DNA of 64,000 bases from Mobula hypostoma (lineage: Eukaryota), in assembly GCF_963921235.1 (NCBI RefSeq), contig NC_086097.1, positions 111,788,001-111,852,000 on the forward strand, given 5' to 3'. This document shows, one piece after another, positions 1 to 64,000 of this stretch. Both the position numbers and the translations under genes were made by a program. Numbering within the stretch: position 1 is the first letter of the stretch; every line of letters begins with the position of its first letter. The notes under the pieces were generated by a model. It ran no database searches and was not told the origin of the DNA. It saw only the letters and a list, made by a program, of their open reading frames with translations.

Positions 1-439
1 ATCCTTTCCTCTTCCAAGTGCATCAGCTCTTCATCTATTAGTTCTTGGTCATGGGATGCCAAAACCTCTTCAACATCATCTTCGTCAGCTTCCACAAGCC
101 AAACTCACTTTGTCCTTGCTTCGTTCACCACGATTGAAACGCTTAATTATGTCTAGTTTTACGCTAAGTGTAACACCCTTACGAGCTCTTTCAGGCTTTT
201 TTGACACTTTAGAACTCATCTTGCAAACAGCTGCTCACAGGCTCGTGTTTAAGCAATGCTGTTCCGAATCCGGGGGAGAGTGGCTGCTCGGGGCATGCGC
301 TGATTTTTTTTATCGCGCGCTGCCTTTCTTCGTAACAGTGAAAACACATTCTGAAAGCGAAAACATGGTACTAATGTAGGTCTTTCGTAACAGTGAGGTT
401 TCGTAAAGTGAACGTTCGAAAAGCAGGGGACACCTGTAC
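1..439. mobile_element. Right end of a pogo/Tigger-like DNA transposon remnant
   Basis: Ends ...gggacacctg followed by ta; subterminal repeats ttcgtaacagtga. The other end is outside the window. Confidence 0.4.
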
Positions 440-574
440 ACCTTTGCCAAAAAACAACTTGTCCCAATCCACATTTGCCTCATCCTTTCTGATACCATCA
501 AAATTGGTCTTCTCCAATTTTGAGTTTCAAATTGTGGACCAGACTTAACTTTTTGTATATTTCCTTTGAAACGA

Positions 575-1731
575 CAGTCGACCCTCCTTATCCGCGAGTT
601 CCGCATGCGGGAATTCAATTAAGTGCGAATCGAGAAAACCCGGAAGTGCTCTTCCAGCATTTGTTGTTCGAGCATGTACAGACTTTTTTTTCTTTTCATT
701 ATTCCCTAAACAATGCAGTAAAACAACTATTTTATGTAGTATTTACATTGTATTAGGTATTACAAGTAATCTAGAGACAATTTGAAGTATACAGGAGGAT
801 ATGCATAGGTTAAACCTGGATTGGGATCGAAAGAAAACCGGAAGTTCTCTTACTAAGTAAGTCGGAACAGGTACATCCGGTATAACAGGTACGTCCGGAC
901 ATGGCTTTAAGGTAAGGGGTGGGAAGTTCAAGGGGGATATTAGAGGAAGGATTTTTACTCGGAGAGTGGTTGGTGCATGGAATGCACTGCCTGAGTCAGT
1001 GGTGGAGGCAGATACACTCGTGAAGTTTAAGAGACTACTAGACAGGTAAATGGAGGAATTTAAGGTGGGGGGTTGTATGGAGGCAGGGTTTGAGGGTCGG
1101 CACAACATTGTGGGCCGAAGGGCCTGTAATGTGCTGTACTATTCTATGTTATTTAGCGTCAGTTAGTCAAACGTTTGTCTTAGTATATAGTATATATTTT
1201 ACCTTTCTATGCATATAAAACACTTAAGAAACGTATGTTTCAGAGCTGGGCCCAGTGACAGACCGCTCCCGAGTGCGCTGTCCATCTATGCTGGGTTGAT
1301 GTGGAGGATCAAAAACCCAAAACCGAATAAATGAACCACTGCGTTGCTTAGTAATAGTTGTAGCTTTCATCAGGGCAAGGCCTTTCTCACTTTATCCTTT
1401 AAAATTGTTCCGATCGTTGACCGACTGTAGCCTAACGCTTTTCCAATGACCGATGGCGTTTCACCTCTTTCTGACCGCTTTATTATTTCCACGTTATTTT
1501 CCATTCGTGATCGTGATTATTTTAGTGAACAGAAACACTGCAGATTCAGAGCTCTGCCGCTGGGTCCTAATGTCCACCGCACTGAGACAAGTTAAATGAG
1601 GTCCTGGATTTCGCTGGGTCCTAAGGTCCACCGCATTGAGCCAGGTTGAATAACGAACTTGAGCATCCGAGTTTTTTGGTATCTGCAAGGGGTCCCAGAA
1701 CCAGACCCTCGCGGATAAAGAGAGCCGACTG
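575..1731. mobile_element. Non-autonomous pogo/Tigger (MER2-like) element with nested CR1 3' fragment (~900-1150)
   Basis: Imperfect terminal inverted repeats cagtcgaccctccttatccgcgag / ctcgcggataaagagagccgactg followed by ta. It interrupts a minus-strand CR1. Confidence 0.7.
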
Positions 1732-3240
1732 TACTGGCATTGTAATCACTATATGCAAAGTATTCACCTACACAAACTTCTGTCACCTGCCCTGTCTCAT
1801 TCGTTAATAGCAGATCAAGTATCACACACACTGTCATTGGGATTTCTACGTACTGATTAAGGAAACTTTCCTGAACACATTTGACAAACTCTATCCCATC
1901 TCGTCCTTGTACAGTATAGGAGACCCAGTCAATATGTGGAAAGTCAAAATCACCTACTGTAATAGCCTGTTGTTTCTTGCAACAGTCTACCATCTCTTTA
2001 CAAATTTGTTCCTTGAAATCCCTCAGACTGTTGTGTGGTCTGTAATATAGCCCCATTAATGTGGCCATACCTTTCTTATTTCTCAGTACCACCCATAATG
2101 CCTCGCTAGATGTTCTCCAGTCTGTCCTGACAGTCACTGCCATGACAATTTCCCTGCCTCGTTATGCCACCCCTCCTCCTTTTATCCCTACAGCTCTGTC
2201 TCATCTAAAATAACGGAACCATGGAATATTGAGCTGCCAGTGCTGTCCCTCCTACAGCTAAGTCTCACTAATGGCTCCAATATTATAATTCCATGTGTTG
2301 ATCCATGCCCTGAGCTCATCTGCCTTTCCTACGATACTTCTTGCATTGAAATATACGCAGCTCAGGGCACTAGTTGCCCCTGCTCAACCCTTTAATTTCT
2401 GACTTTGTCTGAGGTCTTAGGAACATCTGTCTCCTCAACCTCTCCACTAACTGTTCTGGCACTCTGGTTCCTATCCCCCTGCAACTCAAGATTAAGCCCA
2501 TCATTCAGCACCAGCAAACCTTCCTGTTAGGATATTAGTCCCTTTCCAGTTCAGGTGCAAACTGTCTCTTTTGTACAGGTCCAACCTTCCCTGGAAGAGA
2601 GCCCAGTGATCAAAGTATCTTGTGTTCTCCCTCCTACTACACCAACTCCTTAGCCATGTGTTAAACTGTGTAATCTTCCTAATTCTGGCCTCGCTTGTAT
2701 GTAGAAACATAGAAAATAGGTGCAGGAGTAGGCCATTCGGCCCTTTGAGCCTGCACCGCCATTCAGTATGATCATGGCTGATCATCCAACTCAGAACCCT
2801 GTACCAGCCTTCCCTCCATACCCCCTGATCACTTTAGCCACATGTAGCACAATGCTGAGATCATAACTTTGGATGTCCTGCCCTTTAAGTTAGCACCAAA
2901 CTCCCTTTGCAGAAAGATCTGAGATGTCCGGGATGCTGGTACCCAGGAGGCAACATACTATCTGGGGTTCTTGTCCACAAAACTTCCTTTCTGTTCCCCT
3001 ACTAATGAATCCCCTAACACCACAGTTCGCCTGTTCTCTCCCCTTGCTTCTGAATTGCAGACTCAGACTCAGTGCCAGAGACCTGACTTTTCTCTGCTAG
3101 GTCATCCCCCCCGCCTGCAGTATCTAAAGTAATATGCCTGTTGTTGAGGGGGATTGCTACATGGGCACTCTATACAGACTGCTTAACCCCTTTCCCCTTC
3201 ATGACTGTCACCTAGTTTCCTGTGTCGTGCACCTTGGGTG
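1732..3240 (-). mobile_element. Decayed CR1 LINE (AP endonuclease and ORF1 esterase parts)
   Basis: ORF 1592-2143 has YYRP, VGDFDFPHIDW, ILDLLLTNE; ORF 2501-2785 has DLYKRDSLHLNWKGTNIL. Confidence 0.85.
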
Positions 3241-3242
3241 TA

Positions 3243-4110
3243 AATGTTCTGCACCATTCGTAACTCCTCAGATAGTGAAGCAGTTCGTACCCAAATGCAG
3301 CAGGACTGGGACAATATCCAGGCTTGGGCTGACAAGTGGCAAGTAACATTCGAGCCACTCAAGTGCCAGGCAATGACCATCTCCAACAAGAGAGGCTCTA
3401 ACCATCGTCTCTTGACAGTCAGTGGCATCACCATCACTGAATCCCCTACTATTAACATCCTGGGGGTTACCATTGACAGGAAACTGAACTGGTCTAGCCA
3501 TATAAACACCGTGGTTACCAGAGCTGGTCAAAAGCTAGAAATCCTGCGGCATTTAACTCACCTCCTGACTCCCCAAATCCTGTCCACCATCTACAAGGCT
3601 CAGGTCAGAGTGTAATGGAATACTCACCACTCACCTGGATGAGTACAGCTCCATCAACACTCAAGAAGCTTGACGCCATCCAGTACAAGGCAGCCCACTT
3701 GATTGTATTCCCTTCTACAAGCATCCAATCCCTTCACCGTCGATGAACAGTTGCAGCAGTATGTGCTATCTACACGATGCACTGCAACAATACATCAAAC
3801 CACCTTCCAGACCCACGACCACTACCATCTAGAAGGACAAGAACAGCAGCTACCTGGGAACACCACCACTTGGAAATCCCCCTCCAAGTCACTTACCATC
3901 CTGACTTGGGACCATGTCGCTGCTCCTTCATTGTCGCTGGGTCAAGATCATGGAATTCCCTCCCTAAGAACACTGAGTGTATCTACACCTCAGGGACTGC
4001 AACGGTTCAAGAAGGCAGCTCATCACCACCATCTCAAGGGCAACGAAGGATGGACAATAAATGCTGGCTTAGCTGGCGATGCCCACATCCTGTAAATGAA
4101 TAAATTTTAA
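3243..4110 (+). mobile_element. 3' fragment of a CR1/L2-clade LINE (RT C-terminus) nested in the CR1
   Basis: DNIQAWADKWQVTF, ILGVTIDRKLNWSSHI, IYKAQVR; ends in an A-rich aatgaataaa tail. Confidence 0.8.
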
Positions 4111-7100
4111 AATCCTATCTCTCTATATGTCCTATTACAACCTTAGCCTCCCAAATGATCCCGAGTTCATCCAGTTCCATCTCTAACTCCTTAACGTGGA
4201 GTGTTAGAAACTTGCAGTTGTTGTCGCCGGGGATACTGGAGGTCTCCTGGACTTGTCACATTCTGCAAGAGGAGCATTTCACTTTCCTGCTTGGCATCTC
4301 TACTGTTCTAACTGAGCAAATGTAAAGGGGTGGGGGTTGGGGGAATCTACCTACAGCTTTTGTCTGCTTTCCCTGACTGAAGTCTCGAAGAGCTAAAGCC
4401 TCAAACTCTCCACTCTTAACTCTGACCACTACAACAATGGCTGCTTCGCCTTCCCCTGCCTTCCTTTAATTTGTTCTTGCTAATCAATCCCAAATGCTGA
4501 TTGACCGCTGCTCAAAGCTCCAGGTTTGCTGTGAGTAACTACCTTTTCCACTCGATCAGCGAACTTGAATGAACTATGTTTTCTCAGGCTTCTGCTCTCT
4601 CCGATTGCATGTTGCCTCAGGATATCGCTTCTTTTCTCCGAACTAACTAGTCTCCATGTCCTTCTCCATGTTAAATGCAGATAAGAAGTATCATCTTTTT
4701 CGATTCACTTTTATGTTTATCTTGTGTCCTCTTTTTAAGATTCTGATTTCCACTTTACGTGTACTTCTACATCCTTCATGCTTCCTCCAGAGATTTGCCT
4801 TAGATGACATACAGTTTGCTTCCTTTTTCCTGACTAGAACCTCAATATCTCTTGTCAGCCAGGGTTCCCTAATATTACCAGCCTTGCCCTTAACTGTAAC
4901 AGGAACATGTTGCATCCATTGTCAAAGGCCATGCCCTATTCTCGCTACTACCATTGGGTAGGAGGTACAGAATCTTTAGGTCCCACACCCAGCAGGTTTG
5001 GGAACAGTTATTCTACAAACATCTGGCTCCTGAACTAATGCGGATACCTTCATTCGTGACTGCTCTGAACCTATTCTATGATCTACAGATTCATTTTCAA
5101 GGACTCTTTCATGTTCTCAGTGATAGTTTTATTTGCAGTTTGTTTTTTGCACATTCGTATTTGTCAGTCTTTGTTTATGTATAGTTTTTTGTTAAATTAT
5201 ATTGTTTGTTTCTTGAAAATGCCTGCAAGAAAATGAATCTCCATGCTGTATATGTAAACTTATATGTACTTTGATAATAAATATACTTTGAATTTTTCTT
5301 ACCTCACTTTTTAAATCCTGCCACTTGCCAGACATCTCTTTACAAGCTAATAGCCTCTCCCAATCAACATTCGGAAATTCCTTTCAAATGTCATGAAAAT
5401 TAGCCTCCCAATTTAGGACTTCACCTAGCAGATCATTTCCATCTTTCCTATAAATAGTATTAAGCTAATAACTATGGTTGCTGGTCTCAAAGTGCTCCTG
5501 CACTGACACATCAGCCACTTGCCCAGCCTCATTTCCTAAGAGGAGGTAAAGGGTAGTCCCGTCTGTAATAGGGCCACCTACATATTGCTTAAGAAAACTT
5601 TCCTGCCTCGTCTAACTCCTAGTACAATGCCAGTCCCAGTCACCTACCATTATAATCTTGCAGCTTGTTGCAATTTCCTTACATATTAGCTCCTCTGATT
5701 TCTTCTGACAATTGGGAGGGGAGGCAGTCTGTAGTATAATCCCAACAGAGTGATCACCCCTTTAATTCTAAGTTCTATACTTATCCCTTTCTATGTTTCC
5801 CCTTGGAATATCCTCTCCAAGTACTGCTGTGATGTTCACTCATCGATTTTGCGTTTCCTCGACCTCTCTTGCCTCCACCTCTGTCGCACAGGAAGCATTG
5901 GTAATTGAAGATTGATTTGCCACTCCTGCCCATCCCTCAACCAGTTTGACTGGTGTAGGATTGCAGAGGTGGATTTCCCAGCATTTCCAGTGCATCTGTC
6001 ATTTGGAACACTATGGACATGTATGTGTACTGTAATTTTCTTTCTTTTTGTATAGTCAGAGAACCTTTGGCCTTTATGAGTCTATATTGGCTTTCAGATC
6101 AATCCCTTTATTCCCACTTATTACTCCTAATTTATTTGCTTGCCCATACCTGCCCTGGTGGATTCAACTCCTGGTCAGCTACATGATGGGTTATTTACAG
6201 TTAAACTACAAGCGCATCTTTCAAATGTGGGGAAGCCAGAGCAAACCACATTGATAGCACTTGAACCTGGATTGCTGGAGTTATTAGACAGCTGGACGTC
6301 CTTTAGCCCCACCATATCACCCCCCCCACACCCCCACCAATCAAGTAGGGGTAGTGTAAGTCCAGTAAGTTTATTTTTGGTTTGCTTCATAATCGTCCAT
6401 GTCTGCCAACTCGATTCAACACATGGCTGAATCCCGGCTTTTGTAAATGCAGGAAATCTAAATTTTTATCTGAAGCTATTGAACAATCGAAGCAACATTA
6501 AACAAACTTTTAACATTATTAGTCTAGATCATGCTTTGTAATTTTTCTAAATGTAGAGCAATTTTATTTAAATTTTTCTGAGTGAGTACTTTCCTCAGTA
6601 TGGTAAAATCCAGATGGACTGGCAGTAGATAACATGCAGTTCATAACGATATTGATAGAATTACATCAGTTATTTGCCTTCTATCCTCCGATAAGGAAAG
6701 ACGATTCTAGCTCTACACATGGATATACTCAGTTGAAAGTTGCACTGTTGCTAAAAGCAGTTGATATGGAGTACATCAAATTTATGATATTACATTGACT
6801 TGTCTTTTGGGAATTATAAATCAGCAAATCTGCATGGGAATTCAGCATATGAGCAGTTTCTGAAATATACATGGTCTGCTTGAAATCCTTTTTTTAGAGG
6901 GAAAGGATGAGGGCACTTTCTTCTTTTAAGCAAATGCATGAGTAGACGATTATCACTTTTTAAATAAAATAATGCCTTAGTGATGCTTGCATTCTGTGTC
7001 ACTCATGAGATTAATGATTGATTGTTGTATCCAACAATGACAGGAAACTGTATAGGAGTGTTTTTAAAGTGGAAAAGCTGGGGCAGTTCCACTCTCTCTA

Positions 7101-7111
7101 CCTCAGAAGTC

Positions 7112-7249
7112 ACAACATGCTGTCAGGACGAAGGGTTCCGGCCCAAAACGTCGACCGATCTTTTCCACTGATGCTGCCCGACCTGCTGAGTTCCTCCAGC
7201 GTGTTGTGAGTGCTGCTTTGACCCCAGCATCTGCAGATTATTTTGTGTT
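7112..7249 (+). mobile_element. Short Penelope-like element 3' end with degraded hammerhead motif
   Basis: gacgaagggttccggcccaaaacgtcgac plus terminal tail; 13-bp direct repeat tacctcagaagtc at 7099-7111 and 7250-7262. Confidence 0.75.
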
Positions 7250-8519
7250 TACCTCAGAAGTCTAGGTCCAGTGGTATGAGTAGTTGTCACAACTAGGTCC
7301 CCTTGGTTGCAATGGATGACTATGATTTCTCTGCCTTGTCATACTCTTTGCTCGCGACGAAGCATTGTGAAACCTGCCTTTCTGGCTATTGGATCTCACT
7401 GTACATCTCATCCACCCAGTCTGCTGGAGCTGACTTTGCGTGCTTGGACAGGCATGTCCCTATCTCACCAGGTATGAGGTCCCTGACTACCCTCACCTGG
7501 TTTAGCCCATCTGTTGAAGCAGTGTTGTGGCCGCTGTTGCGTGCAAACAGCTACTTGGAGTCATAGGTGAGAGATGAGTGGGACCAAAGGTGAGTGAGCA
7601 ACCTTGGAATAGACATGACGAGCTAATTTACCAGAGGTGCTATCCCTCCCTGGACACCCCATAACACTCCTATACACTACCTAATACCCAACGTGGATAT
7701 AAGGTGATGCTTGTGATGGATACACTTTAAGATTTATTTCCTGTACATGTGCAGTGCCTCAGTTACTGGTTTTCCTTAGTCTTGTGTGTCTACTTTGTAA
7801 CACTTGCAAACTATATATCCCAAAAACAAGTATTCAGTAGTTTGTTCAATGAGTTCATGTTCCAGATGGGAGTGTGTTCCAAACATTGCTATTGTCTTTG
7901 CAGTGACCTTCTCAGTCGTTATGATAATGAGATTATAATACAGCTGCAGTTCTATTTTTGTTTGCATTTTGCTTGAGGCAAAAATTCTTATTGCATCTTA
8001 TATGATGTTTTCATTTCTGGTGTGTATTGTACCTTTTGTTAGTTTGAGTGAATAGATCTTTTGAAATTTCTTGATGCTTTTCTTTAAATATTATTACTTT
8101 TGTGTTATGTTACTTTTATCGGGAGTTACCAGTTCTGTCAAAACGAGGTTATTTCAACCAATTGCCCTTTTATGTTTCTTCCTTTCCGTGCAGTATTTTG
8201 TTAAACTCAAAACAGCATTTGTGCAGTTCATGAATTCAATAAAAATAAATGTGGATGGTATCTTAACTAGTAAGAATCACAGTGGTTCTTCCCTGTGTTA
8301 AATGTAGTTAAGAGACTTTTGCTATTCCTCATTCTTTGCAAAATATTTCATTTCAATTTATCTGGGAAATACTATTCTCTCTTGGATTGTGATTCATCAG
8401 CAAATTAAATGGACATTTCTTTTTGAACTGTGGAAAATTTATTTCTTTCACTAAAAGCAAACAAAATCTACATGTCACAGTTTGAGCTTAAATTTATTAA
8501 ATATTTTATTTCATTTTAG

Positions 8520-8582
8520 GAAGCACTGTTCTGGGAGAAAAGCATGGTTTGGCAAATACGCAAGTTTCCGATATCTCCACTG
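8520..8582 (+). CDS. LRP12: LRP12 exon 2 (63 bp, phase 1-1; segment between signal peptide and CUB1)
   Basis: Acceptor tcattttag|GA and donor TG|gtatgt. Translates (G)STVLGEKHGLANTQVSDIST(A), resembling the recalled human exon 2 peptide GNGALAEHSENVHISGVSTA, and splices in frame to 35141. Confidence 0.8.
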
Positions 8583-8952
8583 GTATGTTTGCATTCATTC
8601 TAATAAGATGATTTTACTTGGGTGGTGGGGAAAAGGTGTAATTTGGTACGATGGTTTTCTAATTTGCTCTTGTGGTTGAAGGACATTATTCAGACCTATT
8701 TCAAAGTAACATCTTTATATTGGGTATAATGAAAACCAAATAAGAGGTGAAAGAAAATTGAGTTAATGTAGAACGTTGTATTTGGATATTATTTTTGGAA
8801 TTGGATTGAATTAAAGGTAATTGTAATATATTTTATTTTAATTGTTATAATAGTTTAATTGATTAATGTGTAATTGATACAAATATGGTGGTCAATTAGC
8901 GTAATATTCCAAACCCCTGGTTCTGTTCAAAAATGAAAATGCATTGCGTTTA

Positions 8953-9774
8953 CAACACACACAAAAAATGCTGGTGGAACGCAGCAGGCCAGGCAGCATC
9001 TATAGGAAGAGGTACAGTCAACATTTTGGGCCGAGACCCTTCGTCAGGACTAACTGAAAGAAGAGATAGTAAGAGATTTGAAAGTGGGAGATCCGAAATG
9101 ATAGGAGAAGACAGGAGGGGGAGGGATAGAGCTTAGAGCTGGAAAGTTGATTGGCAAAACAGATACAAGGCTGGAGAAGGGAGAGGATCATGGGATGGGA
9201 GGCCTAGAGAGAAAGAAAGGGTGAGGGGAGCCCACCATAGTGAGAGGGACAGAGGGAGAAAAAAGAGAGAGAGAGAAAAAAAGGGGGGGAAATTAATAAA
9301 TAAGGGATGGGGTACGAAGGGGAGGTGGGGCATTAATGGAAGTTAGAGAAGCCAATGTTCATGCCATCAGGTTGGAGGCTACCCAGACGGAATATAAGGT
9401 GTTGTTCCTCCAACCTGAGTGTGGCTTCATCTTGGCAGTATAGGAGGCCGTGGATAGACATATCAGAATGGGAATGGGACGTGGAATTAAAACGTGTGGC
9501 CACTGGGAGATTCCCCCTCCCCCTCCTGAATGAAAGTGAACATCAAGTGCTATCAACCCCATCTTCTAGAACTTATTGTAGCCTTCCCCCTCCCCCTCCC
9601 CCTCCCACTTTCAAATCTCTTACTATCTCTTCTTTCAGTTAGTCCTGATGAAGAGTCTCAGCCTGAAACCTCGACTGTACTTCTTCCTATAGATGCTGCC
9701 TGGCCTGCTGCGTTCACCAGCATCCTTTGTGTGTGTTGCTTGAATTTCCAGCATCCGCAGATTTCCTCGTGTTT
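8953..9774 (-). mobile_element. 5'-truncated Penelope-like element with GIY-YIG C-terminus and inverted terminal segment
   Basis: Minus strand 9509-9333 reads LPVATRFNSTSHSHSDMSIHGLLYCQDEATLRLEEQHLIFRLGSLQPDGMNIGFSNFH*. 8953-9090 is inverted at ~9601-9738, each arm with a CTGA(C/T)GA hammerhead-like motif. Confidence 0.85.
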
Positions 9775-9810
9775 GGTCTCTACAAGTTCATTTGTTTAAA
9801 TACCCTACAT

Positions 9811-10994
9811 CAGGGGTCCCCAACCTTTTCTGCGTTGCGGACCGGTTTAATATTGACAATATTCTTGCGGACTGGCCGACCCGGGGTGGGAGGGAGGGGT
9901 AGGGTTGCCAACGGAGAAAAGTAGCAGTCAAATACGTTGTTTATCCAGATTGAGACTACAATGACCATGAAGCCTTGCGCGGGCACCAGCGCACATGCGT
10001 GACTTGCGCATGTACCTCCCTATGAATCGTTTTTGGCGATTCTGTTGGGGGGGGGCGGGGCGGAGTGTTAATCACGACCGGAATACAGGTGATTAAGTAG
10101 CTAATACACTCAATTTAGTTTCTAAAACGGTTTATCTAACGAATTTAATATTAAACACACAGCGCATATTTTCCTCGCATGAATATAGTGATAAGTCAAT
10201 TATCAGGAGAACTTGAAGTAAGTGTTGAATTAAATTCCAGTAGAAGTGGTAGAGGCAGGTTCGATATTATCATTTAAAGAAAAATTGGATAGGTATGTGG
10301 ACAGGAAAGGAATGGAGGGTTATGGGCTGAGTGCAGGTCGGTGGGACTAGGTGAGAGTTGCGTTCGGCATGGACTAGAAGGGGCGAGATCGCCTGTTTTC
10401 GTGCTGTAATTGTTATATGGTTATATAAGTCTGTCAATAGCATCATAGTATTTAAGTAACGTTTGGATATTAAACACACAGCACATATTTTCCCTGTATG
10501 AACATATAAAATCATTGCAACACACCAATATCGCTGCATCAGTGGAAGACCTGGGCTTGTTTCCCTGCAACAACATGGTCCTATCGAGGGGTGATGGGAG
10601 ACAGCGATACTCGAAGGGGGTTCCTTATGTCCAGTCTATTCTGCAATTTAATTTTCATTGCATTCATTGCAGAGATATGTTGGAAATGGAAGAAACGTTT
10701 TCAGTGCTTTCGTGGCTATCTCAGGATATTCAGCCTTGACTTTGATCCAGAATGTCGGCAGAGATGTTATGTCAAACATACTTTTAAGCCCGCCGTCATT
10801 TGCAAGCTGGAGGAGTTGATTTCCTTCCCGCGTGGACATGGATATGCGCGGGTAATGAACTCACGTGTGTTCAAGCTCAACAGTGGGCGTGACAGGGAAT
10901 GAGGAAAGGTGCAGCTGACTCATATCGCCAAATCATATCGTTTCCTCGCGGCCCGGTAGCACATGCTCTGTGGCCCGGTGGTTGGGGACCGCTG
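9811..10994 (-). mobile_element. hAT (Charlie/Buster-like) internally deleted DNA transposon with nested CR1 3' fragment
   Basis: TIRs caggggtccccaacc / ggttggggaccgctg; 8-bp TSD ccctacat (9803-9810, 10995-11002); transposase C-terminal remnant FWIKVKAEYPEIATKALKTFLPFPTYLC. Confidence 0.9.
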
Positions 10995-12106
10995 CCCTAC
11001 ATGCATTGTTGAAATTAATGCATACAAGGAGAAACCTAAAATAGATTCATATTGTAGAGCTGCTATTTGTTTGATTGTTGTGACATTGAGGCATTTTGTG
11101 TTAGTAAATTCATTCAAATATGCTTAACTGGACATACAACTTTTCCCCCAATGCGTGGGAGGATAACTAAGAAGGATTTTCAGTATGATGCCTTGTCAGT
11201 TCTGTATATTAAAGTAACTAAATAGTACAACTTGAAATTCACAGTACAGTAAAACTCTGGCAGTCTAGCAATTGGAAATCCATAATGTTCGGCATCAGGA
11301 TTATGAGGGGGGGCGGATGTGTGCAGTCATAGCCTGGGATCTGGAATGCTTGTAAATTTCCTGCTCCTGTGTATCTCACGTGAAAATTTACTTGACTACA
11401 ATGTAACTTTTAACAAGTGAAATAAATATTTTTGGCTATCTGATATTGAATACCCAGCAGACTGAAAATCTGAGAGAGTATCAGTAATAAAATTCCAAGG
11501 GTGCCAGATTATCAGAGCTTAACTGCACGTGCGCCACTCGGTGAACTTACTCTTTCTTTTAATCTAATTTACATTACATTACATTTATTGACACAATAAT
11601 TAAAAGTTGAATGCCAGTTCCACAATATGCTTTTTACTGTAGCAGTAATTGTAAAACTTTAATCCCTGAAAGTCTCTTGTCGCCTTCATGATAGGATCAT
11701 CCAGCACTGTTTGGTTTAAAAAAGCATTTGAGAATGAAATTTTTTTGTGAGAACTTGCATAATTAAAATTTGAAAGTAAATACATCAGATTTAATTTGGG
11801 AATCTGTCTACTATTAGCCACATGAATACAGAAGACATAATATTATAAACTGGTATCGCTCATATAATTTGACCTGGAATTGCTTCCAGGATATCTTGCA
11901 GTCCTGCTCTATATGGGTCTGTAGCTCAGTTTGCACCTTGCCTGCTTAAGACTCACTAGAGCCCAGAAGGAGAGGGATGAATGTATGGAAAAAGAAATGT
12001 TTGTACTATTCCTTCAATCTTCTCCTTGTTGAATCTGGTGATTGTCCAGAAAGTTCTTCAAAAGTCAAGAATGAAGGGCAAATGTTATGGTTACAATAAT
12101 TTCATT

Positions 12107-12392
12107 TGGGGCAGCACAGTAGCATAGAGTTAGCACGACGCTTTATAGTACGGGCGACCTGGGTACATTTCCTGCTGCTGCCTTCAAGGAGTTTGTACGT
12201 TCTCCCCATGACCACACAGGTTTCATCCCACAGTCCAAAGATGTGGAAGTTTAATTGGTAGGTTAATTGGTCATTGTAAATTGTTCTGTGATTAGGCAAG
12301 GATTAAATGGGGGATCGCTGGGCAGCGTGGCTCGAAGGGCAGGAAGAGCCTATTCCATGCTGTATCCCAGTAAGTAAATAAATTAATTAATA
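12107..12392 (+). mobile_element. tRNA-derived SINE (V-SINE/HE1-like), decayed
   Basis: tRNA-like head followed by ggagtttgtacgttctcccc...tcccacagtccaaagatgtg core and an A-rich tail. Confidence 0.6.
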
Positions 12393-13304
12393 AAGTTGTT
12401 CATTATAGTGCAGGTCAGATAGTCAGCCTGTTCTAGCCAGCTAAGTAACAAAACAGCGGAGAGAAAAGACTAGTATAGAGGGAGAGGGAATGCAACAACA
12501 AAAAGCTGCGGGCTGTGTTTTCCCTCTTTGTACTGTAAAGTAGTTCAAACCAGATAGAAAGGTGATGATAAGAATGGTCTACGAACAAGAACAGTCTTGA
12601 TTTATGCTGCCATGGTATCTCAGGCTCACAGACAAAGAAACCGCATACAGAATCAACTATACTACAGATTACTGAAAATTTACAGACAAGTTTTATAATA
12701 AAACCTGCAACCAAACTACAACAATAACAATTTAACAGCAATTTAGACCTAAATCCAGCAGCCTCGCCTCCCCACTTTGATTCTGAATACAACAATTTGA
12801 ATCATGACACTTGAAAATTTAGAGGCAGTAAAACTTGTGATATCAGCATTGAATATAGAATTTAATCAACTGTGAGTTATAAAAACATAAGGGTTCTTGT
12901 ACTGTCATGTGATAATTGGGTGAATTGTCCTTATGAGTTCAAACTTGCATGAGTTTGGACAGCTCATTTGATTATGGTCCTTATACAAGTAATTAAGATG
13001 TAAAATACAATAAGGCAAACTGGAGGAAATATTCTAACTTGTAGTGTTAAATAACCCCAGCTCCTAAGGGCTGATCTGATACAGTTAGAGAAATCCCATC
13101 TATCAGATTGGTGTATCTTGACTATACACACAATGCTGGAGGAACTCAGCAAGTCAGGCAGTATCCATGAAGGGAATAAGCAGACGTGGTTTTGGGAAGA
13201 GGGAACACCTTGTGTTGCCCTGGGAATTTACCCACTCTAATTTGCCTCAAGACTGCAAACACCTGTAATATGTATAGAGTCCATGAATTTGAAGCCGTTT
13301 TGCT

Positions 13305-15260
13305 TTACTTGTATAGACTCAGTCTGTCTCCTAAGTAAATATAGATGCAAAAAATGCATTTAAGATCTTTTGGCTCCACGCATGGATTACCATTCTGATC
13401 TTCCAGAGGATAAATTTTGTCTTGCAGTCCTTTTGCTCTTAACGTGTATCTGTAGAATCCCTTGGGATTCTCCACCACCTTGCCTACTAAGGCAACCCTA
13501 ATGCATTCTTTTATCCCCCCTGATTTCTTTCTTGAGTGTTCTCTTGCATTTCTTATACTCCATAAGCACTTCATTTGTTCCTACCTGCCTATACCTGTAA
13601 TGCACCTCCTTTTTCTTTCTTAAGCAGGGCCTCAATATCTCTTGAAAACCACGTAAACACAAAATACTCTGCAGATGCTGGGGTCAAAGCAATGCGCACG
13701 GCTGGAGGAACTCAGCAGGTCGGGCAGCATCAGTAGAAATGAACCTGTTTTTTGGCAATGGTGTACTTAGTAAGTAGGAGGCCTTCAAAATTGAGTACAA
13801 AGCTTGTATTTGCCTGTCAGAATAAAGGGTAAAGATAACAAGTGTAGGGAACCTTGGTTTTCAAGACAACACTCACAACATGCTGGAGGAACTCAGCAGG
13901 TCGGGCAGCATCAGTGGAAACAAACAGTCAATGTTTCCGGCTGAGACCCTTCGTCAGGACTGAAGAGGGAGGGGGCAGGGGCCCTGGAAAGGGCACTTAC
14001 CAGCCTTCTCCTTCCCACCCTCCCCCCACCCGCTCTATAGGGCCCCTGCCCCCTCCCACTTCAGTCCTGACGAAGGGTCTCAGCCGGAAACATTGACTGT
14101 TTGTTTCCACTGATGCTGCCCGACCTGCTGAGTTCCTCCAGCATGTTGTGAGTGTTGTCTTGAAAACCAAGGTTCCCTACACTTGTTATCTTTACCCTTT
14201 ATTCTGACAGGCAAATACAAGCTTTGTACTCAATTTTGAAGGCCTCCTACTTACTAAGTACACCATTGCCAAAAAACAGCCTGTCCCATTCCACGCTGGC
14301 CAGATCCTTTATGATACCGTCAAAATTGGCCTTTCTCCAATTTAGAATGAAAACCTGTGGACCAGCCCTATATTTTTGTATATTTACTTTGCAACTAATG
14401 CATTATGATCACTAGATGCAAAGTGTTCACCCACCCAAACTTCTGTCACCTGCCCTGTTTCATTCCCTAATAGCAGATCAAGTATCGCACTCTCTCTTGT
14501 TGGGACTTCTACATACTGATTAAGGAAACTTTTCTGAACACATTTGACAAGCTCAATCCCATTTAGTCCTTTCAGAGTATGGGGGTTCCAGTCAATATGT
14601 GGGAAGTTTAAAATCACCTACTATAGCAACTTTGTGTTCCTCGCAACAGTGTGTGATCTCTTTACATATTTGTTCCTCTAAATCGCTTGCACTATTGGTG
14701 GTCTGTAATGTAACCCCATTAATGTGGTCATACCTTTCTTCTTTCTCAATGCCACCCATAATGCCTTACTAGATGAGCTCCCCGTCTGGCCTGACTGAGC
14801 ACTGCCATAACACCAGGTTTCTTCCTTTAATCCCTTCCATTCTCTTGCATCTAAAACAATGGGATCCTGGAATATTGAGCTGCCAGTCCTGCCCCTCCTG
14901 CAACTAAGCCTCACTAATTGGTACAATATCATAATTTCAGGTGTTGATCCATGTCCTGAGCTCATCTACCTTTCCTATGATATTTCTTGCATTGAAATAT
15001 ACACAGCACAGGACATTAGTCGCACCATACCTCAACCTTTTGATTCCTGACTTTATCTGAGGTCCTAGGAACATCCGTCTCCACAACCTCTCTACTATCT
15101 GTTCTGGCACTCTGGTTCCCATCCCCTGCAACTCTAGTTTAAACCCCACTGTGCAGCACTAGCAAACCTTCCTGTTAGGATATTAGTCCACTTCCAGTTC
15201 AGGTGCAAATTGTCTCTTCTGTACAGGTTCCACCTTCCCTGTGGAAGAGAGCCCAATGAT
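13305..15260 (-). mobile_element. Decayed CR1 LINE interrupted by a Penelope-like palindrome
   Basis: ENPKGFYRY, NFPHIDW, SAILDLLLGNE, SSDHN and YFNARNI endonuclease motifs in several broken ORFs; continues at 16480-16760. Confidence 0.85.
13652..14157. mobile_element. Penelope-like insertion with inverted ends and an inverted copy of flanking DNA
   Basis: 12-bp TSD tcttgaaaacca (13640-13651, 14158-14169); inverted arms 13745-13985 and 14039-14279. Confidence 0.85.
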
Positions 15261-16481
15261 CTCTCTGGCCCTACATTCCTCCTTAGAACAGCTGGAGAAT
15301 AAAGATGCATACGTAAGGCTCCTTTTCATTGACTACAGCTCTGCCTTTAATACCATCATTCCAAATGATTCCTAAGCTCCGGAACCTGGGCCTTAGCACT
15401 CAGATCTGCAGCTGGATCTTCAACTTCCTCACAGACAGGACCCAGGCTGTAAAAATAGGGGACAAGCTCTCCTCTGCAATCACTCTGAGCACCGGTGCCC
15501 CATAAGGCTGTGTACTCAGCCCCTTGCTGTACTCACTGTACATTCATGATTGTGTAGCCAAGTTTCCATCAAACTCAGTATATAAGTTTGCTGATGACAC
15601 AACAATTGTAAGCCGTATCTCAGGTAATGATGAGTTTGAATACAGAGAGGAAGTTAAGAACCTGGTGGCATGGTGTGAAGACAATAACCTATCCCTCAAC
15701 GTCAGCAAGACGAAGGAATTGGTTGTTGACTTCAGAAGGAGTAGCGGACCGCATGACCCAATTTACGTCGGTGGTGCGCAAGTGGAACAGGTCAAAAGCT
15801 TTAAGTTCCTCGGGGTCAGTATCACAAATGACCTGACTTGGTCCAACCAAGTAGATTTCACTGCCAAGAAGGCCCACCAGCACCTTTACTTCCTGAGAAA
15901 ACTAAAGAAATTTGGCCTGTCCCCTAAAACCCTCACTAATTTTTATAGATGCACCGTACAAAGCATTCTTCTAGGGTGCATCACAACCTGGTATGGAAGT
16001 TGTCCTGTCCAAGACCGAAAGAAGCTGCAGAAGATCGTGAACACGGTGCAGCACATCACACAAACCAATCTTCCGTCCTTGGACTCACTTTACACAGCAC
16101 GCTGTCGGAGCGGTGCTGCCAGGATAATCAAGGACACAACCCACCCAGCCAACACACTTTTCATCTCTCTTCCCTCCGGGAGAAGGCTCAGGAGCTTGAA
16201 GACTCGTACAGCCAGATTTGGGAACAGCGTCTTTCCAACTGTGATAAGACTGCTGAACGGATCCTGACCCGAATCTGGGCCGTACCCTCCAAATATCCAG
16301 ACCTGCCTCTTGGTTTTTTTGCACTACCTTACTTTCCATTTTTCTATTTTCTATTTATGATTTATAATTTAAATTTTTAATATTTATTATCGATTTGTAA
16401 ATCAGGGAGCCGGGAGCGCAGAATCAAATATCGTTGTGATGATTGTATGTTCTAGATTGGTGACAATAAAGTATAAAGTAT
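15261..16481 (+). mobile_element. 5'-truncated Rex1/Babar LINE (RT)
   Basis: ORF 15524-16267: YSLYIHDC, KFADDTTIV, LNVSKTKELVVDFR, FYRCT, LPSGRR; tail aataaagtataaagtat. Confidence 0.9.
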
Positions 16482-17069
16482 CTAAAAATCTTGTGCTCTC
16501 ACACCTAAACCAACTCCTTAGCCATAACTGTATAATTTTCCTATTTCTGGCCTCACTGGCATGTGGCATGGGTAGCCATCCTGAGATCAGATCCCTGGAT
16601 GTTCTAACCTTTTGCTTAGCACCTAACTCCCTGAACTCTCTTTGCGGAACCTTGTCACTCATCCTACCCATGCCATTACATGAACCATGACCTCTGACTG
16701 CTCACCCTCCCACTTAAGAATGCTGAGGACTCAATCCAAGATATCCCAGTCCCTGGCCTAACATTGGTGAGCTATGTGGTATGTATTGGCATACTCAACT
16801 GCCAAAGACATTGACAGCATTTGCAAACTCAGATGATACTCTTAAGAGCATATTATAGGTGATTTCAATTGGCATATTGTGAGTTGACTGCAGACTACAT
16901 CAGAATGAGATTCATCATGTCAAGTTGTTAGTGACTGTTCGATGTCTTCTGGGTGGTTAGTGATTTAATTGCTGTAGCCCACTTATATAGGCACTGAATC
17001 AGAGGTTACTAGCACATTAATCTCTGTGCTTGTTGCCTCCATCCTCATCTCCTGATACCCCCTTAGCTC

Positions 17070-20000
17070 AATAGCAGTGGCTAGTGTACATCCACTTACT
17101 CTTTCCTATAACTTTTACTGCTGAATTAGTAATTAACAGCACCTGGTAGAGTCCATCCCACTGAGCAGCTGATGGCTTTTTGTGGTTTCTTGATCAGGAC
17201 CCTCTCAACAGGAATTAAAGTATATCCTCCTGCTGCATTGCTCTAGAGGGCAGAAACCTGTTGTGAAGCAGACAAACAGCTTGGGTTAGTTTTATACAAT
17301 AATCAACTAAGCTGTCTGTCATTATGTGTATATCAGGTTCTCTGAGATCAATAGCTCCAGCTAATAACATGCATATGTCATTCTGACATCACCTTAAATG
17401 GGCTTAATCTAGTCTTTTTGTTTGGAGTTGCTGTGCTGCATAAGATCATGGGGAGGCCATAGGCCATGTTGCATCCTCCTTGTGATGATGATTGTTTGGT
17501 AGTACCATCTATTTGTTTCACCTTTCCTGATGATGTGGACAGTGGAAGGATCATTCAGTGTATATTAGTCAGCATACCTTGTGACATACACTTCCGTGAA
17601 ATGTGTCCTTTAATCAGAGTCAATGTGACACATCAACCTCCATCCTGGAAGGTAGTCCTAGATCAGAGATTTTCTGTACATGTAGTAGTGGCTTTCCTTG
17701 CCAGAACAACCCCCACCCACCTTAAGACCTTGTCCACTATAACCAGTATATTTGAGTATCCTTGGCAATTCAGTAAGATGATGTAATTCACTTGTAAGTG
17801 CAAAAAAATGCCCAACTGGGACTGGAGCACTCAATTGTAGCATTCCGCTGCTCGCAGGTTTATTTTCTGGCTTGCCACGCACATCATTACATTGAGTTTG
17901 TGACATAACTTAGGATTCCACCACAACTAGGAAAATCTACCAGCCATCTTTTCCACTATAATGTGTATCTGGGAAGTAATGTGCTTGGGGCCACCAGTCT
18001 TTGACAAATACTGTATCTCCATGCTCTGTTAATGTTTAAGTTCCCACTGCTCTCCACTCAGAACCACTTCTTTGTTAGAGGATCAGGCTTCCATTTCTTG
18101 AATATCCTGTACATCCATTTGGAATTGTTCAAATTTGCTCTCACAATTTTAGTTGTTGGATTCACTATTCTCCCCATGCATCCTCCCCACCCCCTCCTGT
18201 GCTACCTTGTCTGATTTCCATGGCTTTAAATTTGAAATGACATTTATATTTCATTACAGCCACTTCTGGCAGTAATTGTATAACGCCCATTAATTCTTGT
18301 ACCAACTGGTCATTCTTGATTCAGGTTTCTGCAGCCTTAAGAAATCCCCTTTGCTCCATGAATTGTTAAAATCATGAACAACACCAAAAGCATATCAGGA
18401 GTCTGCATTGATGTTAGCTGATTTTTTTTTTTTTCCTTTGCCATTTTACAGGTTTCCATCAGGACTTATAGTTCTGTCTGTTGTGCAAAAGCACCAGGAG
18501 CCATACTTACTGATGTCAGCACGTCAGTTTCTGAGGCAATAGCCTTTCCAGCCATTCTAACTACGCCTTCAGGCATTGAGAAGTTGTCTTTGAATTTGAT
18601 CTGGTTTTGGCAGGGGCATTTCTTTGCATCTTCATAACATATTATCTTTGCACATTTATGGACTTCTTGTGTCCAATGGCAACACTGTAGCTGTACTCAC
18701 GAGATTTGCTTTTTCGATGTCGATATTAGGTGCCTCAAGAACGATGGACCATTGGGCAACCATTACTTGGTTCTATTCATTGTCAGTAAAGTAGACTCAG
18801 GGCATCGGGCGTTGGACATACACGCCTTGATCTAGCATAACACTGTAAACAGCCACGACTGGCAGATAAGTTAATTGCCTTGGTTGCAAATGTGAACACT
18901 GTCATTGTGCTACATTGTCCATCGGGCAGAATAATAGCCAAGGGGAAGCTGTTGGTTTCCTTGTTCCTAAGTGAAGACTGCTGTCATGTAGCCATGTTTC
19001 TCATTGACATGGAGGGTGACTGGTTTGCCTGATCCTTCTGTTGTCTTCGGAGTTTAAACAGTTCCAGTTCTCAGTAAGAGTCACGGGACTTGCTGTCCTT
19101 TAACAGACTAAGTAGTTGAGCATTTTCAATACAGTATATATAGTTGTAGTTGCACAAATCGGAAAAGTTGAAGTTGCTGGACTGGTGCGGATGGTTTTGA
19201 TAGCCTTCGTATGATCCTTGGTGATTCCCCACTTACTTGGGGCAATTCTTTGTCTCAAGTAAATCCCTTATTCTTGCTGCAATTGTGTCTTGTCCAAGCT
19301 TGCTATGTGGCCTTTGAAGGATAAATAATCAGGTAAGAAGAGTACCTTGTGTTCATTTTTGTCTACATTGTCACTGCAATAAGGACATTATTCATATATT
19401 GTATGAAAGTTGAATCAGTGGTTGGTAATTTTGTCAGATGTTGTCAGAGGCAGGTGGTAGACATTTGGGCTATTGTGAAATCCTTGTGGCAGCCTCAACC
19501 ACTGGTATTACTATCCATTAACTGTAAAAGGCAACCATGATATTCAGGGTACAGTCCAGAACCCATTGACCATGCCAATAACTGTGAACAACCTGTGTGA
19601 TGGTTTCATTGCATTGAAAATGATTGCTGGATCATCCATTGGAGTGGCTAACTTGTCAGTACATTGATTGGCAGCCCTGTAATCCACTATCAGTCTCCAT
19701 GTGTCATTTGCAATCTTAACAGGCCGAAACAGATTGTTTGACTTTGAGTTTTGACAAGAATCCTTTATTTCTCCAGCTAGTTGACAACAGGTACAGTACC
19801 TTCTATAATATTTTGCTAAGAGGATGCTGTTTGGCACATGGTGTCACCTTTCCAATAAACTTGACTGGATCCATTTCCAGCAGGCCCCAGTCATTTTTCT
19901 GTTTTGATCAATTGGATGAGTTGTTAGTACAGCTTTGACCAACCACATGAGGTTCCAGACAACTTTACCTTTCATTAACTCAAGACATCCGTCCATTCCA

Positions 20001-20260
20001 AGGAAAGGTTGAAAGATGTCTCCCACTCAGGATAGTATTATTCATAGATGAAGACCAAGCTGCACTTCAACTGGTCTGGTTTTGGTTAGAGTAATTTTCT
20101 GTCATCCAGCACCATGTGCACATCTGCAAATATTGGGTGGTGGTACTTTGCATTTTGTGCACTAGTTTTGTTTATGCACATTAGCTCAGCTCTGGTATCT
20201 ATTAAGAATTAAACATGTTCATTCTTGTTCGGGAGTGTAACATATAGATGGTCCTTTTTT
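17070..20260 (-). mobile_element. Decayed endogenous retrovirus pro-pol (PR-RT-tether-RNase H-IN); no LTRs seen
   Basis: Manual minus-strand translation across stops and frameshifts: FLIDTRAELMCI (PR); WRLIVDYRAAN, NGFWTVP, WLRLPQGFHNSP, IQYMNNVLIA (RT); KPVTLHVNEKHGYMTAVFT*EQG..PLGYYS (tether); AQQTEL, NADS*YAFGVVHDF (RNase H); ILVIVDKVLRWV, TPNKKTRLSPF, WDGLYQVLLITNSAVKV (IN). Confidence 0.85.
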
Positions 20261-21340
20261 TTGCTCTATCAAATCAAACAACAGCTGCAAGGAAGTAGAT
20301 AATTGTTTCTTGACTTTGGGACTGTGTCAATCAAGTCAAAAAAATTCTTTGAGTTGCTGTCATGTTCCTGTCAATGTGAACTGGTCTCGCCATTCTCCTC
20401 TAATCCCTCTCATTAACAAGGCGTTTTCACTCTTAAAACTGTGGCTCACTAGATTTTTCTTTTTGTGCCATCCTTTGTAAACTCTAGAGACTATGTGAAA
20501 ATTGTAGATCAGCAGTTTCTGAGATATTCAGACAAACCATATCTGGTACCAACAATCATTCTACAGTCAAAATCACTTGAAGATATTCCTTCCCCATTCT
20601 GATTTCTGGCTTCTTAATCATATCTGCATGCTTTCATGTATTGAGTTGTTGCCACATGAATGGATGATTAGATATTTGCATTAACAAACAAGTGCAGAAA
20701 TAAACCTAATAAAGCGTCCACTAGGTATATATTATTGTAATTTATAGTTTATTTTTTTCGTAAGTACTGTGCAAAATTCAGGCATGTAAAAGAAAATTCT
20801 GTAAAGTGAAGATACTTTTAAAAATAATACAATTTCTAAATTCAAAAATTACTATAAAAACACTAAAAAAAAAATCAAATTGGTGTTTGAAGTGCCCATC
20901 GTTTGCTTTTAACCCTGCATCAGTTATCTTAGGTACACTGTCACGCAGTTTTATAAGAAAATCAGCTGGTAGGTTGTTCCAAGCACCTTGGGGAACTTGC
21001 CACAGTTCTTTTGCAGACTTTGCTGTCTTGCTTGCTTCTGTCTCTCCAGGTAATCCTAGACAGCCTCATTGATGTTGAGATCAGGACTCTGTGGAGGCCA
21101 CACCATCTGTTGCAGAACCCCATGTTCTTTTTTTCCACTGAAGATGGTTCTTTCTGATTTTGACTGTGTGTTTCTGATCCTTGTCCTGCTGCAGAATTAA
21201 GTTGGGACTGATCAGATGTCTCCCTGATAGTACTGTGTGATAGATGAGAATCTGCTTCTATTTCTCAGCATTGAGGATTCCATTAATTATGACCAAATCA
21301 CCAACTCCATTTACAGAACTCCAGCTCCAAACCTGTAGGG

Positions 21341-21558
21341 CAGGGGTCCCCAACCTTTTTTGCACCGCGGACCGGTTTAATATTGACAATATTCTTTCAT
21401 GCTGGCCGATGGGGGGGGGGGGGGGTTCAAGTTCAACAGTGTGTGACAGGGAATGAGGAAAGGTGCAGCTGGCTCATATCATTTCATATTGCCAAATCAT
21501 ATCGTTTCCTCGTGGCCCGGTAGCACATGCTTTGCGGCCCAGTGGTTGGAGACCACTG
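21341..21558. mobile_element. 218-bp hAT MITE, same family as 9811-10994
   Basis: Same TIRs and subterminal sequence; 8-bp TSD ctgtaggg (21333-21340, 21559-21566). Confidence 0.9.
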
Positions 21559-22207
21559 CTGTAGGGAACCTCTGTCATGCTTCTGTTGACCACAGACACA
21601 TTGTCGTAGCGTTGTCCAGCGCTTTTCTATGGATAAACTGCCTCCTGTTTGAGCCAAAATTTTCAAATTTTGACTTGTCAGTCCAGAGCACGTGCTGCCA
21701 TTGGTCAGTTCCCCATTTGTTGTGTTTTTGTGCTAGGTGAGTCTCTTGGCTTTGCTTCCACTTCAGAGGAGTGGCTTTTTGACATCAACTCATCCATGAA
21801 GAATACTTCTGACAAGATTCTCTAGACTGTATAGGGGTGTTGTAGGTTCCAGTGATTTTTGTGAAATCAGAGTGCAGAGCTGACAGCTGGGCTCCTTCTG
21901 ATTTCAAAAGGATGTCAGTTTGATGTACCTCCCGTCTGCTGCACTCTGTTTCTGTGGCATTTCTGGTCTTTAGCTTTGCCCATTTATTTGTGCTTCTTCA
22001 GAAGAGCTTGAACAGCATATCTTGAAACCCTTGTCTGCTGTGAAATTTCTGCTTGGGAGAGATCTTGCTGATGCAGGATCACCACCTTGTTTTGTTGCTG
22101 TGCTCACTCTTGCCATGGTGTAAGAATTGATAATTTGAAGATTAAATTGTCACATCTGCCACATCCTCACCTTTTAGTTTGTTTGTCTTTCACCCAGTTT
22201 GATTCCT

Positions 22208-23682
22208 CCTCCTCCTGACTTTTTATGGTGGTTGGTAGTCTAATTTAAAGGTGCATTACCGCCACCAACTAGACTGGAGTGTGGTGTAGAAAATTGGGGG
22301 AAAACCCTAATTACTCTTTCAAATGAAAGCTAAATTACCCTGAAAAATGAAAATCCCTATAGATTGTGGGTTAATCTAATCTAATCTAATCTAAAGAAAG
22401 ACTGTACTATGAATTAGAGTCCTCCCATAACTTGGTTTTTAAATGAAAACTATCACCCCACCCCCAAAGATTGTAATGAAGCTTGCATATTTCTTTCAAC
22501 CTTATATGCCTCACACTGTAATAGTATATGTTCAACTCTTTCATAATGATGGCAAAACCTACACAAATCAGAATGATGTTTCCAACAAGATATAAAGAAT
22601 AACTAGGCAAAGTATGCCCAATTCTAAGTCGTGTCAAAATAATTCCTTCCCTTTTTGTTTTACCCCCTTCTCCCATCAACCCAACAGTTTTATGTCCTCC
22701 CCTTATGCCTATTATCCCACCAGTCTTACCATAACCAATTATTTGTTAACCCTACCAACCCCTTAGCTTCTAAGTGGAAGGTCTATATTCATTGTTGAAC
22801 TTTTAATAGCTTTCTTAGCTAAACATTCAATCCACTCATTCACTTCAACTCCTCTATGTGTAAGGACTCATGAGAAGCAAACATATAAACCAGTACTTTG
22901 TATATGAAATAATATTTATTGAGTTTCCACCATTAAATCTCACCTACTGCTAGAAAATCTAATCAAAACTGAAAAGGAATCTGAACAAATTACAACTTTA
23001 TATGGACATATTTCCTCCACTCACTGTAAGCCTAAAATGAATGGCAACTAATACTGCTGTATATACTGATAAATGCTCAATAAATTGTTTCTTTATCATT
23101 GTCTATAATTCAGGCACAGAAAGATCCACACCATCATTCCCAGTTAAATTATCTTTTGATCAATCTATACAAATAGTTAACATACCATAATAATTCTCCT
23201 TAATATATTGATGAACCAGCTGACTCTCAGGCAACTTTATTGTTGTGTAAACTAAAACTTAAATTCGTCAGGGGGAAAAAAAACAAGGTTGGGTTACTGA
23301 GAAAGCTATAGTAGGACATATTGCATAATCCAACAATCCTATATTCCCAGCATGATGAGAACCCAGCCACCTAAAGATATAAACGTTCTTCTTGTGATAT
23401 TCCCAACAGTCCTCCAACACACCTTTAATAGAATGATCATTTCTTTGCCCCCTCAGATTAATCCAGTATGTTAACATAAACCTCAACCTCCACGATTATG
23501 AGGGTAATTGTCCCATTTCAACCAGTAAAGCAGAAACGGGATGACCTTATTACACCACAACACTGTCCTAAACTTGTATTTGTATCATATCCAAACACTG
23601 AAAAGTTGAAGATGAAGCTGACCCATAAGCCACTCAACCATAATCAAGAACAGATCTAATTAAAAAAAAATAGAAATAGTCA
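22208..23682 (-). mobile_element. 5'-truncated RNase H-bearing LINE (Nimb/I-like)
   Basis: ILTRLRIGHT motif, ICSDS RNase H remnant, 3' UTR ggtggcggtaatgcacc and (gga)n tail; 10-bp TSD tttgattcct (22198-22207, 23683-23692). Confidence 0.7.
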
Positions 23683-24529
23683 TTTGATTCCTTCTACACC
23701 TGTTTCTGTTTCAGTTAATCAGATTAGTTCATTTAACTCTGTCATTCATCATTAGCACCTATATAGCTGCAAAGTCATCAAGTATTTATTTGTAAAGTGG
23801 TCTATTGCTTAATTTGTTACTTTAATGAAATACAAAAAATTCTCTAACTTTTTTTGGAAAAAATGCTTGAAAATCTAAAATCTGTTCTTTTGTACTGATA
23901 CACTAATGCAGAAGACAAAAAGTAACTATCTAAAATAAAATTTATACATAAAAAGAATCTAGGGTGCCTAACACTTACACAGTTAATAACATACTGGTTG
24001 TGTAACAGAATATGTTTGTACTTGTGGCATGACTATTGTCCATCCTTATTTTGTTGTTCCCTTTTCCTCAGGCATTCTCTGGATCTTGTCCCATACCATT
24101 TTAATCCAGAAGCCAGATTCCATTAATGGTCGGGGTCCATGGCATAAAAAAAAGGTTGGGAATCCCTGCATTAGACTCACATTGGTAATATATTGCATTC
24201 TGATTTCTTCGCTAATCTTACCAAGTTGAAGTAGTTTAGATAGGAACTCGAGCCCTCAGATATCTGTTCATGTACAACAACTGGAGGTTTGGTTCCCCTT
24301 TTACTTAAGTAGATTTCTTTTTTAAATTTGGCTTTAGTGTTAATTCTCCTCCTACTAGACATGGAACAGTTTATTGACTGCTTACTAGTGCTCAGTCGAT
24401 GGTCTCAAGGAGCTCCAGTATGCAGGTAATTAGTAGGAGAACTTTGCACAACCAAAATTCAGGGAGAGAGAGACAGAGAGTAGCTGGATAGATAGGACTG
24501 TAAAAGCTAGGGGCATATTTAGGCACACT

Positions 24530-26130
24530 TAGGCCACTCGGACCATTAAGTCTGCTCCGCCATTCCATTGTGGCTGATTGTTTATCTCTTTCAGCCCCAT
24601 TCTCTTCCCTTCACCTTTGACAACTTAATAACTAATCAAGAGTCTATCAACTTCTGCTTTAAGTATACCCAGTAACGGCCTCCACAGCCATGGCAATGAA
24701 TTCCACAGATTCTCCACCTTCTGGCTAAAGAAATTCCTCCCATCTCTGTTCTAAAGGGATGTTCTTCTATTCTGAGGCTTTGCCCTCTGGTCCTAGACTT
24801 CTACACAATAGGAAACATCATCTCCACATCTGTTCTGTCTAGGCCTATCAATATTTGATAGGTTTCAATAAGGTTGCCCTCTCATTCTTCTAAACCCCAG
24901 TGAGCACAGGCCTAGATTCATCAAATGCTCCTCATACCCTTTGATCCCTGGAATTGTCATAACCTCCTCTGATTCTCTCCTTGTTTTTATGTTCTAGTCC
25001 TCTCAAAATTAATGCTAACATTGCATTTGCCTTCCTTATCACTGACTCAACCTACAAAGTAACCTTTATGGAATCCTGCATAAGGATTTCCAGGTCCCTT
25101 TGTACTTTTGATTTCTGAATTTTCTCCCCATTTAGAAATCACTCTATGCTTTCATTCTTTCTAGCAAAGTGCATGATCATACTCTTCCCCACACTATATC
25201 CCACCTGCTGCTTCTTTGTCCAGTCCCTTAATCAGTCCTTTTACAGTCTCCCTGCTTCCTCAACACCACCTGTCCCTGGATCTATCTTCTATCATCCACA
25301 AACCTGGCCACAGTCATCATTTACATCATTCAAATCATTGACATATAATGAGAAAAGAAGTCCCAATACCAACCCCTGCAGAATACTACTAGTCACTGGC
25401 AGCTAACCAGAAAAGGCCCTTTTATTTCCACACTTCGTCTCCTGCCAGTCAGCCAAACTTCTTTCCTGTAATGCCATGGGCTCTTGTTAAGCAGCCTCAT
25501 GTGCAGCACCCTCTCAAAGGCCTTCGGAAAATCCAAGTGAAAACATCTATTGGTTCTCCTTTGTCTATCCTGCATATTATTTCCTCAAAGAATTCCAACA
25601 GATTTGTCAGGCAAGATTTCCCCTTAAGGAAACCATGCTGACTATAGCCTATTTTATCATGTGCTTCCAAGTACCCTGAAACGTCATCCTTAATAATGGA
25701 CTCCAACATCTTCCCAATCACTGAAATTAGGCTAACTGACCTATAATTTCCTTTTATTTACCTTCCTTCCTTTAGAGTGGAGTGATGTTTTTAATTTTCC
25801 AGTCCTCACGAACCATTCTGGAATATAATAATTATTGAAAGATCACTGTTAGTGCCTCCACAAACTCTTTAGCTACCTTTTTCATAACCCTGGGGTGTAC
25901 ACCATCTGGTCCAGGTGACCTTCAGACCTTTCAGTTTCTCAAGCACCTGTCCTTAGTAATAGCAACTACACATTTCTGCCCCTTGACACTCTTGAATTTC
26001 TGGCATATTGCTATTGTCTTCCACAGTGAAAAGAGATACAAGAGATTTATTAAGTTAATTCACCGTTTCTTTGTCCCCTAAAACTACCTCTCCAGTGTCA
26101 TTTTCCAGTGCTCTGGCATCCACTCTCCCC
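24530..26130 (-). mobile_element. Decayed CR1 LINE (RT and 3' end)
   Basis: QHGFLKGKSCLTNLLEFFE and LDFPKAF motifs. Confidence 0.85.
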
Positions 26131-26688
26131 TTTACTACATACTGCATGTAACCAATCCTTATGCCTGCCATTATAATACTCGCACAGCAATTTGCTGTAA
26201 TTTTGTTGAATCTTTTGCTTGGCACAGTCCAAACACATTAAGGTTAACCCTTTTGTTGCCAGTTACAGCTTAAAAACAAAATGATGGATTTGTTAACAGT
26301 ATCTTCATAATTCCTTAGAATCTGCCTAATCTTATGAGTATTTTGTAAGTGTTTTGTCACTAGTTTAATAACGGATTCCAAGATTTTATCTTCTATTTGT
26401 ATTGGGTTACCTAATTCAAGTTTTCTCTCTCCCTCATATTTAGTGGGTTATATTTACTATATATAACTTATGGGAACTGTTCTCAAATCTATGGAATAAT
26501 GTTCCCCTCCCCGGCAGCTAAGCTTGTTAGCGACCAGAAGCAAACCTCCACTGGCTGGAATAATCCCAAGCAAAAAAGGAGATGGGTATAAATTTTGGAC
26601 ACAAGAGCTCCCGAGACTTTCTTAGTGCTGTCTCTGAGACCTAAAATATTCTAGATCATATATTAGAGACCTTGCCTCTAATCTATGA

Positions 26689-26903
26689 AAACAACAGGAA
26701 TTCTGCAGATGCTGGAAATTCAAGCAACATACATCAAAGTTGCTGGTGAACGCAGCAGGCCAACCAGCATCTGTAGGAAGAGGTACAGTCGACGTTTCAG
26801 GCCGAGACCCTTCGTCAGGGTCTCGGCCTGAAATGTCGACTGCACCTCTTCCTACAGATGCTGCTTGGCCTGCTGCTTTCACCAGCAACTTTGATGTATG
26901 TTG
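26689..26903. mobile_element. Penelope-like palindromic mini-insertion
   Basis: 35-nt tail then arms 26724-26811 / 26817-26904; 13-bp TSD ctctaatctatga (26676-26688, 26904-26916). Confidence 0.85.
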
Positions 26904-27911
26904 CTCTAATCTATGATCTAGAATTTGGCTGCTCACTAGAGTTTTCACAAATATTCAATTCCATTAGCCACTCCTCAGTCACAAACAATATGACAAGGAC
27001 ATTTTGGCATGAACCATTGTGTAGAATGCAGCATTTACATCACAAGCACCAGGCAACAGCCATCTCCAAAGAGAGTAAACACATTCCCTTAGAATCCATT
27101 ATTATTGCTGTTATTAAATCCCACTGTCACTTTGTGGCTTGAAGTGGGTGCAGGTCCGAATTGGCCAGAAACATAACTAAACCAGGTAAAGTACATGCAA
27201 GAAAGGAACAAAGGCAAGGTAACTTGTCTCTTGACAGCTTGAAGCCTTTACAGGAATAGTGGGTTGTAGAATTCTTTTGAATTACCATTTTGCTTGGGCC
27301 TTGCTTGATATCAGTCACCAGCTTGAGCTTGGACACATCTTTCATTGGCACAAAATGCAATTTCAAAGATTTCATTGTAAAGAGCTGTTGTAGGTGTAAT
27401 GGGCTGTAAATATGTGTGTGTTTTTTTGTTTAATTGCCAATCTGCCCAGCCTCCATCCCAAATTACATAAGGGGCTAAAGGTTCCTAGAGTGGTAAAGGA
27501 AAAACACCTACAGGTTTCTGACTGGTGGTTGGAAATGTTAGCTCTCTGAGTGTAAATAGTTAACCTTTTTGTTGCATTTACGTTCAGTAGTCAAAGTTTG
27601 GGAGCAATTAATGGGTAAATGCTGCTCATTATTTTGTTTAACCTTTTTTGAACAACATTGGCCATCCAAATGTCCTTGCACTGTTATTCACAGCCACATA
27701 ATGGATGTTTGGGACCATAAATATGTATTGCAGCACAGTAATGTGGAACATTGCTTGGGGTTCTGTAAGAAGTTTGTATGTTCTGCCGGTGACCACATGG
27801 ATTTCCTCCCACATTCCAAAGACATACGGTTAGACTGAGTGTGTTGTGGGTATACTGTGGTGCCCAGCTCAATCTCCACTGATCTGGTTTGACACAGAAT
27901 GACACATTTAA

Positions 27912-28422
27912 CTGTATGCTTTAATATACATGTGATAAAAATAATATTTAATCTCTGATGTCTCTCCTTTTATCTGGTTTAGAGATAAACGTTGGCTGCA
28001 TTGTGGCTATTGATGCTACTTTTTTGACTGACTTTGATACCAGCACTATTTGTATTTGCATTGTTGACCCCCGACTAAGAGGACAAAGATTAGTTCGGTG
28101 CATGAGAATGCTGCTAAATTCCCCTCCAAGTCGAATGTAATCCTGATTTAGATCATATTGTCAGCGGGTCTAAATCTTGGAACTTCCTCTGTGATTCACT
28201 ATAGAAATACCTTCACAGTACAAACGGGCTATTTCAAGAAGAGCAAATTGTAATCATGATGAGGCAAAAAAAAAGCTTTTGCTGTCAAAGATGCCCACAA
28301 CTTGCAGAATGATCTATTTTTTTTATTTACTTCCTCTTGCTAACCAAGTTATTTGACTAATATCAAATCTTGGATCAGAGAAATTACATTTCGCTGTACT
28401 CTGGGCAGACCTAGTCCGAGCT
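27912..28422 (+). repeat. Copy 1 of a ~510-bp direct duplication
   Basis: ctgtatgctttaatatacatgtg...cagacctagtcc recurs at 29561-30078 with about 15 differences counted by eye. Confidence 0.95.
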
Positions 28423-28424
28423 TT

Positions 28425-29560
28425 TTTGGTTTATATTTGTCCGGCATGGAAACCACTGATCACAATCCATTAGTGTTTTTGGCCACTACGAAGGATAAAA
28501 ACAAACGCTTACTAAGTTGGAGCCTGGTCTTACAGGAATTTGATATTGGAATAAAACATATAAAAGGAACGGACAATGTGATTGCTGACTGTCTGTCAAG
28601 GTGTTAAAACTTAAAGTTCTCTGTATTAGCTGAATAGCTGATGACTACCTGTATATTATTGTGTATCTAATAATGTCCATTCATGCCCATAATTTTTACC
28701 CCGGTAAAAATCCTTTTAAGGGTGGGGGTGTCATGTGTGACACCCAGCAGAGGTACTGGACTGATGATGCTAATGAGAGAGATAAGAAAGACAATGGGGA
28801 AACATTCAAAATGCTAATAAGGGAGAAGAGAGGGATTAACGGGAAAGAAACACAATTCAGCTATTGACAGATCGGTTTCTTTGAACCTTAACTGTTTGAA
28901 GTTTGATGGACAGGTGGTACCCCAGCAGGGGGATAAAAAGAGCAGGTTTGCTAAGGCACGACACACCACGAGACCCTGGAAAGAGTAGTGTGCCCCCTCA
29001 AGTTGGTGGAAGTTTGGAGGTCCGGTTCACGGGAACCGACCAGAGGCTCACAGGGTGTAAAGGTACGATCGGTGGGAACCTGGGGTGTGTGTCCGCCCTT
29101 GCCTGGGTGCCGGGTTCACCGGGGAAGAATGATGGTATCCGGAACGGAGGGATCACAGTCGGTGACCACAGCGGGATAAAAGACATCAAAGGGTTTGCCC
29201 GAAACCAACTGCGAAGACATCCAAAAGATCTGCCTGAAACCAAATTGCATCTCTCTCTCTCTCCCTCTCCAATGGTACGACAACATCGATTACTGCGAAC
29301 TGCACTAAACTGAACTGAACTCTGCTTCACTTAAGACATCATTTTACCCCTAGACTGCGATAGAGTTTGGTTGATTCCTATTACTCTAGTTCTGTGTATT
29401 TGTGTGTATTATCATTGCTAACTTGTTACATTTATATCCTTACGATTAGTGTACTGTATTACTTATTTCTTTAATAAAACTTCATTAGTTTCAGTAATCC
29501 AGACTCCAATGAGCATTCCATTTCTGCTGGTTTGGCAACCCAGTTACGGGGTACGTAACA
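28425..29560 (+). mobile_element. 3' end of a Gmr1-type Gypsy element: RNase H C-terminus, PPT and one LTR (28729-29560)
   Basis: TDHNPLVFL...RLLSWSLVLQEFDIGIKHIKGTDNVIADCLSRC* then PPT aagggtggggg and LTR tgtca...taaca with ataaaa and aataaa signals. Confidence 0.85.
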
Positions 29561-30078
29561 CTGTATGCTTTAATATACATGTGATAAATAAAAATAATAT
29601 TTAACCTCTGATGTCTCTCCTTTTATCTGGTTTAGAAATAAATGTTGGCTGCATTGTGGCTATTGATGCTACTTTTTTGACTGACTTTGATACCAGCACT
29701 ATTTGTATTTGCATTATTGACTCCTGACCGAAGAGGACAAAGATTAGTTCGGTGCATGAGGATGCTGCTAAATTCCCCTCCAAGTCGAATGTAATCCTGA
29801 TTTAGATCATATTGTCAGCGGGTCTAAATCTTGGAACCTTCTCTGTGATTCACTATAGAAATACCTTCACAGTACAAACGGGCTATTTCAAGAAGAGCAA
29901 ATTGTAATCATGATGAGGCAAAACAAAAAGCTTTTGCTGTCAAAGATGCCCGCAACTTGCAGAATGATCTATTTTTTTTATTTACTTCCTCTTGCTAACC
30001 AAGTTATTTGACTAATATCAAATCTTGGATCAGAGAAATTACATTTCGCTGTACTCTGGGCAGACCTAGTCCAAGCTT
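29561..30078 (+). repeat. Copy 2 of the ~510-bp direct duplication
   Basis: Begins immediately after the LTR terminal CA. Confidence 0.95.
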
Positions 30079-30341
30079 CCTTGTCACCAGTATAAACGCA
30101 GTGCCTTTTGACTGTTGACTGATGCTGAAGTGAACTCTTTGTAACTTCATAATTTAGTTTTGCCAAGTCAAATTTTCAATCCCTTATATACTCCACCTGT
30201 ACAATTTCATTGCCCTCTGCTACCTTTTCCAACATTACTTACATCTGAAGTCCTTATCAGTGCCATCGTTGTCATCTGACACAATCTATCTGTTTCCATT
30301 TTTACAATTTCCAGATCCTGAAAAAAAGCATCCCTTTCATA

Positions 30342-31829
30342 TCTATATACTACTAAAACTCTCGTGCTCTGTCTGTCTGTTTGTCTGTTGGTGACCTCCA
30401 ATTAACGCAAACGGTGTATTACAGCGGCACTTTTTTTGGCTAAATCGAATTAAAATGCGCTAACTTACAGAATGCAGGCAAAGTTCAGGGTTATATATTC
30501 GTATAAAATTGCTCATTCACCAAAAATCAACAGGCTATCTTTCACCTGAGACCCGATTGGCCATCATGGAAATCGGGATGCCACAGCTCGACGCATGTGC
30601 ACGGATAGCCTCAGCAGCGCCTCACGATGCTCACAGAGCTGGCTCCACCTTCCATGGAGACCGCGACGCCACACCACTGCGCATGCGCACGGCCAGCCTC
30701 AGCAGCTTGGAGGCTTGGGTGTTACTGCTTCCTATCTTCTATCAAGCACTAGGGTGAAAATATATGGATAGCCTAATTATGCCGTGTGGAAAGAGAAGGG
30801 GGACATTATGGTCAAGAGATGACACTAAACGTCGTTGGGAAGCGGCAAGGAGAGGGAAAGAACAACAATTGGATGAGGCCAGGGCCGCACGAGTCCAGGA
30901 TCAAAGAGTCAGGACAAAAAAGATGAGAGAAGACGAAACAGAGGAGGACAGATATGCACGTCTCCAAAATGACAACAATAGACACAGATAGAGGAGAGAA
31001 CAAGAATCTGATCAGGCCAGGACCACATGACTCCAGGATCAGAGAAGAAGAACAAGTGGTAGAAGAGAGGATGAGACGAAGGATGAAAGGGCTGCGTGTC
31101 TCCAGAATGATAAAAACAGGCAGAGAAGAAGGTGAGAGGAAGAGACAGAGGAGAAAAGGAAAGATCAACTCGAATATGCGACACAAAGTAATTATTGCGA
31201 GAGTTGCTGAAGACAACAATGGCCGCTTTCGACGACAATACCTCAACAGAGGAAGAGCAAGGCAAAATGCACAAGTTGCATGCCGTCACGTTTCTGCTGA
31301 TGTTGGTTCGATGACCAGAGTATGCCCTCACTGTCGTGCCTTCCTATTCACTGGAGAAACCACACATTTCTGCTGTATGAAGGGACAGGTCAGGATAAGC
31401 AATTTGCAGCCTCTACCTAATGAGCTCCTCAATTTGTACAGCAATGATAAACCTATTGCAAATGAGTTCAGGAAGAACATCAGACAATACAATTGCCTCT
31501 TCCAAATGACATCCTTTGGTGCCAAAGAAGTCATTCCAACTAGGAATCGATGGAATCCTCCTGTGATTATTCAAGGCCAAATCTATCATTACATCGGACA
31601 TTTAATTCCAGACCCGATTCCTTCAAATTTACTTCATGGATACTTAATGTTCATTCTGGTCACATATTTGTCTTGTTATGTGTCTTTTAATAAGCTGAGT
31701 TTTTCTTCTTTAATTTCCAAATCAAGGAGATAGCAATAGCATTCAGGAAAATTTACTGTTCATTCTGGCCGCATCAGACTGCACTACCCTTCTCTCAAAG
31801 GGTGCCCCAACGGGTCACCCCGTTGTCTA
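30342..31829 (+). mobile_element. Non-autonomous (internally deleted) Helitron
   Basis: A|TCtatatact 5' end; hairpin caacggg-tca-cccgttg (31808-31824) then CTAG|T; ORF with CPHCRAFLFTGE..FCCMKGQV, FRKNIRQYNCLFQMTSFG and IQGQIYHYIG, typical of the RepHel N-terminal region. Confidence 0.9.
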
Positions 31830-32949
31830 GTATTAAACTAAACTGTATTCACTTTCCGTACTTATTCTTAATATTCTGTTACTCCTTCACAGTTCTTCTG
31901 CAAAATTTCCAAGGCCATTGTCACCTAGCCGCTCTTGTCAGAGTGTAGGAGAGCCACTGAATTTATAGACTCCGATCTATTCTGCATCCCACAGAGGATG
32001 AATGCTCTCGGACCTCATTTCACTTTTTATACCTTCAAAGGTAAACTTTGTTCATGATAGTTAGTTGTCAGGAATGTTCTCTGTTCTATGCTGTCAAATA
32101 GAACATAGAACATTAAAGCAGAGTACAGGTCCTTTGACCCACAATATTATGCCGATCTTTTAACATATTCTAAGATTAACCCTTCGTACCTACATTCTAT
32201 TTTTCCATCATCCGTGTGCCTATGTAAGAGTTAAAAGCCACTAACACCACCCCGACAAGGTGTTAGATTGTGCAGTTTGTGGTGGCCTTGGGCTGAATAG
32301 TTACCATACCAAGCTATGTTGCATCAAGACAGAGTGCTTTCTGTGGTCCATCTATAAAAATCAGTGAGAACAAACAGGGACGTGCCAAATTCCCTTATCC
32401 TCCTAAGGAATTAGAGTAGCTAGTATGCTTTCTTAACCATTTTGTCTATGTGGTTGGACCAGGACAGATTACACTAGTGATAGTTACACTAGTAACTTGA
32501 AACTCTCTGTCATTTTGAAGCAGGCTCAATGGGCTGAATATCCGAATTCTATTCTTATGTCTTACGGTGTTTATTCACATTTCAGCACCATTATTAATAC
32601 ATAGAGGGGTATGTACTCCTGAAGTTAATGATCATTTCTCTTGTTTTGATGACATTGAGGGAAAGGTTTTGTGGTCTTGTTGATGTGCCACTAGGTTTCT
32701 TATCTCCTTTTTCTGAACTGCAGTGTGGTCAGGATGTTTAAATCCCATATATTTATATTTTTGTATCAAATTCTATAAAAAGACCTGTATTCTTTAGGAA
32801 CTGCACTATATATTTAAAGCAATAATCTATGATCCTTTCTACAAAATATTGTTATTGTTAATGTTAAGTTGTATTGTTTTCCATATTAACTTTAAAATCC
32901 GTTCCTTTCTCCTGTGCTCTGTCTCATCATGTTTAAAATCTGGCCCACT

Positions 32950-33650
32950 ATGATGGTGTCATCCATGAGTTTGTAGATGGAGTTACAGTTGTTGGTGTTT
33001 TGAGATTATGGAGACTATTTTGAGGATAATCATGCCTATTCTTACTGATTGAGGTCTGTTTGAGGAAGTCAAGGAGAGGTGTTGAGTTTTGGAGATGAGT
33101 TTGTGTGGATTCTTTGTTGACAAGATATTCCATAGATGAATATAGGGCCAAGGAAATGTCATCTGCCATGGATTTATTTTGGCAAAAGACAAATTGCAGT
33201 GAGTGGAAGTTATCTGGGAGACTGGAGTTGATGTGTACCTTGACTGACCACTCAAAGTACCTCAACATAGTGGATATCTGAGTCACTGGGCAGTTGTTAT
33301 TAAAGCACGTTATATATTTTTGTTTGGCACCAAGATGATAGCATTCCTAAAGCAGGTGGGAACCTTGAAGAAGCGAGAAGTTAAAAATGTCTGTGAATGC
33401 TCCTGAGAGCTAATCATGCAGTATCTAAGGACGTGGCCAAGGACTCCATCTGGGCCGAATGCCTTGCACCTGTTCGCACACAACAAGGCTGATCTGATGT
33501 CTATAATGGTTACTGGGTACGTGCAACAGAAGCTGTTGGAACAGGTGGTGGCATTTCATTGCCCTTTTCTTCAAAGCGTGTGTAGAATGCATTGAATTCA
33601 TTGGGGGTGGATGCATTGTTGTCAGCCATACTGCTGATTTTCATTGTGTA
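32950..33650 (-). mobile_element. Highly decayed Rex1/Babar-like LINE fragment
   Basis: LQFVFCQNKSMADDISLALYS resembles the Rex1 motif LQFAYRxNRSTxDAI. Confidence 0.6.
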
Positions 33651-34199
33651 GTCTGTTCCTTTGTTTTATCTTAAAAGTATGTGTCTGTCTACTTACGCAG
33701 TGATGTAAAATTGGGAATTCTTCCCCTTTTAAATTTGTTTTGAGCCTTTTTTAAAAAAAAAATGGCATGTAGAGATGCACATGGATGATGAAAAATTGGA
33801 GGGCTATGTAGGAGGGAAGGGTTATATTGATCTTAGAGTAGATTTAAAAGGTCAACACAACATCATGGGCCAAAAGGCCTGTACTATGCGGTAATACTGC
33901 CTTTTTATCACTGGTGAGATCACTCCACATGGAGATGGAAAACTGCATTTTGACCACTAGTGAGATTGCTTTGCTGTGGAGAGGGGAGACTGCCTTTCGA
34001 TCGCTGGTGGAATTGCTCTGCTGCTGGAGAGGGAAAGGCCTGCCGCCTGACCTGAAGAATGTCACCAGGTTTTCTGTGTTTTTTATATGGACGTGGACTA
34101 TAGACTTCTTTTCAGTCTTGTAGTTTTTTCGCCCTATCTTTCTAGCTTTTTTTTTGTGTGTGGGAGAGGGGGATTTGGGGGTTGATGAGCCTATTCCAT

Positions 34200-34485
34200 G
34201 CAACACACATCAAAGTTGCTGGTGAACGCAGCAGGCCAAGCAGCATCTATAGGAAGAGGCGCAGTCGACGTTTCAGGCCGAGACCCTTCGTCAGGACTAA
34301 CTAAAGGAAGAGTGAGTAAGGGATATATCCCTTACTCACTCTTCCTTCAGTTAGTCCTGACGAAGGGTCTCGGCCTGAAACGTCGACTGCGCCTCTTCCT
34401 ATAGATGCTGCTTGGCCTGCTGCGTTCACCAGCAACTTTGATGTGTGTTGCTTGAATTTCCAGCATCTGCAGGATTCCTGTTGTT
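34200..34485. mobile_element. Penelope-like spacer-less palindromic insertion with two hammerhead motifs
   Basis: 34200-34451 is a 252-bp palindrome centred on ggata|tatcc with one mismatch, followed by a 34-nt tail; 14-bp TSD tgagcctattccat (34186-34199, 34486-34499). Confidence 0.9.
34353..34388 (+). ncRNA. Minimal type I hammerhead ribozyme motif (Penelope-associated)
   Basis: AGUC-CUGACGA-A-GGGUCUCGGCCU-GAAAC-GUC-GACU: stem I AGUC/GACU, core CUGANGA and GAAA, short stem II, loopless palindromic ACGU stem III, GUC triplet. Mirror copy on the minus strand at 34263-34298. Confidence 0.7.
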
Positions 34486-35140
34486 TGAGCCTATTCCATT
34501 TTTTGTTTGTTTTTTTTGTGGGGAGGAGGGATTTTGGGGGGGGGTGTTGATGATCATGATGATCAAAAGGCAGTTTTGTGGCCATCTGGAGAAGAATTTC
34601 AGAGTTGTATACTTTGATAATAAATTCACTCTTGGTGTTCTGAGCCTATGTTCTGAAGTTGGTGAGGGAAAATGGTAGATACGGAAAGTGATTGGTGGAC
34701 CCAAATAAGGGAGGGATAATGGGCAGATGGAAATGGGTATGGAAGGGGATAAGAAAGGTGAACCAAGGAAGAAGGCGGCCAGGTAGATGGGTATGTGGGT
34801 GAATTTTATTTCCTGTATAATTGAGTTTTGTAATTTGTTTCCACCGAGCACCTACCAACTGTTGTCTCAATATTCTCCTCTAGTTCCATGTATTAACTCT
34901 CTTGCATTTCTATACTGATTATCTTCCCTCTGCATTCTGTCCTGAAGTGAGGTCTCATCCCAAAATCTCGATCATCGCTTTGCTTCCAGGGATGCTGGAC
35001 TTCTTCCAGAAGTTTGCTTTTTGTTTCAGCTTCCAATATCTGCAGTCCTGTGTCTCTATCTTGGTATTGCAATGACATCTTAATTTGGGTAATATTGTCT
35101 GTCTTAATCACATTAATTATCTAACTTACCTTTTTTTTAG

Positions 35141-35276
35141 CTTGTGGTGATGTACCAGAACAACTCAGGGCACCAAATGGAATAATTACAAGTCCAGGTT
35201 GGCCTTTTAACTATCCAACTGGAACTAATTGCAGTTGGTATATCCAAGGCAATCGAGAGGAAATCATCACCATCAG
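35141..35276 (+). CDS. LRP12: LRP12 exon 3 (136 bp; first half of CUB1)
   Basis: ttttttttag|CTTGT ... ATCAG|gtaagc. Translates (A)CGDVPEQLRAPNGIITSPGWPFNYPTGTNCSWYIQGNREEIITI(S), a CUB domain start. Confidence 0.95.
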
Positions 35277-36499
35277 GTAAGCTTGATCAATTTGATGTTT
35301 ATATGTTACTAATTGGCATACAATAGCCGGCACAAATTTGTAGTGTCATTTGGAAGTTTACCTTGTTTAAAAGGTTAGAATATATTGTTCCATGCCATTG
35401 ATGTATACACATTGCATACTAAGCTCCCTAGCTTAGCTGTTAATTTTCTACCAGCATTGCTGTTAGAAGTAAAATCTTGTGAGTATTGAATGAAGACTGT
35501 TTAAAAGTAAGTTTTAAACTCTGCCCTTGATCAAAATTCAGTGGCGTCCCTTGTCAAAGTGAATTGGCAGTTGAACATAGTTAAATTTTGTTGTAGCTAG
35601 TACTTGGAGGTGACTGTGTCTATTACCTGTTAATAATTTGAAAGTTTCCTATAGTGGGAGAGTCTAAACCAAAGAGCACTACCTCAGAATAGAAGAGCAT
35701 CCCTTTAGAATGGAGAGGAGGAAGAATTTCTTTAGCCAGAGGGTGGTGAATCTGTGGAATCAACTGCCACAGATGACTGTGGAGGCAGGTCACTGGGTAT
35801 ATTTAAAGCAGAGGTTGATGGGTTCTTGATTAGTAAGGGCATCAAAGGTTACGGTGGGGAAATCCATAATAAATCAACCATGCAGAGCAGACTTGATGTG
35901 CCAAATGGCCTAATTCTGCTGCTTTGCCTTGTGGAAAGGAAAACTGGACAAAATATCCCAATATGGACACACCATGCTTGATCAATTTGACACTTTTTTT
36001 TGTAGCCATGCCTTTGAGAATCTTCCTGCATTATTCGAATGATGCTGTTAGTGATTTGTCAATTTTCTGAGGTATTTCTGAAGGAAGTGCAGTGGTTTGG
36101 CTTCATTGACTTGGGTTTAGGTCTAATCTCCAGTTGTCCCCGTGACCATATTTGTTTCTTCCTCACACATCCTGAAGACATAGAGAGGTAACCCATGGAC
36201 ATGGGTTGCCTCTTGTGTGTAGGTGCATGGGAGAGTTTGAGGGGAGAATAAAATGGCATTAGTGAAGGATGGTTGCTGGAAAGTAAGTATGGACTCTGTG
36301 AGCCAAGTGGCCTGCTTCCATGTCCTTTGCTTATGATCTGTTCCCAATCAATCCCATTCCTATTCCTTTTATGAAATTCCATTGCTAGGTATGACTAAAC
36401 TAGAGCTGCTCACCTTCTGTTCTTGAATAAAATGTCTCTAAACTTGACAGAGTCTGAATACTGTTTTCTGTCAGTTGGTGCTGATCTCATCAAAATGTA

Positions 36500-37030
36500 C
36501 ACAGTGGCCATATACTAGGTGCATCCTGTACCTAATAAAGTGGTCACAAGTTTATGTTCAAGGTGGTGTAGCCTATCCACTTCAAGGTCTGCTGTGTTGT
36601 GCATTCAGAGATGCTCTTCTGCACACCACTGTGTAGTCATTTGAGTTGCTGTTGCCGTCTTGTCACCTTGAACTAGCCTGGCCATTCTCCTCTGATCTCT
36701 CATGAACAAGATATTTTCGCCCTCAGAACTGCCAGTCACTGATTTTTTTTTTGTTTTTCACACCATTCTCTGTAAACTGTGGAGATTGTTGTGTGTGAAA
36801 ATCCTAGGAGATTGGCGTTTTCCAAGATATTCAGACCAGCTCGTTTGGCACCAACAATCATTCCATGAACAAAGTCACTTGGATCACATTTCTTCCCCAT
36901 TCTGATATTTGGTCTGAACATCAGCTGAACCTCTTGATCACATTTGCACGCTTTATGCATAGAGTTGCTGTCACATGATTGGCTGATTTATATATTTCCA
37001 TTAACAAGCAGGTGTACCTAATAAAGTGTA
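36500..37030. mobile_element. Non-autonomous Tc1-like element (related fragment at ~20410-20730)
   Basis: Ends cagtggcca...taggtgca / gtgtacctaataaagtg; internal sequence shared with 20410-20730. Confidence 0.6.
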
Positions 37031-37186
37031 TATCTTCAGTTTTGCATAGGAGTCTTTTGCAAAATTGAGTGGCATTCCCTGGCACTTTTATTTGACAATA
37101 TGAAGTTATTGATACTTTTTTACCGTTATCCTGTCCTTGCTAATCATTCAGATATGCATTTCTCATGAGAGCTGCTAGATGTGATA

Positions 37187-38457
37187 TCAGATCTGAAATC
37201 CTGTCTGCTCACTACCCTGGACCCCCATCAATTTGCCTATTACACCAACAGGTCAACAGAGGACGCCATCTCCATGGCACTTCGCTCCGCCCTGACCCAC
37301 CTGGACAGCCCCAACTCTTATGTCAGAATGCTGTTCATTGACTTTAGTTCGGCATTCAATACTGTGATCCTCTCCAAGCTGATTGCCAAACTTCGCCAGC
37401 TTAGTATCAGCTCATCCCTCTGCAATTGGACCTTGGACTTTCTGACTAACAGAAGTTAAGTTAGACAACCTCTCCTCCTCCACTCTCACCCTGAACACCG
37501 GCGTGCCTCAAGGCTGTGTGCTGAGCCCTCTTCTGTACTCCCTTTTCACCTATGACTGTGTTCCTGTACATGGTTCTAACTCCATTATCAAGTTCACAGA
37601 CTACACCACGGTGGTTGGCCTGATCAGAGGGGATGACGAGACGGCCTACAGGGATGAGGTCCAACACCAGGCCTTGTGGTGTGCCGACAACAACCTGGCC
37701 CTTAAAACCCAGCAGATCAAGGAGATCATTGTGGACTTCAGGCATGCTAGGAGCCACACTCACGTCCCCATCTACATCAACGGAGCTGTAGTGGAGCGTG
37801 TATCAAGCTTCAAATTCCTTGGTGTCCACATTTCCGAGTATCTCACCTGGTCCCTGAACTCTTCCATCTTGATCAAAAAGGCGCAACAATGCCTTTATTT
37901 CCTGTGGAGCATCAAGAAGGCTCACCTCTGTCCCAAGATAGTGACAGAATTTTACCGCTGTACCATTGTACTCACCAACTGCATCTCTGTGTTATGGCAA
38001 TTGTCCCGTATCGGACCGCAAAGCATTCCAGCGTGTGGTGAAAACTGCCCAGCGGATTATTGGCACCCAATTGCCCACCATTGAGAACATCTACCATAAA
38101 CGCTGCCCAGGCAGGGTGAAAAACATTATCAAGGATGCATCTCACCCTAACCATGGACTTTTTACTCTCCTCCCATCCGGTAGGCACTGCAGGAGCCTCT
38201 GCTCCCGCACCAGCAGGCACAGGAAGAGCTTCTTCCCTGAGGCTGTGCCTCTGCTGAACCTCATATCACAGCGCTAAGCAGTATTGCACCCATATTGTAC
38301 AGCCTCAGTACTTCTATATTTGTGTGCTGTAGTACTTTTTATTTGCAGTTATTTTGTAAATAACACCATTCTTTGCATTTCTGGTCAGATGCTAATTGCA
38401 TTTCATTGGCTTTGTATCTGTACTCGGCACAATGACAATAAAGTTGAATCTAATCTA
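37187..38457 (+). mobile_element. 5'-truncated Rex1/Babar LINE (RT)
   Basis: [40 protein letters not shown]; (aatct)n tail; probable TSD atgtgata (37179-37186, 38458-38465). Confidence 0.9.
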
Positions 38458-38744
38458 ATGTGATAAACCATTTATAGTCACTGGTTAGGCCCCAGAGGAA
38501 GGCCAGGTATTTAAGAGTGTCAAAGCTTGGAAGGACTCTCCAAGTAAGTTATAGCAGTGGTACCGAGGAAAAGGAGCTGCTTACATGGAGACTCAACGGA
38601 AGCTGTAGTTGTCCTTGGAGTAGGGGCAGTTAGGTGGAGATCTAACGGATGCAGTTAAAGCATTAATTTTGATATTGTAAATTGTGGATGGATTAGAATC
38701 TGAGTTGAGGAGAAACTTGTTTTGCAAGTTGAATGTCACTGAAC

Positions 38745-39375
38745 CAGACATCCCACCTCTCCTGGAAGTTCCGGGAGTCTCCCTCATATTGATAGTGGCT
38801 CCCTGATGCCTGGAAATGATATACAATATTCCGCAAATCGATTTTTTTTTTGAGAGGGAGAGCGAGAGCGAGTATCCTGATTGGTTTCCCTTCGTGCTAA
38901 GTAGACCTATCAGTTTTCTCTGTGGGCGAGCTTTACAGTCGACCTCAAAAATGATGAGTGTTGCTTGCTGCACTGTTTGTAACAGTGACTTTTCTATTGC
39001 CCGTGGTGAGTTAAAATGTAAAAGACATGTTGAGGTGAGTTTTAACAGGTGTCATTCGTTCATTAACGTAGCTAACGTTATTTAAACTAGCTGGCTAGCT
39101 GCTAAGGGGCTACTCTATTGATGTCCTACATGATGAAGCCAAACTCCCTGTAGACTTGCTTAAAGTTGTGATAGAATAAACATGATAATATAATATAAGT
39201 ACATATTTTAATGCCACATTTTCTGCATATACCCAACTTGGCTTACAGATTAGACAAAATCACTGAACAAAGAACCCTTGGAGGTCGACGGGGGGAGGGG
39301 GGTGGGAGATGTGGGGTTGCGGGGGGGGGGGGCTGCTACCTCCCTGAAATGAGTTTTTGCAGGGTGGGATGTCTG
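38745..39375 (+). mobile_element. Non-autonomous hAT-like DNA transposon with a BED-finger remnant
   Basis: TIR cagacatcccacc / ggtgggatgtctg; flanking 6-bp repeat ctgaac; peptide CTVCNSDFSIARG...CKRHVE. Confidence 0.75.
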
Positions 39376-41142
39376 CTGAACTAAAGAGTGGTGGAAGCTC
39401 AGTTAGCAGTAACTTCCTAAAGGAAATTTGATAAATATTTAAAAGTGAATCAAAATTCAACGATGGTGTGTGTGGGGTGGGGGTGGTGGGGTGTCGTTGG
39501 AATGGAGAGGCAATTGAAACTTGGACTAATTAGAAAAAAATTCAGAGAGCTGATGCAGCTTTAATGGACATTACAGAAAGTCTTTTTCTTCAGTTGTAAG
39601 GGTCAATAGTTCTTTGAAGCTGTTGTGATTTGCACTGGGAACCTTGATCTATTTTATTTTCCTAAAAATTTAGTTTGTTGACATGGAGATTATTTTTCAA
39701 CATCTAGACTTCTATTTTGGTTATGATCAGATAACTGATGCAAACTAATAATTGATTATGGGACCTGTCAGCCTGTATTTCTCAGACTCCTTGCTTTATT
39801 CTATATAATAAGTAGCAGTGCACAAATCATTTTTGAATCTCTATTTCATGAATTTGTATTTTTAATGTTGACAGTGATTACTAATATGTTCTGAGCCGTT
39901 GCTGAGACAAGCTGAACAGGTGTTTATACTGTGCTGGGGAATATTTTTGGTTTCTGGAAAATGGAATTTGTATCTGTAAAGTGCAAATTCGACTGCATTA
40001 AAGAGACAGAAATACCTTTGTCTCGGAAGTTATGCTTTAAATACTGTATGTGCTTAAGCTCTTGGGTGGTGTAAAACTTTATTTTTGAATTTTTCAACAT
40101 GCAATAGTTTCCTGAAGATGATCTATTTCAGATAAAATAGCTCCCATGCTGTAAGAACATTCTTTGCAAATGTCATTTTAAACATGGAGAAATGCATGGT
40201 GAATATCCTTCTTTTTCAATTGTCAGACAACAGCTTCAGATTTCCATGAGGCTATCTTTAAGTTTCATGATTAAAAGAGTTGTGATGTGGTACAGGAAAA
40301 TGAAAATCCTATCCCTTCAGCTTTGGATTCTGTATGTTATTTTTACCACAATTTAGCTGGCCAGTTTTCAGGCTGTGTAAAAAATTTCCTGCTCAGTGCA
40401 ATGGATGGTCTGTGCACCTGTTTAAAAAAAAGAACACACACAGAGGGAACATTGCCCACCACATTAAACTAATAACAAGATATATTTGGGTCGAGTTCAG
40501 TGAAGGCTTGAAGGTTGCAGAATACAGCAAGTGGAAAAGATAATTTAGAAGCAAGTGTAGTTGATTTGCTGAGTGTGATTATATTCTTGTTTAGTTTAGG
40601 AATGACTCTCTTCCTGTAATTAGAATGACCTTCTTGCCTGTGTTTGACCTTAATGCTTCTGATTGTCTTGCAGGTGGGCATGTTCATGACCATGAATTGA
40701 TATTGAGCAGATGAAATTGCATCTAGTGGAAATGTTTTTTTCTGGTCAGAGCATTAATCAGCTAGTGAATCTTTGCAGTGTGTTCCAAGAGATAAGATTA
40801 AAATAAGTAACAAAGTAATAGAGACCTAATGGGCATGGGGCTCTCCAAAGGCCTTTGAAAGATTCCAAGAAACTGTTCAATAAAGTTAGTGCGGATGGGA
40901 ATGAACATAATAAAAATCACGTGCATTAAGGACTTCTAAAATGATGGTGGGAATAAACTAATCATTTTCTGGTCGGAAGGCTAAACTATTGAAGGTATGA
41001 AAACATTGTAATAGGAAACAAGCTGTTCACAATCTTAATTATTTGCATGAGGAACTGATGTAATAAATGTAACTTTTATATTTCAAAGTTGAATGTGGTG
41101 GGAATTAAAAGGAGCATGCCAAGAAACTTCTATGGGATATAG

Positions 41143-41544
41143 TCGTCGTCGAGGATGATGGTCTTTGTTCTGAAGAAGTGGCCCACAGAGCGAAGACGCC
41201 TGTGCATGTATTTGTTTAATGTGTACGTGATGTTGCACTCCAAGAAGCACACGATGCTTCACAAATCAACCAACTGATTCCAATGGCATGGAAACCACAA
41301 CGATGGGAGCTGATGGATTTGTTGCAGCCTTCATTCGCCTTTATGGTCGTTGAGTTCGAAGTAACTTCGTCCGCCTGTTCCACCGTTGAGGTCTTGGTTG
41401 CATTGTTCTTTGTCAGGGACCTCACCCTTGACCTTACCACCATGGGTGACCCTACCAGGAGCATGGCTCCAGACAGCATTGCTGTCGGGATCACAGGACC
41501 ACACAAGCTTCTCCACCGCAACAAGGTGACAATCCATGGAGAAG
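41143..41544 (-). mobile_element. Short RTE-like retroposon inserted in an old CR1
   Basis: 11-bp TSD atgggatatag (41132-41142, 41545-41555); (gac)n tail on the minus strand. The family label is tentative. Confidence 0.6.
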
Positions 41545-43559
41545 ATGGGATATAGATAAGCTAAATGAATGTGTGAAGACTTGGCAAATGAAATATTATG
41601 TAGAAAAGTGTGGAGTAATATGCTTCAACATAAAGAATAGAAAGATAGCATATTTTTAAATGGTAAGAGATAAAAAGCTGTTGGTGTCAGCAGGAATTTC
41701 TTGTCCTTGTAAATGAATCACTGGTGCTAAACCTGATGTGACAGTAAGTAATTAGAAAGGCAAGCAGTATGTTAACCTTCATTGAAAGAGGATTTGATTA
41801 CAAGAGTAAAGACCTTTTTTTGTAATTATACAAGTCCCTCCTGAAATCACTCTAGGAATATTGCATACAAGTCTGGTGTCCTTACCTGGGAAGAGGTATG
41901 CTTATAATAGAGCTAATGCAACAGATGTTCTGCAGATCGATTCCAATGTGAGTGGAATGTGCTATGGGGAAGATTAAACAGTTTGGGCCTATAATTTCCT
42001 GAATAATAAGAGACAATTATTGAAACATTTAAATTCTTGTAGTGCTTCACAAGATAGTTGCTAATGACCAAAGGTTGACATGACACCAGGATTCCAGATA
42101 TTAACAACTGGAATTTTAGTATCTTGCTGATGCCTTGATTTTCGACAGCCAGTCGTGTGAGTTTCATTTAAAGCATCATGGCAAACCTAAACCAAAAATT
42201 AAACATGGGTAGATAATAAGATTTAAAGTACATTATTATCAAAGTATGTACGCAGAATACAACAGTTTCGTGGCTGCTCGCAGAAGGACGAATCTCAAAG
42301 ACCTCAGAACCCTTTGAAGAAAATATCACACAGCGAGCACACGAAGAAAGAACAAATTGTGCAAATGGCAAAAAGCAAGCAGACAACACTAATAATATCA
42401 AACATCAAACCAGGAATCCAGCAGTATTCAGTTTAGTTCAGTTCAGCGTTGCGTTGTGCTGCTGGCCCACTGCAGCCTGCAGGGCAAAGCATTCTTTGCT
42501 GAAGTGCTCCAGACCACATCGATTGCTTCAATTAAACCACTCAAAAACAGCAAATCAAATTAACCCGAATCCAGGAATGCATGCAACCTGAACCCAGAAG
42601 TCCCCCAATACGAGTCCACAGTCTCTCCGATCAATCCTTGTAATATGGATCCCAGGACTACTGCACCTTCCTTCGAAAACAGCTAGTGGGATGGAGAGGA
42701 AGACAGGTCAGGAGCAGGCAGACGGTGCTGTACACCTGCCTGTCCTCTGCTCTTGTTCTTATCGCCTTCAACCTTGCTTGATGCCTCAGTTGGAGATTAG
42801 CAGCTCACGCCCCATCTCCAGGCTTCCAGGCTATACACTCCGCTCCAAACATCACCAAACTTGCTCAGAGACAGCAAAGCACCTGATCATTCAGTCAGTC
42901 CAAAAACAAACTGTCAAAGTGGTTCCAGTCACATGCATTTTAGTTGTAGAATCATTTTGAAAGTAGAGGAAGTAAAAGAAGTAGTTTCGTGAACTGTCCG
43001 CAGGATGTCGCCGTCGGTCACATTGTTCACTGGTGCCATCTGGAAACAATCAATATATAATGGTAACTCCAGTGAACAGTTAGCACACAGCCGCATGACA
43101 TGCATACAGTGCTCTCATATGATGTATGGTGAAACAGACACCTGATGCACTCAAATGTTTCTGCTGCTCAGACAAGTCTTGAGCACTGCAAATTCTGAAA
43201 ATCTAATATCCATCTTCGCTGTTGAACCTTGCTTTCAGGACAGGATGCCTGTTCAGCAGGTAGTTGAAGAATAATAATAAGATGAAGGAAGGCTTTGTGT
43301 TTATCTTTAAATTGATCTTATTGTGCTATAGTTTACCAAACCTCATGTTCCATTCATTAACCCGTTTCCCCTGTGCTACGATGCAGATGTAGAGGCCACC
43401 ACAAATTTTCATATCAAATTTGTAAGTGAAATCATACCTGAAGATTAAAAAGGTAGAATTCCATGGCAGTTTTTCAGAGTTCGACTGCGACTTATTTCTG
43501 AGCGGGATTCATTCGAAAGGGCAAATAAAAATAATGCAAGTGCCAGTGGAGTAGCTATT

Positions 43560-45365
43560 CTTGTGAGTGGGTCAGTGTTTAGAGTGGCTTTGGTGCATCA
43601 GGCTTAGGCAAGGATAAGTATCTGGTAAGTTTCTCTTTTTGTTCTTAATTTCTCATTGCTCATCTTTTAGTGCAGTGAGAGTGGCTTTGGGGCAGTGTAT
43701 GGTACTGTGTGTGAGATGTGGGAATTCTGGGAGACCTCTAGTCTCCTGGATAAAGATGTCTGCATCAGGTACACAGAGTTGCAGCTCCTCAGAGAATGTA
43801 TTAAGGAACTGGAGCTGTGTCTCATTGACCTTTGGCATGTATGGGAGAATGGATTAGAGCTACAGGGAAGTAGTCACCCCTACATTGCAGGAGACAGGTA
43901 ACTTGGTGACTGTCAGGAGAAGGAAGGGAAATGCACAGGCAGTGCAGAGTATTCCTGTGGCTGTTCCCCTCAATAGTAAGTATACCACTTTATATACGGT
44001 TGAGGGGTACAGCCTATCGGGGGGGGGGGGGGAGCTTCAGTGACCAAGCCTTTGGCACTGAGTTTGGTGCTGTTGCTCAGAGGAGAAGAGAGATGAAATG
44101 AACTGCACTGGTGATGGGAGATTCCATAGTCAGAAGAACAGGGATGAGATTCTGCGGGCTCGATAGAGAAACCTGGATGGTACATCGCCTCGCAGGTGCC
44201 AGGGTCTGGAATGTCTTGGATCAGGCCCATGGCATTCTAAAGGGGGAGGGTGAGCAGCTAGAAGTCATGATACATATTGGCACCAATGACCTAGGTAGGA
44301 AAGTGAGGAGTTCTGAAGAGAGATTTTAGGAAGCTAGGTAGAAAGCTGAGAAACAGGACCTCCAGGGTAAATCTCTGGATTGCTGTCCATGCCATGCGCC
44401 AGTGAGGATAAGAATAGGATGATTTGGCAGGTGAATGTGTGGCCGGGGAACTGGTAATGGGTAGGGGTTCAGATTTATAGGTCATTGAGATCTCTTTGGG
44501 GGAAGGTATGACCTGTACAAAAGGGACAGGTTACACTTGAACCCAAGGGGGGGCCAATATCCTTGTGGACAGATTTGCTTGAATTGTTTGGGAGAGTTTA
44601 AACTAATTTGGCAGGGGGATGGAAATGGAGTGATACTGCTGAGTATGTGGTAGTTGGTTTACAAACAGGCAATGTGTAGTGAAACTGGTAGCAAGGAGAG
44701 GCTGATGATAGGGCAAAATTGCAGTCAACAGGATGAGTTGCAATGCAAAAGGTGGATAAAATCGAGAAGGGTGAATACAAGACTGAAAGTATTGTATTTG
44801 AACGCGGGCAGTATATGGAATAAGGTAGATGAACGTAGCACAGTTACAGATTGACATGTATGATATTGTGGTCATCACTGAATCGTGGCTGAAAGAAGAT
44901 TATAGCTGGGAACTTAATGTCCAAGGACACACATTGTATCGAAAGAACAGGCAGGTAGGCAGAGGGAGTGGCATGGCTGTGTTGGTAAAAATGAAATCAG
45001 ATCATTAGAAAGAGGTGACATGGGGTTAGAAGATATTGAGTAATTGTAGGTAGAACCAAGGAATTGTAAGGGTTAAAAGCCTCTGCTAGGAGGTTTAGAA
45101 TGGCGATGAGGAGGAATCTATTTAGCCAAAGAATGGTGAATATGTGGAATTTGTTGCCTCAGGTGGGTGTGGAGGCCAAGTCATTGGGTATATTTAAGGC
45201 AGAGGTTGATTGATTCTTGATTTAGTCAGGGCATGAAGGGATACAGGAAGAAGGCAGGAGATTGGGGCTGACAGAGAAAATGGATCAGTCATGATGGAAT
45301 TGCAGGGCAGACCTGATGAGCCAAGTGACCTAATTCTTCTCTAATATTTTATGGTCTTATGGTTT
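43560..45365 (+). mobile_element. Internally deleted CR1 LINE (ORF1 SGNH esterase, endonuclease start, 3' end)
   Basis: CTVCEMWE, MGDSIVR, GARV, HIGTND, LYLNAGSIWNK; CR1-type 3' end at ~45100-45365. Confidence 0.85.
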
Positions 45366-45990
45366 TTATGCTTGTTAATTTAATATTAATACTAATGTAT
45401 CGTGCAAGAGTGGGCTTCTTGATCACCTTTTGTGTGTATGCATGTGTCAGTACTGTTACATACAGTATGTCATTGTAGTTAATGTCTGATGGAAGGCAGA
45501 GTAATTTCAGTGGGGAGCACTGCACATCACTGTGAACTGTCTGGGCACAATCGCATGACTATAACAACAGTTTAGGTTGATGAAAGACAGGCAACAACAA
45601 AATAACTTGTAGCATTTGTGAAAAATAACTCCATGGTCAAAGCTACAGTGCCTATAAATCTTATTAATCTTCTAATCCTTCAGTGTTTTGTTATCCTGAT
45701 TTATTTTGTTTCTTCAATTCATGTACTTGTAGCAGCAATTAAACCACTGCTTCTCATCCCTGAAAGAGGTACAGATGTGTTTTAAACACTTAAGTCTAGC
45801 CTTAACCTCAGCTAGACACTTGAATATTGGTACACACTGGTGTGTTCAACTAATCAGCACCTTGTTGGATTTGGTTGAATGCTGAACATATTGAGAATAT
45901 GTGAATAGGGCATGTTCTGATACTATGTCATGACATCTGTTTTGTAATGTTGCTCTTAAAAATGGTAACTATTAAACTTTTCTGTCACAG

Positions 45991-46193
45991 TTTTCAGGAA
46001 TTTGATATACAGACCTCAGCTTGGTGTAGTTCAGACTGGTTAACTATAGGAACACGTAAAAGCATCGAAGGAATTCGGGTGTGTGGTTCGTCTATTCCAG
46101 CACCATTTATTTCTTCAAAAGGCCATGTCTGGATTGAGTTTCATTCAGATGACAGATACACTGGAAAAGGCTTCAGGCTCTCTTATGTGATAG
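45991..46193 (+). CDS. LRP12: LRP12 exon 4 (203 bp; second half of CUB1)
   Basis: tctgtcacag|TTTT ... ATAG|gtaaat. Translates FQEFDIQTSAWCSSDWLTIG...VCGSSIPAPFISSKGHVWIEFHSDDRYTGKGFRLSYVI(G); phases match exons 3 and 5. Confidence 0.95.
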
Positions 46194-47079
46194 GTAAATA
46201 CGGAATTGGTATATCTTTTGAAAAATGAATGTAGGATGTTTTACAGCCTTATTTAACAACGTTCAGACATACAATCCACCGATATCTCTGAGTTGTTTCC
46301 GTACAGGTCTTTTGTATATCCCCAGTTTAAATTATCTTGTGGATGAGCTAGGAAGTTGAGGCCGTATGGTTAATCTCTAGCCATATCCTGGAACATTGCC
46401 TTACCCTGACTCTACAAACTCATTCTTCCACTTGCTTCTTCTCGACTTCACATTTTTAGTCATCTTCTGGCTTATATCCCACATTCTATCTTATATAAAT
46501 TTGAAACCATTCAAAATAGCTGCCCGTTTCCTAACTCTGTCCAAACACTCATGTGTACAATGAATTATGTTAGCTTTGGTTTAAACAATGTCGCTGTTTT
46601 AATTTTCTTACCTTTGTGTCTTAATTCTCTTCTTTGTATCCTCCTACAGTCCTACAGCTTGCTAATATCTCTGTGTTCCTCCAAGTATGATTGCTTGAGC
46701 ATTCTGATTTTTACTAAGAACTTTAGTGGCTGTGAATTAAACTGCCATGGCCCATACCTTCTGGTATTCTCTCCCTAACCAAAATTTTTGGTCATCTGTC
46801 CTTTTTAACTTCCTTTCTTTTGGATTGGCACTGAAGTTTGTTTTAAAATGTTGCTATTGATGAACTCACATATATCATTATTATTATGGATTACCATATT
46901 GTTGGAGAAGGCTGGAGTATGAGATATCTTTGAACTTGGGTGTGTTGAGATCTTGCATCTCAGATCATTCTTTGAGTATATTCTTCAATTTTATATGTAT
47001 AATATTGCAAGGGCATGTGTATTTAAGGAAATGCTTCCTTAATTTGTATTAAACTGACATTTGCATGTCATCTGAGGTT

Positions 47080-47262
47080 CCTCCCCTCCCCCCACCTTCT
47101 TCCTCTGACGTCTCTTTTTTTCTCCAGCCCTGACAGAGGGTCTTAGCCCAAAATGTCAACTGCTTGCTCTTTTCCGTAGATGCTGCCAGTCCTGCTGAGT
47201 TCTTCCAGTATTTTGTGTATGTTGCTTGGATTTCCAGTATCTGCATATTTTCTCTTGTTTGT
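47080..47262 (+). mobile_element. Decayed Penelope-like 3' end (other decayed copies at ~13127-13200, 48143-48235, 63705-63780)
   Basis: Degenerate cctgacagagggtcttagcccaaaatgtcaactg motif followed by the family terminal sequence and tail. Confidence 0.65.
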
Positions 47263-48352
47263 GGTAGTACACATTAATTGGCAATAATATTAATCATAAT
47301 GAATTAATGAACAGATTGGATTGCTCATTTTTGGAGTTAAGGGGTGTTCAGAAATTCACAAATACATAAAGACTGAAGATTTTTCTTGGGCTGCAGGAAT
47401 GCAGGTTCTTGTCCAAAGTGTTCTTTTTCCCCATTATTTCACTGTTACTAAGATTTAGAAAGTACTTGCATTGTAGAACAGCAATGTTTTCGCAGTGAAA
47501 TTTTAGAGCATTTCAACAGGGAGGAAGGCCCATGACAGAGCCAAGTACAGGACCAGAGCAACGTGGCACGAATTATCTTCTATAATTTTCATGTCTGAGA
47601 TTGCGTGAAGAAATCTCATGCACCATTCTTTGGCAGTACTTGCCTTCCATTAATTACTTACATTCATTATGTCCCCAAACTAGCTCTTTATCTTGCTCCC
47701 TTAAATGCAGGGGTCACGCCGCAATAGAATGAAACTGTTAAAGAAGGGTGAATGTGTCATTAGAAAATAACAGTGAAAATGAATGAATGATATTTCTGCT
47801 GTCATTGATTATTTTTGCTAGCAAACAACTGGAATAAGGCTTTCTTAGATAATCCATTTTAACCTCTTGTGCTCCTCCTTAAATATCACATGCTTAGTAC
47901 AAAGCATCATGCGGAACTAAAAGCACATTTTGCCTTTTGAGTGGTTAAAGTGACAGCTGCTTTTATGAGGAGGAAAATTATAAGAGTACCAACAGCATTG
48001 ATTTTAATTGTTCAGGTTTACAGCTTTACATTCTGTATGCTATGCTTCCTGCAGGGTAAAAATGGGTACATATGTTAGAATGCTTCATTAGCTATAGAAT
48101 GTTTTAGGCTGTCTTAAGATTGTGAAAAGTGTTAAATAAATGTAACACACATAAAATGCTAGAGGCAGCATCTATGGAAAGGAATAAAGAGTCGCCGCTT
48201 TAGGCTGAGACCCTTCGTCAGGACTGGAAAGGAAGCGGCATTCAGTAACTTTTGTTGAGGAATTCTAATGAAAGAACTGTAAGAAAAATTTTTTGAAGTT
48301 TTTATTTCTCCAGCTACTTGCTTTTCACATTGTGATTTAATTATATTTTCAG

Positions 48353-49454
48353 GAAGGTCTGTGGAGGCAAGCTGTAACTGGGACCAGTTCCACTGCAATA
48401 ATGGAAAATGTATCCTAGATATCTGGAAATGCAACTCCATGGATGAGTGTGGGGATAATTCTGATGAAGAATTTTGTGAGCTGTCAATGCCCCCTACTGA
48501 TTTCCCATTTCAGCCTTGCACTTATGATCAATTCCAGTGCCTTTCCCGATATACAGCATCTTATACATGTTTACCTGAATCCCTGCGATGCGATGGAAAT
48601 ATTGACTGCCTTGATTTGGAAGATGAAATAGATTGTGATGTTCCTAGTTGTGGTGAATGGCTAAGAAACTTTTATGGCACGTTTAATTCTCCAAATTATC
48701 CTGCCTTTTATCCTCCTGGAAGCAACTGTACGTGGCTAATAGATACGGGAGACCGACGTAAAGTTATTTTACGCATTAATGATTTGAAGCTGGATGGCAT
48801 AGGCTATGGGGATTATATAAAAGTGTATGATGGTCTGGAGGAAAATTCACACAAGTTGCTCCGCGTTCTAACGCCCTTTGACTCCCGGACACCAATAACG
48901 GTTATCTCCTCTTCGGGTCAAGTTCGCATACATTTCCATGCTGACAAAGTGAATGCAGCTAGAGGTTTTAATGCCACTTACCAAGTTGAGGGATTTTGCC
49001 TTCCATGGGAAATTCCCTGCGGAGGTAATTGGGGTTGCTATTTTGAACAGCAGCGCTGTGATGGTTATTGGCACTGCCCAAATGGACGAGATGAACACAA
49101 CTGCAGCTCATGCCAGAAGGACGAATTCCCCTGTTCCCGCAGTGGTGTGTGCTACCCTCTGGCTGACCGTTGTAATTACCAGAATCATTGCCCAAATGGC
49201 TCTGATGAGAAGAACTGTTTCTTTTGCCAACCTGGTAATTTTCACTGCAAGAATAACCGCTGCGTTTTTGAGAGTTGGGTGTGTGACGCACAGGACGACT
49301 GTGGTGATGGCAGTGATGAAGAAAACTGTCCTGTGATCATCCCCACCAGAGTTATAACTGCAGCAGTCATTGGAAGTTTAATCTGTGGGTTGCTGCTTGT
49401 GATTGCTCTAGGATGTACCTGCAAACTTTACTCTCTCAGAATGTTTGAACGCAG
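48353..49454 (+). CDS. LRP12: LRP12 exon 5 (1102 bp; 2 LDLa, CUB2, 3 LDLa, transmembrane helix)
   Basis: attttcag|GAAGG ... CGCAG|gtaagt. Contains FCQPGNFHCKNNRCVFESWVCD and PTRVITAAVIGSLICGLLLVIALGCTCKLYSLRMFERR, which match recalled LRP12 better than LRP3 or LRP10. Confidence 0.97.
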
Positions 49455-49629
49455 GTAAGTTCTGAATTATGATACCATATTTGTTGTGAATAAATTAAGA
49501 AGTACAGTTCTTGTAAAACAAAATTATTTCATATAATCTAAAGAAATATTTTCAGATACTCTGTGCCTGCTTTAGAATGAAGGTGGAAGCATCTTCCTGT
49601 CTGACCGGTTTTAAGTATTTTGGTGGGAT

Positions 49630-52600
49630 TGTTATGGCGGGAAAGGTTTCACTGCTAACATAATAGTCTTTCTGTAGAATCAGCATTTGGGTTATGGTTA
49701 GAGATAACGGATGCTTTGGAATGTGAGTTGGGTCTGTTATTTGGCATGAGAGGAAGAGAGAAGACATTGGAGAGAACCAGTTGTAGGATATGACCCGGTG
49801 GGGAAATCATGTTTCGATGGAGCCGAGTGGTGAGGTTGACTGAGGATCAGTGAATTGAGTTACAACTGGTGCACATTTGACTGTTTAACTATAAAGGGCC
49901 CTTTTTGTTTTTTCAGTTCTGGCAAAGGGTTTTGGCCTGAAATGTCAACTGTACTTTTTCCCATAGATGCTGCCTGGCCTGCTGAGTTCCTTAGATTTCC
50001 AGCATCTACAGATTTTCTCTTGCTTGCCTTTTTGTTTTTACTTTCTTTTCTTTACTAACCCTTTAGTTAAGATTCATAAATGTAATTCCTTTAATCATAT
50101 GCAGTGTGCTGTCTGTTATTTCTTGGCACTGAGTTGTAACAGGGTTGCAAATTACACAGCATCCACACAAACCAAGGTTTGGGGTGGGAGAGCCGTCTCA
50201 ATCTCACGTGTTTGGCAGGACTGGACTGTGTCTTCCCTAGATTTGCGCAGCCAGGGAAACCGAGGGTTTCATTTGTGGGGGCTTGTCTAGGATCGATTTC
50301 GTTGGATGCTGTGTGATTGCCCTGGGTTGTGTGTTTAAGCCTATTGTCTGGTAAAGTGATTAAGAAGCATGGTTATAGATGCTGCAGGAGTTGAGCAGTG
50401 GTGCAAATCCACGGGTTTACCAGTAACGAATGTGTGGGTGTATTGAGTGGGGTAGACATTCGTATCCCCAACAAATTGTTTAAGTACCATTAAACCATTA
50501 CAATCATGGAGCAGAGGTTTGACAAAATGATGGAAAAGACTTTGTTTTAGTTCAGACTACTGCTGACGTAATAGCAGTGGAACTGCCTGGTACTATTGGG
50601 TCCGCAGGAGAGGTGGGGGCCATGGGCTGTCCATACTTTCTGGGGGGAGAGGAGTGTAGGTGAGCGTGTCAAATTGGAAGCAGCTTCCTGTAGCTGGGGG
50701 GCGGAGACTTTAAAGACAAGTTGCTCCGGAGTGAGAGGAAGGAGTGGTCTGATGTGGAAGGTCTAATGAGTCCTCCAGCATGGGCTGAGCATTCTGAGTT
50801 GGTAATGGCCTTTGCCTTCCTGGCGAATAAATGGCAAAATGCCCAGGTTCAGAGTCCCAAGAATGTTCTCAGGAATGAAGCCCACCCCAAAGGGGAAGAG
50901 AAGTATGAGACTTGGGCAGAGCAGACCTCTCAGGTGCTGGATGAGTGGCAGTGCTCTGATGACGTGAAAAGATAGCGATTGGTAGAGAGTTTGAGGGGGC
51001 AGGCTGCTGATGTAGTGAGATCCCTAAAGACACAGAAACCCTTTGTTATGTATGTGGGTTACATGCAGGATGCGCTGGCCTGTCTGAAGACAGCACTCAT
51101 ATGTCCACTGGGGTTCATCCAGTTTGAAAGGATGCCTCAGGGCGTATCAGGAGTCCCGGCACCTTTCCAGCATGTCATGGAGAAAATGGTGGGGGATGTG
51201 AACTTGAGGTATTGGTGTACCTGGATGATCTCATAGTGTTCGAGTCCACCTTGGAGAAACATGAAGTAAGGGTACTGAAGGTACTGGGCCTCCTGAAAGC
51301 TGACAGGTTAAAACTTTACCTGGACAAGTGCCAGTTCTGCAAGATGTCTGTCACCTATGTTGGGCACATAGTCTCACAGAGTGGAGTAAGTACAGAGCCA
51401 TCTAAGATAGAGGCGGTGACCACATAGCCAAATCTGCAGACTTGTCAGTGCTTTGCGCTTGTTCCTTGGATTTTGTGGATACTATTGTAGGTTTGTGAAG
51501 GACTACTCAAAAATGATTCACCCTTTAAATTAGCATCTGTGCAGTTACCCTCCATCAGGGAAGAAAGGGAGGACAAAAGGAGAGGATAGTAAAGGTCATC
51601 TTAGATCTTCAGAGCCTTTTGAAGCGAGATGGATGCAAAATGTGAAGATGCCTTTCAGTTGCTGAAGGAGCTGCTGACGAAAGCGCCTGTGCTGGCTTTT
51701 GCAGACCCCCAGTTGCTGTATGTATTGAATACAGATGCCAGCAGAGAGGGCTTAGAGGGTGTCCTGTATCAGGATCAGGGCACAGGGTTGAGACCTGTCA
51801 CATTTGTCAGCTGAAGTTTGTCACCCTCTGAGTGAAACTACCCCATGCACAAATTGGAGTTCCTGGCATTGAAATGGGCTGTGTGGATAAGCTAAGTGAC
51901 TTGTGCTGCCAATTCCAAGGTGAGGACCCTTTAACTTGTACCCTGACCCCGGCGAAATTGGATGCCACAGGCCATCGGTGGTTGGCGGTGTTGTCTGTCT
52001 GTGATTTCAGCCTGAAGTACCAGCCGGGGAGTCAGAGCATTGATACCAATGCGTTGTCCCGATGTGCATATGAAGGGCTGGACAGGGACAGAGAGTGGGA
52101 GAGCGTTCCTGTCCCTGGAGTCAAAGCCATGTGCCAGTTTTCCATCACAGTGAAGGAAGAGGAAAGGCAAGGGCAGAATTGAGTAGTAGATCACTTGGGA
52201 GCTTCTAATGGTGCCATTCCGCTAGCTTACTGCAACCTGACTGCTCTGAAGACAAAGCAGTTGCCAGAATTGAGTCCTTGGGAAGTGGTAGGCACTTAGC
52301 GAGATGTCTCGTGCATTGGTACTCTTAGGTTTGTCAGCACTTGCGAAAGGGGACATAACCCAAGCAGAGGAGATGAAACACTCTGTGGTGTCTCTACTAC
52401 TAAGAGAATGGTCCAGATTGGAGTTAGGAACCAAATTTTATACTGGGTCATGTCACCTCCAGACCGGCCTCTGATACTTCTCAGACAGAACCAGCTGGTA
52501 GCACGGAGGATTGTGTGGAAGTCACTTGATGATGATTCTGGCCATTTGGGGGTTGATGAGACCTATGGGTTGCTCAGAGATCAGTTCTACTGGCCCTGAA

Positions 52601-54508
52601 TGAAGCCAGAGGTCGAAGAGTACTGCAGGTCGTGCATTCGACATATACCGAGGAAGACGCTGTTTATGAGGACCGCTCCGTTATCCCACTTGTAGAGTGC
52701 AGGCCACTTGATCTGATGTGTGTGTGTGTGTATTTCCTATCAATAGAGCCTGATGCCAGCAACATGGTGAGTGTCTTGGATCACAACAGCAGATATGTGC
52801 AAGCATCCAGTGCAGCCAAAGTGTTGTGGGAGAAGTAGTTTGTTTGTTGTGGCCTCCCCAGCTGGATACGTAGCGATCAGCGACGGGATTTCGAGAAGCT
52901 CATGCTTGAGTTACTGAGCATGCAGGGAGTCCCGATGTCGAGGACTATGCCTTATCACCCGCAGGGTGATCCCCAGTCCGAGAGGTTCAATTGGACCTTG
53001 CTAGATGTGCTCAGAACCTTGGAAATCAGTAAAAAGAACAAGTGGAGTCAATATATTGGACATCTGGTCCAATGCTACAGTTGTACACAGAATGAAACTA
53101 CCGGGTGCTCGCCGTACAATCTGATGTTTAGTGCAAAGGGAGACTGCCCGTTGACCTCTGTTTTGGGACAGATGGCGAAGATCTACAACAGAAGACTTAC
53201 CTGAAGTATGTGTCTGATATGAGAAGGGAGCTGAAAAAGGCTTGTGAACTAGCTGAGGCCTCGGTTATCAAGTCATATGCTAAATGTACCAGTTTTCCAG
53301 GTGAAACCAGAGGATGGGAAAGGGCCTGTCAAGACTGTCCATCAGAACCACCTTCCACCTCTGGGACAAGAGGTACGTGTTGACCCAGAGCCTGGCCTGG
53401 ACTCTTTCTAGTTAGATGACTCTGTGGCAATGTGCAGGAACCGAAGGACCAGCAGCGGGAAGGATTACACCGGACCCCACCCTGAATATGATATGGATTC
53501 GGAGAATGAGGAAATGGAGGTATATGCTGCCCTTCGCTAACTCCCAAATAATTGATGAAGAGATTCTCAACCCTCTTCACGCTGAGGTGGGTGAAATGGG
53601 GAGAACTAGCCATGGATTGGCAAGTTTGCAGATAGAAAATAATGAGAGGCTGGACTCTAGCTGGGCATTGAGGGTGAGCTCAGCCAAGTGACAAGGGGCC
53701 CTTACTTGTCGGGAGGCACAAGTAATGGACAGGCAGAAGCCTCCCCAGGTAGACAAGAAAGAGCCTAGGGAGTGTCTGAAGCTGAAGAAGTAGATGATGG
53801 GGTAAGGAGATCCCGAAGAGTCAGGAGACCCCCACACAGACTGGCCTATGTCGCACCCGGGGAACAGTGTGTGGCACCTGTCCCCTTGGTGAGCTATGTC
53901 ACTACCTTTTACACCTGGGTTGGACCTTGTGCTTTGTATGAAGGATGACAAATTATCTCAACATCATGAGGGCATAACTAATTTTGGTGGGGGGAGAGTG
54001 TAATGCCCTGGTAAAGGTTTTACTGCTAACGTAATGGTCTTTCTGTAGAAGCAGTGTTTGGGTTATGGTTAGAGAAAACAGATACTTTAGAATATGAGCT
54101 GGGTCTTTTGTTCAGCATGAGAGGGAGATAGAAGGTGCTGGAGAGAACGGGCTGTAGGATACGACCCGGTGGGGAAATCGTAATTCGATGGAGCCAGGCA
54201 GCAAGATTGACTGAGGATCGGTGAATTGAGCTCCAGCTGGTGCACATTTGACTGTTTAATTATAATGGGCTCTTTTTGTTTTTTCTTTACAAACCCTTCT
54301 AGTTAAGATTCATAAATATTAATTCCTTTAATCGTATGCAGTGTGCTGTCTGTAGTTTGTTGGCACTGAGTTGTACCAGGGCTGCAAATTGCACAGCATC
54401 CACACAAACCGAGGTTTTGAGTGGGAGAGCCATTTCAGAGTCATGGGTTTGGCGGGATTGGACTGTCTTTCCTAGACTTGCGCAGCCAAGGAAACCAGCG
54501 GGGTTTCA
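49630..54508 (+). mobile_element. Decayed, internally deleted Gypsy LTR retrotransposon with PNMA-like Gag
   Basis: LTRs 49630-50271 and 53999-54508 (TG...CA); tRNA-Pro-like PBS tgggggcttgtctaggat at 50276; PPT ggtggggggagag; Gag KGEEKYETWAEQ..LVESLRGQAADVV; RT YLDD; RNase H TDAS; IN GHLGVDETY..FYWP and PYHPQGDPQSERFN. Confidence 0.92.
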
Positions 54509-54896
54509 GTTATACATCTGAACAAGAACTGGAAGATGAAAAGCCAGGAAATTGATGTGTCTGGACAGTGAATGTTACTTCTTGTGTCTTTGTATGGGGC
54601 ATGGGTTGATGGGATTTTTGACGGATGGGAAATCAGTAAACATATCAAGAATTTGTACTTGTTAATCTTGCAATCATGTGGTCATTTGAAACACATTATT
54701 ATTATTATTATAATAATTATATTTTGTTTTCTTGGTTCAAGCTGGTAAAACCTGAAGTGCAGGCATAGCCAAGTACACCATTACTCAATTGCTTGAAACT
54801 TTCGGACTATTCTACTGGTGTTTAGTATTGTTATTTTCCAAAGATTTACATAGGCCTAGTTGTTTAATGCTATTGTGTTGTTTATTATTATTATCC

Positions 54897-55409
54897 CTTT
54901 ACTGGTCACCTCACTACAGGAAGGATGTGGAAACCATAGAAAGGGTGCAGAGGAGATTTACAAGGATGTTGCCTGGATTGGGGAGCATGCCTTATGAGAA
55001 TAGGTTGAGTGAACTCGGCCTTTTTTTGCCTTGGAGCGACGGAGGATGAGAGGTGACCTGATAGAAGCGTATAAGATGATGAGAGGCATTGATCGTGTGG
55101 ATAGTCAGAGGCTTTTTCCCAGAGCTGAAATGGCTAGCACGAGAGGGCAGAGTTTTAAAGTGCTTGGAAGTAGATACAGAGGAGATGTCAGGGTAAGTTT
55201 TTTTACGCAGAGAGTGGTGAGTGCGTGGAATGGGCTGCCGGTGACAGTGGTGGAGGCGGATACAATAGGGTCTTTTAAGACAGGTACATGGAGCTTAGAA
55301 AAATAGAGGGCTATGGGTAACCCTAGATAATTTCTAAGGTAAGGACATATTCGGCTCAGCTTTGTGGGCCGAGGGGCCTGTATTGTGCTGTAGGTTTTCT
55401 ATGTTTCTA
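54897..55409 (+). mobile_element. CR1 LINE 3' fragment
   Basis: WSPHYRKDVETIERVQRRFTRMLPG, RRMRGDLIEAYK, FFTQRVVSAWN; tail tttctatgtttcta. Confidence 0.9.
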
Positions 55410-57924
55410 CTTGTGTAAATTTTCCCTCTCGGTTCTCCTGATCTTGCCTTGCACAGAGGTTTTATCTTTTGGAGCCCACTGGTTTTGCAGGCCAAAGAAT
55501 TTCCATGTCTTCACCCCCCCCCACCCCCCAACCCCCAAGACCTCCTTAGCCTTGTATGTAACTTCCAGGATTGCAGTGAGTGTGGTATATGTGCTGATGA
55601 CTATTGTCTGCTAGTTCCATTTTAGAGTGTGCTATAAGGGTCATGACGCCTTCACTTATTCTCCCCCACCGCCTTTCCACCCAGGGGCTGTCACTGAGAT
55701 GTTAGATTAGTTCATTGTTGATGATAAAACCTGGTTGTAAAAGAGGTCTTCCTCTTCTGGATTAACCCTTCCAGAAAAGAATGTGCTGGTGGCTTGTACT
55801 TTTGACTGGTCATCTCTTGCCTATTGTGGTTCACTCAGGACAACAATGTAAATATTTCTGAGGAACCTTTAGCACTGCTGATGCATGGGTGTTTCTTAAC
55901 CCGAATCAGGGCTAAAAAATGGAGGTGAATTTATCAAGGACAGATGGGCAGTCAACACCTACTGGAATGAACATTTCAAAGAATTCTTCAGCTCTCACTC
56001 TGAAATGAGCAACGGCGACTCCTGTTTCCAGCAAACTATCAAGTCCAGCCTTGCTGCTAATCCTCACTGACAAAATGTCAAAGGCTATGTGTGGAGTAAA
56101 AACTTTTAAGGCCTTTGGATCAGCTGAAGCCCTAAAACCTGGACTGGAAATTAATTGACAAATTTATAACTCCCTTCTCTATTTGGGAAGAAGAAAATGT
56201 GCCGGGGGTTGTCAGAGATGCTGTAATCACATCCTTGCTCTGGACTGGAAATAAATGAATTACTGCTACAGAGGAGTCTCTCCCTTGACTACCACAGGGA
56301 AGGGTGTCAGCCACCTGACTATCCTAAACTGTTTTGATCAGAAAGCAAGGAGCTGCTTTTCAAATTGCTTTGTGAATTCCATCCATCTAGAGACACAATG
56401 GATGTGATCTTCACCAGGTGACATCTCTGACCGGTATAGAGAGGAAATAAACTATTTAGGTGGCCTTCCTTGACCCTGCAAAAGCCTTTCACTTTCACAA
56501 TTGAAGGAAATATGAAGCATCCTTCACAAATTTGGCTGTCTGCAGAGCTCCTTTTATTTTTGCTCGAGTTTGTTGAGGATATAGCAAGCTAAACCAATAG
56601 AGATGTGGTGTATTTGGATTTTCAGAGAGATGTGTGAAATGTAAAAGGCTGGAGCACAAAATAGTGTATTAACATAGATTGAAGTCTTGCTATTACTTAG
56701 ATGATGAAGTCAGAATAAATGGGTCTGCAAGCTGCGGGGAAAATGAGAATGACAGTGTTCGAATAATGGTCTTGGGCTCTTGATTATTCACTATCAATAT
56801 TTATTGAGGATGAATTAGAGTGTTAGGTATCCAAATCTGAGATGACGTGAGAATAGGTGAAAAGATGCTGTTAACTAAGAGCAAGCTAGATGTTTTTGTG
56901 CATGAAAAGTAAATTACAGTGCAGAAGCAACAAATAACTAAAACACGAAGTGGCAGGGGTTTGAAATGTAATAATAAAGAGGTAATTATTGCAGTTATAT
57001 GGGGTATTGTTGAGACCACACCAGGAGTACTGCATACATCTTTGCTCGTATAAATCTTTAATACAATGTCACTGTTAGGACTTCAGTGTGTCAGACTGGC
57101 AGATTTTCCAAACTACCGGATGTTGTTTGTCAAATTAAAAAAAATCTATCAATGTTTTTAAAGAAAATGACAAACAGCATCCAATAAGGGAGTAAAGGGA
57201 GCATGATAAGTGGAACACAGTGAGATTCAATTTGTATGGTGTTCCCATCTCCAGCTCTGACCCTCACGCCCAGCAAGGCAAGACTGACCTTGTAAACAGT
57301 TAGATGTGTGATGATGAGGACTTAATTGACTAATGAATGTACTGGGTACCAAGTCAGGATTTCTAATAATTAAATACTGTATTATTGCAATTTAAGCGTA
57401 CAAGCATTGGAGGCAGTTTGGAAGAGATTCAATATGCTAATTCCTATCCTGAAGAGTTGTCCTATCAGGAACAACTGATACTGGTTAGACTTGTATTCTT
57501 TGGATTTTCAAAGGATGAGGAGTGTTGATTTAGTAAGATAAAATCTTAATGGGGGCATGATGGGAACTACGATGTTATGTTCCTACTGCTGGGAGAGTCT
57601 CAGCAAGGGGGATTGTGACAAGTGGGAGTCCGTGAGATTGTTTTCTCACAGACTGGTGAACCTCTGGAATTCTGTACCCCAGATGGAGTCTGGATAGATC
57701 ACCAGAGATATTTAAAGAGGAAGTAGATAAAATTTTGAAAGGTCGGGGAACTGAGGTCTAGGCACATTGGTCATGATCATAGTGAATTGCAGAGGCAGGC
57801 TTGAGGGATTATATGGCCTTGTGTATAAGAAATTTGTTTCATGACAGTTATGCAAGATCAGTCACTGTGCAGTCGGGTATCAGGCAAGGCAGTGTCATTG
57901 CTCCAGTGTTCCTTGCAGTCTAAT

Positions 57925-60760
57925 AGACAATAGACAATAGGTGCAGGAGTAGGCCATTCAGCCCCTCGAGCCAGCACCACCATTCACTGTGATCATGGCT
58001 GATCATCCACAATTAGTACCCTTTTCCTGTGCCTTCTCCCCATATTCCTTCACTCTGCTATCTTTAAGAGCTCTAACTCTTTTTTGAAAGAATCCAGAGA
58101 ACTGGCCTCCATTGCCTTCTGAGGCAGAGCATTCCACAGAACCACAACCCTCTGTGTGAAAAAGTTTTTCCTCCACTCCGTTCTAAATTGTCTACCCCTT
58201 ATTCTTAAACTGTGGCCTCTGGTTCTGGACTCCCCCAACATCGGGAACATGTTTCCTGCCTCTAGCGTGTCCAATCTTATATGTTTCAATCAGATCCCCT
58301 CTCATCCTTCTAAATTCCAGAGTATACAACCCCAGTTGCTCCAATCTTTCAACATATGACCGTCCCTCCATCCCGGGAATTAACCTCGTGAACCTACGCT
58401 GCACTTCCTCAATAGCTAGAATGTCCTTCCTCAAATTTGGAGACCAAAACACTACACAGTATTCCAGGTGTGGTCTCACCAGGGCCCTGTACAACTGCAG
58501 AAGGACCTCTTTGCTCCTGTACTCAGTTCCCCTTGTTATGAAGGCCAGCATGCCATTAGCTTTCTTCACTGCCTGCTGTACCTGCATGCTTGCTTTCAGT
58601 GACTGATGAACAAGGACACCTAGATCTCGTTGTACTTCCCCTTTTCCTAACTTGACACCATTCAGATAGTAAACTGCCTTCCTGTTTTTGCTACCAAAGT
58701 CGATAACCTCACATTTATCCACATTAAACTGCATCTGCCATGCATCTGCCCACTCACCCAACCTGTCCAAATCACCCTACATTCTCATAACATCCTCCTC
58801 ACATTTCACACTGCTACCCTGCTTTGTGTCATCTGCAAATTTGCTAATGTTACTTTTAATCCCTTTATCTAAATCATTAATGTATATCGTAAATAGCTGT
58901 GGTCCCAGCACCGAGCATTGTAGTACCCCACTAGTCATTGCCTGCCATTCGGAAAAGGACCCATTAATCCCTACTCTTTGTTTCCTGTCTGCTAACCAAT
59001 TTTCTATCCATGTCAGTACCCTACCCCCAATACCATTTGCTCTAATTTTGCACACTAACCTCCTATGTGAGACCTTAACAAAGGCTTTCTGAAAGTCCAG
59101 GTACACTACATCCACTGGCTTTCCCATGTCCATTTTCATAGTTACATTCTCAAAAAATTTCAGAAGATTAGTGGAGCATGATTTCCCTTTGGTATATCCA
59201 TGATGACTCGGACCTATCCTGCCACTGCTATCCAAATATGCCGCTATTACATATTTTATAATTGATTCCAGCATCTTCCCCCATCACTGATGTCAGACTA
59301 ACTGGTCTGTTTTCTCTCTCCCTCCTTTCTCAAAAAGTGAGATAACATTAGCCACCCTCCAATCCGCAGGAGCCCTGAATCTGTAGAACATTGGAAAATG
59401 ATTACCAATGCGTCCACGATTTCTAGAGCCACCTCCTTAAGTACCCTGGGATGCAGACCATCAGGCCCTGGGGATTTATCACCCTTCAGTCCCAACAGTT
59501 TACCCAACACCATTTTATGCCTGATGCGAATTTCCTTCAGTTCCTCTGTTACCCTAGGTCCTCTGGCCACTATTACATCTGGGAGATTGTTTGTGTCTTC
59601 TCCAGTGAAGACAGATCCAAAGTACCTGTTCAGCTCATCTGCCATTTCCTTGTTCCCCATAATAATTTCACCCGTTTCTGTCTTCCAGGGCCCAACTTTC
59701 ATCTTAACTAATTTTTTTTCCTCTTCACATACCTAAAGAAGCTTTTATTATCCTCCTTTATATTTTTGGCTAGCTTACCTTCGTACCTCATCTTTCCCCC
59801 TTTTTAGTTATCTTCTGTTGCTCCTTAAAAGTCTCCCAATCCTCTGGCTTCCCACTCATCCTTGCTATGTTGTACCTCCTCTCTCTTATTTTTATACTGT
59901 CCTTGACTTCCCTTGTCATCCACAGTCACCCTTTACTCCCCTTAGAACTTTTCTTCCTCTTTGGAATGAACTGATCCTGCATCTCTGTATTATTCCCAGA
60001 AATATCTGCCATTGTTGTTCCACTGTCATCCCTGCTAGGGTATCTTTCCAGTCAACTTTTGCCAGCTCCTCCCTCATGTGTCCATAGTCTCCTTTGTTCA
60101 ACTGTAATACTGACACTTCCTATCTTCCCTTCTCCCTCTCAAATTGTAGATTAAAACTTATCATATTATGGTCACTACCTCCTAATAGCTCCTTTACCTT
60201 GAGTTCCGTTATTAAGTCTGACTCATTACACAACACTAAATCCAGAATTGCCTTCTCCCTGGTAGACTCTAATACAAGCTGCTCTAAGAATCCATCTCTG
60301 AGGCATTCCACAAACTCTCTTTCTTGGGGTCCAATACCAACCTGATTTTCCCAGTCTACCTGCATGTTAAAATCTCCCATAACAACCGTAGAATTACCTT
60401 TGCGACATGCCAATTTTAACTCTTGATTTAACTTGCACCCTATATCCAGGCTACTGTTTGGGGGCCTGTAGATGACTCCCATCAGGGTCTTTTTGCCCTT
60501 ACAGTTTCTCAGTTCTATCCATACTGACTCTACATCTCCTGATTCTATGTCCCCCCTCGCAAGGGACTGAATTTCATTCCTCACCAACAGAGCCACCCCA
60601 CCCCACCCCCTCTGCCCACCTGTCTGTCCTTTCGACAGGATGTATGTTCTGAATATTCATTTCCCAGCCCTGGTCCTCTTGAAGCCATGTCTCTGTTATT
60701 CCCACAACATCATACTTGCCAATTTCCAGCTGAGCCTCAAGCTCATCCACTTTATTTCTT
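57925..60760 (-). mobile_element. Long, relatively young CR1 ORF2 (endonuclease and RT) with 3' tail
   Basis: Consecutive frameshifted ORFs: YRPPNS, MGDFN, SDHN, KSPGPDGLHPRVLKE, YLDFQKAF, KFADDTK, RPHLEYC; (ctattgt)n tail. Confidence 0.93.
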
Positions 60761-61099
60761 ATACTACTTACATTATTTCTTAACGTGCTGTAATGTTGCC
60801 TATCACCTCCAATAAGCTTTGTGCTGAAATGGAGCTAATCTACAGGATAAATTGGACATTGTTCAGCCTATGTGAATGTTCTTGTCTAGATCCAAGGTTA
60901 CTGACACGTATCTGCAAGCCATTGACTAGTATAATGAGCCTTGCATTTCACATCTGCAAAACAAACCAACTACTATCTACTAACCTTGCTACAGTGGTGC
61001 AAAACCATCCTCCAATGATAAAAGACCTGAACCAGACACACTATAAGTTCAGAGCTACCTCTCAGTAAATGTATACATTAAAAGGGATGGGGACTTTTA

Positions 61100-62822
61100 T
61101 CATCAATGCTCCAGCACAGCCCTAGGTTCCTCTATGATCTTTGTCTCAGAAACTGATGCTAGAACATCCTTCAAGAGGATGAGCCCTCACGGTGCTCAAG
61201 AGGAACGTGGTGAACTTCCTCAAGACTATCACCTAGTAGCTGTCACCCTTACTGTGATGAAGTGCTTTGAGATGTCGATTGTTAGTATTTGCTCCTTTCT
61301 AAGCAAAGGCCTGGACACACTACAATTTGCCTATTGCCACGACAGGTCTACATTGGATGCAATCACACTGGCTTTCCACTGGGCTTTGGACCACCTGTAC
61401 ATAAGCAATACCTACATCAGGCTGATGCTTATTGATTAAAACTCAGTGTTTAACACAATCATCCCCTCAATATTAATCAACAAGCTTCAAAATCTGTGCC
61501 TCCTTCTGCAAATGGATCCTTGACTTCCTCATCTGGGGACCATAGTTGGTGCAAATCAGTCATAAAACTTCCTCCTCACTAGTAATCAACATGGGTGCAC
61601 CTCAAAGATGGCTCAAACGCCCTATCCACTGTTGTTGGCAGAATCTCAATTGCTATACAGCATACAGGAGCAAATAAGATCAGCTGGTCAAGTGGTGTTG
61701 CAACAATAACCTTGCATTTCATGTTAGCGAGACCAAAACCAACAACTGATTTATGGATGTTAGGAAAGAGAAGTTGGAAAAACATGCACCAGTCTTCAGT
61801 GGAAAAGGTCAATGTCTATGCTGAGTGAGGCCTCCGTCAGTCAAGGTTGACCATGGATGTTGCATGGTAGCTATGTAGATGTGCAAGCCTGGGCAGTACA
61901 ATATGGAAAGCAAGCCTTTGCCCATGTAGCTATCTTCCCTTCTCCATGCATCTGATGAACCCAAAGGAACAGCAGAGACTGATACAGTTTGGTGCCAGCA
62001 GCTTTGCAGGAATTTGCCACTTAGTTTTGAACTCGACGTAGGACTGTCTTAGGGACTCCAGCTTCAGATTTTTCCCTCAGGGCTTACTCCTGAAGCCCTC
62101 CCCATGAGTGGGTATCACTGCAAGGCAGTGGAGGTTTGAGATCAGAGTTTTCCTTCTAGCTGAGCTGCCAACCATGGCTGACGAGCCTCATTTATCCAAA
62201 GGAACTGGTTTTAAGGTGCCAGTAACCCGCCTTTGCCCCTTCTATCAGTAGAAACGGTTCCGCCGGGAATAGTAGTTAAGCCACATGTGAAAGCCATGAG
62301 GTAGACTTGGTTGTCAGAGGCTATTTGTGGTGCATGCCATGGGAGCATTTAATAGGTAGTGGGAGCTTAACCCCTGGCTATAACAACCTTAAGATCTATG
62401 CTAGACCTGCCATATTGATACAATCAGGATGAAGGTATGCCAGCAGTTATTCTTCATTAGGAATTTGAGGAGATTTGGTATGTCACAAAGACTAGAAAAT
62501 TTCCTCAGATGTATTGTGGAGAGCATTCTAACTAGTTGCATTACTGTCTAGTATGGAGCCGCCAGAGCACAGGATTATAAGAGGCTTCAGATGGTTGTAG
62601 ACCGAGCGGCATCTTTCATTAAAGACTCACCATCCAGGACATGCCTTCTTCTCATACCATCATGGTAAACATCCTGAAGGCCCTCATTTGATGTTATAGG
62701 AAGAGCTTCTGAAGAACCCATGAACATTACCTCACAATTCCTCTTTTGCAATATTTATTTATTCTTATTGTAACTTGTAGTAATTTGTCATTCCTGCACT
62801 GTACTGCAGTCATAAAACAACA
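61100..62822 (+). mobile_element. Decayed Rex1/Babar LINE with a nested ~570-bp retroposon (61823-62394)
   Basis: VMKCFE, LQFAYCHDRSTLDAI, RLMLID; the nested insert is flanked by tctatgct (61815-61822, 62395-62402). Confidence 0.7.
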
Positions 62823-62940
62823 AATTTTATGATTTATGTCAGTGACAATAAATATGATTCTGAGAACTGATCTGTAACTGCTGCTCTTTTGTGCCACTTT
62901 GAGAAGAACTCAGTTGTTTTTTTTTTATTATGTTTGTAAG

Positions 62941-63073
62941 GTCTTTTGAAACCCATTTATCAAGAGTTGAAGCAGAACTACTACGAAGGGAGGCTCCACC
63001 ATCCTATGGTCAGTTGATTGCACAAGGCTTGATTCCTCCAGTGGAAGATTTCCCAGTGTGTTCATCAAGTCAG
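62941..63073 (+). CDS. LRP12: LRP12 exon 6 (133 bp; juxtamembrane cytoplasmic tail)
   Basis: T-rich tract then tttgtaag|GTCT ... AGTCAG|gtaata. Translates (R)SFETHLSRVEAELLRREAPPSYGQLIAQGLIPPVEDFPVCSSSQ, in phase with exon 5. Confidence 0.95.
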
Positions 63074-64000
63074 GTAATATCTTAACTGATTCTTATTTGT
63101 ATTTACACACTGCAGCTGTAAGCTGTGCTGTTTCAGTTATGATAATGTATATGAATAAAATTAAAGGCTATAAAAGCCTACCTTTGATTCTAATAATATG
63201 AATCATGATCTTATTTGTAATCCTAGGAAGCATCACTGGAACCAAGTTTTTTTTTCACTAGATCTTTGCTTTGCCTAATGACTATGTATTTAGTCACTGT
63301 TCTTATTGCTAGTTACCTATACTAGTTATCACAACCCCATCAGGGGTTGGTTCCATCCTGATTATAGGTTTAGGATAAAACTGATGATGAGATAGAGGAG
63401 GATTTCGGATATAAGAGAGTTATCAATGAGTGGCTTTATTTGCATGTGAATTGGAGTTGGGGTGTTATAGCATGGTCATGTTAATAATTCAATAACTGGG
63501 TAGTGCTTGTTTCTACTAGCTTGCTTAGTTTCCCACCTGGGTGTTACGGATGCCGACAGCATGATAAAATTGGACATAAGGCTGAGGGGGGGAAAAGTCA
63601 TTGGCAAACCAAGATCATTCTGAATTGGCTTAACCCCTACTTCAAACATGGATTTGGTCAGGGGAAGATTTATTACATTCCCAAGAATGGGATCATTGAG
63701 TCATAAACAGTCTGCTGGAAGAACTTAGTGGGAGAAAAGGAATTGTTGACGTTTCGGGTTGAAACCCTGCATCTGTACTCCAAGGGATCTGTAATATTGG
63801 CTTCAGCTATTGGTTTAACTTCTCCCACCTGATGTCAGGATTAATTTGAAAGATTTTGAGCTAGTGCCAGGAGGTAGCTTGGAATCATAGAATTGTTATA
63901 GTACAGGAGGCAACCATTTAGGTTTGTATTGCCTTTTAATACCATTTCTCTTCTGCAAATTAATTTTCCTTCTCAATGGGCAAGTTACAGGTTTAAATCA

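Follow-up and report, generated by a model that had tools for sequence, protein, structure and literature searches.

A Penelope-like insertion at 13640-14169 of the window (the whole 64,000-nt stretch of Mobula hypostoma DNA analysed here, contig NC_086097.1) carries inside it an inverted copy of 122 nt of its own downstream flank. The reading that we favour, with a probability of roughly 0.55, is that an ordinary two-armed insertion aged and that a template switch or a fold-back then replaced its inner left arm with a copy of the right arm and of the flank behind it. This reading would rest on the contrast in arm divergence, the CpG losses shared by the long arms, the rare letters in the loop and a mismatch near the inner end of the repeat. 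Judged by its letters, the locus is decayed as an old copy and its arms are matched as in a new copy. The layout of such insertions and the product of such a template switch are each known; what is new is that both are found at one locus.

Layout of the insertion and its target site

The inverted repeat pairs 13745-13985 with 14039-14279, as two arms of 241 nt around a spacer of 53 nt; the sole mismatch is at 13966, and pairing stops at both the outward and the inward ends. The flank contributes 122 nt to each arm. Read from left to right, the locus consists of a target site duplication (TSD), a 37-nt tail, a 55-nt piece of arm, the inverted flank with its TSD, an arm, the 53-nt loop, the other arm and the TSD, with a single extra base at 13652, between the left TSD and the tail. 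The individual features are as follows.

13300..15260, minus strand: host LINE, decayed, of the AP-endonuclease type, split by the insertion
13640..13651, plus strand: left TSD, 12 bp, present as one copy in paralogous LINE contigs
13653..13689, minus strand: Penelope tail, 37 nt, at this end only, matching the sibling copy at 7155-7252
13690..13744, minus strand: rest of the original tail-bearing arm, 55 nt, ending right before the hammerhead motif
13744..13745: outer junction J1, blunt, with neither microhomology nor filler
13745..13866, minus strand: inverted flank copy (of 14158-14279), 122/122 identical
13855-13866: reverse-complemented TSD, within the inverted flank copy
13867..13985, minus strand: inverted copy of the right arm, 118/119 identical; from the mismatch at 13966 inward it may preserve part of the left arm first inserted
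13981..13994: inner junction J2, with a mini-hairpin of 5-bp stem and 4-nt loop (GCCCT-GGAA-AGGGC)
13995..14038, plus strand: loop, 5'-truncated element body
14039..14157, plus strand: right arm, tail-less, RNA sense; includes 14062-14099, a putative minimal hammerhead motif in degenerate form
14158..14169, plus strand: right TSD, 12 bp
14158..14279, plus strand: donor stretch in the flanking LINE, source of the copy

An initial annotation of this DNA had already described arms of 241 bp with one mismatch, half of them host-side DNA, around a 53-nt spacer, and had read 13745-13866 as the reverse complement of the downstream flank including the TSD; remeasurement returned the same values, and the tail-bearing end that it placed at about 13653-13744 resolves into the 37 nt of tail and the 55 nt of arm start. 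Among eight Penelope-like copies compared within the window, each taken with 400-nt flanks, the longest exact match between the inverted interior and the flank is 122 nt at this locus versus 0-10 nt in the seven others.

The 12-mer TCTTGAAAACCA, which is 12 nt and not 13 nt long, has direct copies at 13640 and 14158 and an inverted one at 13855, and all three copies are identical. Assembled contigs from 4 of the 23 listed runs were compared with the window at 88% likeness (50,644-70,536 per run, nearly all of them paralogs). On the inverted flank, 65 X17 contigs continue beyond 13866, and their consensus agrees with 13610-13639, read in reverse complement, in 27 of 30 letters; one contig of X5 joins 13648 to 14174 with 6 letters between. 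The continuing and the bridging contigs alike come from paralogs of the LINE and do not show the empty site at the orthologous position. The TSD reported by the initial annotation is genuine, and the LINE family is without the inverted segment, because the paralogous LINE contigs (X17, X5) show the TSD word once and the inverted segment not at all. The host LINE, which we take to be a CR1 from its translation and not from a library hit, has paralogs within the window at 81-83% identity and one frame that is stop-free across the insertion point. The copied "host" DNA is itself an old LINE copy.

Elsewhere in the window, 27935-30083 is duplicated in tandem, the units repeating about every 1.65 kb at an identity of 96-98%. 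An open frame of 268 aa at 30927-31733 on the plus strand presumably resembles, in its C-terminal half, the N-terminal region of Helitron proteins, and another of 391 aa at 48283-49458 holds what we take to be LDL-receptor class A repeats, a CUB-like domain and a transmembrane stretch, in the likeness of an LRP12-type exon.

The element and its relatives

The element is of the Penelope-like group: it is truncated at its 5' end, has two arms and bears the 37-nt tail on one side. This architecture has been published for Penelope-like elements that carry an endonuclease (Pen2a_Av in PMC3846280; PMC8557442 for the general scheme; here and below, statements on cited papers refer to the parts of their text that were available). 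The assignment to this group made by the initial annotation is borne out by inverted arms of the pLTR type inside a short TSD (12 bp), as in EN+ Penelope-like elements, and by a tail of 37 nt at the left end that is missing at the right, within the 30-40 nt of the one-sided tails. Two siblings, at 26676-26916 (13-bp TSD) and 34186-34499 (14-bp TSD), likewise combine two inverted arms with a one-sided tail, and the family joint 13689->13867 is present among the contig joints listed (15 of 2370) in 11, 4, 3 and 4 contigs of the four runs. The PAc protein of Anolis cuts and extends both strands, with starts of the reverse transcriptase (RT) at two sites that bound the tail (PMC11167929).

A hammerhead-type core of the form CTGA-N-GA...GAAA is predicted by motif scan, with stems I and II that fold; it is degenerate in this copy. 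A minimal core of the hammerhead type has been described in such arms (PMC6155905). Rfam returned no hammerhead match for the element at the gathering score or at E<=10; at gathering it returned no match of any kind, and below gathering generic miRNA-hairpin matches only.

The copy at 13640-14169 contains no part of an ORF. The related copy at 8951-9775, whose arm is about 80% identical, encodes 58 aa that match eight ray proteins (Mobula, Hypanus, Hemitrygon) at 81-91%; a GIY-YIG match slightly under the curated cut-off is found in four of the five ray proteins scanned, and the 58-aa fragment alone has no match in Pfam. Pattern scans of viral contigs gave 0 matches, as did the tail pattern in metagenomes. 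A shorter pattern returned 21 metagenome loci, which were rejected as chance, the element match extending over just 19-25 nt in 21/21.

At the inner junction of the copy at 8951-9775, for which no TSD of at least 6 nt was found, about 70-90 nt of filler (9511-9601) lie between C-rich repeats, and the best match of this filler in the window is 14 nt. The same-subfamily copy at 7099-7262 has a 13-nt direct repeat and a tail-less arm of about 11 nt, and it reads GTCAGGAC versus GTCCTGAC in the others, suggestive of a micro-inversion within the hammerhead stem. In the minimal two-armed copies at 26676-26916 and 34186-34499 one arm passes into the other at a 3-nt inverted match and at a perfect palindrome centre; turns akin to those of the minimal copies are seen in many contigs, from 13960/13961 to 14063/14064.

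Arm decay, junctions and the proposed order of events

Between the tail arm and the right arm, the true arm pair of the insertion, there are 7 differences in 55 columns and one 4-nt gap; between the 241-nt arms there is a single difference in 241 positions (Fisher p 0.006 with clustered changes counted as one event, 4/58). The cluster, at 13690-13702, comprises three substitutions, the 4-nt gap and a further substitution in a stretch of 13 nt, adjoins 34 identical nt and is probably one complex mutation; no source of at least 8 nt for it was found locally. Both long arms carry the identical lost state at four sites that are CpG in the same-subfamily sibling 7121-7252, and two further probable CpG sites behave likewise in both. 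In the control copies at 9.0 kb and 26.7 kb the changed CpG sites differ between the arms in 7 of 8 cases (p 0.01), and in the control at 34.2 kb the arms are near-identical (1/126) with CpGs kept at 6/6, these controls being three copies, all of another subfamily, and the same-subfamily reference being one copy. Between the tail arm and the right arm, both of the changed CpG sites (2/2) differ, one of them as TG versus CA.

The long arms share decay that is absent in the tail arm, and therefore the duplication postdates the decay; with decay of the old type and an arm match of the new type, the middle arm would have been copied from, or equalised to, the right arm after decay. An integration-time origin keeps some weight because the decay could stem from the source RNA rather than from the locus. 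Decay in place is suggested by the tail arm's own changes and by three family-rare loop letters, at 14031, 14032 and 14035, which depart from the family majority; the depth without the majority loop letter is at most 0.2-0.5% in X1 and 0-0.2% in X17, values that are compatible with a small sibling lineage. For the age of the duplication itself, five of the eight listed X5 pieces, with three paralogs dropped (13-15 differences each), show 15 differences in 870 letters versus the window; against this rate, 1/241 has a p of 0.085, too weak for dating.

As for the inner junction, mini-hairpins of the J2 type are found at 185/21317 sampled window positions (0.9%). On the top strand, the first half of the hairpin is the end of the arm, and the loop resembles the family continuation at 4/6 letters (3/6 in the right arm's version). 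By a weak and post hoc argument, this suggests that the top-strand 3' end was processed at J2, so that the original left cDNA would have reached J2. The mismatch at 13966 sits 20 nt from J2 and the inner end, the spot expected for a relic of the old left arm. No source of at least 8 nt for the J2 filler was found within 12.5-15.5 kb, and the right cDNA folded as DNA showed nothing unusual (z -0.21).

From the geometry, the TSD, the divergence pattern and the junction sequences observed, we infer the following order of events and the enzymes behind it. In a first step, of a known kind, a Penelope-like RNP would have cut the old LINE with a stagger of 12 nt, and reverse transcription would have been primed from both ends, one cDNA beginning at the tail and the other 37 nt inward of it. 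Head-to-head joining of this cDNA pair at J2 would have given the order TSD-tail-arm-body-arm-TSD, and the copy would then have aged, its arms losing CpGs independently. In a second and later step, replication or break-repair synthesis would have halted at 13744 in the left arm, switched to the opposite strand, copied backwards the 122-nt flank with the TSD and then the greater part of the right arm, and returned to the original left arm by homology near the arm's inner end. In a mirror version, the other strand would fold back on the pre-existing inverted repeat, overrun into the flank and be blunt-joined at J1. Some 20-60 nt of the old left arm would have been replaced, one switch relying on arm homology and the other on none. 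When the switch points are placed on an ancestor modelled on the sibling copies, point 1 falls at 13744 and point 2 at 14279, with points 4 and 3 in the inner parts of the left and the right arm respectively. The order is that of the 1-4-3-2 type, which accounts for 31% of high-confidence human-chimp events and creates inverted repeats (PMC5453318).

Against such a later switch stand a J1 without microhomology, the need for two events where the rival needs one, and a tract of 221-241 nt, which is long for the short-range class. The decay may moreover come from the source RNA, and hammerhead mutants insert in vitro nonetheless (PMC11167929). The integration-time readings, in which Penelope cDNA folds back and copies itself, the TSD and more than 100 nt of target, so that inverted flank duplications arise at insertion, are taken together a serious minority possibility.

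Within this group a single, young integration, in itself unlikely, comes first. Tail-less cDNA primed at the right TSD would snap back at J2, with both RNA templates derived from already decayed loci, and by strand displacement would copy 110 nt of flank in addition to its own arm and the TSD. It would then be joined blunt to the tail-bearing cDNA, via end joining or an end-to-end jump of RT. Both junctions would then come from one event, the TSD copies (n=3) would be expected to be identical, and a blunt J1 fits with template jumping. Cutting and extension of both strands are known from the PAc protein (PMC11167929), and the fold-back flank duplications of L1, at 52-220 bp, cover the 122 nt found here (PMC10191854). 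Two separately decayed templates are however required; the homology for priming at J2 is the mini-hairpin alone, whose first half stays unexplained on that strand; the loop letters of the right arm are family-rare; and the young-looking control at 34.2 kb has its CpGs intact.

More doubtful still is an old integration-time fold-back whose 241-nt arms were later equalised by arm-to-arm conversion. It would square an old, decayed insertion with near-identical arms, and template switching does homogenise imperfect inverted repeats (PMC5453318, PMC8604942), but the arms of the controls are unequalised even at a 5-nt spacer (4/87 and 13/139 differences), conversion must extend to the edge of J1 (0 differences in the outer 221 nt), and the J2 hairpin argument counts against it as well.

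That the structure is an artefact of the library or the assembly, for instance a chimera produced by fold-back or a hairpin-forming repeat misassembled locally, is very improbable. The inverted copy is near-perfect, insertions of this sort trouble assemblies (PMC8557442), and neither J1 (13744/13745) nor a plain unduplicated allele was found among the matches listed (32 of 252,159 pieces; 15 of 2370 joints). Yet one base distinguishes the arms, the outer junction is clean, the right register is regained after just 241 nt, and two flanking pieces of X1, 254 and 369 nt long, are identical to the window, so that the region nearby is accurate. An X5 piece is unbroken over 14202-14349 at a depth of 61.7, versus 40-67 in other near-identical pieces, which is compatible with every model.

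The least likely reading is the one that the initial annotation had proposed, a switch from element RNA to target DNA during integration. Its proposal that the inverted flank was copied by a switch stands; the integration timing and the RNA-to-target-DNA jump as the best reading do not, given the decay shared by the arms. RT would have quit the RNA at 13744 and resumed on native target DNA at 14279, and at J1 the element cDNA does abut the inverted flank without homology. By the geometry, copying of native target from 14279 leftwards through the TSD into the arm implies that the right end was already finished and double-stranded; the product would be sealed to its own template across the 53-nt loop, the decay pattern is contrary, and the jump is disfavoured because a self-primed fold-back or a later switch yields the same product with fewer steps. 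A second Penelope insertion was rejected by reasoning, since it leaves the flank copy unexplained.

Relation to known systems and meaning

The insertion resembles the published EN+ Penelope-like insertions (PMC3846280, PMC8557442, PMC11167929) in its TSD, inverted arms, 30-40-nt tail at one end, 5' truncation and putative hammerhead motif; unlike those described in the available text, it additionally contains flank, TSD and arm copied in inverted orientation in its interior. With the 1-4-3-2 switch (Loytynoja and Goldman, 2017; PMC5453318) and the perfection of quasi-palindromes it shares a reverse-complemented copy of downstream sequence, the return to the template and a near-perfect new inverted repeat; it differs from that class, as far as the accessible text describes it, in its tract of 221-241 nt and in a pre-existing repeat that came from a retroelement insertion. 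In fold-back priming (Al-Zain, 2023; PMC10622511) a 3' end likewise anneals to a neighbouring inverted repeat and primes synthesis; the system described there yields hairpin-capped and dicentric chromosomes in yeast mutants, whereas here synthesis would have stopped after about 240 nt and the ends would have been rejoined. Somatic L1 fold-back (Nam, 2023; PMC10191854) also places an inverted flank duplication of 52-220 bp beside a TSD-bearing insertion, and was reported for four somatic insertions (0.4%); the duplicated unit at the present locus, unlike those in the part of that paper available, takes in the element's own arm, which is decayed.

A Penelope insertion with an inverted flank copy was not found in the literature searched, a search thin on subscription papers, including the older Drosophila virilis work, and with supplements outside it; the available parts of PMC9977147 and PMC12016303 hold nothing on such a structure.

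One locus is insufficient to prove either reading a general habit. If the duplication arose at integration, the locus would record the resolution of the two Penelope cDNA ends, a step that the available text of PMC11167929 calls not yet validated. If the later switch is true, the two-armed Penelope insertions of rays would be ready imperfect hairpins at which template switches and inverted duplications nearby could later start. The process is known, its substrate would be new and abundant, and it can be counted genome-wide; the identity of the arms would be misleading for dating such insertions.

What the first reader, a model, noticed from the sequence alone, without database searches (positions are those of the whole stretch)
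34186..34499. Spacer-less 252-bp palindrome of Penelope-like ends with head-to-head hammerhead ribozyme motifs
Seen: 126-bp arms with one mismatch and no loop, a 34-nt tail on one side only, a 14-bp TSD, and an intact-looking minimal hammerhead motif in each arm. Established: Penelope-like elements carry minimal type I hammerheads and often show an inverted end plus a ~34-nt tail. Inference: this is a non-coding, MITE-looking fold-back product of the Penelope RT/GIY-YIG machinery. In LRP12 pre-mRNA the sense ribozyme would be masked by its own antisense arm, giving a long dsRNA hairpin (possible ADAR or Dicer substrate) or a DNA cruciform.
Basis: partly seen in the sequence, partly recalled or inferred. 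Interest (0 to 1): 0.75.

Follow-up and report, generated by a model that had tools for sequence, protein, structure and literature searches.

The report
Fold-back Penelope retroelement insertion in intron
This hairpin-shaped 286-base insert in a ray gene's intron is a short, two-armed scrap left by a very abundant Penelope-like jumping gene, whose way of inserting is already known to leave such head-to-head copies, so it is real but ordinary.

Summary
The terminus is Penelope-like: a sister copy in the window joins it to a GIY-YIG C-terminus, 91% identical to an RT + zinc-finger + GIY-YIG protein. It is not a fixed, MITE-like unit. The window holds four head-to-head insertions with four different turning points, and public contigs show many more. 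Inverted arms, TSD, junction palindromes and a one-sided 30-40-nt tail are published Penelope features. The sense hammerhead is masked in any read-through RNA (78.5 kcal/mol penalty). It also lacks the usual G10.1-C11.1 pair and has no dimer partner. Most likely mechanism: both target nicks prime cDNA, at the two known start sites, and one cDNA snaps back on itself. A neighbouring insertion whose inverted copy runs 110 bp into host DNA fits this. ADAR, Dicer and cleavage claims are untested. This scan noted the same pattern before elsewhere in this genome. New member of a known kind; low interest.

The parts
34186..34199 (.). Left copy of the 14-bp target-site duplication
   Evidence: the word occurs only twice in the window
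34200..34325 (-). Inverted, tail-less arm: 3' end of a Penelope-like element ending at the inner of the two family end points
   Evidence: the same end point is seen in sister copies and in 152/155/10 contigs of runs X1/X5/X9 that leave the sequence at 34452
34262..34299 (-). Minimal hammerhead motif on the left arm (sense on the minus strand)
   Evidence: motif scan; mirror of 34352-34389
34323..34328 (.). Fold-back centre ATATAT; the middle AT (34325-34326) is not family sequence; folds as a 4-nt loop
   Evidence: (loose ends at 34327, and a centre 4 nt shorter in other copies)
34326..34451 (+). Sense arm: 59 nt up to the predicted cut site, then 67 nt downstream
34352..34389 (+). Minimal hammerhead motif: stem I 34352-56/34385-89, CUGACGA 34357-63, stem II 34365-68/34373-76 closing G-U, GAAA 34377-80, palindromic ACGU, predicted cut after C34384
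   Evidence: sequence inspection against PMC4209133; constrained fold; activity not tested
34452..34485 (+). 34-nt one-sided Penelope 'tail'
   Evidence: present on exactly one outer end of each of the four inverted insertions
34486..34499 (.). Right copy of the 14-bp target-site duplication
35140..35276 (+). Next LRP12 exon downstream (host context; the insert is intronic)
   Evidence: tblastn of P0145; covered with 0 differences by a 3265-nt contig of run X9
26676..26916 (.). Sister insertion, same subfamily: 13-bp TSD, tail on the left, turn inside the hammerhead at a 3-nt AGG/CCT match with a 5-nt loop
8953..9773 (.). Sister insertion, asymmetric: the long tail-less arm carries the element's GIY-YIG C-terminus (9333-9506, minus strand) and 3' UTR; tail on the right; no TSD of 7 nt or more found
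13640..14279 (.). Sister insertion, other subfamily: 12-bp TSD (13640-51, 14158-69), tail-bearing arm 13652-13744, and an inverted copy (13745-13985, 240 of 241 identical) of the right arm, right TSD and 110 bp of host flank

Best explanation
It is a one-off, recent, heavily 5'-truncated insertion of a hugely amplified endonuclease-bearing Penelope-like element (Neptune/Nematis type) into an LRP12 intron of a ray. Most likely it does nothing for the host. Steps: (1) The GIY-YIG nuclease made nicks 14 nt apart, giving the TSD (TSD shown; cause inferred). (2) One nick primed cDNA at the outer start site (end of the tail) and the other at the inner site, 34 nt upstream. The two ends are shown; that they are RT start sites is shown in vitro only for the anole element PAc. 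(3) One cDNA stopped about 125-160 nt in, gained a few A/T bases, folded back on a 4-nt loop and copied itself. The copy annealed to the cDNA from the other nick, which gives a symmetric centre and near-identical arms (inferred). (4) The template had not been cut by its hammerhead, since both arms run 59 nt across the cut site (shown). In read-through RNA from either strand the antisense arm is made first and zips up the sense motif, so no cleavage is expected (computed). My odds that it is an ordinary Penelope insertion by-product are about 0.9. The confidence given here is for this specific joining mechanism as well.
For: Penelope link: the copy at 8953-9773 carries the same terminus behind a GIY-YIG C-terminus, 91% identical to P0001, E 1.3e-24. 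P0001 shows RT 'YIDD', a CX4CxxC linker and GIY-YIG with internal CxxC (Pfam GIY-YIG E 0.00046). 9 of 16 profile hits in the window sit in four head-to-head insertions (12 of the 16 were in the training alignment). All four have the tail at one outer end, and 3 of 4 have a TSD of 12-14 bp. Run contigs: 85,362 records of X1 lie on the 2-kb stretch, and many leave the sequence at the tail-less end. Of the 15 joints shown (of 991), 14 cross the centre with the two arms starting 0-14 nt apart, as snap-back predicts. At 13640-14279 an inverted copy runs through the tail-less junction and TSD into 110 bp of host DNA, which requires DNA-templated fold-back. The tail-bearing arm there differs from the other arm, which suggests a second priming. 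Papers: PAc nicks and extends both strands, and its tail is the stretch between two RT start sites (PMC11167929). Inverted pLTR, TSD, one-sided tail and junction palindromes, read as self-priming, are described in PMC3846280 and PMC8557442.
Against: No contig bridges this locus, and no empty site appeared among the rows shown, so the locus itself is not independently read-verified. The joint table is a depth-selected 15 of 991. Near-symmetric joints can also come from library fold-back chimeras or from how joints are detected. Restricted to the observed range, the null probability is only 0.013. The 8953-9773 insertion is strongly asymmetric, has about 60 nt of filler, arms differing at 12 of 139 aligned columns, and no TSD. 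The Pfam GIY-YIG scores (18.8-20.9 bits in 3 of 4 proteins, none in the fourth) are below the 22.6 cut-off, and the 57-aa window fragment itself hit no Pfam family. No full-length element lies in the window. The host-flank argument rests on one locus.
Confidence: 0.6

Rival explanations
1. Same Penelope by-product, different join. Two independently primed cDNAs (perhaps from two RNAs on a dimeric enzyme) meet and anneal end to end at a microhomology, with no snap-back. Alternatively, self-priming occurs on an antisense template, as Arkhipova et al. 2013 proposed.
For: PAc extends both strands and is predicted to be a dimer. The junctions show short matches (AGG/CCT at 26817-26819; AT at this centre). 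The asymmetric insertion at 8953-9773 and the non-identical tail arm at 13652-13744 fit two templates.
Against: Independent truncation would seldom give equal arm lengths, yet 2 of 4 window insertions and 14 of 15 shown joints are near-symmetric. It does not explain the inverted copy of host flank at 13745-13985.
Confidence: 0.25
2. A self-propagating palindromic non-autonomous element (MITE-like in look, retro-mobilised): the whole hairpin is transcribed and re-inserted as a unit by Penelope proteins.
For: Some exact junctions stand in single contigs of high depth. The centre 4 nt shorter than this one has depth 326 in X1 and 142 in X5, against about 6-10 for flank contigs, and several joints recur in two or three runs.
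Against: All four window insertions turn at different points, and 991 joints were listed in all. With about one terminus per 4 kb in this window (16 hits in 64 kb), repeated independent turning at the same microhomology is enough to give tens of copies per junction (my estimate; contig depth is not a copy number). Re-copying would not by itself restore the exact tail-less end.
Confidence: 0.07
3. The hairpin acts on the host: a 126-bp dsRNA in LRP12 pre-mRNA that is edited by ADAR, diced, or affects splicing of the exon 641 nt downstream; or a ribozyme with a built-in antisense lock.
For: It lies in an intron of a gene on the + strand and folds very stably. The single mismatch is A-C in the sense RNA, which I recall as a favoured ADAR context.
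Against: It is young (1 mismatch), with no sign of conservation. Four such hairpins lie in the same intron. The motif lacks G10.1-C11.1, has no second sense copy for dimer formation, and minimal monomers showed no cleavage in PMC4209133. A 3265-nt contig of run X9 matches only the exon on this stretch. Incidental editing may well occur without being a function.
Confidence: 0.05
4. Assembly or read artefact (fold-back chimera).
For: Perfect palindromes are a known sequencing artefact (recalled); no contig spans the locus.
Against: An artefact would mirror the flanks too. Here the flanks are distinct, the TSD is direct, the tail is one-sided, the arms differ at one base, and an older sister (4 differences in 89 nt) has the same build. 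An X1 contig matches 34017-34186 with no difference.
Confidence: 0.03

Closest known systems
Inverted-pLTR insertions of EN+ Penelope-like elements, e.g. Pen2a_Av and the Pen2 derivative of Adineta vaga (Arkhipova et al. 2013, PMC3846280; passages and Discussion read) and the general scheme in Craig et al. 2021 (PMC8557442; passages read)
   Same: Head-to-head inverted terminal copies inside one TSD, a one-sided tail of 31 bp there and 34 here, and palindromes at the inverted junction.
   Different: Here no ORF lies between the arms: the insert is only two 125-126-nt ends. The host is a ray, and the family is far more abundant.
PAc (Poseidon of Anolis carolinensis; Frangieh et al. 2024, PMC11167929; parts 1-2 of 4 read)
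   Same: Two 3' end points bracketing a tail, downstream of a hammerhead motif; uncut RNA used as template.
   Different: PAc is Penelope/Poseidon clade, while this family has the CX2-5CxxC linker of Neptune/Nematis. The parts read do not treat how inverted arms are joined.
Minimal hammerheads (min-HHR) of metazoan PLEs (Cervera and De la Pena 2014, PMC4209133; parts 1-2 of 4 read)
   Same: Type I core, short stem I, a bulged base before stem II, palindromic 15.2-16.2; that paper also notes pairs on opposite strands about 100-700 bp apart.
   Different: The stem II closing pair is G-U, not the conserved G10.1-C11.1. Activity is untested here.
MITEs (DNA-transposon derivatives; features recalled)
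   Same: Short, non-coding, hairpin-forming, TSD-flanked.
   Different: Variable turning point, variable 12-14-bp TSD, asymmetric ends, and arms that belong to a retroelement.

Membership tests
EN+ Penelope-like element | Terminus linked to an ORF with RT and C-terminal GIY-YIG endonuclease | tested here: met
   The copy at 8953-9620 places the terminus about 260 nt behind a GIY-YIG C-terminus, 91% identical to P0001, which has RT YIDD and GIY-YIG. The link is through a sister copy; this insert has no ORF.
EN+ Penelope-like element | CCHH motif with two cysteines between GIY and YIG | tested here: met
   By inspection of P0001/P0002/P0006 against PMC8557442; Pfam GIY-YIG is below its cut-off.
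EN+ Penelope-like element | [quoted passage not shown] | tested here: met
   34 nt; one-sided in 4 of 4 inverted insertions in the window.
EN+ Penelope-like element | Inverted 5'-truncated copy and variable-length TSD | tested here: met
   TSDs of 14, 13 and 12 bp in 3 of 4 inverted insertions, and 13 bp at a solo copy.
EN+ Penelope-like element | Full pLTR-ORF-pLTR partial tandem | not testable with these tools
   No whole genome is held; pattern scans of three prokaryotic or viral collections found 0 loci.
Neptune clade | CX2-5CxxC zinc-finger-like linker between RT and EN | tested here: met
   CKRNKCYTC in P0001 and P0002; shared with Nematis.
Neptune clade | RT phylogeny separating Neptune from Nematis | not tested
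   No labelled reference RTs were at hand; Neptune is favoured only because PMC4209133 lists it in fishes.
Minimal hammerhead (min-HHR) | Core CUGANGA, GAAA, UH triplet, stem I of 4-5 bp | tested here: met
   34352-34389, both arms.
Minimal hammerhead (min-HHR) | Palindromic positions 15.2-16.2 allowing a dimer | tested here: met
   ACGU at 34380-34383; but any read-through RNA has only one sense motif.
Minimal hammerhead (min-HHR) | Conserved G10.1-C11.1 pair | tested here: not met
   Position 11.1 (34376) is T in both arms here and in both arms at 26.7 kb; it is C in three other window copies. This lowers expected activity, not kinship.
Minimal hammerhead (min-HHR) | Self-cleavage | not testable with these tools
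   The hammerhead fold costs 78.5 kcal/mol against the hairpin in context; even a single arm does not adopt it as its minimum-energy fold.
MITE | Homogeneous unit with symmetric terminal inverted repeats and fixed TSD length | tested here: not met
   Four different centres, TSD 12-14 bp, one-sided tail; many further joints.
Non-LTR retrozyme (Cervera and De la Pena 2020; search listing only) | Head-to-tail tandem units each with a hammerhead (recalled) | tested here: not met
   The units here are head-to-head.
miRNA precursor families (Rfam mir-4850, mir-4788, MIR848, MIR5229) | Score at or above the family's gathering threshold | tested here: not met
   38-50 bits against 80-93; generic hairpin matches.

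The most novel reading that the evidence does not exclude
The palindromes are not only by-products. Some fold-back junctions have become self-propagating, ORF-less retro-palindromes, mobilised as whole hairpins by Penelope proteins and shared between ray species (identical centres at high contig depth in runs X1 and X5), with the antisense arm keeping the hammerhead shut so that the template stays whole. A weaker and likelier form (about 0.4) is that these very numerous short insertions record a combined two-nick priming plus snap-back mechanism, and so make the open question of how Penelope inverted repeats form testable by counting.
Probability: 0.07. Interest if true: 0.6.

Novelty: new member of a known kind. 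Interest (0 to 1): 0.2.

Why it matters
As a single locus it matters little: it is one of about 16 copies of this terminus in 64 kb. Its value is as a clean specimen. How Penelope-like elements make their inverted repeats is still called undefined (PMC8557442). A ray genome with very many short, young two-armed insertions could decide between snap-back and end-to-end joining of two cDNAs by simple statistics. It would also mean that ray pre-mRNAs carry many long perfect hairpins, loosely like inverted Alu pairs in primates (analogy recalled), whose editing could be measured.

Tried and rejected
No whole genome was available, so no genome-wide count of palindromes was made. Pattern scans for the hammerhead region found 0 loci in metagenome contigs, viral contigs and prokaryotic genome contigs. 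Rfam gave no hammerhead family hit, only sub-threshold hairpin matches. Pfam gave no hit for the 57-aa window fragment. The first translation was in the wrong frame and was corrected. The profile-free search against 50% representatives gave 140 unnamed hits and added no clade label. Run search: no RNA holder listed, which is no evidence on expression; the RNA label of X9 is a guess. The contig lay could not bridge the locus, show an empty site among the rows displayed, or show editing. A-to-G rows were 7 in X9 and 8 in DNA run X1, pooled over all copies, so they are uninformative. A search for a paralogous empty site in the window failed: the 23-nt match at 52544 lies in unrelated sequence. 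The idea that the turn marks the hammerhead cut was rejected: the centre is 59 nt upstream of it, and the 14 shown joints start at 34338-34367, not 34385. Literature: nine searches. 'Penelope + Mobula + repeat' gave 0 papers. 'Penelope + twin priming + inverted' gave 2, 'Penelope + self-priming + hairpin + cDNA' 1, 'Penelope + palindromic + non-autonomous + MITE + inverted' 3 general reviews, 'Penelope + elasmobranch + transposable elements' 4 and 'Penelope + Neptune + cartilaginous' 1. These were seen as listings only, and none by title describes this family. The library lacks most subscription papers and Repbase, and I opened no supplements, so the family may already be catalogued. Passages of PMC2837043 and PMC544870 confirm only that G10.1-C11.1 is a conserved pair, not the effect of a G-U.

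Full report
Observation. The sequence is as described. The arms 34200-34325 and 34326-34451 are 126 nt each and complementary at 125 positions, with no spacer. A 34-nt tail follows on the right only, and the same 14-mer flanks both sides. It is far beyond chance: the 14-mer occurs only there in 64 kb, the perfect core has a half-length of 22 against 6-9 in 20 shuffles, and the RNA folds at -271 kcal/mol, z = -35. An artefact is unlikely, because the flanks are not mirrored, the tail is one-sided and the arms differ at one base. Still, no public contig spans the locus, so it is not read-verified.

Host context. The large open frame at 48319-49458 is LRP12 (listed as 100% identical to P0145, a protein its source names as Mobula birostris LRP12). 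Mapping P0145 gives exons at 8507-8587, about 35140-35276, 45989-46198, 48352-49455 and 62939-63076 on the + strand. The insert is therefore intronic, 641 nt before an exon. A 3265-nt contig of run X9 (RNA by guess only) matches just that exon on this stretch.

What the arms are. A profile of 12 window copies finds 16 hits of this terminus in the window, 9 of them in four head-to-head insertions (the 12 match by construction). In the insertion at 8953-9773 the long arm continues upstream through a pyrimidine-rich UTR into an ORF end...ATRFNS...RLEEQHLIFRLGSLQPDGMN.... That 57-aa piece had 8 hits among 18 candidates, all named from rays, the best 91% identical. P0001 carries RT YIDD, a CX4CxxC linker and a GIY-YIG domain with internal CxxC. 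Pfam supports GIY-YIG only below its cut-off, in 3 of 4 proteins. By the criteria in PMC8557442 (passages) this is an endonuclease-bearing Penelope-like element of the Neptune/Nematis type; I built no tree.

It is a pattern, not a unit. The four inverted insertions turn at four different points: offset 0 here, a 5-nt loop inside the hammerhead at 26.8 kb, 53 nt at 14.0 kb, and several hundred nt plus filler at 9.5 kb. All have the tail at one outer end and stop within about 2 nt of the same inner point at the other. Three have TSDs, of 14, 13 and 12 bp. Public contigs agree: 85,362, 56,666, 4,275 and 17,559 records of four runs lie on the 2-kb stretch. Loose ends mark 34452 in three of the runs, and 991 joints were found, of which 15 were shown. 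Fourteen of the 15 cross the centre with the two arms starting 0-14 nt apart. A centre 4 nt shorter than this one stands at depth 326 in X1 and 142 in X5, against about 6-10 for flank contigs. These rows are selected by depth, depth is no copy number, and library fold-backs can mimic such joints, so I treat them as suggestive. The variable centre, variable TSD and asymmetric ends rule out a MITE in the usual sense.

What is known. PMC3846280 describes inverted pLTRs inside one TSD, an optional 31-bp tail on one of them and palindromes at the junction, and reads them as self-priming (passages and Discussion). PMC8557442 gives the inverted 5'-truncated copy and 30-40-bp tail as standard, and calls the mechanism undefined. 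PMC11167929 shows for the anole element that both strands are nicked and extended, that the tail is the stretch between two RT start sites, that hammerhead cleavage needs the protein, and that uncut RNA is the main template (parts 1-2). PMC4209133 defines the minimal hammerhead, notes opposite-strand pairs 100-700 bp apart and found no cleavage for a monomer (parts 1-2). I did not find this ray family in nine searches (see Tried and rejected), but the library is partial and no supplements were read.

Mechanism. The two outer ends match two start sites, which argues that each nick primed its own cDNA. The symmetric centre, with two non-family bases and a 4-nt loop, argues that one cDNA snapped back and copied itself. 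The copy is complementary to the cDNA at the other nick and can anneal to it, giving exactly TSD, tail-less arm, arm, tail, TSD. The neighbour at 13640-14279 looks like a failed version. Inside a 12-bp TSD lies a tail-bearing arm that differs from the other arm, then an inverted copy (240 of 241) of the tail-less arm, its TSD and 110 bp of host DNA. Only DNA-templated fold-back from a cDNA already joined to the target explains the host part simply. This is inference from few loci. Plain end-to-end joining of two cDNAs remains a fair rival and fits the asymmetric 9-kb insertion better.

The ribozyme. Core, stem I and the palindromic ACGU are intact, and the predicted cut is after 34384. But 11.1 is U in both arms, there is no second sense copy for a dimer, and in either direction of transcription the antisense arm comes first. 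The core is paired with probability above 0.99, and forcing the hammerhead fold costs 78.5 kcal/mol. The masking is thus real, but it follows from the geometry of the insertion and needs no selection. Both arms extend 59 nt across the cut site, so the template was not cleaved there. ADAR, Dicer and cruciform effects are plausible and untested.

Earlier notes of this scan on other parts of the same genome reached the same reading; they are unchecked AI notes and I do not count them as support. Verdict: real, correctly recognised as Penelope-derived, a new member of a known kind; interest 0.2.

Noticed in passing
window 13640-14279: Penelope insertion with a 12-bp TSD in which an inverted copy of the tail-less arm runs through the TSD into 110 bp of host flank (240 of 241 identical), while the tail-bearing arm is a different variant; a possible fossil of snap-back overshoot plus a second priming.
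   Followed up: partly
window 34330-34351: A pyrimidine tract ending in CAG lies just before hammerhead stem I, like a 3' splice site. PMC4209133 places the D. virilis Penelope intron end at the 5' end of helix I. The palindrome's only mismatch falls on this C (CAG to TAG in the left arm).
   Followed up: no
joints, element positions 34338-34367: The best-supported fold-back joints in public contigs cluster at the 5' part of the hammerhead. This may be ascertainment, since other subfamilies diverge upstream of 34353, or a real stop point of the RT.
   Followed up: partly
window about 33890-34199 and 34500-34670: The insert landed in another dispersed repeat: high contig depth on both flanks, and a joint 34188 to 34590 in all four runs. 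Family not identified.
   Followed up: no
P0003, P0007, P0008: Gene models of rays named ATP synthase subunit C3-like, VKORC1L1 and ABHD14A contain this element's endonuclease C-terminus: exonised Penelope pieces or annotation errors.
   Followed up: no
window 7099-7262: Solo, tail-bearing copy of a second subfamily with a 13-bp TSD, starting at the 5' edge of the hammerhead region.
   Followed up: partly
window 30927-31733: 268-aa open frame whose C-terminal part recalls a Helitron Rep/helicase N-terminal region (recalled, not searched).
   Followed up: no
window 10148-10190 and 10467-10510: A 16-nt exact direct repeat spaced 319 nt, continuing as an imperfect repeat of about 40 nt; not a clean TSD.
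   Followed up: partly
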